DNA of 40,323 nt, taken from NCBI GenBank assembly GCA_016196285.1, contig JACPXY010000056.1:1-40323 (forward strand). The letters are read 5' to 3'. Below, piece after piece: positions 1 through 40,323 of this stretch; position 1 is the stretch's first letter; each line of letters begins with the position of its first letter. The DNA comes from Candidatus Pacearchaeota archaeon. Lineage in GTDB: Archaea > Nanobdellota > Nanobdellia > Pacearchaeales > GW2011-AR1. The position numbers and the translations under genes are program-made. The notes under the pieces were generated by a model, which worked only from the letters and a program-made list of their open reading frames with translations, was not told the DNA's origin and did not search any database.

Positions 1-75
1 ATTATGTTACTACTTAAAAGTTAATTATCCTCTTTCATTAGAATATTTTATTAATAACCGAAGATTGAATTACTT

Positions 76-435
76 ATGCCTTTGGAAGAATGGAAGATTG
101 AAAGATTAAATAATTCTCTTGAAGATTTATTGGGAGATTTTAGAAGAAATGTTATTTTTAACGAAAAAGAATCTGCTGTAAGGAAGATAAGAAAACTAAC
201 GCTTGGTTTTCTTGGCTTTTATCCAGAAATTATAAAATTGGTTCAAGATGCAGACATCGATTATTGTGCGAAAGTATGGAGAGCTGCTTACGAATTTCTT
301 GAAGATTGTACTCAATGGGCTTCTCCATTAGCTGAAAAGTATTATGATTGTGTTGATGCGTACGAAGCTTTAAATGATGTAAAAGGCAGAGTTTATCTGC
401 TTTGGCAAACACATACTGATTCAGAAGAAACTTAA
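76..435 (+). CDS. hypothetical protein (119 aa)
   Basis: Intact ATG-initiated ORF in an AT-rich block. No motif I recognise. Its 3' end overlaps the convergent cobO-like gene by 4 nt. Confidence 0.4.
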   Translation: MPLEEWKIERLNNSLEDLLGDFRRNVIFNEKESAVRKIRKLTLGFLGFYPEIIKLVQDADIDYCAKVWRAAYEFLEDCTQWASPLAEKYYDCVDAYEALNDVKGRVYLLWQTHTDSEET

Positions 436-977
436 TACTCCAAGCCCTTTCTGGCTAATGTTCCTGAATCATACGGGTGCTTTATCTTTTTAATTTCTGT
501 GACTAAATCTGCTAATTCAAAAATTCTTGGAAATGGAATGTGTGAGCCAGTTAATATGAGGTCTTTTTTCTTATCTCTTGATTTTAAAAAATCAATTACT
601 TCATCTTCTTCTATTAGTTTTAATTGAATTGCGTACAGCAATTCATCTGCAATTATAATGTCGTACTCCTGTTCCATGCACTCTTTGAGATAGTCAAAAG
701 CCTGCTTTACTGCAGCGATATGTTCGTTACTCGGCTTACCGATTACCCATGATCCTGTTCCGAAGCGCTTGAAGGAGAAGTTCGGAAATTTCTCTAATGC
801 CTTTATCTCACCAGGATAATCTATCTCTATGTCTCCTGTGCCGTTTTTCATGAACTGCACTAGATGGACTTTATAGCCATTCCCGCATGCACGCAATGCT
901 GTACCGAATGCGCTTGTTGACTTTCCTTTTCCATTCCCCCAGAATATTGAGAGCATGCCTAATCCTGATTTGTCCAT
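432..977 (-). CDS. cobO: cob(I)yrinic acid a,c-diamide / corrinoid adenosyltransferase (CobO/BtuR family)
   Basis: 181 aa. N-terminal P-loop GNGKGKSTSAFGTALRACGNGYKVHLVQFMK and the C-terminal HPYD motif are typical of CobA/CobO/BtuR. Confidence 0.75.
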   Translation of the reverse strand: MDKSGLGMLSIFWGNGKGKSTSAFGTALRACGNGYKVHLVQFMKNGTGDIEIDYPGEIKALEKFPNFSFKRFGTGSWVIGKPSNEHIAAVKQAFDYLKECMEQEYDIIIADELLYAIQLKLIEEDEVIDFLKSRDKKKDLILTGSHIPFPRIFELADLVTEIKKIKHPYDSGTLARKGLEY

Positions 978-1051
978 GCTGTTCTATGGATAACGCGCTT
1001 AATAATATTTATATACTGAATACTCATATAGATATTAATTGGTATATTACT

Positions 1052-1243
1052 ATGAATCCTCATAATAAGAAAAGAAGCATACTTGAATTAGCCAGAAAAG
1101 AGAAAGTAGTTACGACATCCGAGATTGCACGCTTCCTCAAGGTCAGCTGGAATACTGCTGAGAGTTACCTCAAAGACTTGGTAATTGAAGGCAAGATGAT
1201 ACAAAAGAAGAAAGAGGGAGTTAATTTATGGCTTATAAAATGA
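1052..1243 (+). CDS. small winged-helix DNA-binding protein (63 aa), possible regulator of the downstream surface cluster
   Basis: The internal Met at 1052 of ORF 887..1243 gives MNPHNKKRSILELARKEKVVTTSEIARFLKVSWNTAESYLKDLVIEGKM, an HTH/wHTH pattern. An AT-rich TATA-like box lies near 1003-1013. The N-terminal extension in the ORF track is antisense to cobO. Confidence 0.55.
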   Translation: MNPHNKKRSILELARKEKVVTTSEIARFLKVSWNTAESYLKDLVIEGKMIQKKKEGVNLWLIK

Positions 1244-2007
1244 TAAGAATGAGAGATAAAAATGGGCAGGCGGCGCTGTGGGTGATTGTTGCACTGGCTT
1301 TTGTGGTTCTTATTGGTCTGCTTATGTTCATCCGGCAGAAGCCTGGGCCGATAACACTTGAAGAGAATTATAATCCTCAAGCATTTATTGACCGATGTGT
1401 GAGAGATGCTGTGCAGGAAGAAGTTGATGTCTTGCTTCCGCGAGGAGGATTTAGAGAGCCGAAGAGCTCGCTCGCATACAAGAATGTCTCGATAACTTAC
1501 TTGTGCATGAATACTGGATATTTCGCTCCCTGCATCAACCAGCATCCGCTCTATATAGAGGAAGTGAAGCAGGAGCTGTATACGAATACGTATGAGAAGA
1601 TTGACTCATGCTTCACTGAACTTGAAACTGCATTAGAACAGCGCAATCAAGAGGTTTCCTTTGGAGAACTAGGTGTCTCCTTTGACCTTGCGCCGCAGCG
1701 CATTCTCGTTTCTCTTGAAAGAGATATGCAGATTCAGGGCCGTGAAGGCAGTGAAACGCTCTCGACTTTTCAGATTTTGATACAGAGTCCCTTTTACGAC
1801 CTTGCGAGCGTCGCTGTAGAGATAGCTAGCCAGGAAGCTTCATACTGCTATTTTGAATACGCCGGATATTCCCTACTGCATCCTGAGACTGAGATTCGGA
1901 AGACCACGCTTTCTGACAGCACCAAGCTCTATTTTATACGTGATGTTTACTCACAAAAAGAATTGACAATTGCGGTACGGGGATGCGCGATACCGCCCGG
2001 AGTTTAA
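1228..2007 (+). CDS. class-III (prepilin-like) signal peptide protein, surface-module component A1
   Basis: N-terminus is (M)RDKNG|QAALWVIVALAFVVLIGLLMF: a short basic leader, Gly-Gln, then a hydrophobic helix. It aligns colinearly with its paralog at 6012..6779 (ITYLCMNTGYFAPCINQHPLYIEEVKQEL versus IKYLCYTTQYYQTCVVQQPLIKEHVEEEL). The start could be 1228, 1240 or 1249. Confidence 0.7.
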   Translation: MAYKMIRMRDKNGQAALWVIVALAFVVLIGLLMFIRQKPGPITLEENYNPQAFIDRCVRDAVQEEVDVLLPRGGFREPKSSLAYKNVSITYLCMNTGYFAPCINQHPLYIEEVKQELYTNTYEKIDSCFTELETALEQRNQEVSFGELGVSFDLAPQRILVSLERDMQIQGREGSETLSTFQILIQSPFYDLASVAVEIASQEASYCYFEYAGYSLLHPETEIRKTTLSDSTKLYFIRDVYSQKELTIAVRGCAIPPGV

Positions 2008-2008
2008 T

Positions 2009-5000
2009 ATGAAACAAAGCATTAAATCTTTTCTTGTGTGCATACAAATCCTTCTCTTGATTACCTTTAGCATCTCATCATCTTACCTTCTCAAGGAAAG
2101 CTCTGGAAGTATCGAAGGTGCAGAGAAAAGACAAAATTCTCTTGATGGCGCGCAGCTTCTTGCTCTGCTTGGCAAACTTCTCTTCGGGAAGAATGGATTT
2201 GTGAATGCGCTTGAGACGAGTGACTTAAGTGCCGGATCCTGGACATGCCTTGAGAGCAAATCTGGAGAAGTATGCCAAGAGTTTGTTGCGAGCGAATGTA
2301 ATTCACTCTGTACATCTGACTGTGTCCCCTCGACGAGAAATAACGTGGCTCAGTGCAAAGTAGGCACGTGCTATGATTCTCGAGAAGGCACGTGTCAAAC
2401 TGGTTCTCCTCAAGCCCTGTGCACTGGTAATAATGGAACATGGTTTGATGATCCGTATGGCAATGTGGCTGAATGCAGACGAGGATGCTGCCTTATCGGA
2501 CAGCAAGCATCATTCATCACTGAACAGCAATGCACTCGCCAGGCATCTTTATTGGGAACAAGCAAGCTCTTCAAGCCAGAGGTCGCAAATGAAGTGGCGT
2601 GTCTCGCGCTCGGGCAATCGCGCGAGGAAGGTGCGTGTGTTTATGGTACTGACACTACTGGTAAGAACTTGTGCAGGTTCACCACGAAAGAAGTGTGTAT
2701 CCAGACTATCAAAGGTGCATTTCACTCCGGGTTCTTATGCTCGCATCCACAGTTGAATACTGCATGTGGAGCGCAGAAATCAACCGGGTGCGTTTCAGGG
2801 AAAGACGAAGTATATTGGTTTGATTCATGCGGCAACCGCGAGAATATCTATGATGCGCAGAAACCGAGGAGTTGGAATAATGGAAGAATCCTGATGAAAG
2901 AGCAGAGCTGCGCGCTCGGTTCTGGAAACAATTATCTTGCTAATGCCCGGGTGTGCGGAAACTGCAATGCCCTCGAGAGCAGTATTTGCAAGAAAGCAAA
3001 TTCCGGAGAAGCCGCGATAGGAGACTTTGTATGCAAGGACTTAAGTTGTGTTGATGAGTGGGGGAACACGAGAAAGCATGGCGAATCATGGTGCAGATAT
3101 CAAGGATCGACAGGTCTTGAAGGAAACAGAGCAACAGATACTGTCGGCAGCAGGCATTTCAGACAGACATGCCTGCGAGGCGATATTGCAGATGATGCGT
3201 GTGCTGATTTCAGAAATGAAGTATGTGTTGAGAGCAAAACAAGTGTCTCCGGCGGCTCGTACTCGACTGCCGCGTGCACAATTAATCGATGGCAGGAATG
3301 CCTAGCGTACAACAATCCCCAGAAACCTGAATTGAAAGATAAATGTTCTACGAATCCGTACTGCTTTATCAAAAGAGTAAGTGTCGGTTCTGACTTTAGT
3401 TTTAATCTCTGTACACCAAAGTATCCTCCAGGATTCTTGCTTGAAGAGAATGGACGCGGAGAAGGGGCTGAGACTATCTGCAGTCTTGCCTCGCAGACGT
3501 GCACAAAAGTCATGGTGAAGAAGCTCACTGGGTGGAAGTGCCAGGCGAACTGCCAGTGTGATACTCCTGCCTTCACGCAACAGATGAATGACTTATGCAT
3601 AAGCTTAGGCGATTGCGGGGCGAAGGCAAATTACCTTGGAGAAATTAGTGAAAGCTACCGCATCAGCGGCGCAGGTGTGCTTGATGGGGCTTATCTCGGC
3701 GGAGTGAAAAGATATGCAGATGAATCTCTCTTTAAGGGGCGTGTTGCTGAAGTAGGTGCTCTTGCTGCATCTCTTGGCAGCCTCGGCAGATCAGACGATA
3801 TTGGATTTGCAGCAGAACCCAGTGATCCGACTGCTAAAACACGAGGCGCGCTGAACCTGCCTATAGGAGCTGCAGGAACACTTCTCGGCCTCGCTGCTGC
3901 GTATGCACCTGGAGCGCTCGGATATCTTGCAGTTGTTAATGTAGCAGGAAGCTTTTCACTTGGCGTCGGCGCGAGCGCAGCAGCTGCTGGAGAGGCTGCA
4001 TCTGCTGGCACAGCCGCGGCAAGCGGAGCTATAGCACCGCAAGTAGCAGGGTTTGCAGGTGTGCTTGCCGGCGCTGCAATGGGGTTTGCACTTACCTCTT
4101 TCTTGATTGACATTACTGGAGTAGGGCGCGGACTTCATCCTGCAGTCACCTACTCTCTGATTGCCGCAGGCACTGTTGGCGGTGCTATCATGGGTTTCAG
4201 CGCTTATGCTGGTGGAAAGCTCGCTGCTGCCTGTGCAACAGGATATGGATGCGTAGTTGTTGCGATTGTCGTGATTATTATCCTTATACTAAAATTTGTC
4301 TTTAATGTTGGAAAAGTAAAACATATTCAGGTTTCATTCCAGTGCAAGCCATGGCAGGCGCCTCTAGGAGGAACGAACTGTGGTAAATGCGGTTCAGACG
4401 GACGGACATGCACGAGGTATGCGTGCTCCTCGTTAGGACAGACGTGCACGCTGATTAATGAGAATACTGATGCAGTTGCATGCATTGACAGTAATCCAAA
4501 CGATGTGGCCTCGCCAGTCCTTAATCCACTTACTTCTTTAATCAGTGTATCTCATTCGTATGAAAATGTCAGCGAGCGCGGATTTACGATTAGGAATATT
4601 CAAACAGGAAGCGGATGTGTTGAGCCGTATTCAACCCTTATCTTCGGTCTCCAGTTGAATGAGCCAGGGCAGTGCAGAGCATCCACGAGCAGCACTGCCT
4701 TATTTAATGAGATGGAGGGTGATTTCGGTATCAGCAGTTTGTTCAGGCACAATCACAGTGTTATCTTGCCTGTGCCTGACCTCAATGCATTGGGATATGC
4801 AGGATATATTCCTGCAAATGCATCAGGGAACTTCAATCTCTTCGTGCGCTGCCAAGACAAGCGAGGAAATGTTAATCTTGCGCCTTATGTGATTAACTTC
4901 TGCGTGCAGAAAGGGGTTGACGTGTCTCCGCCTGCAATAACACATCGAGAGCCTGTGTATGAGTATGTCTCATTTGCAGAGAGTGAGAAGAACATTACAG

Positions 5001-5980
5001 CATATACCAGTGAACCGGCAAGCTGCAGATGGGATGTGATTGATGGAGCGTATGATTCATTGCGCAACACGCTGGCGTGCCTTGATGACCCTGATCAACA
5101 AGGCGTGTTCGGCTGGCCGTGTACTGCACGTGTACCACTTCAGATTAAGAATGATTCCCGTTTCTTCATCAGGTGCAAAGACCAGCCATGGCTGAATAGC
5201 ACAGTTATTGTGTTTAGTATCGGCTCCCAGCAGATACCATACTATGCTAATGCAATTAACTACACGCACCTGCAACGAGTGAACTTCCAGTCAGGCAATC
5301 CAGGAATTACCAATATCACTCTTCCTGAAACACGCATCACTGATATTATTGCGAATGGCACTAACAGAACGCAGAGCCGAAATGTGAATCAGCAGAGTTA
5401 TCCATTTATCCTGCGCAAGAGCACTGCTCCTTTACGCATCGATTCAATAACACCGAACAATCAGACACTCATATTCGGCACAGTTCCTGCATCAGTCAGT
5501 ATACAGGTACAGACCTCTGGAGGCGTTGATGGAACTGCTGCATGCTCATACGTTTTTGGCAACAGCACTATACTCTTCTTCGAGACATGGCGTACTACGC
5601 ACAAGCAAGTATTTCAGTCGCTTTTCCCAGGAGTGATAACCTTGCCGATTATCTGTGAGGACCTTGCTGGAAATACTGCAACAACTACCGCGCGCTTTTC
5701 GGTTGCTCATGATACGCGTGCTCCACGCGTTACACGCACTTACAGCGCCGGCACGATTCTTACAATTATAACTGATGAGCCAAGCCAGTGCATATACGGC
5801 ACAAGCTCATGTAACTTTGAGAGTATGAATGGAACGCTCATGAGCGGAACCCAGCGTATTCACACTGCTGTCTTTGACAAAGAGCGCACGTATTATGTTA
5901 AATGCAAAGATTCTTTTCTGAACGGGCCAGGTAGCGCGTGCAATATTATTGTCAGAAGGAGCCAGGCAGATGTATCGTAA
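2009..5980 (+). CDS. giant Cys-rich surface protein B1 (about 1323 aa): signal peptide, Cys-rich ectodomain, Gly/Ala-rich multi-TM core, Cys knot, four beta-sandwich-like modules
   Basis: Met at 2009 (MKQSIKSFLVCIQILLLITFSISS) is a Sec-type signal and sits 1 nt after the A1 stop codon. There are dozens of Cys and many N-x-S/T sequons in the C-terminal half. The N-half is paralogous to 6776..8257 and the C-half to 9803..12235. Confidence 0.85.
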   Translation: MKQSIKSFLVCIQILLLITFSISSSYLLKESSGSIEGAEKRQNSLDGAQLLALLGKLLFGKNGFVNALETSDLSAGSWTCLESKSGEVCQEFVASECNSLCTSDCVPSTRNNVAQCKVGTCYDSREGTCQTGSPQALCTGNNGTWFDDPYGNVAECRRGCCLIGQQASFITEQQCTRQASLLGTSKLFKPEVANEVACLALGQSREEGACVYGTDTTGKNLCRFTTKEVCIQTIKGAFHSGFLCSHPQLNTACGAQKSTGCVSGKDEVYWFDSCGNRENIYDAQKPRSWNNGRILMKEQSCALGSGNNYLANARVCGNCNALESSICKKANSGEAAIGDFVCKDLSCVDEWGNTRKHGESWCRYQGSTGLEGNRATDTVGSRHFRQTCLRGDIADDACADFRNEVCVESKTSVSGGSYSTAACTINRWQECLAYNNPQKPELKDKCSTNPYCFIKRVSVGSDFSFNLCTPKYPPGFLLEENGRGEGAETICSLASQTCTKVMVKKLTGWKCQANCQCDTPAFTQQMNDLCISLGDCGAKANYLGEISESYRISGAGVLDGAYLGGVKRYADESLFKGRVAEVGALAASLGSLGRSDDIGFAAEPSDPTAKTRGALNLPIGAAGTLLGLAAAYAPGALGYLAVVNVAGSFSLGVGASAAAAGEAASAGTAAASGAIAPQVAGFAGVLAGAAMGFALTSFLIDITGVGRGLHPAVTYSLIAAGTVGGAIMGFSAYAGGKLAAACATGYGCVVVAIVVIIILILKFVFNVGKVKHIQVSFQCKPWQAPLGGTNCGKCGSDGRTCTRYACSSLGQTCTLINENTDAVACIDSNPNDVASPVLNPLTSLISVSHSYENVSERGFTIRNIQTGSGCVEPYSTLIFGLQLNEPGQCRASTSSTALFNEMEGDFGISSLFRHNHSVILPVPDLNALGYAGYIPANASGNFNLFVRCQDKRGNVNLAPYVINFCVQKGVDVSPPAITHREPVYEYVSFAESEKNITAYTSEPASCRWDVIDGAYDSLRNTLACLDDPDQQGVFGWPCTARVPLQIKNDSRFFIRCKDQPWLNSTVIVFSIGSQQIPYYANAINYTHLQRVNFQSGNPGITNITLPETRITDIIANGTNRTQSRNVNQQSYPFILRKSTAPLRIDSITPNNQTLIFGTVPASVSIQVQTSGGVDGTAACSYVFGNSTILFFETWRTTHKQVFQSLFPGVITLPIICEDLAGNTATTTARFSVAHDTRAPRVTRTYSAGTILTIITDEPSQCIYGTSSCNFESMNGTLMSGTQRIHTAVFDKERTYYVKCKDSFLNGPGSACNIIVRRSQADVS

Positions 5981-6011
5981 GTATTATAAACAAAACAGGT
6001 GTCAAGGAAGC

Positions 6012-6779
6012 ATGAGTCAAAAGAGGAAGGGTCAGGCGACGCTCTTTATTATTATTGCACTGGCGATTGTTGCAGTTGCTTTGCTTCTATTCCTCTACTT
6101 TAGACCTAATGGAATTAGTGTGACACAAGACGTAGTAAGCAATCCGGAAGCATATCTTGCCTCATGCATTGAGCCAGATGTAAGGGAGCAGCTTGAGCCT
6201 ATCGGAGCGCAGGGAGGGTATCTGAATCCTGAAGGATACCTCACCTATCAAGGAACAAACATCAAATATCTATGCTACACTACACAGTATTATCAAACAT
6301 GCGTTGTACAGCAACCTTTAATTAAAGAACATGTTGAAGAAGAACTTACTGGTGCCTTGAGCGAATCAGTGAATGAATGCGTGCAGGCACTTATTGATGA
6401 GTATGAACGGCGCGGCTACTCTGTCTCTTCAGGAAGTGTAAGCCATGATGTCTCAATCATACCTCATAGCATCACCCTAAGCATTACTGCACCGATGACT
6501 GTTACCAAGGAGACGAGCAGAACCTTCAATTCATTCAGTGCAGAAATTCCAAGCGAATTTTATGACTTGTTGATAACTGCAACAAGCATCATTGATTTCG
6601 AATCGAAGCTGGGAGATGCTGAAACTCTTGTTTATACACAAGCATATCCTGACCTTGAAGTCAGAAAAGTAAAATTGAGCGATGGCAGCAAAGTGTACAC
6701 TGTCACCGATATCGAGAGTGAAGAATTCTTCACCTTCGCATCGAGGAGCCTTGCCTGGCCTCCGGGATATACTTCATGA
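6012..6779 (+). CDS. class-III (prepilin-like) signal peptide protein, surface-module component A2
   Basis: The internal Met at 6012 gives MSQKRKG|QATLFIIIALAIVAVALLLFLYF. It is a paralog of A1 and its stop overlaps the next start (ATGA at 6776-6779). Confidence 0.7.
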   Translation: MSQKRKGQATLFIIIALAIVAVALLLFLYFRPNGISVTQDVVSNPEAYLASCIEPDVREQLEPIGAQGGYLNPEGYLTYQGTNIKYLCYTTQYYQTCVVQQPLIKEHVEEELTGALSESVNECVQALIDEYERRGYSVSSGSVSHDVSIIPHSITLSITAPMTVTKETSRTFNSFSAEIPSEFYDLLITATSIIDFESKLGDAETLVYTQAYPDLEVRKVKLSDGSKVYTVTDIESEEFFTFASRSLAWPPGYTS

Positions 6780-8257
6780 AACCTATACTGTTCATCTCTA
6801 TTATAGTATTTATTGCATTGCTTACTGGTTCTGCTGCTCAGGAACAAACTGTATGCTGTGAACAGACAACAAATAATCTCTTCTGCCAGCAGGTCTCTCA
6901 AAGCCAGTGTGCACCGAATGCGCGACAAGCACCGACATCCTGCGAATCTACGAGCTTCTGCAAACCTGGAGTCTGCTACAGCCCTGTTGAGGGCACGTGT
7001 ATGGAAAACACTCCTCAGATAACATGCAATGCACGGAATGCTACTTGGTCTGCGACATCTCCTCCTCAATGTAATCTTGGCTGCTGCATTCTCGGTGACC
7101 AGGCCGCATTTGTCTCCCTGGTACGATGCAAACGCCTGGCATCCTTTCTTGGATTGCAGGTCAACTACAATCAGAAGATACAAAGTGAAGTTGCATGTGT
7201 CTTGAGTGTTCAGAACCAGGATAGAGGTGCGTGTGTTTATGAGTCTGAATTTGAAGCAAGCTGCAGATTCACTACCAGAGTTGAATGCAACGCTGGTTTG
7301 AACAGTACTGGGAGCGGCGCATTCTACAAAGACAAACTTTGCACTGCTCCTGAATTAGGCACCGTCTGCGAGCGCACGAGAAAGACAACGTGTGTCCCTG
7401 GCAAAGAGGAAGTATATTTTGTCGATACTTGCGGCAATCCAGCAAATGTATATGATGCAGGAAAGCTTGAAGACACTGCGTACTGGACTAATGTGGTGAA
7501 GCCGGAAAATTCGTGCACTCCTGGCTCAGCGAATGCAAACTCAAAGAGCTGCGGGAACTGCAACTATCTTCAAGGCAGCATCTGCAGATTGGGTGAGCAA
7601 GGTACTAAAGCGACTTACGGAGACTATATCTGCGCTGACTTAAACTGCAAGAGCACCAGCAACGGCAAGCCGTATAAGCACGGCGAGTCCTGGTGCGTGT
7701 ACAAAGATGAAGGAGAGACTGGAAAAGGCAAAAATACCATCGGCAGCAGGTTCTATCGGCACATCTGCTTAAACGGGCAGGAAGTAGTTGAACAGTGCGC
7801 TGACTTCAGACAGGAAGAATGTATTGAATCAGGCATTGAGATCTCATCAGGATTATTTGCGCAGGCGGCATGCAGAGTGAATCGGTGGCAGGACTGCACT
7901 GCGCAGACTGAACAGCTTGATTGCGAGAATAATGATCGGAGAGACTGCCTCTGGCGCTCTGATATTCAGAATGCTAAATCAGGGAGCGGCGCGTGCATCC
8001 CAAAGAATCCTCCTGGATTGAAGTTCTGGGAAGGAGAGCAGGCAAAGGAAATCTGTGCGCAGGGCAACACTCAATGCACTGTAATATTTGAGAAAGGAGT
8101 CTTCGGCGGAGAGAAGTGTGTGGAGAACTGCGAGTGCCTTGATGCTGGATGGGAAAAGCAGCGCATTGCCTACTGCGCTGCATTAGGGGACTGCGGTCCA
8201 AATGTTAATTGGGTCGGCACGAAAGGATACAAGGAAGGATTCACAATAACAAGATAA
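6776..8257 (+). CDS. secreted Cys-rich protein B2N (493 aa), equivalent to the N-terminal ectodomain of B1
   Basis: Signal peptide MKPILFISIIVFIALLTGSAAQ. Long colinear blocks are shared with B1, for example KHGESWC, CGNCN, CADFR.E.C.ES and LGDCG. It ends exactly where the membrane core of B1 begins. Confidence 0.85.
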   Translation: MKPILFISIIVFIALLTGSAAQEQTVCCEQTTNNLFCQQVSQSQCAPNARQAPTSCESTSFCKPGVCYSPVEGTCMENTPQITCNARNATWSATSPPQCNLGCCILGDQAAFVSLVRCKRLASFLGLQVNYNQKIQSEVACVLSVQNQDRGACVYESEFEASCRFTTRVECNAGLNSTGSGAFYKDKLCTAPELGTVCERTRKTTCVPGKEEVYFVDTCGNPANVYDAGKLEDTAYWTNVVKPENSCTPGSANANSKSCGNCNYLQGSICRLGEQGTKATYGDYICADLNCKSTSNGKPYKHGESWCVYKDEGETGKGKNTIGSRFYRHICLNGQEVVEQCADFRQEECIESGIEISSGLFAQAACRVNRWQDCTAQTEQLDCENNDRRDCLWRSDIQNAKSGSGACIPKNPPGLKFWEGEQAKEICAQGNTQCTVIFEKGVFGGEKCVENCECLDAGWEKQRIAYCAALGDCGPNVNWVGTKGYKEGFTITR

Positions 8258-8304
8258 TTATCGTGAACTTTTCGATTTATAGAGTAGAGGGAAGAAAGGA
8301 CTGT

Positions 8305-9033
8305 ATGACCGAAAGATTCTTTAACCATCTTATTCGTGACACGACCATGAAACTATCTCGGGAGAGTGCCTTGCTGCTTACTGCAGCAACTCTTGCAGCG
8401 ACACTGACTTGCTTGGTACAGGCAAAACCCTTTGGTGCAGAAACTGTGCAAATAAGACCAAAATATGAGCCAGTCTTTGTTGCATTGACTCCTGAACATT
8501 ATAAAGAAGCAGCATTACAATGTTCAAAACTTGAAAGTTTTGCTGTTAATGCCTTGACATTCCAGGATTCATCAAGCGGGCCTGCACATATATGGCATCA
8601 GCCAGCATATGCGCATATGACCAATACTCCTGTATATCCTTCCATCTCCATCCTCTTCCTTCACCTCTCTAAATCTAATTATCTTGCGCAGACCTTTAAG
8701 AATCCCTGCCTCTATAAGATTACTGAATACACTCGTGAAGGAAAGCCGAATGCCTCCTGGATTGGCTCGATGCCGTATCAAGAAGACATTGCAACAAACC
8801 GCGCGGAGCGTATCTGCTTCGAAAAGTTCTCCCCTGAGATGACTCGGCTTGAGAGAACGGAGAGAGGAATCTCTGTACCTTCAGGAAAACTGCCCTATGT
8901 GTTTGAAGTCTATGAAGGTGTGGGTTCAAAGAAAAAGATTCATGGACGAATTAACTTTATTCTCGAATGCCCTCCAGTGAAACTTGAGGGTATGCCTCGG
9001 AGGATTGAACTTGAGAACAAAAGGTATAAATAA
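8305..9033 (+). CDS. secreted hypothetical protein
   Basis: Candidate Met at 8305 or 8347. MKLSRESALLLTAATLAATLTCLVQA|KP looks like a signal peptide. No recognisable domain. Confidence 0.55.
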   Translation: MTERFFNHLIRDTTMKLSRESALLLTAATLAATLTCLVQAKPFGAETVQIRPKYEPVFVALTPEHYKEAALQCSKLESFAVNALTFQDSSSGPAHIWHQPAYAHMTNTPVYPSISILFLHLSKSNYLAQTFKNPCLYKITEYTREGKPNASWIGSMPYQEDIATNRAERICFEKFSPEMTRLERTERGISVPSGKLPYVFEVYEGVGSKKKIHGRINFILECPPVKLEGMPRRIELENKRYK

Positions 9034-9053
9034 AATGAATTGCAGGGAATACT

Positions 9054-9761
9054 ATGCGTAAACCATCGCTTGCAGCGCTGCTGAGTGCAGGTATAATTGG
9101 ACTGACTGGATGCAATTCATTCGATGTTGACCCTGATGCGCCCTTCACCCCGGTATATCGTGCCTTAAACTCAGTCGGCATCCGTAAAGATTTTGTAGGA
9201 AGAATAACAGAGGGAAAATCCATTTTTACTGAACCTGCACGAGAGGAGATTATTGTCTATGCACAGCCTCCTGTTCAGCAGGCGCCTAGAGAGACGCAAG
9301 AACCTCAGAAGCCAGAGTATCCTTCTCTTTCTAGAGCAATGCTCATCACTGACTGGATTGACAGAAACACTGACTATGGTCTAAACCCAGGAGAACTTTG
9401 GATTGACCATAATGAGAATGGCATTATCGATGGAGATGATGAATTTCGCGGTTTCAAGATTGACTGGGCGCGAACAAATCCTTTGAGACTCTACTTCTCT
9501 GTCTTTATTCCTTCAGAAAGTCCACTGTTGAATGCATCCATAGTATACACTATTCGTAAAGCAGACACGCGAGAGGTTGTTATCCATTATCAAGACCTTA
9601 ATATTCTAAAACCTTCTTCTAATAATAGAAAGGTAGCAAGCTTTTCTAGCGCTTTTATCCAGAGTCTCCCTGCTGGAATGTATACATGGGAAGTTGGATT
9701 TACAAATGTACACACCTCTTTTGGAGAATCATTAGCTCGGGGACCTCTGCGACTGCATTAA
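9054..9761 (+). CDS. putative lipoprotein with an EF-hand/dockerin-like Ca-binding loop
   Basis: MRKPSLAALLSAGIIGLTG|C is a lipobox-type signal (L-T-G-C). DHNENGIIDGDDE (nt 9405-9443) matches a D-x-N-x-N-G-x-I-D calcium-loop pattern. Confidence 0.6.
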   Translation: MRKPSLAALLSAGIIGLTGCNSFDVDPDAPFTPVYRALNSVGIRKDFVGRITEGKSIFTEPAREEIIVYAQPPVQQAPRETQEPQKPEYPSLSRAMLITDWIDRNTDYGLNPGELWIDHNENGIIDGDDEFRGFKIDWARTNPLRLYFSVFIPSESPLLNASIVYTIRKADTREVVIHYQDLNILKPSSNNRKVASFSSAFIQSLPAGMYTWEVGFTNVHTSFGESLARGPLRLH

Positions 9762-9773
9762 TATTCGGCAATA

Positions 9774-9781
9774 TTTATAAA
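9774..9781 (+). promoter_or_regulatory. TATA-like box (tttataaa) 21 nt upstream of the B2C start; implies a leaderless or very short-leader mRNA
   Basis: An AT-rich octamer in an otherwise GC-richer spacer. The spacing to ATG 9803 fits archaeal TATA-to-TSS distances. Confidence 0.45.
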
Positions 9782-9802
9782 CAAAGGTTCTCTTGCTAGT
9801 CC

Positions 9803-12235
9803 ATGCACAAAAGAGGGCGTAGCGTAGCTGTTGTTTTCTCCTCCTGTCTGCAGATTTTCCTGCTGGTAAGCATGAGTTTTGCGGTTTCTTTTATATTGAG
9901 TGAGAGCGTTGCTGCACAGACTCCTAATGCTCCTGTACCTCAACAAGCTGCACCCACTATCTCTCCTGGAGGTACACTTCCTCCTGATAGAACTATAATT
10001 GATACTCCCACTCCTCCTCCAAGTTCTCCGAGTTCATTAACTAACCCTAGCGGCGTAAGGACAGGTTTAATAAAAAGCCCTGACTCAATTATCTTCAGTC
10101 ATGATGGTCAACAGTATTTCTATGATGCTGATGAAGCAAGGTATTTCACTGCTGATGGGAGTAAAAGTCTACCAGATGTGCCTGTTGGTGCAACAAAAAT
10201 CCAAGGGTTCTCCAGTACAACAGGCACCAGCACATACAGCTGGACAAGCAAGGGAACTTTCACTCTAAAAGGAGAATCTGTTAATGGGCTAGCAGGTACA
10301 CGCACACTTAATGGTGTTGAACAGAATGTTGTGAACATAAAGGGAAGTATCTATGAAGTTGATGCAAATGGAGTTATTGGTGATAAAGTTGGCCAAGGAT
10401 ACTATAAAGAAGGTCCTTTAGGTTTTGGAGGCACTTACAACTTCTTTCTCGGCAATCTGCTGGAGGGAGTTGTCTGGGCAGCGACTGTTGTCGGCGTGAT
10501 ACAGCTGCTTGGTGCGTTGGGAGGATTTGATGAAGAACTTACAAAATCACTTTCATTGTCTGCAGCAGGAGGCATCATTGGCGGAAAAGCAGCCTATGGC
10601 TTGTTCGGCAAAGCTATCCCAGGCAAGGCAGGAAGCGGTGGAATCTGGAAGCAAGGTCTCTCGCCTAAGGCAGGCATTGCTATTGGCGTGGCAATTGCAG
10701 TAGTTATCTTTTTAGTGACTTATAAAGACGAGAAGACGAAGACTGTTTCATTCCAATGCCTGCCATGGGAGCCTCCGATTGGCGGCGCGCAGTGCGAGAA
10801 GTGCAATCAGGATCCACAGCAGCCGTGCTCTGAGTATCGATGCAAGGCTCTTGGGCAGGCTTGTGAGTTGGTGAACAAAGGAAGTGAAAAAGAACAATGT
10901 GTTTGGGTGAGCAGGAACGATGCAATGAGCCCTACTATTACTCCATTAACCTCTGCATTGTCTGATGGATTGTCGTATAAGCCCTTAGTGGCACGGCCTA
11001 CTGCGCTTGGTACTAGAATTGTCAAAGGGCAGGAAGGGTGCATTGAAGCATTCACCCCGCTTGTTTTCGGCATCCAGACAAATGAACCTGCACAATGCAA
11101 GATAGACTATGAAATCAAGAATTACAGCGAGATGCAGTTCTTCTTTGGTGAGAGCAATTATTACTTGCTTAATCATACTCAACGCATGAAACTGCCCTCT
11201 CCGAGAACTGACGCAGGAGAAACTGCGCCTTTGTTCAAGAATGACGGAACATTTAACTTGTACGTGCGCTGCCAGGATGCAAATGGCAATGTGAATGAAG
11301 ACATTTATACAGTAGAGTTCTGCGTGAATAAGGGGCCTGACACTACGCCTCCTGTCATTGAAAGCACGAGCATCATCACAGGCAGCCCTATTCGCTATAA
11401 AGCTGATAGTACGCCGTTTGCCTTATTCGTTAATGAACCGAGCCAGTGCAAGTGGAGCAGAGAAGACAAAGCATATGACAGCATGGAGAATGTATTGAGC
11501 TGTGATGCCTCTGCTGAGTTGATTAATGCTGAACTACGGTATGCGTGTGAGACAAACCTGACCGGCATCATTGACCGGCAGAATAATGAGTTCTTCTTTC
11601 GATGCAGAGATACTGCAGGAAATACCAATGTAGAAAGTATGCCTCTTCTCTTGCGCGGCAGTCAACCGCTCACGATTCTTGAAGTCAAGCCTAACGGCAC
11701 AATCTTCGGCAGCACTGCAACAGTGCCAGTTGAATTGGAAGTGCTGACTGATGACGGCTCTGATGAAGGCGCTGCGCAGTGCTTCTATAATACCACTCTT
11801 ACTGAAGGGTACCAGAAGATGTTTGAAACGGACAGCTTTGCGCATAAACAAATTCAGGATTTAACTTCTGGAAACTACAAGTATGCATTTAGATGCATTG
11901 ATGCAGGCGGTAATATTGCTGAAGCACAGACCAGCTTTACAGTGGTAGTTGACAAGGATGCACCAATAGTTACTAGAACATATCGAGACACTGCCTTGAA
12001 GATTGTCACGAATGAGGATGCTGAGTGCACATATTCAACGCAGAGCTGCAATTTCAATCTCCTCGAAGGCATACGAATGGAATACTCGAATATACAAACA
12101 AAGAATGCGTTATTCGCCCCGTGGAAGCCAGGACAGACGTATTATATCAAATGCGTTGACAAGTACGGAAATCAGCCGACTCCAGATGTATGCAGTGTGC
12201 TTGTCAGTCCTCGACAATTTGCTCAGCAGAGTTAG
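9803..12235 (+). CDS. surface protein B2C (810 aa), equivalent to the membrane core plus C-terminal ectodomain of B1
   Basis: It has its own signal peptide, a Pro/Ser/Thr-rich linker and a Gly/Ala-rich TM region. VSFQCLPWEPPIGGAQCEKCNQDPQQPCSEYRCKALGQACELVN aligns with B1 VSFQCKPWQAPLGGTNCGKCGSDGRTCTRYACSSLGQTCTLIN. Four modules carrying the C...[RK]C.D..GN pattern follow. Confidence 0.85.
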   Translation: MHKRGRSVAVVFSSCLQIFLLVSMSFAVSFILSESVAAQTPNAPVPQQAAPTISPGGTLPPDRTIIDTPTPPPSSPSSLTNPSGVRTGLIKSPDSIIFSHDGQQYFYDADEARYFTADGSKSLPDVPVGATKIQGFSSTTGTSTYSWTSKGTFTLKGESVNGLAGTRTLNGVEQNVVNIKGSIYEVDANGVIGDKVGQGYYKEGPLGFGGTYNFFLGNLLEGVVWAATVVGVIQLLGALGGFDEELTKSLSLSAAGGIIGGKAAYGLFGKAIPGKAGSGGIWKQGLSPKAGIAIGVAIAVVIFLVTYKDEKTKTVSFQCLPWEPPIGGAQCEKCNQDPQQPCSEYRCKALGQACELVNKGSEKEQCVWVSRNDAMSPTITPLTSALSDGLSYKPLVARPTALGTRIVKGQEGCIEAFTPLVFGIQTNEPAQCKIDYEIKNYSEMQFFFGESNYYLLNHTQRMKLPSPRTDAGETAPLFKNDGTFNLYVRCQDANGNVNEDIYTVEFCVNKGPDTTPPVIESTSIITGSPIRYKADSTPFALFVNEPSQCKWSREDKAYDSMENVLSCDASAELINAELRYACETNLTGIIDRQNNEFFFRCRDTAGNTNVESMPLLLRGSQPLTILEVKPNGTIFGSTATVPVELEVLTDDGSDEGAAQCFYNTTLTEGYQKMFETDSFAHKQIQDLTSGNYKYAFRCIDAGGNIAEAQTSFTVVVDKDAPIVTRTYRDTALKIVTNEDAECTYSTQSCNFNLLEGIRMEYSNIQTKNALFAPWKPGQTYYIKCVDKYGNQPTPDVCSVLVSPRQFAQQS

Positions 12236-12626
12236 CTTCAAAGAACTGTGAGAAGCGCTTTCCTTCTGATCGCACCATCTTGAGACTCACTGCCCAATAT
12301 TTTCCTGTGTCTCTCAGCTGCTCTGGTCTCAGAAAGAACCATCCTGCATGATTGAAGCGGACTGCGATGACCGGATGCAGACCAAGAATGCTCGAGAAGA
12401 GCATGAAATCCTCAACTTGCTGTTTCGTGATATATACTGTAGATTTCTTTGAAGACTTTGCCTCGATAGTGTATCCTTTTCTTCCGAGCTTTGCAGCGAG
12501 TATATCGCACGGCGAATCATCACCGACACCTGAACCTGCCACTCTGACTGCCCGCCAGCCCTGCTCAGTAAACAGCCTCACCAATTCGCGCTCTGCATTC
12601 GAACCTTTTGATTTATTTGACGGCAT
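12204..12626 (-). CDS. hjc: archaeal Holliday junction resolvase Hjc
   Basis: KGSNAERELVRLFTEQGWRAVRVAGSG...DILA...EAKS matches the Hjc nuclease core. Its 3' end overlaps the convergent B2C gene by 32 nt. Confidence 0.8.
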   Translation of the reverse strand: MPSNKSKGSNAERELVRLFTEQGWRAVRVAGSGVGDDSPCDILAAKLGRKGYTIEAKSSKKSTVYITKQQVEDFMLFSSILGLHPVIAVRFNHAGWFFLRPEQLRDTGKYWAVSLKMVRSEGKRFSQFFEANSAEQIVED

Positions 12627-12627
12627 T

Positions 12628-12876
12628 TTATTTATAAATATCTTTTATATGTCCTATTTTAATTACACTTATCATCAATTTCTCCTTATTTAAATCTATG
12701 AACAATCTAAAATCTCCTATTCTTAACTTATATCCTCTTTCTCCAACTAGCTTTATTAAAAAAGCTTCTGGCCTTATTCTTATCTTCTCCAGCCCATTTA
12801 GTATTTGAATTCTTGACTGACTTTCTGATTTATCTAAAAACCTTATTGCCTTCTTAGAAAATTCTATATTATACAT
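12628..12876 (-). CDS. RelE/ParE-superfamily type II toxin
   Basis: 82 aa. MYNIEFSKKAIRFLDK...GERGYKLRIGDFRLFIDLNKEKLMISVIKIGHIKDIY is the typical RelE/StbE pattern. It follows a small upstream ORF directly. Confidence 0.7.
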   Translation of the reverse strand: MYNIEFSKKAIRFLDKSESQSRIQILNGLEKIRIRPEAFLIKLVGERGYKLRIGDFRLFIDLNKEKLMISVIKIGHIKDIYK

Positions 12877-13104
12877 TTATAGGTGGTATCTCTTTTTTAC
12901 CTGCTCTAAACTAAGAGATTCTCCTCTTTTAATCTGCTCTCTTCCTTCTTTTATATCTTTTTTAGTTTCTTCTGATAATTGTATAGTGTCTTCTAAAAGA
13001 TTCCAGATTATCTCTTCGTATGTTTCTTTAAGGAACAACTTTTTATTATTTAAAGCATTTTGCAAGTCTTGACTTATCTGAATAGTTGTATTTACCATAA
13101 CCAA
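12877..13104 (-). CDS. putative cognate antitoxin
   Basis: A 75-aa acidic ORF whose stop abuts the toxin start. The family is not recognisable by eye. The block is AT-rich. Confidence 0.5.
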   Translation of the reverse strand: MVMVNTTIQISQDLQNALNNKKLFLKETYEEIIWNLLEDTIQLSEETKKDIKEGREQIKRGESLSLEQVKKRYHL

Positions 13105-13172
13105 CTATAGTAGGTTATAGTATTTAAATATATCTATATTCTCAAGTTTATGTGGTCTCTCTGTATACAAAA

Positions 13173-13182
13173 CTATAAATAT
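13173..13182 (+). promoter_or_regulatory. TATA-like box (ctataaatat) 22 nt upstream of the trpS ATG
   Basis: Its position relative to ATG 13205 suggests a leaderless transcript. A second box (tatttaaata, 13121-13130) faces the toxin-antitoxin operon. Confidence 0.45.
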
Positions 13183-13204
13183 AGAAGATAGACTAGAGCG
13201 AGCA

Positions 13205-14251
13205 ATGGCATCGAGAATCTTAAGTGGTATGCGACCGACAGGAAAGATCCACATAGGCCACATGGTCGGTGCAATCGACAACTGGATCGAGCTGCAGAAA
13301 AAATATGAGTGCTTCTACTTCGTTGCTGATTGGCATGCGATGACCACTGAAACCGATACCTCTGGGATAAAACAAAACACGGTGGAGATGGTCAAAGATT
13401 GGCTGTCTGCGGGAGTTAATCCCGAGAAAAGCGTTATTTTCATCCAATCATTGGTTCCACAGCACGCCGAGCTGCATATGGTACTTTCAATGCTAAATAC
13501 GCTGCCGAGACTCGAACGATTGCCGACGTATAAGGGACATTTGAAACAAGTTTTAGAGATTACGGACCCTAAGATTGAACCGACTGAAGAACAAATTGAT
13601 CGGGCGCGGAGCAAAATATCCTATGGCTTCGTCGGCTATCCTGTGCTTATGGCAGCAGACATTCTTGCGTATAGGGCTGATGGTGTGCCTGTTGGTGAAG
13701 ATCAGGATCCCCACCTTGAGCTTGCGCGGGAAATCGCTGATAGATTCAACAGACTCTATGGAAATGTGTTTCCAATTCCTGAATCACTGCATACCATCAC
13801 GCCCCGCATTCTGGGTACTGACGGGCGTAAGATGAGCAAGAGTCTGGGCAATGCGATTCATCCGACTGACACACTTGAGGTTATGAGTGCTGGTGTGAGA
13901 AAGATGCTGACTGACCCTCAGCGCTCCAGAAGGGAAATTGGAGGCAATCCGAATGTATGCAGCGTCTATGATCTGCATATGGCTTATACCTCTGAAGAAA
14001 GAAATCTCGAGATACATCAGGCATGCAACACAGCGCAGATAGGATGCACTGAATGCAAACGAGAAGCGGCAGCTCAGATGGCAAAGAAATATGAAGGATA
14101 TGCTGAACGCAGAGCGGTCTGGGATGGTAGAGAAAGACAGATTATCGAAATCCTTATGGAAGGATCGCGGAAAGCGCGGGAAATCGCTGGTGCGACACTC
14201 CAGCAGGTGCGGGAACATCTGCTCATCGACTATGAGAACATTACTGCCTGA
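13205..14251 (+). CDS. trpS: tryptophanyl-tRNA synthetase, bacterial-type, with a C-terminal Cys4 motif
   Basis: RILSGMRPTGKIHIGHMVG (HIGH motif), KMSKSLGN (KMSKS motif), about 348 aa, typical of bacterial TrpRS. Carries C-x21-C-x6-C-x2-C at nt 13958-14056. Confidence 0.85.
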   Translation: MASRILSGMRPTGKIHIGHMVGAIDNWIELQKKYECFYFVADWHAMTTETDTSGIKQNTVEMVKDWLSAGVNPEKSVIFIQSLVPQHAELHMVLSMLNTLPRLERLPTYKGHLKQVLEITDPKIEPTEEQIDRARSKISYGFVGYPVLMAADILAYRADGVPVGEDQDPHLELAREIADRFNRLYGNVFPIPESLHTITPRILGTDGRKMSKSLGNAIHPTDTLEVMSAGVRKMLTDPQRSRREIGGNPNVCSVYDLHMAYTSEERNLEIHQACNTAQIGCTECKREAAAQMAKKYEGYAERRAVWDGRERQIIEILMEGSRKAREIAGATLQQVREHLLIDYENITA

Positions 14252-14836
14252 GTTGATACTCATGCAGCGGGGCTTTTCTGCACAGGAGCTTGCGAAAGTT
14301 CAAGCATTCTATGATGTTGTGCAGCAGAATATCGCTCTGCCTGTTGCTACTATTGTCGATGCGTGCGCAGGAAGCGGTTTGTGTTCTCTCGCATTTCTTC
14401 AGAGAGATGCAAGCCATGCGATACTTATTGATTCCCGGAAGCCTAAGCGCTTCCAACGCATTGCAGATCTCACTGTAACCGGCTCATATATATATACCTT
14501 GAACAATCACTTGCCAAAGTTTCCCTTCCCAATCTGCAGAAACCAGCACTACTTACTGCAATCCATGCCTGCTCCGAGCTATCTGATCAAGTCATTGCCT
14601 TCGGATTGAGGCATCGCCTGCCGTTCGCGCTGTTGACCTGCTGCCATACATCCACTATTCCTGAGTATATACTCCGAAATCCGCCTGATCCACGGCTCTT
14701 GCGGTATCCCTCTAGAGATGTGTATGTCGATTTGCTCCGGCAGAGATATATTGAAGAATGTGGATGGCAATGCATCCGAGCAGAAATACCTCAGAAAATT
14801 ACCCCTCAGAACCGTATCCTGATAGGTATACCGTAG
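14232..14836 (+). pseudogene. SAM-dependent methyltransferase (Methyltransf_32-like), frameshifted
   Basis: The N-part (codon frame of ATG 14232) carries IVDACAGSGLCSL (motif I). The C-part continues only in a frame offset by 2 nt: ALLTAIHACSELSDQVIAFGLRHRLPFALLTCCH (an HAC..L.D motif). That frame is open from 14447, and the first frame stops at 14609. A (TA)5 tract lies in the overlap. Confidence 0.6.
14486..14496. repeat. dinucleotide tract atatatatata ((TA)5) at the methyltransferase frameshift point
   Basis: Read directly from the sequence. Removing one TA unit would join the two reading frames. Confidence 0.8.
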
Positions 14837-14958
14837 TATAAAAGAATTTATAAATCCCTTTATAATGCATCATCTATGAATCAATCACTCATCGCACAGG
14901 TGTATCGGTGGCGATAGCCACATACTAACTCTCTTATCACTGGAGGTATCTCTTTTTT

Positions 14959-15555
14959 ATGGCCTCATCTAGAAAAACTATTCAAACTCCTCATGTTTCT
15001 CTATCCCGTATAGAACGCAAGGGAATCCGTGTTGAGCTCACCCCTATAGAGTTAGATGGTGCAGTTAGTGTTGCATTGCGAGCATTTGGAAGAGGCATGT
15101 CTGCGAGAGAAGTTACCGAGCATGTGCTCCCTGTAGATGTACTCTATCTTGCCTGGAAGGCTGATGTTGTGGTTGGATTCGCGTCGCTCTCGTTTAATCA
15201 ATCCCCTCCTTATTTCGCAGGAACTGTGGTTGATCCGGCACACCAGGGAGAAAAAATATATATGACTCTGGCAAGACAGCGCATCCTCGATACGATTGAG
15301 AGAGGCCATAATTCATTTATGACTAGAACACAAAACCCTGTGATTGAACATGCATTGACTCGTTCTCTGACGAGTCTTGTTGCAGAACAGCATATTAAAA
15401 ATTTTGATATCCGGCGCGAGCTTGCCCCTAAAGTTTATGGGAGAATGCTCACTGCAGAGAGACCATTCAGCAGAGATGAAACAGTGAATACTATTTATGC
15501 ACAATTGAATTACATGAGGGGAGACGCATTTAAATTAACCTTCGTCCTTCAATGA
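14959..15555 (+). CDS. hypothetical protein, possibly GNAT-like acyltransferase
   Basis: GTVVDPAHQGEKIYMTLARQRI weakly resembles GNAT motif A. GGAGGT lies 12 nt upstream of the start. There is an ATGA overlap with the next gene. Confidence 0.4.
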   Translation: MASSRKTIQTPHVSLSRIERKGIRVELTPIELDGAVSVALRAFGRGMSAREVTEHVLPVDVLYLAWKADVVVGFASLSFNQSPPYFAGTVVDPAHQGEKIYMTLARQRILDTIERGHNSFMTRTQNPVIEHALTRSLTSLVAEQHIKNFDIRRELAPKVYGRMLTAERPFSRDETVNTIYAQLNYMRGDAFKLTFVLQ

Positions 15556-16463
15556 ATATTGTCTTTAAACCAATCAGCTCTCCTGATTCCCGACCGCTTG
15601 GATTCCATGTCATGACATTGGGCAAGGGGGTCCCTAAGATCTGCTTTGTGTGTGGAATTCATGGAGATGAGATAACTCCCCATTATCTCATTCAGAAACT
15701 GTGTGCAGTCGAAGAAAAACTGCCCGTTTCTTTGGCAATCGTCCTCGATGCGAACCCGCGTGCGCTTGCTGTACAGCAACGTGAGACTCCTGATGACAAG
15801 CTTGACTTGAATCGGGTCTTTCCAGGCAATCCAGAAGGCAATATCACAGAACGAATCGCCGATGCACTGTACCATTATGTGCAGGAGTTTGAACTAATAA
15901 TTGAATTACACACGTTTGAAAGAATGGATATGGAAGCTTTCTGCATTATCCCGACTGCAGATGGAACTTTGAATGAACGCGCACTAGATATCCTGGCAGG
16001 ATTTGAACCCTGGTATGTGTGGAAACCGAACATCCAAACGAATTCCGAGGGAAAGTATAAAGGCGCTTTGGGAACCACTCTTGCCGGCAGCGGGAAGCCT
16101 GCATTTGTGATTGAATTCCCCTCGGTACGTGTGCTGAACGATAAAGAATTGGATATGTATGCCGAGCGATTGATACGCATGCTTTCAGGAATAGGAGCTC
16201 CTGTGCAAAGAAACTTCCACCTCATTGAACGGATTGAGGGAAAAGCCCCGACTGCAGGATTGTTCACACCTTGTGCTCGTTTGCATATCGAAGTAAAACC
16301 AGGAGAGTGCATTGGGGAACTCTTCTCGATTGAGAATGGAGAGCGAACAGAAGTCTGTGTAAGTAGTGCAGGTATACTCTTCCAGATACGTCATCGTGGT
16401 CTGGTAAAAAAAGATGAGCCACTTTACGCTCTAGGTGTACCGGCAGGAGGCGCGCATGAATAA
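15552..16463 (+). CDS. succinylglutamate desuccinylase/aspartoacylase (AstE/AspA, M14-like) family protein
   Basis: CGIHGDE...NPRAL...DLNRVFPGNPEGNITERIA...ELHTFE matches the Zn-ligand and family motifs. Confidence 0.7.
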   Translation: MNIVFKPISSPDSRPLGFHVMTLGKGVPKICFVCGIHGDEITPHYLIQKLCAVEEKLPVSLAIVLDANPRALAVQQRETPDDKLDLNRVFPGNPEGNITERIADALYHYVQEFELIIELHTFERMDMEAFCIIPTADGTLNERALDILAGFEPWYVWKPNIQTNSEGKYKGALGTTLAGSGKPAFVIEFPSVRVLNDKELDMYAERLIRMLSGIGAPVQRNFHLIERIEGKAPTAGLFTPCARLHIEVKPGECIGELFSIENGERTEVCVSSAGILFQIRHRGLVKKDEPLYALGVPAGGAHE

Positions 16464-16564
16464 GAACAAAGGTTTAAATATAGTCGACATGCGTCAAGGG
16501 CAGATGACGTTACATATGTACCGCTCCGCCACTCACTGGCATTAGATAGGTATCTTTACCTTAA

Positions 16565-18205
16565 ATGGAATTAATTGATTACGAACGCGCTGTGTTGCAT
16601 GCTCCTCTGGGCTCAATCATACCTATTCGTGAACGAGTGAGCACTGCCCTTGATGATCCTTCTGCGTACTTCTCCAAACTCTCTGATTATGGCAGAAAAA
16701 AAGACAGCTTGCTATTTGAATCAGGAGTTGTCGTCGAACCGTATGGAAAGCGAAGCATGGGAATGGTTAGCCCATGTCTACGATTAACTGGAAGGGGGGA
16801 AGAGTTTACGATCCAGGCGCTGAATGAACGAGGCACGAGATTTCTTAGATTCCTTACTCCAAAGCTCTCTTTTTGTGATGAAGTGAGAGCACACGATGAC
16901 CTCATTGAAGGGGTGTTGAAGCCTGTACGCGGATTCTTCTCTGAAACGGAGCGTTTAACCTTAAAGACGCACATGGAAATAATCCGTGCAGTCGGATTTA
17001 GCTTCAAACCAATACCTTCCTATGTTAGGACGCATCCAACGCTTTATGCAGGCCATTATGGAGGATTAATGGGAGCGCTCGCCTATGATTTAATAGACCA
17101 GTTTGAGGAATTGCCTGCGAGTCAACAGGATTCTCTTAAGGATCCTGATTATGATTTATACTATGCAGATACTGTATTCACCTATGATCATACTACGAAA
17201 GTTCTCGAGCTTATTAGCAATGCCTTGATTACTGATGAGAAGAGGCAACGCGTGTATGGGGAATGTCTCGAGAACATCCTCCGAATGAAAGATGCGTTGC
17301 GAATTCCAAATCCATTACCTCACAGTTTTGCACCGCAGAAGTCCTCTGTTACCTCTGATATATCTCGCAGAGAATTCTGCGAACTCGTGGATAAACTTAA
17401 GGAACACATCGTGAAGGGTGATGTGTTCCAGGCAGTCCTTTCACGGACCGTCAGCACTGACTATGCTGGAGAGCCGTTCGGCATTTATCGCGCACTACGA
17501 GAGCTGAATCCCTCCCCCTATATGTTCTTCATACACAACCGTAATGGAGTGTTGTTGGGAGCAAGCCCTGAACGCTGCGTCTCAGTGACTAAAGATTCAC
17601 TCGGACATCGAAGGATAGAGATACATCCGATAGCAGGAACCAAGCCGCGCGGATTCATTGAAAACAGACTTGATCCTGATCTCGACAATCGGTATGAAGC
17701 TGAGCTGAAGCTTGACCCGAAAGAATTGGCAGAACATACAATGCTAGTTGATTTGGCACGCAATGACGTGGCTCGTCTCTCTCTTCCTGGCACCCGCAGA
17801 GTAGACGCACCATATGTAGTTGTTAAGTACTCGCATGTGCAGCATCTAGTTTCAAAAGTCTCGGGGATTCTGCGCCCTGAATACGATGCTCTTCATGCGT
17901 ATCTTGCATCGATGAATATGGGTACGCTGACTGGCGCACCGAAAGTCGAAGCCATGAAACTGCTGCGTAAGTATGAGAAAAGCAGAAGGGGCTTCTATGG
18001 CGGGTCTGTCTTCTTCCTTACCCCTGATGGAGATTTCGACAGTGCAATCACCATCCGCTCTATTCGACTTAAACAAGGAAGAGCATACCTCCGCGCAGGT
18101 GCAGGCATTGTTTACGATTCTGTGCCTGAACGGGAGTTTGAAGAGACTGAACGAAAGATTGCCGCATGCCTGCGTGCATTACGAATTGCAGGAGGAGTCA
18201 CATGA
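16565..18205 (+). CDS. trpE: anthranilate synthase component I (TrpE/PabB chorismate-utilising family)
   Basis: 546 aa. N-terminal LLFES motif, then a C-terminal chorismate-binding core: PSPYMFF, HPIAGT.PRG, MGTLTGAPK, GGSVFF, AGAGIVYDS.PE.E..E. The LLFES element favours TrpE over PabB but is not decisive. Confidence 0.75.
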   Translation: MELIDYERAVLHAPLGSIIPIRERVSTALDDPSAYFSKLSDYGRKKDSLLFESGVVVEPYGKRSMGMVSPCLRLTGRGEEFTIQALNERGTRFLRFLTPKLSFCDEVRAHDDLIEGVLKPVRGFFSETERLTLKTHMEIIRAVGFSFKPIPSYVRTHPTLYAGHYGGLMGALAYDLIDQFEELPASQQDSLKDPDYDLYYADTVFTYDHTTKVLELISNALITDEKRQRVYGECLENILRMKDALRIPNPLPHSFAPQKSSVTSDISRREFCELVDKLKEHIVKGDVFQAVLSRTVSTDYAGEPFGIYRALRELNPSPYMFFIHNRNGVLLGASPERCVSVTKDSLGHRRIEIHPIAGTKPRGFIENRLDPDLDNRYEAELKLDPKELAEHTMLVDLARNDVARLSLPGTRRVDAPYVVVKYSHVQHLVSKVSGILRPEYDALHAYLASMNMGTLTGAPKVEAMKLLRKYEKSRRGFYGGSVFFLTPDGDFDSAITIRSIRLKQGRAYLRAGAGIVYDSVPEREFEETERKIAACLRALRIAGGVT

Positions 18206-18804
18206 AGAAGCGCGTTCTTTTTATTGACAACTTTGACTCATTTACATATAATCTTGTTGACGAATTCGCCAAGCGTCACTGCCAAATAGAAGTCTACCGG
18301 AATAATGTACCTATGTCAAAGATTGAATCAGTGGTTGATGCCTTTAAACCCCATCTGCTGGTCATCTCTCCTGGTCCAGCTTCTCCACAGGAAGCAGGGA
18401 ACTCCATGCCTGTCATCCAAAGGTATCATACTGAACTGCCTATCTTTGGCGTCTGCCTGGGCTATGAAGCAATGGTTGAGGCATTCGGAGGTAGAATTGA
18501 TAAGGCGCCGGTGCCGATGCACGGCAAATCGTCCTATATCAAGCATGACGGTAAGACTTTGTTCGAGGGTCTGGAAAATCCTCTCGCTGTCGGAAGATAC
18601 CATTCATTGTGCGCAACAATTCTTCCTGACTGCCTTGAACAGAGTGCGCAATGTGAAGATATTAATATGGCAATTAGGCACAAACAGTATTTTGTCGAAG
18701 GAGTATTATTCCATCCAGAATCGATACTAACAACGTTAGGGGGCCGCATCATAGAGAATCTGCTCAAACGCGTTTTCCTGGCTCAAAACAAAAAGCTTAA
18801 ATAG
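18202..18804 (+). CDS. trpG: anthranilate synthase component II / class I glutamine amidotransferase (TrpG/PabA)
   Basis: MKKRVLFIDNFDSFTYNLV, GVCLGYEAM (catalytic Cys) and FHPES (His/Glu). ATGA overlap with the trpE stop. The start is the internal Met of ORF 18166. Confidence 0.8.
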   Translation: MKKRVLFIDNFDSFTYNLVDEFAKRHCQIEVYRNNVPMSKIESVVDAFKPHLLVISPGPASPQEAGNSMPVIQRYHTELPIFGVCLGYEAMVEAFGGRIDKAPVPMHGKSSYIKHDGKTLFEGLENPLAVGRYHSLCATILPDCLEQSAQCEDINMAIRHKQYFVEGVLFHPESILTTLGGRIIENLLKRVFLAQNKKLK

Positions 18805-18824
18805 TGACTTAAGGTGCTGACCGC

Positions 18825-19036
18825 ATGAATCAAGGAGAACAATTCCTCTTGGAAGGCGACACTGCTTACTGGCTTAATCAAAAAGGACAGTGGGAAGAGA
18901 TACCTGACCCTGCGACTGGTAGACCTGGTCCAGTACGATCCAAGCTTGAGCTCAGTACACCGAGACCTCTACATGATACTCCCTATGCAAGACTGTACAT
19001 TGGAAAACTCCTCCAATTGGAAGTGAAGAATAACTC

Positions 19037-19040
<4 letters not shown>
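18825..19040 (+). CDS. hypothetical protein (71 aa)
   Basis: ORF immediately after trpG on the same strand. No recognisable motif. Confidence 0.35.
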
Positions 19041-20578
<1,538 letters not shown>

Positions 20579-20610
20579 GTTAGTTTATGGAAAATACTGT
20601 TTAAATAGGT

Positions 20611-20886
20611 TTAGAAATTTAGAATCTTAAATTCCTTGAATCCCTGCAAACGTTCTTCACGTTCTTCAGTGCTCCTAATTATAGCATGTTTGGGACCGCG
20701 CTTGCAGATAGCAATGACTGCATCAACAGCATCTACCTGCCCTTCTATGAATATCTCTACTCTGCCGTCCTCCCGATTTCGCAGGAACCCTTGAACCTTA
20801 TATGCGTCAGCATGCTGTTTGATGAATTGGCGGTAAAACAAAGATTGCAATGAACCGGTAATGAAGAGACGTACTGCTTTTTTCAT
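20611..20886 (-). CDS. acyP: acylphosphatase
   Basis: 91 aa. ITGSLQSLFYR...VQGFLRNREDGRVEIFIEG...GP fits the acylphosphatase signature (the R of the xFR motif and the RN..DG motif). Confidence 0.7.
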   Translation of the reverse strand: MKKAVRLFITGSLQSLFYRQFIKQHADAYKVQGFLRNREDGRVEIFIEGQVDAVDAVIAICKRGPKHAIIRSTEEREERLQGFKEFKILNF

Positions 20887-20974
20887 ACTGAGAAGTATGG
20901 AAACGGATTAATATAGTTTATGCTCATCAGCGCACAACGTGCTTTTGATATTAAGAGAGCAAAAATGTTGATAG

Positions 20975-21757
20975 TTATGCTTTTGCTTTCTGTTCAGGCA
21001 TCGGTGCTGCCAGCTCTTTCGCAAAGCTCTCGTCTACCAAGCGCAGGTGCTGAATGTGCTTCCAATCTCCCTTGACCAGTTTTGCTGCCTGCTTGTCAAT
21101 CTCCAATGGATGTCCTAGGAAGATCATGCCTTGCTCTGATGCATCAATGATTGCTGTATCTGGCATTTTACAGCGCAGAATGTCATGAATCGCGTACTTC
21201 AACGATTCGCGGCGAATCTTGTTCTTCTTCTTTGCAAACCAGCTTTGATAATGGTCTGCAGGGAATGCGCCAAGCATATTCGACAGAGCGCCTGACATCT
21301 CAACTTCGGCATCTGCAGCAAGCTTCGGCAATGAGACGATGAAGCTATTTAATAAGAGCTTTGGATACTTGATTGACTCGAACTTAAGAAATTCTCCATC
21401 ACGCACTTCCTCGACCTCAGCAGTGTTTAAGTCTATCAATCCAACTGAATATCTCTCTGCAAGTCTCCGGTATCCTTGCTTCTCAAATAAATCCTGTGTA
21501 TCCTCTCCATCTGATCCTTCTGCGATAAGCACCTGAGCATCAGGATTCTTATGTGCAAGGCAGTACTGAAGAATCGGCTCGACAAATTCAACAGATGTCG
21601 CTGCACTCTGTGAATTCCTCAATGCAGGCTTAAGAATTATCATACTGTGCTTTTTCAGCTCATTCTCGAACTTTGTCAGCTGCAGAAGCTTAGGAAGTGT
21701 TTCTGCATATGACTTGAATTTGATTGAGACCCCTTTGACCATGTTTGTTTCAAGCAT
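20975..21757 (-). CDS. DUF362 domain protein
   Basis: 260 aa. The IILKPA...tS.efvepil....A.v.IaEgS pattern and overall layout resemble DUF362. Judged by eye only. Confidence 0.5.
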   Translation of the reverse strand: MLETNMVKGVSIKFKSYAETLPKLLQLTKFENELKKHSMIILKPALRNSQSAATSVEFVEPILQYCLAHKNPDAQVLIAEGSDGEDTQDLFEKQGYRRLAERYSVGLIDLNTAEVEEVRDGEFLKFESIKYPKLLLNSFIVSLPKLAADAEVEMSGALSNMLGAFPADHYQSWFAKKKNKIRRESLKYAIHDILRCKMPDTAIIDASEQGMIFLGHPLEIDKQAAKLVKGDWKHIQHLRLVDESFAKELAAPMPEQKAKA

Positions 21758-21810
21758 CAGAGCTTTTAAAGATTGTTATAATGCATACTATATCGGTTAC
21801 AATTCAGTTG

Positions 21811-22188
21811 TCAATAAAATCTGCCTTTCTTGGCAAAATTATCAATTAATTCTCTTCTTTTTTCTTCTACTTCTTCCTGCTTTGCCTGATAATCTATGAT
21901 AATCTCATCTAAATTTCCCTGAATTTTATCTAAAGATATTAATCCGTTGGTTGAACTTGCCCTTATCATTTCATTAACATTGCTAACAACATTTAGAACA
22001 TGATAATTAACATCAGACCCTACTTCTACTCTGGCAATGGCTTTCACACTTTCACTTCCATCGGTGCGTCCATCCCCAAAACCCCTCCCGTATCCTTGTT
22101 TATAGCCCACTATGGATGAAGCTAAAGCAATGGCCGTTCCAAAAGCCATCCCAAAGCCAATTGCTCTTCTTCTATAATCTGACTTCAC
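21811..22188 (-). CDS. hypothetical membrane-anchored protein (125 aa)
   Basis: An N-terminal hydrophobic segment (AIGFGMAFGTAIALASSIV), a Gly-rich stretch and an acidic coiled tail. AT-rich. Confidence 0.4.
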   Translation of the reverse strand: MKSDYRRRAIGFGMAFGTAIALASSIVGYKQGYGRGFGDGRTDGSESVKAIARVEVGSDVNYHVLNVVSNVNEMIRASSTNGLISLDKIQGNLDEIIIDYQAKQEEVEEKRRELIDNFAKKGRFY

Positions 22189-22311
22189 TTTGATAGAATA
22201 TGTTTTTATTTTATAAATATTTCTATTTTATGTTATCTGCTATCTTCATGAAGCTTCAAATCTAAATATTGTTATGAAAAGGTTTATTAAGATTCTCTAT
22301 ATTCTTGAAAA

Positions 22312-22674
22312 ATGAAAAGTAAAGGCTTGGAATCTCTGGTTGGTCTTGCTAATAACTCTCTCCTCGCCTCTTCTTTATTCTTTGGTGGACAAACCATTGA
22401 TTATTTAACTACTATTCTGTTTGCCTCAAAATTGGGGATAGAATATGAATCAAATCCTTTGGCTAGATATTGTATGGAGAACCAAGGCATTTTTCTTGGG
22501 ATTCTTGGGCTTAAACTGACCTCAACATTACTGACCTTAGGATGTTCATATACTTATAATAAGAAATTCCTGCAAAAAGATCGGTTAAATCTATTCAATC
22601 TCATTGCTTTATATCCTTCGAGTTTCTTTCTGTATAGTGCTTCTGCAGCTAATTTGGGTGCTGCGTTGTCATAA
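22312..22674 (+). CDS. small membrane protein, DUF5658-like
   Basis: IDYLTT...GIEYESNPLARY is the D..T...E.NP pattern of DUF5658. There are 3-4 hydrophobic segments. Confidence 0.45.
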   Translation: MKSKGLESLVGLANNSLLASSLFFGGQTIDYLTTILFASKLGIEYESNPLARYCMENQGIFLGILGLKLTSTLLTLGCSYTYNKKFLQKDRLNLFNLIALYPSSFFLYSASAANLGAALS

Positions 22675-23278
22675 GACCGTCTTCTCTTCTGTCAATCTCA
22701 TTGTTCACTACAGCGAGCGTGTGCGATGCGAAATACGTGCGCTTACCAATCGACACTGGTGTACAGAGCTGCTTGAGCCGCTTGAATTCTTTGGGAGGCA
22801 GACCGCGATGGTCTCCCAGAATAAAAATTGGGTCTGCAGGAAGTTCTGCTTTCCTTAAGTCTTCACCATCGCTATCAAGAATGAAGAGCTTTCTGCCTTG
22901 TTCATGCAATTCTTTTACTAACTCAAGAAATCCTTTCTTCTCAATCCAGTAGCCGGGGAACACTTCATTCTTGATTCCTGGCTTATACTTATAGAGCATG
23001 CGCTTAATCACGCCAGACACATTTTTCTTGCTTAGATAAATCTTATCGATGCCTGTCTTGCCTTCTATAACTGGCATCAGCTCCAGATGCTTCTGGGGAT
23101 CGGGAGGGCCTGCAAACACCAAATGGAGCTTAACATCAGTCCTAAACTTATGACTCAAGAAGAATGAGGCGATTACTGCATGAACTGCAATGTCAATTCT
23201 TCCAGATGCCTGCAGGTCTTCTCTTATCATGTTTCCTGCAGTAGGGGCAATCCGTGAATAGTAGATGAACTCGCGCAT
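22649..23278 (-). CDS. trmY: tRNA (pseudouridine54-N1)-methyltransferase TrmY (SPOUT, DUF358)
   Basis: The internal Met at 23278 gives MREFIYYSRIAPTAGN...SGRIDIAVHAVIASFFLSHKFRTDV...ILGDHRGL...SIGKRTYFASHTLAVVNNEIDRR. This is colinear with MJ1640-type TrmY as I recall it. Confidence 0.75.
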   Translation of the reverse strand: MREFIYYSRIAPTAGNMIREDLQASGRIDIAVHAVIASFFLSHKFRTDVKLHLVFAGPPDPQKHLELMPVIEGKTGIDKIYLSKKNVSGVIKRMLYKYKPGIKNEVFPGYWIEKKGFLELVKELHEQGRKLFILDSDGEDLRKAELPADPIFILGDHRGLPPKEFKRLKQLCTPVSIGKRTYFASHTLAVVNNEIDRREDGLMTTQHPN

Positions 23279-23487
23279 GTGCGAAGGTATGAAATAGGTA
23301 TTATAAGGCTTTTGACCTATTCTGGTATTCACGACTCTGTCACAAAAACCTCTGGGTTTTTGCGGTTTTGTGACTGCCGGGGGAATCACGGCAAGAGAGC
23401 TAATCTATAATCAGATTATATCATTATCGCTTCGGGATATGGATAACTGTGTTGTTTGTATGACACGCCCCGTACCTTTAAGTCTCT

Positions 23488-23913
23488 CTATAAGTCGTGC
23501 CTGCTTCCACAAATCACCTGGAAAGCGTCATCTGCAATCTTGGCAGCGACGCATTGCGCCTTTCCTTCTCCTACGCCTATGTTCCCTTGATATCCTCCAA
23601 CCCAGAGATATCCTTGTTTCTTAAACTTATATTCTATAATATCTTCTCTAAACTCATATCTTTTCTTAAATTGCATCTCTCTATCACTCATTTCTCCTTT
23701 AATTATTGAGGGTCCCCACACGTCAATCATTTGCCCTTGCACTATCTCATTTAATTCAAGATCCAGTCTAAAGTACCCTCCGAATGCTGTTGCAGGAATA
23801 TCATTTTGGATCTGTTCAAACCAACCTGTGATAGACCACAATTCTGAATCTCTTTTCTCTAAGCCTTCAGGAAGAGGCATTAGATAATAATCAGGAATAT
23901 CCAACAAAACCAT
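23488..23913 (-). CDS. hypothetical protein (141 aa)
   Basis: Intact ORF in an AT-rich block. No motif recognised. Confidence 0.4.
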   Translation of the reverse strand: MVLLDIPDYYLMPLPEGLEKRDSELWSITGWFEQIQNDIPATAFGGYFRLDLELNEIVQGQMIDVWGPSIIKGEMSDREMQFKKRYEFREDIIEYKFKKQGYLWVGGYQGNIGVGEGKAQCVAAKIADDAFQVICGSRHDL

Positions 23914-24055
23914 TATCTGAAGATCTTAGGATCTTATTTAAATATCTCTATCTCTCAATATATACTTAGAAAGCTATATCATTGACGATATTTGTCTTTA
24001 TGTTCTAATTGAAGCAAGCCAAGAACTTAAAAGGATGAGTATGCTCTTCTAAGTA

Positions 24056-24643
24056 ATGATTACTATCAAAGAGCTGATTCTTGCGCTTATTGAGCAGCCG
24101 GTACTTATCTCGTTGATTGCAGGCATCTTTGGAGAGGACTATGTACTTCTTCTTATGGTTCTTGCTGGGACCGGTACTATTGCTTTCTGGAAGATTATCG
24201 TGTTCGGCTTTATTGGAGTGATGCTGCATGATATTGTGGTATACTTCATGGGAAGAACAGAGATGTTCAGCAGGTTCTTCTCCAAACAAAAAGAGAAGAA
24301 GAGACACAAAAAGAAGAATGCATGGGTCTTGAGCTTGGGGCACGGAGGCTATATCGTGCCGATGATTATCTCTAAGTTTATTTATGGAACGAGAGTTTTT
24401 GCTACATTATATGCTTCCCAGAGAGAACGGAAGTTCTCAAAGTTCTTTTTGATAAATTCAGGTGCTGTGCTTCTGTGGTTTGCAGTCATGGCACCGGTGG
24501 GATGGTTTGCTGGAAAAGGCTTCACTAAGCTGCTTGCTGTGGTAAACACAATAGAGAAGGTTCTGGTAATCCTTCTCGCACTTATTGTGATTTATTTTGT
24601 TATACACTTTATCTACAAGAAATTCATGAATAAGCCTAGTTGA
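24056..24643 (+). CDS. membrane protein, DedA/VTT-like
   Basis: Multiple TM segments. GEDYVLLLMVLAG....HDIVVYFMGR resembles the DedA core motif. Weak call. Confidence 0.4.
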   Translation: MITIKELILALIEQPVLISLIAGIFGEDYVLLLMVLAGTGTIAFWKIIVFGFIGVMLHDIVVYFMGRTEMFSRFFSKQKEKKRHKKKNAWVLSLGHGGYIVPMIISKFIYGTRVFATLYASQRERKFSKFFLINSGAVLLWFAVMAPVGWFAGKGFTKLLAVVNTIEKVLVILLALIVIYFVIHFIYKKFMNKPS

Positions 24644-25493
24644 ATACGAATTCTGGTCTGGCAATGATGTACTCTTCTACTGCCTTTTTATAAACTCCTA
24701 TGAACCTGTCTTCATTAACTACTATAAATCTCTCAGCTACCTCGCCTTTTCTCTGCAAGTCGTGCTCCATCAAAGGTTTACCAGTGAGTAACTGCTTGAT
24801 TGATGTTTCTCTGATCTCTGCCACTGGAAGTATCTGCATAAGCGCTTCTGGCGCAGGGATTAAGATACCTCGCAGAAATGATTCATCCCCTCTTTTCCAT
24901 GCCTCCACTGCTTTGTCAAACTCATAGAGAGTGATTCCAGGTTCCTTGAAGATTCCTGCCTGAATCCTGCGTAGTTCAAGCATGTGTGCGCCCCCAATCT
25001 CCTGACCTATGTCATGAATCAGCTTACGGATGTAGGTGCCTGCCTGAACTTCTGTCTCGAAGAGTACATCTGTACCTTCCTGCTCTCTCATGATAAATGA
25101 GTTAATCTCTCGCTCTCTGACTGCGCGTTTCACTCTACTCCTGACTGGAGGCAATTGCTTGATAGTTCCTAGGAACTTCTTAATCACAGCCTCAAGATCG
25201 GTAGATGAAACAGGCTCATGGAGGCGCATGATACCGACATAAACTTTATTTTTGTGCATAAAATAATCAGAAAGGCGGCAGGCTCGGTTCAATCCTATCG
25301 GCAGAATCCCCGAGACCATTGGATCCAGCGTGCCAAAGTGTGATGTTTTAGTGAGACCAAGTGCTTTCTTGACGTGCTGCGATACCTGGAAAGAAGTTGG
25401 ACCTGACGGTTTGTCTATATTAATTAATGAGAAATTCAATAATTCATTAATTGGCTTGCTGGCTTTTATTTTTGCAAGATTTGTCATTTCCAT
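24636..25493 (-). CDS. cbf5: archaeal pseudouridine synthase Cbf5 (TruB family, H/ACA RNP catalytic subunit)
   Basis: INIDKPSGPTSFQVSQHVKKALGLTKTSHFGTLDPMVSGILPIG (catalytic Asp motif), KVYVGIMRLH, and a C-terminal PUA-like region. Confidence 0.85.
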   Translation of the reverse strand: MEMTNLAKIKASKPINELLNFSLINIDKPSGPTSFQVSQHVKKALGLTKTSHFGTLDPMVSGILPIGLNRACRLSDYFMHKNKVYVGIMRLHEPVSSTDLEAVIKKFLGTIKQLPPVRSRVKRAVREREINSFIMREQEGTDVLFETEVQAGTYIRKLIHDIGQEIGGAHMLELRRIQAGIFKEPGITLYEFDKAVEAWKRGDESFLRGILIPAPEALMQILPVAEIRETSIKQLLTGKPLMEHDLQRKGEVAERFIVVNEDRFIGVYKKAVEEYIIARPEFVFN

Positions 25494-25816
25494 TCACCTG
25501 CTTTATTATTTGAGCGTTTAAATTTTCCCCTGATAAGATGAAATGCTAATCTACTGTCTTTATATTGTATTGGAGAACCTATTACTTCTCCACAGTCACA
25601 AACTAAATTATTGAAATCTGAAGATTTAGTTATGCTTTTATTCTTCTCTAATCTCGAATATCTCTCAGGAGATAATATTCTATTGAGATAACATCTTTTA
25701 AGCCAGCCAGGACCATCTTTTTGATAAACTAATAATAATTTACCGCATTTCATACAACTAATATTAATTATCTTTGCTGTTCCTCCTCTTTCTCTAAGAT
25801 ATTTATCCTTTATCAT
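25484..25816 (-). CDS. hypothetical Cys4 (zinc-ribbon-like) protein
   Basis: CMKCG ... CDCG pairs. It is translationally coupled between the AlkD-like gene and cbf5 by 4-nt and 10-nt overlaps. Confidence 0.45.
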   Translation of the reverse strand: MIKDKYLRERGGTAKIINISCMKCGKLLLVYQKDGPGWLKRCYLNRILSPERYSRLEKNKSITKSSDFNNLVCDCGEVIGSPIQYKDSRLAFHLIRGKFKRSNNKAGEWK

Positions 25817-26535
25817 TTTATTTCTCCCTTCAGATATGCTTTCCTCTCTTTTTCCGGGAATTTTTCTATTGCATACCTCAGCATTGTTCTTGGCATTGAT
25901 TTATAATCTCTCTTTAGGAATTTAACCAATGCTTCTTTATCGCGCTTGCCAACTTCCCTTAACATCCATCCAACTGCTTTGTGGATTAAATCGTGCTTGT
26001 CTTTTAACAGCATTTCTGCTATTTCCAGAGTTTCATCAAATCTGTTATTTTTAATGAAGTAATAAGTGGATATTATTGCTATTCTCCTTTCCCAGATATT
26101 TTCTGAATCTGCCAGCTTGAATAAAAGCCCCCCAAGAGATAAATTGGATTTACCTTGATTGAAAATGTGCCTCCCAACTATTTGGTATGCGGACAAGTCA
26201 ACCAAATCCCAATTATTTATTGCGTGTGAATTGGATAAATAGAAATTGAAAATTTCTTCTCTTTTGCCTGAATTTTTTTCGTAATTATGAACTAGAATCA
26301 ACAGCCCAATAAGTCTCTCTTCGTGAATCTTAGATTGAAGGAGGGAAATTATCTCTTTGAAGCTTAGATTATTATATTTTACAGCAATATTCCTTGATTC
26401 TGGAACTGAGATGCCTAGAAAGATATCGCCTTCTCCATAATCTCCAGATCCTGTTTTGAAAAAGCCCTGAAGAATTTTTGCTTTAGATGAATCTGACATC
26501 TTATCTAACTCGGATCTTAGTGATTTTAGAGTCAT
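25813..26535 (-). CDS. DNA alkylation repair protein (AlkD-like HEAT-repeat family)
   Basis: KAKILQGFFKTGSGDYGEGDIFLGISVPESRNIA and ...HKAVGWMLREVGK match the PF08713-type pattern. Confidence 0.7.
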   Translation of the reverse strand: MTLKSLRSELDKMSDSSKAKILQGFFKTGSGDYGEGDIFLGISVPESRNIAVKYNNLSFKEIISLLQSKIHEERLIGLLILVHNYEKNSGKREEIFNFYLSNSHAINNWDLVDLSAYQIVGRHIFNQGKSNLSLGGLLFKLADSENIWERRIAIISTYYFIKNNRFDETLEIAEMLLKDKHDLIHKAVGWMLREVGKRDKEALVKFLKRDYKSMPRTMLRYAIEKFPEKERKAYLKGEIK

Positions 26536-26577
26536 TGAGTAAAATGCAGAGCAGGATATTTAAAATCTTTGAAGAAG

Positions 26578-27108
26578 TTACTTCTTCAACGCCATTCTCT
26601 GCGGATGCTGGGCTTTATCGACCTTGGTGACGTGCTTCTGGGCTTTTACTTCCTGCTTTGCTTCTTTCAGCGACTGCTGCGCGACTGCCTGCTCTTTTTC
26701 TTTCTCCTCGGTCTTCTGCTCCTCGGTCTTCTCTACCGTCTCCTTCGGAGCTTCTGCAGGAGTTACTGGTACTTCTGCCTTCTTATGCCTCTTTCCATGC
26801 TTCGCCTTTAGGAAGGTGACCTGCTTCGGCTCCTGAACGAAGGTGACATGAACCAGTTCACCTTCTTTTCTTGCCTTTACCTTGATTTTATGCGGTGGAG
26901 ATGCTCTGCCTTTGAACCAGAGCTCATTATTGAAATATACGTCGAGCTTTACCTTATATACATCTCTATCAGGAACTTTCATATGCTTTGCGATAAATTG
27001 TTTGATTGCTTTTACTGCTTTACCTGTGCGCTCATAATGCGGAACGTGCAACCAGTGCCTCCTCAAGGGGATGACGTATTCTCTCTCTAGAACTTTCTCA
27101 TCTGCCAT
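26578..27108 (-). CDS. rpl31e: ribosomal protein L31e with a C-terminal Lys/Glu-rich extension of about 85 aa
   Basis: REYVIPLRRHWLHVPHYERTGKAVKAIKQFIAKHMK...KLDVYFNNELWFKGRASPPHKIKV is the L31e core. A tail KKAEVPVTPAEAPKETVEKTEEQKTEEKEKEQ... follows. Confidence 0.85.
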   Translation of the reverse strand: MADEKVLEREYVIPLRRHWLHVPHYERTGKAVKAIKQFIAKHMKVPDRDVYKVKLDVYFNNELWFKGRASPPHKIKVKARKEGELVHVTFVQEPKQVTFLKAKHGKRHKKAEVPVTPAEAPKETVEKTEEQKTEEKEKEQAVAQQSLKEAKQEVKAQKHVTKVDKAQHPQRMALKK

Positions 27109-27428
27109 TAGATCGGCTCCAGGCTTGGACAGTGTGTTGCCAAATCCTTCTTTATTCTAAGAATATTCTCTTCTAGGCCTTCGAATTGAACAATTGCTTG
27201 CTCAGTGTCCTCGGCCTTGCCGACACCAGGGATAACTCCTAGATAAACTCTTCCATCTGGATCTGGTGTTTCGTACGCTACTCTGAAGTCGCTCCCTCTT
27301 TGAGGAAGATTCATCATGACCAATCCAAGCCTCTCTGCTGCTCTGCTAATTTCTGCAGAAACCTGATCTGCAAGATGCGATGCAACCTCTATACCATTAT
27401 GACTCACTCGATATGAGAAGAGAGCCAT
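27108..27428 (-). CDS. hypothetical protein (106 aa) embedded in the r-protein operon
   Basis: It has 1-nt TAATG overlaps with L39e upstream and L31e downstream. No family recognised. Confidence 0.55.
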   Translation of the reverse strand: MALFSYRVSHNGIEVASHLADQVSAEISRAAERLGLVMMNLPQRGSDFRVAYETPDPDGRVYLGVIPGVGKAEDTEQAIVQFEGLEENILRIKKDLATHCPSLEPI

Positions 27429-27673
27429 TATCCTAAATGAGACCTCGGGGCTCGACGTGGTTTAATCTTCAGCTTTGTTCTTCTCCAGTGCCTTCTTCTG
27501 ACAGTAATTTGCGAAGGATGTGCGCGCTTGCCTTTGCCTGCTTTTCTTAGAACTGCCCAGAACGGAGCCCACTTTGTCTGGCGCTGTGCAACTGCGAGCT
27601 TTACTTTCTTCTGATACTCTTTCTTCATCCGCTTCATGTTATGCTGCGAATGCGAGCTCCTCTCTCGCTTCAT
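27428..27673 (-). CDS. rpl39e: ribosomal protein L39e (start uncertain)
   Basis: ...QTKWAPFWAVLRKAGKGKRAHPSQITVRRRHWRRTKLKI contains the RRHWRR signature. Several candidate Met starts exist. Confidence 0.75.
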   Translation of the reverse strand: MKRERSSHSQHNMKRMKKEYQKKVKLAVAQRQTKWAPFWAVLRKAGKGKRAHPSQITVRRRHWRRTKLKIKPRRAPRSHLG

Positions 27674-27790
27674 TATCAGATGACTTTCTCGGACAGTAGG
27701 TTACCTCTCCAATAACGCCTCGAAGTTCCCAATGCTCCCCTCTGACCCGATAGGTCACTTTCTCGTCTCTGACTTTAAACTTATAAATAA

Positions 27791-28198
27791 TCATTTGATT
27801 GCCTCCATGAATTGCCTGCCATTTGCAGTCAGTTGCCTGCCTGCGCGCTTGCCTTTGGTCTTTTCCAGCAATCCTGCTGTTTCTGCCTGCTGTAGAATCA
27901 GACGAATTATCTTACCGCCTGCTTTGATGAATCGCGGAGGCTGCATACCCATATCTTTACGCCCTCCATACCTAGTTCTAAGACGGCCTACTCCAATAAC
28001 ACCTCGTGTGTATGCCTGCCGAAGAATGCTTGCAGCGCGCCTGTACCAGAAATCTTCATCAATGACTGGCCGCTGTTTGTGCGCTCCGGTCTTGACTAGA
28101 TCAATCCATGTCGGCTTCGGAAAATCTCCTGACTGCTTTAGTGCTTCAGCTAACTTTAGATTGTATTCTGCTGGCTCAATGATTCGTATGTCTGCCAT
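27791..28198 (-). CDS. rps19e: ribosomal protein S19e
   Basis: KPTWIDLVKTGAHKQRPVIDEDFWYRRAASILRQAY...GVGRLRTRYGGRK matches the S19e pattern. Confidence 0.9.
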   Translation of the reverse strand: MADIRIIEPAEYNLKLAEALKQSGDFPKPTWIDLVKTGAHKQRPVIDEDFWYRRAASILRQAYTRGVIGVGRLRTRYGGRKDMGMQPPRFIKAGGKIIRLILQQAETAGLLEKTKGKRAGRQLTANGRQFMEAIK

Positions 28199-28273
28199 CT
28201 TGATGTCTGGTCGTGCTTTGCAGCACTAGAGCGGCCATAGGCCGTTAAACCGAGTGTGGGTGCCAAAGTGCAT

Positions 28274-28534
28274 TTATAAACCTTGCTTCTTGCTTCCCCG
28301 GCGAGAAAGTATGATTGTAAAGCCGATTACTCGAGAGACACAGCGCGTAGTTAGCTGAGAGTTAAGCATTTCAGCAAGATGAAGCATGGTCTCTTTTTTT
28401 CGCCCTGCTGACTTCAAGACGCTGACTCTGACTTGTTTATAGTTTTTCAAGAGTGCATCTAATGCTATGACAACTCCCGGCGTTATTCCTGCCTTGCCAA
28501 TCTGAAATTGAGCAACTCCCTTTAGACCCGACAT
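28274..28534 (-). CDS. YhbY/CRM-domain RNA-binding protein
   Basis: FQIGKAGITPGVVIALDALLKNYKQVRVSVLK matches the CRS1_YhbY pattern. Confidence 0.7.
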   Translation of the reverse strand: MSGLKGVAQFQIGKAGITPGVVIALDALLKNYKQVRVSVLKSAGRKKETMLHLAEMLNSQLTTRCVSRVIGFTIILSRRGSKKQGL

Positions 28535-29103
28535 ACTCTGAATCCTCCGGTGGGCAAGGCAGAGAGCACTTCATCCTGCCTTAGATTATCATCTAATTCC
28601 AACTCGAGCTTTGTGAGCATGTCATTCTTTTCAATAGTTCCTGGACATATCTTAAGCACTGACTTCTGCTTCTTCATCAATGAAATCTCCGGCACTGCCC
28701 TCAACACTCCCTGCTGCTTTGTAATAACCAGTTCAAGGGGCACAGTGATTCGCTGAACCTTTCCATAAACTCCCCATGTGCCTGCGTTCATTCCTTTATT
28801 CTTATGCAGCTGCGAAGAATGGAAGATGTCTACTACCGTTGAGGGTGAATTTGATTTCCAAGCTTTGCTAAAACAGCCGGTAAAGATTGCACACTCGCGT
28901 ATATCTTGCTGTGAGAGGGTTGCAAGGTCTGCAGAAATAACGCAGAATGGACTGCCTGGCTCTGAAGTATGCATGATCAAGCGCTCGTATCCTGCATGCT
29001 TTATGCTTGATAGAAGCTGGTCATTCTGCAGCGCATTCTTACCGCCGATAACCATCTTGCCTGAAGCAGTAAAAAACCAACGGTATTTCCTGAAATCTTC
29101 CAT
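28522..29103 (-). CDS. NFACT-R_1 (DUF814) RNA-binding domain protein
   Basis: YRWFFTASGKMVIGGKNALQNDQLL...LIMHTSEPGSPFCVI matches the DUF814 core. Confidence 0.65.
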   Translation of the reverse strand: MEDFRKYRWFFTASGKMVIGGKNALQNDQLLSSIKHAGYERLIMHTSEPGSPFCVISADLATLSQQDIRECAIFTGCFSKAWKSNSPSTVVDIFHSSQLHKNKGMNAGTWGVYGKVQRITVPLELVITKQQGVLRAVPEISLMKKQKSVLKICPGTIEKNDMLTKLELELDDNLRQDEVLSALPTGGFRVCRV

Positions 29104-29174
29104 ACACCCTCATGGAAAAGACATTTTTTAAGCTTGTGTATTGTGTACAGTGAACTTTCTAGCGCACTATAGTG

Positions 29175-29765
29175 TTAAAAGAGGCCTTCCTTGAGGACTT
29201 CAAGGATGAAGAAGTTCCCTCCGACATCCTGATTTGTCTGCGTGTCCCTGACATCGATGAACACTTTCTGTGTACATGTGGCAGTTCCTTTAGGCACGTT
29301 AATAATGACTCGTGCAAACGCTGTTGAGCCATCAAATTTATCGAATGAAAGCGGCTGGTCAAGTGCTGTCTTAAACATGCTGATTGTCTGTGCTTTGCCG
29401 ATCTGTTTGACGCAATTCTGTCCTATGCCTTCCTCAATCTTCAGAGTGTATTTAAGGCGCTCACGCGTGGTCGGAGAACCGTCAAGTGTGCGTGCACCAA
29501 TGGCCACCCCGAAATCTCCTGAATCAGGCTTAACTTTAGCGGTCTGGTCTGGTCCTAATCTGACCACTACATCCTCCCCTTCCTCTGCAAAGAGAGATGC
29601 TAATGCGTTAGTGACTTTATCATTTAAGTCATCGACGCTGGATGTTGCTCCTGTGAAGATTGTTCGTACCAAGATAAGACCTAGGATGAGCATGCTCATG
29701 CCCAGCACGAGAATAACGACTGTACCTATGGAGAGTTCAAGTGCGCCTTTTTTATTTTCTTTCAT
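29175..29765 (-). CDS. class-III signal peptide (pilin-like) protein
   Basis: The internal Met at 29765 gives MKENKKG|ALELSIGTVVILVLGMSMLILGLILV. There is an ATGA overlap with the upstream membrane-protein gene. Confidence 0.55.
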   Translation of the reverse strand: MKENKKGALELSIGTVVILVLGMSMLILGLILVRTIFTGATSSVDDLNDKVTNALASLFAEEGEDVVVRLGPDQTAKVKPDSGDFGVAIGARTLDGSPTTRERLKYTLKIEEGIGQNCVKQIGKAQTISMFKTALDQPLSFDKFDGSTAFARVIINVPKGTATCTQKVFIDVRDTQTNQDVGGNFFILEVLKEGLF

Positions 29766-30088
29766 GGCGAGATAGGACTCAGCTGTACTTGCTGTATATA
29801 TGAAGGAATGTTTGCGCAAGTGCCTGCAAGTGTACAGAGCTGGATTAACCCATACACTAAAATAATCACGCTTAAGAGCACTCCTACTGCGGAAAGCCAG
29901 AATCCCCACGATGCCCACGATGTCTGCATAACTCTGCGCTGTTTAGATGCAAGAATCATCCCGATTACCCCTAAGATTATTCCTCCAAGTGATGAGAGTA
30001 CAATACTTAGTATGCCGAGCACTACTGCAGCTGTCCCGAAACTATTATCTGCCCGCAAAGAACCAGCAGGCTCACGCTCTTTCTTCAT
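29762..30088 (-). CDS. small membrane protein (DUF4190-like)
   Basis: Two long hydrophobic segments (TAAVVLGILSIVLSSLGGIILGVIGMILA and FWLSAVGVLLSVIILVYGL). Confidence 0.5.
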   Translation of the reverse strand: MKKEREPAGSLRADNSFGTAAVVLGILSIVLSSLGGIILGVIGMILASKQRRVMQTSWASWGFWLSAVGVLLSVIILVYGLIQLCTLAGTCANIPSYIQQVQLSPISP

Positions 30089-30386
30089 GGCATAGATATG
30101 CCGAGTGATTTTATAAACGTTGTGCTGGAAGAAGACTATTACCAGTACATCTCCCGTGAACTAAAAAGATCTAATGAGAATATCTTTGTGCTAAGATTCG
30201 TTAAATGGAGAACCCGCGTACAGCCGATGACCTCATGAGAAGACTATAGGTATTCCCTAATATCTTGTAAATATAGATACTAACTGGATTGCGTACTTTA
30301 CCACCATATTCTTCTAATGCTTTATTTAAAGACAATACTGGGAGATTAGTGGGGAGAGATAAAATCTAGAAAGATAGATTAAGCAG

Positions 30387-31880
30387 CTAAAAGCTGCTGA
30401 ATCCTGAAAATTCCTGGAGTCTATAGATAATCTGCTTGAATCTTGAGGTATCTTTGTATACCTCAAAATCGAGAGTGTAATTGGCTCCTTTATTCCCAAA
30501 GATTCTCTCAAAGTAGGAATTAACTTCATCTGAGATTCTTGAATCTTCATCTGCAATTATTCTCAAAGATGTTTCTGCATTTAAATCGGCAAGATTCCTC
30601 CTTGTGTAGTTTGCTGAACCTCCATAAATTATTACTTCGCCATCTGCCTTTTTGATAATAAGCAGTTTTGTATGGAATTGCTCGCCTTTTGTGTCATACC
30701 ATCTAATTTGAATTTTTCCTGATGACTTCCTTGTTAATTCAAAGGCAACCTGCCTGTTTGGAATTCCGTTCTTTTCCCTTGCAAAAGCGTCTTTGTTAGA
30801 ATCTAGAATTATTCTGATGCTCGCATTTCTTTCAGAAGCTGAAAGCAAGGCATTTACAATATCTCTGTCTGATAGATAGAACATTGCCAAGTCTATTGAA
30901 TCGCCATCTCCTAGAGAGTTTAGGTCAGAGAGAATATTCTTCTTTATTTTTCCTTCTGTGAGAAGCTGGACTCTTAATTTTTTGTTATCGGTTATTGTGA
31001 ATTTTTCAGGCATATATAATTCAGGAATGTCGAAGCCGGAGAACTTTGCAACGGCCCTTTCAGATTTTATTATTTCATCTCCAAAATCCCCCTTCACAAT
31101 AAATCCTATATTTGAATGATAGCTGCTTGCAGAGTGAGGATTTCCTGATGTAACGAGTGAAGCTAATGAAGAATTTGAGTCTGCAACTATTACCTTTCTG
31201 TGATTGGCTTTCGTATTCATCAGCTTAAGGAATGAACGTATTGTAACATTCTTATCCGTTCTTCCTAGAGGATGCTTCAAAGTTCCAGAACCTTCTGTAC
31301 CAAACCATTGAATATATGTGCGCCAGATGCTTGAATAATAGGGATTGGAATCCCTTAACTTTGTCAGATCAGTTATTATCACGCTTATTCCCCCTTCCTT
31401 AAGCGATTTTATCTCTTCAGATTCATATGAACCATAAAAATTATTTATTTCATCCGTTATAAAATAAATCTGAATGCCTGGATTTTCTTTCTTCTTTTCT
31501 ATAAGTCTCTCTTGAAGCAAAGAAGCAAGGCCTATGAAATCGCGCTGGTCTGCATAATCTGTGTTGAAAAGAAACATGTCAATAACTATGAATTTTTGAG
31601 CATTATCAATTATAGAAAAGACATTGCTGAATATCTCCTGCTCATGCATTTTAGAGCCGTTGGATGATTGATATGTTATATCATAAAGAAATTCAAGGTC
31701 ATCCTCCGAAACCGAGTATATCTGGCCTTCATAGCTTATCCCTTCAGGAAGGGGCTTGAAAGTATTAATTGCCGCAATAAGAGCCCAGAGAACAATTATA
31801 AAGAGAAGAATACCTAAAGAAACCCTTCTTTTACTTACACTCACCACCTCTTTCTTCATAGTACTTGTATCATTCTCCAA
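30387..31880 (-). CDS. membrane-anchored phospholipase D / cardiolipin synthase-like protein (two HKD motifs)
   Basis: N-terminal TM (LGILLFIIVLWALIAAI). HKD motif 1 is HRKVIVAD...SGNP and HKD motif 2 is HTKLLIIK...GGSANYT. Confidence 0.75.
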   Translation of the reverse strand: MENDTSTMKKEVVSVSKRRVSLGILLFIIVLWALIAAINTFKPLPEGISYEGQIYSVSEDDLEFLYDITYQSSNGSKMHEQEIFSNVFSIIDNAQKFIVIDMFLFNTDYADQRDFIGLASLLQERLIEKKKENPGIQIYFITDEINNFYGSYESEEIKSLKEGGISVIITDLTKLRDSNPYYSSIWRTYIQWFGTEGSGTLKHPLGRTDKNVTIRSFLKLMNTKANHRKVIVADSNSSLASLVTSGNPHSASSYHSNIGFIVKGDFGDEIIKSERAVAKFSGFDIPELYMPEKFTITDNKKLRVQLLTEGKIKKNILSDLNSLGDGDSIDLAMFYLSDRDIVNALLSASERNASIRIILDSNKDAFAREKNGIPNRQVAFELTRKSSGKIQIRWYDTKGEQFHTKLLIIKKADGEVIIYGGSANYTRRNLADLNAETSLRIIADEDSRISDEVNSYFERIFGNKGANYTLDFEVYKDTSRFKQIIYRLQEFSGFSSF

Positions 31881-32781
31881 AGTTTATAATATCTCTTATC
31901 AAAGCAATCTTATCATAATCTAATAGAAGAACATGGCTTGAATTGTTGTACCATTTTAGCTCTTTAACGCCTGAATTAACATTTTCATAAATAACTTCTG
32001 CACTTTTCTTTCCGGCTGTTGGATCTTTCATTGAATGAGCTATGAAAACTGGCTCGTCTATCTTATTCAGATTATCTCTGGACTCATCTATAAATTGAAA
32101 TGAATCTCTTATTGGCTGGTACGGCATGTTCCAGTATGCAACATGGATTTCTCTCCCTTCTGGATTATTTATCTGTGCAATCTCGATCTTCTTGTTATAG
32201 TGGACAAATGGTGTGAATAGGTATATGAAAGTCCTAAGAGGAAGAACTCTTACAACCTTGTAAGGCATGTAAATAAAAGAATTCAATGCGAAGATAGCAT
32301 TCAGCTCATTTTCTTCAGCAAGCTTCAATACTATCGGAACCGACAGCGAGGAGCCTAGAACGTTTACCTTGTTGCATTTTCTCTGTACTTTAAGCAGTTC
32401 CTCAGAGATTTGCAAGTACCAATAATCTAGATTTTTTCCAAGAAGTTCTGAGGGAACCTGTGAATGACCTTCGAGCAAGGGAACAAATACTGTGTGATTT
32501 AAGCCGATGTTAATCTCGTGCGCGAGTTCGCTCATTTCCAGAGGAGTTGCTACATAGCTGTGGATAAGAAGCCAGCATGTTTCATTATCTCCTTCTATAG
32601 AAAAAGCAGATGCATTTTCTATAAATTCAGATTCATCATAGCTCCAGTATTTCAAATCTCTAGAATCAATTTTTGACTTCTGAAAGATGCCCGTTTCTAT
32701 AGATAAATTGATAATGAAGATTGCCACTATGGTTAATAATACTGCTAGATATTTCATCTTTGATCTTGCTTGCGCTTTCAT
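31870..32781 (-). CDS. membrane-anchored alpha/beta hydrolase (esterase/lipase-like)
   Basis: N-terminal TM. WLLIHSY...PLLEGHS, a nucleophile-elbow-like VLGSSLS, then DPT and SSHVLL (candidate Ser/Asp/His triad). Its 3' end overlaps the PLD gene start by 11 nt. Confidence 0.6.
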   Translation of the reverse strand: MKAQARSKMKYLAVLLTIVAIFIINLSIETGIFQKSKIDSRDLKYWSYDESEFIENASAFSIEGDNETCWLLIHSYVATPLEMSELAHEINIGLNHTVFVPLLEGHSQVPSELLGKNLDYWYLQISEELLKVQRKCNKVNVLGSSLSVPIVLKLAEENELNAIFALNSFIYMPYKVVRVLPLRTFIYLFTPFVHYNKKIEIAQINNPEGREIHVAYWNMPYQPIRDSFQFIDESRDNLNKIDEPVFIAHSMKDPTAGKKSAEVIYENVNSGVKELKWYNNSSHVLLLDYDKIALIRDIINFGE

Positions 32782-32815
32782 CTAGAGGATAATGAAGGTA
32801 GATATTTATTCCAAA

Positions 32816-32887
32816 TGGGAGTGGAGGGAATCGAACCCCCGACACCACGAGCTTCAGTCGTGTGCTCTCCCACTGAGCTACACTCCC
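32816..32887 (-). tRNA. tRNA-Phe (anticodon GAA), no encoded CCA
   Basis: The reverse complement folds as a cloverleaf. Acceptor stem GGGAGTG/CACTCCC, D arm GCTC-AGTGGGA-GAGC, anticodon arm CACGA-CTGAAGC-TCGTG, T arm GGGGG-TTCGATT-CCCTC, discriminator A. Confidence 0.9.
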
Positions 32888-32925
32888 ACTGGTAGCTCAA
32901 GGGTTCCGAGAGGTTTTAAATGTTA

Positions 32926-33369
32926 TTAATCAGACGCAGGAGGAATAAGATCTGAATTATAGAATGGATCAAAACGTGAGACTTCCTGTTCGAATTCCCT
33001 GAACAATCGATCATAGTTCTCAAGGATGTTCTGAGGCACCGTCTGCTCATAGGCAGAGCGGATTCTCATAACTGCCTCATAGCTTCCTGCGTGATCATTG
33101 AATACTAGATCCAAGTACTTAGAATCTCCATATATGCCTGATCTTTCTGAGTATATGTCGCTTTGCCATGCTTCCTGGATTGGCGCTTCCTCCCTGCGCA
33201 TGTTTTTCAGTTCTGTTTCGAGCCAACTACTATAGCGTAGAATATTTTCAGTGTAATGCAGCTCAAGATTCTTGCGGAAGCTGGCTTCGATCGTGAAATA
33301 TCCGGCTCTCCAACGCTTCATTGCATCAAGTTCAGTATGTACTCTCTGTTTGAATGCAGTGAACATCAT
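32926..33369 (-). CDS. hypothetical protein (147 aa)
   Basis: Intact ORF. No motif recognised. Confidence 0.4.
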   Translation of the reverse strand: MMFTAFKQRVHTELDAMKRWRAGYFTIEASFRKNLELHYTENILRYSSWLETELKNMRREEAPIQEAWQSDIYSERSGIYGDSKYLDLVFNDHAGSYEAVMRIRSAYEQTVPQNILENYDRLFREFEQEVSRFDPFYNSDLIPPASD

Positions 33370-33386
33370 TTAGACTATATGCTCCT

Positions 33387-33773
33387 CTATTTAAATGCGA
33401 CAATGGCTCTTCGCGCAGCTCCAAAGTGCTCAGTCATATTATCTCTAAAATTCTTAGTCCTATAGAGAGGATCAATTGTTCCTTCAATTGTTCTGGCTTC
33501 TTGATTGATAGAAAGAGCGACTACGCTGTCTTTTCCTTCGAATGTGACTATATATGCTCCTTGGGAAGAGCCTTCTCGGACAACTTTTGATGCTCCTGAA
33601 ATCTCAAAATACTCTCTCACTTTTGCGTCTAATTCAATAGGTGTAGGTATTTGTTCAACTGCTTCTAAAGAGAATTTCTCAAATCTTTCTGGAACCTCGC
33701 CTGAAAAGAGCACTCCATCTTTAGCTCCGAATGCTGATTTGAGATAGCTCCCTAATGTTCTGTCTTCATCCAT
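33387..33773 (-). CDS. hypothetical protein (128 aa)
   Basis: Intact ORF. No motif recognised. Confidence 0.4.
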   Translation of the reverse strand: MDEDRTLGSYLKSAFGAKDGVLFSGEVPERFEKFSLEAVEQIPTPIELDAKVREYFEISGASKVVREGSSQGAYIVTFEGKDSVVALSINQEARTIEGTIDPLYRTKNFRDNMTEHFGAARRAIVAFK

Positions 33774-33817
33774 GCCTTTAGATTATCTCTTTATTTAATT
33801 ACTTTTTGGTAGAAGTA

Positions 33818-34160
33818 TGTGAGCCAGTGTAGGCCAGATTCTGTCAGACCTCGCCATGAAGCGAACGGTCTGTGCTGACATCTGTCTCTGCGTGCGGCTA
33901 AGGCACTTGCATCCACGAAGACAGCCGTTTCATCTTATCTTAAAGGCATGCTCCCCGCATGGATCATTGCGCACTTCAAGCAGTGCCGTTTCTGTACTGG
34001 AGCTTAACCTTGCGGCTATCTGTCTTTCAACAGGTCGTGTTTTCTACAACCTTTCTTACAAGAAAGGTTGTAGGATGTCCGGACCTTCCTCAGGAAGAAC
34101 GAGTATACGCTCATTCGCTGATTGAACAGCACTTCCCGAAGTCAGCTCACTGGCTCACCT
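33818..34160 (-). ncRNA. rnpB: RNase P RNA (archaeal type)
   Basis: On the minus strand, the terminal helix is GTGAGCCAGTG (34158-34148) paired with CACTGGCTCAC (33829-33819). CR-I-like GAGGAAGGTCCGGAC, internal ACAGAAA, and 3'-proximal GACAGAATCTGGCCTAC (CR-V-like) are present, plus a 13-bp hairpin CTACAACCTTTCT/AGAAAGGTTGTAG. The plus-strand ORFs here are spurious. Confidence 0.8.
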
Positions 34161-34188
34161 AGAAGAGGTAAAAACAGACCTTATAAAT

Positions 34189-34632
34189 CTATTCTTTGGG
34201 TCTCAAGAAAAACAAGAGTGCTGCAAGCACAAGCAGAAGCACGGCGCCGCTGACAAGCTGGACAGCAGAGATACTAAATGCCTGACCTACTTCCTTGAAA
34301 AAGACGAGCTTTTCCACGACTCTGATGAGAAGCAAGATGATAATACAATTGATGATTGCTCTATTCTTCACTGGATTGTTCCAAGCAAAGAGAGCAAGTA
34401 ATGCTATGCCGAGCATGTATGCTCCTAATATGCGGATGATATGCGATGCCTGCGGATCCAAAGTAAGAGATGCTCCATAGAAAGCACTTGATGCGTTGAG
34501 TGCAGTCTCTCCGCCAATAAGTGCAGCAAGCCCAAGTAAAGTGTACCCTAAGATAATGACTGATAAAACTATGCGTAGTGCTAGGAATGGAGTGCCTTTC
34601 TGTCTTCTTTGTTGTTTCTTTTGTTGTTTCAT
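34189..34632 (-). CDS. small polytopic membrane protein
   Basis: The internal Met at 34632 (MKQQKKQQRRQKG...) has a TAATG overlap with the upstream gene. About 4 TM segments. Confidence 0.5.
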   Translation of the reverse strand: MKQQKKQQRRQKGTPFLALRIVLSVIILGYTLLGLAALIGGETALNASSAFYGASLTLDPQASHIIRILGAYMLGIALLALFAWNNPVKNRAIINCIIILLLIRVVEKLVFFKEVGQAFSISAVQLVSGAVLLLVLAALLFFLRPKE

Positions 34633-34946
34633 TAGAAGAATCCTGCAACCCCTATGAAGCATGCGCCGAAGCCCACTAGCAATAGAAGGAATGCTGCCAA
34701 GAAGAATGCGCTAGACTTGATACTATCCTTCTTGAAGATGTATACAATGCCTAAAATGGAGTTGATGAGTGCCTGAATTGGATAAAGGAAGAGAAGAAAT
34801 CCTAATTTCTGTATAAGCAGCAATGCAATGACATAGTAGATAAGGAAGATGATAAAGTTGACTCCCAGAATCTTCTTGAATGGAGATGCTTGTTCTTCAG
34901 CAACAGCATTCTGGACATACACACCTTCAGAGGGCATATCTGGCAT
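34632..34946 (-). CDS. small polytopic membrane protein
   Basis: 104 aa with about 3 hydrophobic segments. It lies directly downstream of the radical SAM gene. Confidence 0.5.
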   Translation of the reverse strand: MPDMPSEGVYVQNAVAEEQASPFKKILGVNFIIFLIYYVIALLLIQKLGFLLFLYPIQALINSILGIVYIFKKDSIKSSAFFLAAFLLLLVGFGACFIGVAGFF

Positions 34947-34982
34947 ATCTTATCAAAAGCGCGTTGTTATATAAACCTTCGG

Positions 34983-36293
34983 TTATCGATAGAAGATATT
35001 CTGGACATCAAACGGCAGAACTCTACCTTCACGCGCAATATGGACGCATGAACGCTTTACCACTCTAACGTCGAAATCATACGCGTCGCTGAAACGTATG
35101 CCAAGAACCTGAAAAGTGTCTTCTATGTTTAGTGGACCTAAGAAGCTCCGAGCAGCATCAAAAAAAGATTGCTCTTTGAAAAGCCTGGCTGCAAGAGCCT
35201 CCAATTCAGGATGCTGAGTGAAGGCTACTGTTCTTCTCAATCCTGCATCTTCCAGAAGTATCTTTGGTTTTACCTTTCCACTGATTGCGTATGCTCTGCC
35301 TTTATATTTTAATGCAAATCCCATAAATAGCGCATCTGGATTGCAGGGAGCAGGAATTAAATCATCGAGAGCAAAGACACTGCTCTGTGTTGCTATCTCT
35401 CTCCGCAATTCTGATAGAGTGAATCTCTCGGTTAGAGGATTATATTGCTCACTTCTTCCTGCTGCTTGCGTTGGCTGAAAATTAACTCCCCGAACTGCTT
35501 TCTGCTGCACTCCAAAATCAATTAATCTCCCAATCTCATCTGTATTGGTCCCTTTTTGCAAAGTAGAAACAAGAATTGTTGAGATGTCATATTTATTTAC
35601 TCTTTCCACTGCCTGCTCTCGTATCTTAGTTAAATCAGCCCCGCGTATCTTTCTCAGCGCATTCGGTTTGAATGAGTCGAACTGCAGATAGATTCCAAAA
35701 TCTTCTCTTTGCTCTGCAAGCCGTGCTGCAAAGTCGGCATCAGTTGCTAAACGTATCCCATTTGTATTCACCATCGTAAACTTAAATTTACCTTTAGACT
35801 CTTGCACAATTCTGAAGAAGTCGGGATGCATTGTTGGTTCTCCGCCGCTAATCTGCAAAACATCTGGTCTGTCTGGGAGGTTTGCTACTTGCTGCATTGT
35901 TTCAAGAATCTCTGATAACGGCAGGTGAGAACCGTGATCTGGACCAGAAGCGGCAAAACACGTGGGACACTGTAAATTGCATCGGTCAGTCACTTCTAAG
36001 ACTGAGACGCATGAATGCTGACCATTTATGTCTGAGACATATGTACGAAATTCTTCTTTAGTAAGAGGTATATCTGACCTTGCAATATTCTCTGCTCTGA
36101 AACTCTTAACTTTTGTATAGTATGTTGGATCGTCTGAGAGCAGGACTTTCTCATCAGGATGCCCATGATCAGCGTTCTTCTTAATAAGATACGTATTATC
36201 TCCCTCAGAATGCACGCTTGCCCTGACAGGAGCAAGGCATCTCTGTCCATTAACTGTGTGTGCGCAGAGACTTACCGTTCTCTCCTCAGACAT
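34983..36293 (-). CDS. radical SAM enzyme, COG1964-like (family that includes tetraether lipid synthase Tes/GDGT-MAS)
   Basis: VTDRCNLQCPTCFA is a CX3CX2C cluster motif. ISGGEPTMHPDFF and VNTNG are also present. The N-terminal SLCAHTVNGQRCLAPVRASVHSEGDNTYLIKKNADHG resembles the ribbon preceding the rSAM core in COG1964 proteins; this family assignment is from memory. The start at Met 36293 overlaps the lgt-like gene by 8 nt. Confidence 0.6.
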   Translation of the reverse strand: MSEERTVSLCAHTVNGQRCLAPVRASVHSEGDNTYLIKKNADHGHPDEKVLLSDDPTYYTKVKSFRAENIARSDIPLTKEEFRTYVSDINGQHSCVSVLEVTDRCNLQCPTCFAASGPDHGSHLPLSEILETMQQVANLPDRPDVLQISGGEPTMHPDFFRIVQESKGKFKFTMVNTNGIRLATDADFAARLAEQREDFGIYLQFDSFKPNALRKIRGADLTKIREQAVERVNKYDISTILVSTLQKGTNTDEIGRLIDFGVQQKAVRGVNFQPTQAAGRSEQYNPLTERFTLSELRREIATQSSVFALDDLIPAPCNPDALFMGFALKYKGRAYAISGKVKPKILLEDAGLRRTVAFTQHPELEALAARLFKEQSFFDAARSFLGPLNIEDTFQVLGIRFSDAYDFDVRVVKRSCVHIAREGRVLPFDVQNIFYR

Positions 36294-37056
36294 ATTTTGT
36301 AGATCTTGTTCCATTCGAGTGTATCCCGTCAATAAAGAGTATCTTTCCATAATACAAAGCACCTATCAAACTGGCTAGTTGTATTGCTGATAATCCTGCT
36401 GCAAGTGGGATGGCTGGCTTTATAAATTCTATCAAGAATCTGAAAACAAGATATGAGAAGATGAATATCTTGAAGAGAGCTCCGTTCTTGAGCGTATCTT
36501 TCTTATCAGCTCTGTACAATCCAATCCATATTCCTATAAGAAATATAATCTCATATAAAGATGTTGGATGACGAGGTATGCCATCTCCCTGATCAAATGC
36601 CCATGGAAGTGTTGAATGAATGCCTACTGTTCTATCGCTGACTCCTGTCAGAAGACAGCCGATTCTTCCAATAATCATTGCCAAAATAATCGGAAAGGTG
36701 AAGAGATCTCCAGTTGGTTTCCTTTCCTTGATGAGCTTCTTAGTTATTTCTACACCGATGATTCCTCCTAACAGGCCTCCGACAATAGTCTGCCCCTGGA
36801 AGTAATACAGAATGGAGGAAGGATTCAAGAACAAGGCAGGATTCTCAAGCGCAGCAAGCAGTCTTGAGATAAGGAGAGCGCCAATCGCTGCGCCGATTAA
36901 TAGATAAATCCTTCTTGTTGGAGACATAAAGTCTCCTTTTCTCTCTCGAAGCTTAAGATAATAGCTAAATCCAAGATAATAGGCAAGCAGATCAAATATA
37001 AGATGGGATGGAATACGTATCTCTCCTAAGACAAGATCGAGAGGAAAGGTCACCAT
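36286..37056 (-). CDS. lgt: prolipoprotein diacylglyceryl transferase (Lgt) family protein
   Basis: Polytopic membrane protein. IIGRIGCLLTGVSDRTVGIHSTLPWAF...GIPRHPTSLYEIIF matches the Lgt signature (GR.gc...G...G..t..PW ... RHPtqLYE). Confidence 0.7.
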   Translation of the reverse strand: MVTFPLDLVLGEIRIPSHLIFDLLAYYLGFSYYLKLRERKGDFMSPTRRIYLLIGAAIGALLISRLLAALENPALFLNPSSILYYFQGQTIVGGLLGGIIGVEITKKLIKERKPTGDLFTFPIILAMIIGRIGCLLTGVSDRTVGIHSTLPWAFDQGDGIPRHPTSLYEIIFLIGIWIGLYRADKKDTLKNGALFKIFIFSYLVFRFLIEFIKPAIPLAAGLSAIQLASLIGALYYGKILFIDGIHSNGTRSTKYV

Positions 37057-37097
37057 ATTTATGCAGGGTTTTCGCTGTTAAAAATGTTTAGCACCTC

Positions 37098-37523
37098 TTA
37101 GATATCTTCTCGTGACTCTACTTCCTGCATTGCTCTCGTGAATGCTTCATACGTGCTCAAGTATTCTTGCAGGAGATTCCCCAAGCCGAGCTGATGACAA
37201 TCTGTCGTCCGTGTCTGTATGTATCGTCGGCACGCTGCCCGCTGCTCTGCAATCCCTTCTCTCTGCTCCTGATGCGCATAAGGGGATTCTAAATCTCTGA
37301 AGAGGTACAATGCAGGTAAACTGTAGTGGTTTTCTTCTCTAACCTCTTCCAATTCTTCTATATCGCCCGCCAGTTCGGCAATCTGTGTTTCCAAGAGCGC
37401 CTCAAGCTCAGCGCTTTCCTCCTTAGTATCTCTCTGCTGATGTGAGGTGCTCTGCCTGATACCTTCCTTGAGTCCTTTGACATGGATATGCAGCGATCTC
37501 CACCAGCGCGTGAGTAGATTCAT
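37098..37523 (-). CDS. hypothetical acidic/coiled-coil protein (141 aa)
   Basis: Intact ORF. No motif recognised. Confidence 0.4.
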   Translation of the reverse strand: MNLLTRWWRSLHIHVKGLKEGIRQSTSHQQRDTKEESAELEALLETQIAELAGDIEELEEVREENHYSLPALYLFRDLESPYAHQEQREGIAEQRAACRRYIQTRTTDCHQLGLGNLLQEYLSTYEAFTRAMQEVESREDI

Positions 37524-37524
37524 G

Positions 37525-37839
37525 CTATGCCGAGAATTGATGAGTGATGAGCGGGAGAGGAAGAGCCTTCTTTTCTGGCTTTGCCTTTGAGATTGTTACC
37601 TGAAGCTGATCTTCCTGCTCGTAAACGAACTTCTCAATGAAGGCGAGCAGGCAGGCATTCGAGCAAAAGTGCTTTAGAATCGATTCGTGTCTAAATTCAG
37701 ACGATGCCTTGAATTCAAAATTCGTTAAGGAACGCCAGCCAAGACTGTAAGGCACTTCGGAACCGTGCGTGAGAGACTGGCTCTGCTTACTGCAGTGATC
37801 ACAGAGGAAGACTTCTTTTTTTGCCATGCTTTGATACAT
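37525..37839 (-). CDS. hypothetical Cys-containing (possible Zn-binding) protein (104 aa)
   Basis: CDHC ... FCSNAC pairs. The next gene starts 2 nt after its stop. Confidence 0.4.
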   Translation of the reverse strand: MYQSMAKKEVFLCDHCSKQSQSLTHGSEVPYSLGWRSLTNFEFKASSEFRHESILKHFCSNACLLAFIEKFVYEQEDQLQVTISKAKPEKKALPLPLITHQFSA

Positions 37840-37890
37840 GCGAAAGAGGGCTTTTAAAGATTGTGCAAGTTCTTACTCGAAGAAGAGAAA

Positions 37891-38175
37891 TCAATCTAGT
37901 AATATTCTCACTTTTAATTCTAATCTTGCTGCGACCCTCTCTCTTGTCTCTTGATGAGGTATTGCTTTAACAAAAGCCAAAAAAGCTTTCTGAAAATCAC
38001 TATATGCTTGGGTTACCTGAGAGCTGTCAGTTGTTCCATCCCATTGTAAATGAGGGGAAGATAAACTATGGGCTTGCTGCGCTCTGTGACCATCAAAAAT
38101 AGATAGATATTCTAAGACTATCTCTTCTTCATCGCTGCCCACAGTCTCATAAGGTCTTTTGCCCTTCATATTCAT
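37891..38175 (-). CDS. hypothetical protein (94 aa)
   Basis: Intact ORF. No motif recognised. Confidence 0.35.
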   Translation of the reverse strand: MNMKGKRPYETVGSDEEEIVLEYLSIFDGHRAQQAHSLSSPHLQWDGTTDSSQVTQAYSDFQKAFLAFVKAIPHQETRERVAARLELKVRILLD

Positions 38176-38344
38176 TAAAATGCCTATTACTGGCTTATTT
38201 AAAGTTTATCTTCAATTTCTACTACTAATTTAGAGTAAAATCCTTAGCTTTGTTAATAAGATTAGAATTCTTAACAAATGATTCTCTAAAGAATCTTTAG
38301 AAGCGCAAAATCATAAAGCGCGGAGGAAGGCGAATGTGGAAGCG

Positions 38345-38634
38345 GATAATCAAATTTAAGGCTATTAGTAGCTGAGTGCTGAGCCCCTCGCGTTCTCGGG
38401 ATTTACACACCAGCTCTATCAACGTCATCTTCTTTGACGGCCTTCGTTGTCTCGTCTTGCGGATGGCTTCGTCCTTAGATGCTTTCAGGACTTATCCATA
38501 CAGTGCGTAGCTACACGGCCTGCTTCATAACAACCGTTACACCAGCGGCACCCGAGTACCGTTCCTCTCGTACTAGATACTCGTTCCACTCAGACAACAG
38601 CGCGCCTAGTAGATATCATACAAACTGTCTCGCG
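38345..38634 (-). rRNA. 23S rRNA, 3'-terminal exon (domain VI plus end of domain V)
   Basis: The reverse complement contains CGCGAGACAGTTTG (E. coli 2594-2607 region), CTAGTACGAGAGGAAC (sarcin-ricin loop), CCTGAAAGCATCTAAGG and GTTGATAG...CTACTAATAG. The 3' end is approximate. Confidence 0.85.
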
Positions 38635-39240
38635 TACTTACCTTTAACTTATTTATTTGTTAAAGAGTGGACTATACCTTGTTCTTGTTTTGCAACAAGA
38701 CATCAGCGTGTTACCTGTATTATAGGAATTTAATTCCTCGAAGTTCATCTAACTTCTTCGACAAGTCTTGATTTTTTGGAACTGACGGTTCCTATCTTAA
38801 ACTTTAGGTCTAAGAAATCAAAGTCTCTACGGGGATGAATTAATTTCTACCTTTTCTTGAGTAATAAATATCTTGACAAACAGGATACATTATTCTTGCA
38901 GACCATGGTAGATAAGCTCCTATTCCAACAAGAGCCATTTTTTCTAAACCACACAATTCTCCTACAATAAATAAAGAAGCTCCTGCAATAGCCGCCTTAC
39001 CTAAAGATTTCTCTTTATATAAAGCATTTATTGCTCTACTTTTTCTGAAGTCTTCCATAATATTATCTTTAGCAGTTCATATTTAAATTTATTCATCTTC
39101 CCTCGGAATTGCCATATACAACTTTTATTGCATAAGGTTTCTCCGATATGAGCTGATTTTATTTTTCGTCGAATCGCTTCGACGCAACGCCGCGTTTTTG
39201 ATAGTTGCGGTTCGATACAGAATCTGTTAGCTTCTTGTTT
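38635..39240 (-). other. intervening sequence (about 0.6 kb) in 23S rRNA at the E. coli U2593/C2594-equivalent junction
   Basis: The upstream exon ends ...GCTGGGTTAAGAACGT and the downstream exon resumes (A)CGCGAGACAG. The consensus is contiguous GAACGUCGUGAGACAG. The insert is AT-rich and unlike rRNA. Boundaries are good to about 3 nt. The class (group I or archaeal BHB) is unresolved. Confidence 0.7.
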
Positions 39241-39863
39241 ACGTTCTTAACCCAGCTAACGATCCCTTTTAATGCGTGAACTCCGACACCCTTGGTTGCT
39301 TGTGCACAACCAGGATAGGAAGAGCCGACAGCGATGTACCAAACCGCGCCGTCAATATGAACTATCGGGCGCGACAAGCCTGTTATCCTTGGGGTACCTT
39401 TTCTGTCACACACGAGCCCTATTAAAAGGCTACGTGGGGTCGCTAGGCCCGACTTTCGTCTCTGCATTCTTTGCTGTGCGAAATACAGTCAGGTGAGCTT
39501 TTGCCCTCGCACTCAACTCCAGATTTCCAACCTGGATGAGCTCACCATATAGGCCCTACGGATATCTTTTCCGCAGGGTGCCGCCCCAGCCAAACTGCCC
39601 GCCTGTTGGTGTCCCCTCCCGGGTGAGCAGCTCTAAGAAGTATGAGTAGTGTTACATTGTCGCCGAAGCTCCTACCTACGCTATGCATACCCCTTAAAGC
39701 TACAACAACAAGTTGCAGTAAAGGTCCACAAGGTCTCCGCTTCCCACTAGGCGTCACCGGCATTTTCACCGGTCAGTGAGTTCAGAAGGTTCTGGTTGGG
39801 GACAGTGACCACCTCGTTAAACCATTCATGCACGTCTCCATTCAGAAGACAAGGCATTACGCT
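39241..39863 (-). rRNA. 23S rRNA internal exon (E. coli positions about 1932-2593, domains IV-V)
   Basis: The reverse complement contains AGCGTAATGCCTTGTC, GACGTGCATGAATGG, GGAAGCGGAGACCTTGTGGACC, GGATAACAGGCT, TTCATATTGACGGCGCGGTTTGGTACATCGCTGTCGGCTC and GCTGGGTTAAGAACG. The upstream boundary could extend to about 39897. Confidence 0.85.
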
Positions 39864-40323
39864 CATTTGTGTTACTTTCGCTCCATGCCTTGTAGACATG
39901 AAACTACAAACCATAATTATAAATTAATTATGGCGAGTTAATTATTTATTAACTGCCTTATATCGCTATAAGGATCGGAACATATCTTCACTTTCGTGTC
40001 TATCGTATGTTCTCTGGGGATTCTAGATATCTCAAATTTGGTTTTCTATTCATATTTGAAATTAATTGTGCAATTTCATCAAGACCATCTTTTGTTAGAT
40101 GTCTTTGATTATTCATTAATTTAATAACTTCTGAAAAAATTTCGAAATCTTTTCTTTTTGAAGTTCTTAAATTATTAATCTTGAAAAAATCTACAATTTT
40201 ATTTAAATTACCAAGCCCTCTTACTCTGAATTCTTTTCTTGTTCCATTTTTGTCTGTTCTATTAATTTGAACAGATCCAAATCCGAAGTAATCTTTTATT
40301 TTGTGTAAAAGAATTTCGTCTTT
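39864..40323 (-). mobile_element. second 23S rRNA intervening sequence (partial; runs off the window) carrying a LAGLIDADG homing endonuclease gene
   Basis: Upstream of AGCGTAAT the expected universally conserved H69/H70 sequence (..ACTATAACGGTCCTAAGGT) is absent. AT-rich sequence replaces it, with a hairpin CATAATTA-ATTTA-TAATTATG and an endonuclease ORF. The insertion point maps to the E. coli 1923-1931 neighbourhood. Confidence 0.7.
40000..40323 (-). CDS. LAGLIDADG-family homing endonuclease, C-terminal part (5' end lies outside the window)
   Basis: Not in the ORF track because no start codon lies in the window. My translation is KDEILLHKIKDYFGFGSVQINRTDKNGTRKEFRVRGLGNLNKIVDFFKINNLRTSKRKDFEIFSEVIKLMNNQRHLTKDGLDEIAQLISNMNRKPNLRYLESPENIR*. 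This is the typical second-half pattern of LAGLIDADG enzymes (..yFG.G.v..., k..dFe.f.ev..l...k.HlT.eGl..i..i...mN). Confidence 0.7.
   Translation of the reverse strand, partial: KDEILLHKIKDYFGFGSVQINRTDKNGTRKEFRVRGLGNLNKIVDFFKINNLRTSKRKDFEIFSEVIKLMNNQRHLTKDGLDEIAQLISNMNRKPNLRYLESPENIR

Follow-up and report, generated by a model that had tools for sequence, protein, structure and literature searches.

In this Pacearchaeota genome, wHTH-A1-B1-A2-B2N-...-B2C is an operon-like unit of six block genes, and at least dozens of species, probably hundreds, carry this unit in a fixed place, flanked by the same housekeeping genes. The window analyzed here is the whole 40,323-nucleotide stretch of DNA in which it lies (GCA_016196285.1 JACPXY010000056.1:1-40323), and the block runs on the + strand from 1052 to 12235 in the order wHTH, A1, B1, A2, B2N, two unrelated secreted ORFs, and B2C. 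On balance, we favor the reading that it encodes an envelope complex, a spike or coat, that is specific to this lineage and inherited vertically. Because A and B are unlike any characterized family or solved fold, this is probably a new type of cell-surface complex of these very small, host-attached archaea. Its most likely role would be that of the main surface interface, at once a structural coat and a platform for adhesion to hosts or particles, and not that of a pilus; contact with a host, as the initial annotation had suggested, would be a plausible function.

Organization and distribution of the block

Every ORF that had been called earlier was verified at its coordinates (Table 1). Between CobA and wHTH lies a divergent, AT-rich region of 75 nt whose TATA-box-like element, 37 to 44 nt 5' of the wHTH ATG (1052), is a candidate promoter for the block. 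The wHTH protein matches Pfam DUF977, HTH_24, FaeA, and Fe_dep_repress_N at E 1e-5 to 4e-4 (Pfam HTH matches overall, 1e-5 to 1e-3), and its gene shares its last 16 nt with the start of A1. A homolog is present in 35 of 82 other loci and overlaps A in 28 of 33 cases. The genes are tightly packed further on, too. The B1 ATG from which 1,323 residues are counted lies one base past the A1 stop (the median gap for an A gene followed by B is 1 nt over 82 loci), and A2 and B2N meet in an ATGA overlap. The block genes are translationally coupled.

Table 1. Features of the block and of B1, by position in the window
Feature	Position	Strand	Description	Basis
TATA-box-like TTTATATA	1008..1015	+	candidate promoter for block	read straight off sequence
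wHTH	1052..1243	+	small (63 aa) winged helix-turn-helix protein whose gene opens the block	Pfam HTH matches
A1	1228..2007	+	259 aa, anchored by a class III (prepilin-type) signal	motif conservation, AF2 model
B1	2009..5980	+	fused giant membrane protein, 1323 aa	homologs and loci counts
B1 signal peptide or signal anchor	2009..2113	+	aa 1-35	hydropathy peak 2.08 at aa 4-22
B1 N-ectodomain "head"	2234..3643	+	aa 76-545	invariant Cys, AF2
B1 linker	3644..4036	+	aa 546-676, Gly/Ala/Ser-rich, variable	AF2, identity, length
B1 membrane helices	4037..4303	+	A (677-703), B (711-733), C (738-763)	AF2, hydropathy, family alignment
B1 "Cys knot"	4316..4498	+	aa 770-830, 7 invariant Cys	AF2 pLDDT 89-96
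B1 modules	4499..5977	+	four homologous Ig-like beta modules and insert	hhalign, Cys counts
A2	6012..6779	+	paralog of A1 with an RKG↓Q signal; 255 aa, of which 4 Cys are conserved	BLASTP, motif, Cys counts
B2N	6776..8257	+	stand-alone secreted head, 493 aa	BLASTP match to B1, hydropathy
Inserted ORF 1	8347..9033	+	228 aa from ATG 8347, signal-peptide-like N terminus	
Inserted ORF 2	9054..9761	+	235 aa, lipobox LTG↓C	
B2C	9803..12235	+	stand-alone stalk, 810 aa	BLASTP to B1, hydropathy, Cys counts

The initial annotation described two copies of the same gene pair. BLASTP and the gene map agree on two paralogous, tightly packed A-B units on one strand with a wHTH gene 5' of them. A1 and A2 are 33% identical (E=1e-45), residues 64-544 of B1 are 37% identical to B2N (E=1e-89), and residues 682-1319 are 33 to 37% identical to B2C (E=2e-55), sequence similarities far above chance. 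The second B copy consists of two genes, B2N and B2C, kept apart by the two inserted ORFs. Inserted ORF 1 has no conserved counterpart in the other loci, and the position of inserted ORF 2 is taken in 17 of them by a lipobox-bearing ORF with no detectable sequence similarity to it. The copies are paralogous as proposed; the duplication itself is not recent, and the locus is an ancient, fixed, syntenic part of the core genome.

How widely is this arrangement kept? The order A-B-A-BN recurs in 58 of 82 loci of other Pacearchaeota and Woesearchaeota genomes, flanked by CobA and Hjc without exception in those loci. B2 is nearly always split, with a separate B2N gene in 65 of the 82. The earlier pilin-like reading had been made to depend on conservation of the A-B pairing in related genomes, and the 82 loci hold 75 adjacencies of A with B and 67 of A with BN. 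B1 has 499 homologs, all annotated "hypothetical" and devoid of Pfam domains, and its locus occurs at least 470 times among species-representative genomes; a search of the representative library at E<=1e-3 gave 6,374 relatives of A1. No relatives turned up in 2.9 million viral contigs. Vertical inheritance within the Pacearchaeota/Woesearchaeota (GTDB Nanoarchaeota/Nanobdellota), to which the block would be specific, is the best reading. Mean pairwise identity is 48 to 60% for the head and 40 to 55% for the modules of B, with 67 to 70% for neighboring enzymes, and both parts of B are under purifying selection.

Signal and fold of the A proteins

The initial annotation saw in A a K/R-G-Q motif before a hydrophobic helix and took the protein to be pilin-like. 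The motif is indeed a conserved class III (prepilin-type) signal, x[G/A/S]Q followed by about 20 hydrophobic residues, in 153 of 157 A1/A2 orthologs. In these 153, position +1 is always Q, position -1 is G (121), A (25), or S (7) and nothing else, and position -2 is K or R in 138 (90%). A1 has the leader MAYKMIRMRDKNG with predicted cleavage before Q14, a hydrophobic helix (aa 14-35), a Pro-containing linker, and an alpha/beta globule in which 6 Cys are conserved. Epd-type pilins carry Q at +1 as well and are cleaved by A24 peptidases of the EppA/PibD family.

A pilin-like structure was not borne out. In the AF2 model of A (pLDDT 91.9), helix 11-35 is divided from a separate, new alpha/beta globule by a nonhelical linker of 14 residues (coil 36-49), which contradicts a pilin fold, with its long N-terminal helix whose C-terminal half lies on the beta-sheet. 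With this model, Foldseek matched nothing in the PDB at E<=1e-3, and the best 50 matches listed included neither a pilin nor an archaellin; a PDB sequence search with A1 gave no significant match, and neither A1 nor A2 matched pilin or Class_IIIsignal profiles in Pfam or NCBIfam at E<=1.

Could the block nevertheless serve a type IV pilus built elsewhere, with A1 and A2 as minor pilins that prime or tip it and B as a PilY1-like adhesin? We regard this as unlikely, though the class III signal with its Q at +1 fits it and ultrasmall groundwater cells bear pili-like appendages. In archaeal type IV pilus loci, large adhesins, DUF2341 proteins among them, are encoded beside pilin genes, and class III proteins outside known families are usually taken as minor pilins (PMC4858521); DPANN archaea are reported to carry TFF system 1, of the Epd type (bioRxiv 10.64898/2026.04.22.720090). 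Against it, A has no continuous pilin spine, and B, integral to the membrane through three or four helices, would be unable to ride a fiber tip and has no DUF2341/PilY-like, pilin Pfam, or beta-propeller match. Assembly genes are missing from the surroundings too. A Pfam scan of ORFs in the 40-kb window turned up neither a prepilin peptidase nor a gene for a secretion ATPase or a platform protein, and none emerged from 84 loci, in which no multi-helix ORF with GxGD[x][KR], the sign of a prepilin peptidase, lay within 10 kb and a Walker-A scan limited to the motif GPTGSGKT found no secretion ATPase. The lack of a peptidase in the window and these loci counts against our preferred envelope complex as well.

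Architecture of the B proteins

The order of parts first proposed for B (N-terminal signal, Cys-rich ectodomain, Gly/Ala-rich helices, Cys knot, and four beta modules) could be located throughout. The head has 43 of the 67 Cys of B1 (about 41 of them conserved, and about 60 invariant in the whole protein), a mixed alpha/beta fold with four beta-hairpin-plus-helix units at its N terminus (AF2 pLDDT mostly >90), and invariant W/D/S/N/E loops. Sequons are 5-fold depleted in the B head (30 observed, 148 expected). The linker that follows is modeled with low confidence (AF2 pLDDT <50 at aa 593-681), variable in length, and only 21 to 30% identical in mean pairwise comparison; it includes a weakly hydrophobic "helix 0" that is poorly conserved and of low confidence. 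The membrane region, with three or four helices, is 39% Gly plus Ala, and in the family alignment a conserved GIGKxKK patch follows helix C. The Cys knot is the best-conserved segment (56% mean pairwise identity). The modules (aa 831-972, 973-1062, 1136-1236, and 1237-1323, with a variable, sequon-rich insert at 1063-1135) are homologous to one another (hhalign E 1e-11 to 6.5e-5, pairwise probability 64 to 97%). They share 14 invariant Cys, one or two pairs apiece and only two Cys in module 3, with an "EPxxC ... [YF]xxC.D" pair of B-F type in each. The modules had also been called dense in sequons; 13 of the 14 N-X-S/T sequons of B1 do lie there, but the enrichment is only 1.46-fold and uneven across 32 homologs, which counts against placing the modules outside the cell.

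No named family had been recognized for A or B at the outset, and searches of Pfam, NCBIfam, PDB sequences, and Foldseek returned no significant match. For the head, the best Foldseek values were E 0.48 (PDB) and 0.61 (BFVD), not significant, and none of the best 50 listed for either library was a fusogen; the three-domain, beta-rich ectodomain of a Fusexin/HAP2 class II fusogen was rejected accordingly. A MacB/FtsX-type permease was rejected for the helices, given LolC as the sole PDB profile match (E=0.12, over the Gly/Ala-rich region) and no Pfam FtsX match. The C-terminal ends of the modules (D.AGN...F.V.VD..AP) match Bacterial Ig-like domains weakly, in B2C at E=1.8e-5, where Big_13 scores 25.6 bits and so falls below its family threshold of 27. 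The families matched below threshold are Big_13, Y_Y_Y, DUF4625, and Big_3_3, and the counts among 32 B1 homologs range from 1 to 6 (6/32, 4/32, 3/32, and 1/32).

B2 is the same protein as B1, made as two co-evolving polypeptides. B2N, which lacks any membrane segment, has a signal peptide (...GSAA↓QEQ) and contains 43 Cys. B2C has an N-terminal signal or anchor, a Pro/Ser/Thr-rich linker and beta-rich segment (aa 35-210), helices a/b/c (aa 215-307), a 7-Cys knot (aa 312-375), and four Ig-like modules (aa 376-810). Its orthologs have 7 Cys in the knot in 30 of 30 cases and 14 in the modules in 29 of 30, and the number of Cys is odd in all 52 B2N orthologs and in the B1 head in 48 of 52. With odd numbers in both head (43) and knot (7), one disulfide between the two is probable. 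In partial mirror-tree analysis, r was 0.64 for B2N-B2C, 0.47 for B1N-B1C, and 0.39 for A1-A2 (permutation p 5e-4 each). The odd Cys counts and the co-evolution of B2N with B2C together suggest a disulfide-linked unit of head and stalk, both parts being extracellular.

The mirror-tree values were -0.03 for A2-B2N and 0.16 for A1-B1N, with no co-evolution signal. Co-evolution pairs B2N with B2C and A1 with A2, not A with its neighboring B, and the lack of signal between A and the adjacent B counts against the preferred complex.

Are B1 and B2, then, canonical S-layer proteins, paracrystalline and purely structural, with A as an assembly or anchoring factor? Near-universal distribution at a single core-genome locus would suit them, as would the Ig-like modules with sequons, a two-component arrangement that recalls SlaA/SlaB, and the 10-nm periodic envelope seen on ultrasmall cells. 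Archaeal S-layer proteins are typically Cys-poor, a poor fit to the 67 Cys of B1, and B is anchored not at its C terminus but through several helices in its interior. PDB sequence and profile searches with B, and Foldseek with B1 aa 60-840, gave no S-layer match, and homology to solved S-layer proteins was rejected for the modeled part in both sequence and fold. The dedicated, co-transcribed regulator also speaks against this reading. We think it improbable; in its favor, S-layers of Pacearchaeota and Woesearchaeota are undescribed (PMC5744192).

A different topology is conceivable, in which only the head and A are outside, helices A to C make three membrane spans, and the modules and the knot, then a zinc site, are cytoplasmic, so that B would be a receptor or linker between a ligand outside the cell and a structure inside it. 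Three confident AF2 helices after the head and the positive, K-rich patch conserved after helix C would, by the positive-inside rule, make the knot and modules cytoplasmic, which weighs against the extracellular arrangement that we prefer; an even number of spans follows only if helix 0 spans or helix B does not. B2C has the same number of helices after an external segment, the knot CxxC could bind metal, and module sequon numbers are near expectation in many homologs. Yet each module has one or two pairs of the 14 invariant Cys, the two of module 3 being too few for a metal site, the odd Cys counts of head and knot agree with a cross-link outside the cell, and Big-type Ig-like modules are typical of extracytoplasmic proteins. 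This topology seems to us distinctly unlikely. Least probable of all is a fusogen-like or pore-forming machine, unrelated to known ones, that would bridge cell and host, in which cleaved A, keeping only an extractable hydrophobic helix, and B, with conserved Gly/Ala-rich, fusion-peptide-like helices below a disulfide-locked head, would insert into or remodel the partner membrane; if true, it would open the cytoplasmic or nutrient connection to a host that DPANN symbionts are thought to require.

The proposed envelope complex and known systems

How might the preferred envelope spike or coat be put together? A1 and A2 would be exported and cut after G/A/S by a prepilin-type peptidase encoded elsewhere, so that Q+1 with a hydrophobic helix of 22 residues would be all that anchors them, the alpha/beta globule hanging from it on a flexible linker; A1 would probably pair with A2. 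The head and the knot with modules of B would both be extracellular and folded with about 32 disulfides, and the single head-knot disulfide would, in the split copy, tether secreted B2N covalently to membrane-embedded B2C. The complexes would be membrane-rooted spikes or a coat with Ig-like modules facing outward, and the strongly conserved head, through its invariant loops, may bind a conserved partner or ligand. Two further observations argue against the coat: constitutive coat proteins do not usually come with a co-transcribed regulator, and high Cys content with an internal multi-helix anchor is unlike known archaeal S-layer proteins. As for the setting, Pacearchaeota are described as unusually strongly host-attached (PMC7906910), and the 51 lineage-specific families common to Pacearchaeota and Woesearchaeota are mostly of unknown function, many of them membrane or extracellular (PMC8204110).

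Among known systems, Epd-type pilins of the type IV filament superfamily share with A an N terminus in which a short and basic leader with [K/R][G/A/S] is followed by Q at +1 and a hydrophobic stretch of about 20 residues, whereas A has a 215-aa alpha/beta globule with no pilin Pfam/NCBIfam or PDB match and no assembly genes nearby. The sugar-binding proteins of the Sulfolobus "bindosome" likewise combine a class III signal with a sizeable, linker-tethered globular protein that forms no filament, and A would work in this way, but A is unrelated to solute-binding proteins in sequence and fold, and its genomic partner is a giant membrane protein, not an ABC transporter. PilY1-type adhesins of bacteria are, like B, large surface proteins adjoining genes with pilin signals; B differs in its internal membrane helices, in matching neither DUF2341 nor a beta-propeller, and in lacking the context of a pilus locus. 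The block shares with archaeal S-layers (the two-component SlaA/SlaB of Sulfolobales; Ig-like-array glycoproteins such as Haloferax csg) large candidate secreted glycoproteins with tandem Ig-like modules, two partners (B2N/B2C), and core-genome spread, but B is set apart from them by its extreme Cys content, multi-helix internal anchor, head without a fold match, and want of detectable homology. The B modules recall Bacterial Ig-like domains (Big_13, Big_3_3, DUF4625, and Y_Y_Y) at their C-terminal ends, although all matches are below gathering thresholds and the modules have a conserved Cys pattern of their own. Finally, nanohaloarchaeal SPEARE and the Pacearchaeota/Woesearchaeota murein-transglycosylase giants of fam00969 (PMC8204110), surface proteins of host-dependent archaea with a proposed part in host interaction, are, like B, very large, lineage-specific, and extracytoplasmic; B, with no recognizable enzymatic or adhesin domain, is far more conserved and syntenic than these and belongs to a fixed, duplicated A-B module.

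Gene block and its conservation

The block extends over positions 1052-12235 of the forward strand and comprises 8-9 ORFs. A1 and A2 are paralogous proteins with a class III (prepilin-type) signal, each encoded just before a giant Cys-rich membrane protein that is fused in one copy (B1) and split in the other into a head (B2N) and a stalk (B2C). Packing is tight: wHTH and A1 overlap by 16 nt, a single base separates A1 from B1, and A2 and B2N have an ATGA in common. The sole sizeable upstream intergenic gap of the block contains a TATA-like TTTATATA 37-44 nt 5' of the wHTH start, a candidate promoter element. Outside the block, the window encodes housekeeping functions (aminoacyl-tRNA synthetases, PabB-like genes, TruB, and ribosomal protein L31e) together with RNase P RNA, tRNA-Phe, and the 3' part of an archaeal 23S rRNA. 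The block therefore sits on an archaeal chromosome and not on a mobile element.

Features of the window, followed by selected features of loci in other genomes (numbered within each locus)
Feature	Positions	Strand	Remarks
CobA-type adenosyltransferase	432-977	-	one flank of the block
wHTH	1052-1243	+	63 aa
A1	1228-2007	+	259 aa
B1	2009-5980	+	1323 aa
B1 aa 546-676	3644-4036	+	between head and helices
A2	6012-6779	+	255 aa
B2N	6776-8257	+	493 aa
ORF 1	8347-9033	+	N terminus signal-peptide-like
ORF 2	9054-9761	+	lipobox LTGC (LTG/C)
B2C	9803-12235	+	810 aa
B2C aa 35-210	9905-10432	+	between signal and helices
Hjc, archaeal Holliday-junction resolvase	12204-12626	-	other flank of the block
Class II aminoacyl-tRNA synthetase (Asp/Asn/Lys type), two ORFs	19298-19786; 19820-20578	-	33 nt apart
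tRNA-Phe (GAA)	32815-32888	-
Archaeal RNase P RNA	33819-34158	-	94 bits
Prolipoprotein diacylglyceryl transferase, bacterial type	36286-37056	-	Pfam LGT, E=6.8e-23
Archaeal 23S rRNA, 3' part	38345-40323	-	model positions 1964-2987 alone
ORF within 23S rRNA region	39159-39467	-	102 aa
L009, lipobox ORF	16244-16897
L066, fused B2	10670-14662		1330 aa
L035, additional A-B or B copies	153-8876
L062, additional A-B or B copies	9190-18965
L054, additional A-B or B copies	9722-17308

Two of the surrounding genes are irregular. The anticodon-binding domain and catalytic positions 2-103 of the synthetase lie on one ORF and catalytic positions 116-237 on the other; the gene may truly be split, or a frameshift, a stop, or a sequencing error could account for the break. 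In the 23S rRNA, 1024 model positions are spread over 1979 nt, which implies an insertion of ~950 nt; given the ORF inside this region, an rRNA intron that encodes a homing endonuclease is a possible explanation.

The initial annotation described the gene pair as tandemly duplicated, and BLASTP confirms this. A1 and A2 share 33% identity (E 1e-45), B1 residues 64-544 match B2N at 37% (E 1e-89), and residues 682-1319 match B2C at 33-37% (E 2e-55). On these matches, either B1 is a fused B2N and B2C, or B2 is a split B1.

How widespread is this arrangement? The databases contain 499 homologs of B1 at full length (1210-1460 aa; identity 37-55%). All of them stem from Pacearchaeota, Woesearchaeota, or Nanoarchaeota MAGs, lack Pfam domains, and are unnamed. 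A profile-guided scan limited to a single genome for each species confirmed at least 470 B loci. ORFs were called in 82 independent loci and then labelled with phmmer. Full-length B is found in 76 of these, A directly precedes B in 75 cases (median gap, 1 nt), and in 67 a stand-alone BN comes after A, so that the pairing noticed in one contig holds across related genomes. The order A-B-A-BN occurs in 58 of the 82 loci with BC following in 34, a count limited by the many contigs that stop short of the expected BC position. CobA and Hjc flank the block in other loci too, with FtsZ and ribosomal L1/L10/P1 genes farther out. Nine loci have B2N next to B2C, one has them fused, and in the remainder they lie 0.6-2 kb apart. 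A few loci have an extra A-B pair; L035, L062, and L054 carry a third pair or two successive full-length B genes. The B profile found zero relatives in 2.9 million viral contigs, and an origin from a provirus or mobile element was rejected on this ground. Taken with the order and flanks shared across loci, this makes the duplication ancient, older than the radiation of this clade, and the split B2 its normal functional state.

Lipobox ORFs of one homologous family also lie between B2N and B2C in 17 other loci (one of them L009). Together with the LGT gene, they suggest bacterial-style lipoprotein maturation in this clade.

Protein A: signal and body

The prepilin-type signal initially read in A is borne out. 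The pattern x[G/A/S]Q plus a 20-residue stretch with 18 or more hydrophobic positions is present in 153 of 157 A1/A2 orthologs, and the other four are probably start mis-calls of the ATG-only ORF caller. Among the 153, the residue at -1 is always G (121), A (25), or S (7), and that at -2 is K/R in 138; every one of them has Q at +1, and 146 have an aromatic residue at +5. Archaeal A24 prepilin peptidases accept a pattern of this type, and Epd-type pilins typically have Q at +1. Type IV filament (TFF) system 1, the Epd type, has been placed in DPANN archaea (2026 preprint, bioRxiv 10.64898/2026.04.22.720090).

Is A then a pilin, as had been proposed? The AF2 model of A1 (71-sequence alignment, pLDDT 91.9, pTM 0.79) has a helix at residues 11-35, a 14-residue coil of variable sequence, and a separate alpha/beta globule, and Foldseek found nothing in the PDB at E<=1e-3 (best E 8e-3, TM about 0.13). 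The body is thus not pilin-like. For A, neither Pfam, NCBIfam, nor PDB sequences yielded a match in profile searches; the family has 6374 representatives at E<=1e-3, 564 of them at E<=1e-30, among 1.84 billion cluster representatives. The conserved cysteines number six in A1 (51 of 52 orthologs; four in one) and four in A2 (52/52). Nor is pilus machinery linked: a motif scan of 84 loci found no A24 peptidase or secretion ATPase.

Protein B: domains, predicted disulfides, and topology

The B1 head (aa 76-545) has 43 Cys, about 41 of them conserved, and a mixed alpha/beta fold with pLDDT mostly above 90. Its secondary structure begins with four beta-hairpin-plus-helix units, although self-comparison with hhalign found no significant internal repeat (E=0.26). 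Its loops carry invariant W/D/S/N/E residues (YWFDSCGNxENIYD and GESWC), and N-X-S/T sequons are five-fold below composition-based expectation (30 observed versus 148 expected in 32 homologs). The linker that follows is Gly/Ala/Ser-rich, disordered (pLDDT <50), and highly variable in length and composition. The corresponding stretch of B2C is likewise variable, being Pro/Ser/Thr-rich and then beta-rich and Cys-free. Helices A, B, and C (aa 677-763; 39% Gly+Ala; helix C strongly hydrophobic) lead to a 7-Cys knot, the best conserved of all segments (56% mean pairwise identity; pLDDT 89-96), and to four mutually homologous beta modules (hhalign probability 64-97%, E 1e-11 to 6.5e-5). Each module has an EPxxC ... 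[YF]xxC.D pair, spaced like the strand B-F disulfide of Ig-like domains.

Searches for known relatives returned little. Sub-threshold Ig-like matches of the modules (Big_13, Y_Y_Y, DUF4625, Big_3_3) were all that Pfam and NCBIfam gave for the seven proteins. Foldseek of the model of B1 aa 60-840 (head, helices, and knot) gave best E values of 0.48 against the PDB and 0.61 against BFVD, so that nothing matched at E<=1e-3. When B1, A1, and the profiles of both families were compared with PDB sequences, only LolC came up (B profile, E=0.12), which is not taken as homology, since the match spans Gly/Ala-rich membrane helices.

Cysteine counts bear on how the parts are joined. Mature B2N has an odd number (41, 43, or 45) in 52 of 52 orthologs, and the B2C knot has 7 in 30/30, with 14 in the modules of 29/30; in B1, the head count is odd in 48/52 and the knot has 7 in 50/52. 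The simplest reading of two odd counts is that one disulfide joins head to knot. In the split copy, this bond would hold B2N covalently to B2C. It would also place the two parts in a common oxidising compartment outside the cytoplasm.

Topology is harder to read, as hydropathy and positive-inside analysis pointed to no single arrangement. The AF2 model of B1 has three helices of spanning length, with a conserved GIGKxKK patch past helix C, which at face value would place the knot and modules inside the cell. Against this stand the odd-odd parity, the Ig-like nature of the modules, and their paired invariant cysteines, present in every module (just two in module 3). The favoured reading puts the head and the knot plus modules outside. 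An even span count could arise if (i) a weakly hydrophobic, poorly conserved linker "helix 0" spans the membrane or (ii) helix B, which in B2C orthologs is Lys-rich and seldom above the hydropathy threshold, lies on the cytoplasmic face. Sequon enrichment in the modules, being only 1.46-fold and uneven, was treated as weak evidence of an external position, and the fused B2 of L066, probably the product of a recent read-through, as uninformative.

Mirror-tree analysis compared distance matrices after correction for the mean of the remaining families. The strongest partial correlation was B2N-B2C (0.64), above that of the halves of single-chain B1 (0.47), followed by A1-A2 (0.39), each with a permutation p of 5e-4. 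By this measure, B2N together with B2C acts like a single protein, and A1 like a partner of A2. Between A and its adjacent B, the correlation was weak or absent (A1-B1N, 0.16; A2-B2N, -0.03), leaving direct A-B contact without support from this test; the constant gene adjacency argues for a shared pathway. The split copy is consistently better conserved across species, with a mean pairwise identity of 55-60% (B2N 58-60%, B2C 55%) versus 40-51% for B1 (head 48-51%, stalk 40-42%) and 67-70% for neighbouring enzymes. Such a contrast hints that the two copies divide the work, with B2 as a conserved core unit and B1 as one that evolves faster.

Nature of the module

Pacearchaeota and Woesearchaeota rank with the most widespread of uncultured archaea and are thought to be host-attached; to our knowledge, none of their envelope and attachment machinery has been described. 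Literature searches, which took in metaproteome supplements in part, found no published description of this module. It is most likely an envelope complex that is inherited vertically and found in this DPANN clade alone; it is not a recognisable S-layer. B1 and B2N plus B2C would form two paralogous spike-like units rooted in the membrane, A1 and A2 would be their companions, anchored by the class III signal, and the wHTH would be a dedicated small regulator. A role as main surface coat and adhesion platform would fit the clade-wide universality of the module and its large share (~11 kb) of genomes of roughly 1 Mb. It would also fit the strong host attachment reported for Pacearchaeota (PMC7906910) and the 51 lineage-specific families common to Pace/Woese, mostly of unknown function and often membrane or extracellular (PMC8204110).

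Why does this matter? The module is large, near-universal in both lineages, part of the core genome, and built of folds without a solved relative. It offers testable targets, namely tags or antibodies for cryo-ET, a predicted mature N terminus at Q+1, which would be Q14 of A1 and Q7 of A2, and a predicted head-stalk disulfide, all bearing on what covers these cells and how partners are touched. In A, archaeal prepilin peptidases would also have substrates of a new, non-pilin class.

How does the module compare with known systems? Of the initial interpretation, the prepilin-type signal and the conserved pairing stand, but the pilin body and the pilus linkage do not, and the block is not read as a pilus locus. 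For three of the four domain types, neither characterised families nor solved structures contain a detectable relative, and measured against the one family whose signal it shares, the module fails two defining tests; it is accordingly rated new in kind.

Follow-up and report, generated by a model that had tools for sequence, protein, structure and literature searches.

A conserved Pacearchaeota locus encodes one putative surface-protein architecture as a single chain and, in a second copy, as two polypeptides

Gene content and transcription units of the locus

The window, i.e. the whole stretch of 40,323 nucleotides that was analyzed (contig JACPXY010000056.1 of a Candidatus Pacearchaeota archaeon, assembly GCA_016196285.1), contains the features listed below. 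Boundaries within B1 were taken from an AF2 model that covers aa 1-1200 (pLDDT 80.8), and those of the B2C core and stalk from homology with the B1 tail.

1052-1243, +: HTH gene, small winged-helix protein; heads the locus and overlaps the A1 start
1228-2007, +: A1, pilin-like, class III (prepilin-type) signal; directly 5' of B1
2009-5980, +: B1, single-chain form, 1323 aa
2009-2104, +: B1 leader helix, aa 1-32
2216-3781, +: B1 Cys-rich head, aa 70-591
3782-4045, +: B1 disordered Gly/Ala linker, aa 592 to about 679-684
4046-4300, +: B1 membrane core of three helices, aa 680-764
4316-5977, +: B1 Cys knot and four beta-sandwich modules, aa 770-1323
5949-6779, +: A2, second pilin-like protein (KGQATLF...); the likelier ATG is at 5970
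6776-8257, +: B2N, secreted head-only protein, 493 aa, 43 Cys
8305-9033, +: X, gene for an orphan secreted protein; lies between B2N and B2C
9054-9761, +: Y (also L), lipoprotein with lipobox LTGC; directly 5' of B2C
9774-9781, +: TATA box of B2C, TTTATAAA, 29 nt 5' of the ATG
9803-12235, +: B2C, headless scaffold, 810 aa
9803-9916, +: B2C family leader, aa 1-38, in common with B1
9917-10441, +: B2C hypervariable Pro/Ser/Thr-rich region, aa 39-213
10442-10726, +: B2C membrane core, aa 214-308
10727-12232, +: B2C Cys knot and four beta-sandwich modules, aa 309-810

The B1, B2N and B2C reading frames lie where a first-pass annotation of this DNA had placed them. The best 120 of 499 B1 homologues are 1134-1457 aa long, the best 120 B2N homologues 476-565 aa (58-68% identity) and the best 120 B2C homologues 607-992 aa. 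In the B2C family the tail is of steady length (488-525 aa) and the leader-to-core region ranges from 49 to 354 aa; in other representatives the insert at this site reaches ~600 aa. The tail forms a stalk of four modules, each with conserved Cys pairs of their own, after a unique 7-Cys knot, and a stalk profile retrieved 1624 representative clusters at E<=1e-30.

A1 and A2 are 33% identical (E=2e-45). Both have the charged N-terminus, the G followed by Q/A/S and the ~20-residue hydrophobic helix of class III signals; in A1 the helix of 20 aa follows NGQ. A [KR]GQ-hydrophobic N-terminus is kept in the A1-type (n=65) and A2-type (n=80) ORFs inspected, and in the family alignment Q29 never varies and G28 hardly does. 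Profile searches of Pfam, NCBIfam and the PDB gave no match for the A family, and none of the genes listed for the conserved locus was recognised as encoding an assembly ATPase, a platform protein or a prepilin peptidase. The HTH gene product has weak NCBIfam matches of the Lrs14/Sso10a/DeoR type, and an orthologue of 60-117 aa precedes A1 in many related loci.

For comparison, B2N relatives are encoded at 469 GTDB stretches (one genome per species); the best 80 of these 469 loci were analyzed, yielding 79 non-redundant loci with a stand-alone head. The A-B1-A-B2N junctions are tight: in the window the last 4 nt of A2 are also the first 4 nt of B2N, an overlap found in 33/79 loci when the first ATG is taken and possible in 49/79. 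The separate TATA box attributed to B2C by the first-pass annotation is upheld by its orthologues, in which its position is kept, and the 29-nt spacing to the ATG fits a leaderless transcript. A conserved element, aatATTTATAAa, stands at the same distance before most B2C orthologues, and, by a loose definition, 40 of 48 B2C genes have a TATA-like octamer 24-34 nt (mostly 29) 5' of the start, as do only 3 of 79 B2N and 2 of 62 B1 genes; it is rare before A2 as well. Similarly, X and Y have putative promoters 29 nt 5' of their ATGs (TTTATAGA at 8276-8283 and TATAAATA at 9025-9032, respectively), and a TATA-like octamer precedes 29 of the 45 L genes near -29.

Homology of B1 with B2N and B2C and conservation of the split

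Pairwise alignment matched B1 64-544 colinearly to B2N 12-481 (37% identity, E=1e-89) and B1 682-1319 to B2C 215-805 (33-37% identity, E=2e-55); comparison of the family profiles matched B1 768-end to B2C 308-806 at E=2e-128. These alignments bear out the proposal that B1 holds in one polypeptide the domain content of two, B2N being colinear with its first part and B2C with the rest. Coincidental Cys spacing or low complexity, named at the time as a possible source of the similarity, does not account for it: identity is still 31.6% in the head and 32.5% in the tail when the Cys columns are dropped. Cys columns match at 40 of 45 positions in the head and 21 of 21 in the tail, and the VSFQC.PW..P.GG..C..C motif and the repeated modules are invariant in the B1 and B2C families. 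The break had been placed exactly at the boundary between head and core; it lies roughly there, but its position is only approximate. B2N stops near residue 556 of B1, the confident part of the B1 head model extends to ~591, and a disordered Gly/Ala-rich stretch follows before the membrane helices.

The gene order A1-B1-A2-B2N-(lipoprotein)-B2C recurs across the 79 species-level genomes, whose independent assemblies establish that the split is real and no assembly artefact. A fused B1 lies 5' of the stand-alone head in 59 of the 62 loci having enough upstream sequence. Of the 79 loci, 51 have B2C downstream of B2N and on the same strand, at distances of 1 to 7367 nt; the two genes abut in 5 loci (gaps of 1 to 76 nt). 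No B2C match was found within 10 kb in ~11 loci with full downstream sequence, and in one genome B2C is on another contig than B2N. Positions 8258-9802, which the first-pass annotation had considered as a potential misassembled insertion, contain instead one orphan gene and one gene of a recurrent lipoprotein family. For the orphan, X, the 80 related loci contain no homologue, and Pfam and NCBIfam no match. The lipoprotein family comprises 35 ORFs between B2N and B2C in 32 of the 51 loci; its HMM detects Y at E=7e-8, with the common motif W.D.N..G.ID, making Y a divergent member. A three-way split, with this lipoprotein as the B1 segment between head and core, was rejected because hhalign finds no similarity. 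Rejected as well was a 736-aa protein upstream in locus L002 as a B2C homologue.

B1 and B2N heads are reciprocally monophyletic, as are B1 and B2C tails, and the paralogues are 36-37% identical whether they come from the same genome or from different ones. Single-chain orthologues of set 2 (A2, B2N and B2C, as opposed to A1 and B1 of set 1) exist in related lineages: 7 of the best 150 representatives combine a B2N-like head with a B2C-like tail in the order leader-head-linker-core-tail, and their genes follow an A2-like gene in A-B-A-B loci. One of them, P0392, matches the split pair of locus L076 over residues 2-550 (B2N) and 743-1351 (B2C), at 65% and 60.5% identity.

Gene fusion and fission are used to infer functional linkage in Rosetta-stone (Marcotte/Enright-type) analysis. 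As in such pairs, B2N and B2C each match a distinct, colinear part of B1, and the composites B1 and P0392 cover both; the components are mostly neighbours, and their rates track. The first-pass annotation had drawn this analogy from B1 alone, and the set-2 single chains strengthen it. The locus departs from the standard case. B2C retains the N-terminal leader of the composite, so that the head behaves as an insert, and the ancient paralogues of one operon region include both a composite and a split form.

Probable surface location and proposed joint action of head and stalk

Conserved cysteines number 43-67. The heads are markedly poor in N-glycosylation sequons, with observed/expected ratios of 0.29 and 0.46 against 1.18 in cytoplasmic controls, and the B2C linker contains 1 sequon against 98 +/- 9 expected. 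The tails have conserved N-x-S/T sites in which the middle residue is variable, and family members give weak matches to extracellular Ig-like Pfam domains. In the AF2 model of B1, three helices, an odd number, separate head and tail, and a Lys-rich segment follows the last of them. Taken literally, this arrangement would make the tail cytoplasmic; it is at odds with the Cys and sequon patterns, which speak for a tail outside the cell.

Apart from the weak Ig-like matches and those of the HTH gene, Pfam and NCBIfam searches returned nothing for the seven locus proteins. Profile searches of the PDB with the head gave nothing credible, and Foldseek with the B2N model (pLDDT 81.9) found no structural neighbour (best E=0.75 in the PDB and 0.13 in BFVD). 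The head as a fusexin/HAP2-type or viral fusion glycoprotein was rejected on the lack of Foldseek fold similarity in these two databases. For B1, Foldseek returned only generic tandem Ig-like, MG-domain and cadherin arrays, a clear Ig-like resemblance of the stalk modules at the level of fold. The stalk beta-sandwiches resemble Big_13 (PF19077), DUF4625 and Y_Y_Y in weak matches and a C.D..GN-type strand motif; they differ in their own Cys pairs and in the unique knot that precedes them. B2C scores 25.6 bits against PF19077, under the Pfam gathering threshold of 27 bits, and some members of its family carry a precomputed match. The long alternative inserts of B2C-type proteins contain no known Pfam domains. 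Literature searches and a keyword scan of papers yielded no description of the B-protein family.

In the two-component S-layer of the Sulfolobales, a SlaA canopy is carried by the membrane-anchored stalk SlaB. The B proteins share with it a soluble outer subunit paired with a membrane-anchored beta-sandwich stalk, the secretion of both parts and the stalk sequons, but their anchor is an internal helical core rather than a C-terminal helix, and PDB searches revealed no sequence or fold similarity. An S-layer reading is weakened by the lack of a PDB sequence match, a specific Foldseek match or a Pfam S-layer domain. Sister loci encode a separate nearby protein with an S_layer_C match, and B is therefore probably not the S-layer itself. 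Comparable too are archaeal type IV filament loci, in which, according to a preprint (bioRxiv 10.64898/2026.04.22.720090), class III-signal proteins are encoded beside large Ig-rich adhesin-like proteins. A1 and A2 likewise have a prepilin-type N-terminus and lie directly 5' of large Ig-module proteins, and sister lineages have four more pilin-like genes just downstream; in contrast, the B proteins own a membrane anchor and their Cys-rich head is an orphan fold.

The two set-2 products evolve in step. B2N is slower-evolving than the B1 head (median identity 59.9 vs 46.7%) and B2C slower-evolving than the B1 tail (55.1 vs 40.7%). In a mirror-tree analysis, the partial correlation of distance matrices was 0.43 for B2N-B2C and 0.50 for the two B1 halves; head-tail pairs taken across the sets gave 0.11 and 0.21.

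On the sequence evidence, the best explanation, to which we assign a probability of about 0.6, is that the locus encodes two ancient paralogous surface-protein sets, and that set 2 rebuilds B1 as a complex of B2N on B2C/A2. Together they appear to make up a cell-surface system, so far uncharacterised, of DPANN archaea of the Pacearchaeota type. Set 1 consists of pilin-like A1 and of B1, with its leader, disulfide-rich orphan-fold head, linker, core, knot and four-module stalk. Set 2 distributes these parts over several genes: A2 is translationally coupled to B2N, the secreted head, at the close of an A1-B1-A2-B2N operon, and B2C is transcribed from its own strong promoter, usually behind the small lipoprotein gene. 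Head and stalk would both face outward. B2N, which carries an ordinary Sec-type signal peptide and is without a membrane anchor, would be held on the cell by non-covalent docking to B2C and/or A2, by which set 2 would rebuild the B1 architecture. Such a complex may serve adhesion or surface recognition, probably as an adhesin partnered with the pilin-like A proteins.

The most serious competitor, which we judge to be unlikely though deserving of weight, treats the set-2 proteins as independent paralogues: B2C would act alone, e.g. as an abundant envelope or stalk protein or as a carrier of other variable inserts, B2N would act only with A2 as a secreted or pilin-tethered factor, and the match to B1 would reflect ancestry and not a present complex. 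The conserved promoter of B2C and the genomes in which it is unlinked from B2N suggest that it may work independently. In addition, the invariant genomic partner of the head is A and not B2C, an A gene always preceding head-bearing genes at tight junctions, and the site of the B1 head holds the variable inserts in the B2C family. Against independence stand the downstream, same-strand position of B2C in 51 of 79 loci and its abutment on B2N in 5, the matched rate shifts with a partial correlation near that of covalently linked halves, and switches of state, fused or split, among relatives as close as 60-65% identity.

Pacearchaeota-type archaea are abundant, uncultured organisms with tiny genomes, and their cell surface is almost undescribed; the ~10-kb locus is conserved across the clade, yet all its proteins are annotated as hypothetical. 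Its natural fused and split versions (one pair is 35-40% diverged) offer a ready design for testing binding between the parts, and structural and glycobiological studies gain concrete starting points from the orphan fold of the head and from how extremely glycosylation sites are avoided. It is rather doubtful, on present indications, that the A-B system is a host-contact apparatus of Pacearchaeota-type DPANN symbionts. If it were, a glycan-free, disulfide-locked orphan head would bind the partner cell from a glycosylated Ig-like stalk, with a dedicated pilin-like partner. Repeated switching between covalent and non-covalent attachment would tune whether the head is fixed, or can be released or exchanged, and the leader helix would function within the membrane core or in dedicated sorting rather than as a disposable signal peptide.

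Direction and route of the change

The fused set-2 proteins form a basal grade inside the set-2 clade in NJ trees, and the occurrence of fused set 2 in related lineages with the same A-B-A-B layout suggests that the fused state is probably ancestral and the split derived. This reply to the question of direction raised by the first-pass annotation is based on unbootstrapped NJ trees and parsimony, and the slow evolution of set 2 could pull outgroups toward it. Close relatives differ in this state, which has switched at least once and probably repeatedly among them.

An HMM of 27 positions that represents the B1 leaders matched the N-terminus in 91 of 120 B2C proteins and in none of 120 B2N proteins. 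B2C had been thought to have acquired its own signal peptide; its N-terminus is instead the family-specific leader also found on B1, and the signal of B2N is unrelated to it. A B1-type leader on B2C together with an ordinary Sec signal on B2N argues against a simple cut; the head was put into, or taken out of, a leader-linker-core-stalk scaffold. In the L075/L076 lineage the N-termini of both genes are leader-like, and leaders on both split products point to tandem duplication followed by complementary loss as the probable route from a single-chain ancestor. The fused and split versions also offer a clean case for studying how a membrane protein is divided with targeting signals kept on both parts.

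The reverse order of events, in which the split is ancestral and B1 and fused set 2 arose by repeated insertion of a head behind a B2C-like leader, is improbable. In its favour, the stretch that follows the B2C leader accepts large differences in length, abutting B2N-B2C pairs occur, and gene fusions are generally commoner than fissions. This route, however, demands that one precise architecture, leader-head-linker-core-tail, evolved separately in B1 and in several lineages of set 2, and lineages with both copies fused have the common A-B-A-B layout. End-to-end fusion would moreover leave an internal relic leader, and none was detected in 120 B1 and 7 fused set-2 proteins.

Far less probable still is the simple fission proposed at first, i.e. 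a B1-like gene interrupted at the head/core boundary by a stop codon and a fresh start, with a signal peptide gained later by the downstream half. The colinear order, with B2N 5' of B2C, and the five abutting loci fit such an event, which should leave the parental leader on the upstream product and a new N-terminus on the downstream one. The reverse was found: B2C carries the B1-type leader, even where it abuts B2N, and B2N of the main clade is without it. The leader-like N-termini of both genes in the L075/L076 lineage are equally at odds with a simple cut, and its intergenic DNA contains no relic of the P0392 linker. An artefact of misassembly, sequencing error or coincidental Cys spacing and low complexity can be set aside: although the window has at least one damaged essential gene, an AspRS-like gene with an in-frame TAA and a frameshift, so that local sequence errors are possible, the split recurs in 79 independent species-level assemblies, the reading frames are all uninterrupted, with signals and promoters in place, the matches reach E-values of 1e-89 and 2e-55 with 32% identity outside Cys, and the intervening Y belongs to a family conserved at that position.

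Locus layout and homology of the B proteins

The window encodes two A-B sets on the forward strand. Set 1 consists of the pilin-like protein A1 and the single-chain surface protein B1, set 2 of the pilin-like A2, the stand-alone secreted head B2N and the headless scaffold B2C. The order is:

1052-1243, +, small HTH gene
1228-2007, +, A1; stop one base ahead of the B1 start
2009-5980, +, B1, 1323 aa; leader, Cys-rich head, linker, membrane core, Cys knot and Ig-like tail
5949-6779, +, A2; overlaps the B1 end, and its stop shares 4 nt with the start of B2N
6776-8257, +, B2N, 493 aa
8305-9033, +, X, small gene between B2N and B2C, for an orphan secreted protein
9054-9761, +, Y, small gene between X and B2C, for a lipoprotein
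9803-12235, +, B2C, 810 aa; leader, variable region, membrane core and tail

A Holliday-junction resolvase gene (Hjc) follows B2C on the opposite strand. A1 and A2 are paralogues (33% identity, E=2e-45).

The first-pass annotation described B1 as covered colinearly by B2N and then B2C. This description of the sequence was correct, and the interpretation attached to it is supported in part. B2N 12-481 aligned with B1 64-544 at 37% identity (E=1e-89) and B2C 215-805 with B1 682-1319 at 33-37% identity (E=2e-55); profile-profile comparison of the B2C family (308-806) with the B1 family (768 to the end) yielded E=2e-128. Because identities of 31.6% (head) and 32.5% (tail) remained after removal of the Cys columns, a coincidence of Cys spacing is excluded. 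In trees, B1 and B2N heads are reciprocally monophyletic, as are B1 and B2C tails, and paralogue identity is 36-37% in same-genome and cross-genome pairs alike; we therefore place the duplication before the sampled radiation. The split of copy 2 is real and old.

Database searches yielded three separate families, nearly all labelled hypothetical and originating from Pacearchaeota or Nanoarchaeota assemblies: B1-like proteins of ~1130-1460 aa, stand-alone heads of ~480-565 aa (58-68% identical to B2N) and stand-alone scaffolds of the B2C type of ~610-990 aa. A GTDB scan with one genome per species found B2N relatives encoded at 469 places. The best 80 loci were fetched; after removal of duplicates, a stand-alone head was present in 79, with a fused B1 upstream in 59 of the 62 that had enough upstream sequence. 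The common order was CobA-like gene (opposite strand), HTH, A1, B1, A2, B2N, B2C and Hjc (opposite strand), with further genes possible on either side of B2C. A same-strand B2C lay downstream of B2N in 51 of the 79 loci, at gaps of 1 to 7367 nt (median 1365); it was missing in ~11 loci with full 10-kb flanks, in one such genome being located on another contig. Among layout variants, L042 reads CobA-A2-B2N-B2C without the A1-B1 cassette, L067 contains this cassette twice, and B1 of L069 and L081 is broken up over two ORFs, which may reflect assembly frameshifts.

A misassembled insertion at 8258-9802, the alternative raised by the first-pass annotation, did not hold: clustering of the intervening ORFs of the 51 loci revealed a single recurring family of 35 lipobox-bearing ORFs, on the + strand, in 32 loci. 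Its profile matches Y at E=7e-8, the match resting on a W.D.N..G.ID motif and a beta region at the C-terminus. X has no relatives among these clustered ORFs. Members of the lipoprotein family (window 9054-9761; L001 11589-12212; 31 other loci) combine the lipobox with a Gly/Ala-rich N-terminal part, the calcium-site-like motif and a C-terminal beta domain, usually behind their own TATA box ~29 nt before the start. The family may be an additional component of the A/B surface system; that it is the counterpart of the B1 linker was rejected, as similarity was tested and none was found.

The common leader and the origin of the split

B1 and B2C families have a conserved N-terminal motif in common (..EIFLLvSMSFAFSYiI.ES.. 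in B1 vs ..QIFLLiSmSFAfSFiL.E.. in B2C), followed by a V-S-A site. B2N N-termini are ordinary, non-conserved secretion signals, followed by TVCCEKT. An HMM of 27 positions built from the B1 leader matched 91 of 120 B2C and 0 of 120 B2N N-termini (E<1e-3), and its matches among 2365 control ORFs were almost all B1- or B2C-type proteins. The earlier proposal that B2C acquired its own signal peptide is contradicted by these counts. Where B2N and B2C abut, B2C keeps its own Lys-rich leader at its start. From the Cys knot on, the B2C-family tail has a constant length of 488-525 aa, and the segment from leader to membrane core, the site of the head in B1, ranges from ~49 to 354 aa. Given the common leader and this variable segment at the B1 head site, the head is therefore best described as an insert behind the leader in B1; at the sequence level, the relation between B1 and B2C is not that of an end-to-end cut.

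Hundreds of proteins conserve the sequence of the leader helix (2009-2104 and 9803-9916), a degree of constancy that signal peptides rarely show; the V-S-A site follows it after ~11 residues in B2C and ~44 in B1. The helix may be cleaved off or may belong to the membrane core. Five B2C-type proteins (P0479, P0460, P0380, P0394 and P0462) carry long unrelated inserts at the B1 head site; these reach ~600 aa and mostly lack Cys (one has 30), and Pfam matches none of them. The position after the leader seems to serve as a general-purpose slot that can take different heads.

The B2C profile, searched against 1.84 billion cluster representatives, matched 1624 proteins at E<=1e-30. Classification of the 146 new proteins within the best 150 gave 139 with a tail only and seven (1227-1456 aa) with head and tail. 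In these seven, the head resembles B2N more closely than it does the head of B1, and the tail resembles B2C more closely than it does the tail of B1; P0392 scores 481 vs 297 bits for the head and 515 vs 237 bits for the tail. All follow the order leader, VSA, CCEKT-type head, linker, core and tail, and an internal leader was found in none. Their loci show the same layout with both B copies fused. An A2-type gene precedes the fused protein in three of four contexts examined: two of these also have an A1-type gene and a first fused B farther upstream, and in the third (L083), where the contig ends, just a broken B-like tail is left. Both A genes of the fourth context score nearer to A2. Four more pilin-like genes follow in the three contexts with the A2-type gene (L083 6767-9283; L085 14692-17377; L087 14090-17349), their N-termini reading KKAQ or KKGF before a hydrophobic helix. 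In two of the three (L083 and L085/L086) they are accompanied by a protein of 878-916 aa that matches the Pfam model S_layer_C.

In midpoint-rooted NJ trees, built without bootstraps and in which slow set-2 evolution could attract outgroups, the fused proteins form a basal grade of the set-2 clade, with the main B2N (38/39) and B2C (15/17) clades nested above them. Parsimony therefore favours a fused ancestor, and we put the probability of a fused ancestor with a derived split at roughly 0.7. Residues 2-550 of P0392, leader included, are 65% identical to the separate B2N of L076, and residues 743-1351 are 60.5% identical to its B2C. The L076 head gene encodes a leader-like N-terminus, and the L076 B2C has a leader of its own; the pattern is less clear in L075. 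As the L076 head clusters with P0392 and not with the main B2N clade, the fused/split state has probably changed more than once. The intergenic DNA of L075 and L076 was searched for remnants of the P0392 linker and showed none. Tandem duplication followed by complementary loss would be the simplest route to the split of set 2, since both products carry leaders.

Predicted architecture, transcription units and the B2N-B2C relation

For B2N, AF2 (93-sequence alignment; pLDDT 81.9) predicts an elongated domain that is rich in Cys and mostly of beta structure; neither the PDB (best E=0.75) nor a set of viral models (best E=0.13) offered a structural neighbour. In the AF2 model of B1 1-1200 (pLDDT 80.8), the leader helix (2-32) is followed by a head modelled with confidence (70-591), a disordered segment rich in Gly and Ala (592-684), three helices (680-703, 711-733 and 747-764) and then beta structure; for this model Foldseek returned only generic tandem Ig-like arrays (TEP1, alpha-2-macroglobulin, cadherins, Fabs). 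The split was said to fall exactly at the boundary between ectodomain and membrane core. It lies roughly there, and "exactly" is an approximation because B2N ends at about B1 residue 556, where the ordered head still has ~35 residues to run and the first core helix is ~125 residues away. Conserved Cys number 43-44 in the heads and 21 in the tails.

N-glycosylation sequons are depleted 2- to 3.4-fold in heads (window 2216-3781, 6776-8257) and A proteins, and not in cytoplasmic controls (observed/expected: B1 heads 0.29, B2N 0.46, globular part of A 0.42, controls 1.18, B1 tails 1.49, B2C tails 0.88). The B2C variable region (window 9917-10441; 101 family proteins) holds 1 sequon vs 98 +/- 9 in shuffles, despite 23 non-glycosylatable NP[ST] motifs. 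A tail N-x-[ST] site with a variable middle residue is conserved in 95/102 proteins at one B2C position and in 82/103 at one B1 position. We read this pattern as suggesting heads and linker that meet the glycosylation machinery yet stay glycan-free, and a stalk that is outside and glycosylated. Against an outside tail stand the three helices between head and tail, if read literally, and a Lys-rich stretch past the last helix. The B2C family conserves a Lys in the middle core helix; this helix may run in the plane of the membrane, which would leave a two-span hairpin.

The TATA box reported ahead of B2C, TTTATAAA at 9774-9781, lies 29 nt before the ATG and is corroborated by a matching element, aatATTTATAAa, at equal distance in most orthologues. 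X (TTTATAGA, 8276-8283) and Y (TATAAATA, 9025-9032) show the same -29 geometry. Scored with a loose pattern 24-34 nt before the start, a TATA-like octamer precedes 40/48 B2C and 29/45 lipoprotein genes, and 13/76 A2, 3/79 B2N, 2/62 B1 and 4/61 A1 genes. In related loci most A-B1, B1-A and A-B2N junctions fall between -4 and +1 nt. A1-B1-A2-B2N would thus form a single operon, with separate and probably leaderless transcription units for the lipoprotein gene and for B2C.

The first-pass annotation took the fused B1 as an argument that head and stalk act as one complex. Between the same species pairs, B2N heads are more slowly evolving than B1 heads (median identity 59.9 vs 46.7%), and B2C tails than B1 tails (55.1 vs 40.7%). 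The partial correlation of pairwise-distance matrices is 0.43 for B2N/B2C and 0.50 for the covalently linked B1 halves, compared with 0.11 and 0.21 for cross-set head-tail pairs. B2N could instead be tethered by A2, since a pilin-like A gene is the invariant neighbour of every head-bearing gene; B2C also has its own promoter and is sometimes unlinked from B2N. That B2N and B2C work together is suggested, indirectly, by the fused orthologues, the synteny in 51/79 loci, the matched slow rates and the matrix correlation.

Gene fusion and fission are known phenomena, and Rosetta-stone pairs, in which a fused composite matches separate components, are a near analogy for B1 vs B2N plus B2C. For A-B, archaeal type IV filament loci in which pilin and adhesin genes are paired (bioRxiv 10.64898/2026.04.22.720090) are similarly near. 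Two-component S-layers resemble B2N plus B2C by architecture only; separate S_layer_C-type proteins in sister loci weigh against B being the S-layer itself. No fitting family for the locus proteins was found in Pfam, NCBIfam or the PDB, and a literature search found no published description of the B1/B2N/B2C family. In an uncharacterised clade-wide system with two paralogous surface proteins, one of the two has thus undergone a conserved and probably derived split; the orphan head, retained leader, probably repeated state switching and sequon avoidance make the case useful, though not revolutionary.

Neighbouring genes

An 82-aa ORF adjoining Hjc (12628-12876, -) resembles, by eye, a RelE/ParE-type toxin and is putative; in L084 a ParE/MazE pair lies between the two A-B cassettes. 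At ~12900-19200 a block separates Hjc from a class II AspRS-like gene, the two being nearly adjacent in L001 and L002. Besides an AstE/AspA-like gene, it contains:

13205-14251, TrpRS
16565-18804, anthranilate synthase TrpE/TrpG

This block may be an inserted segment because of its higher GC content (0.44-0.47 vs 0.36-0.41). The AspRS-like gene (19182-20578, -) is disrupted by an in-frame TAA at 19820-19822 in place of the motif 2 Glu (ARNFRN*GIDKWHNPEF) and by a frameshift near 19340-19355; it is either a pseudogene or carries assembly point or indel errors. L001 and L002 have intact orthologues of 500-507 aa.
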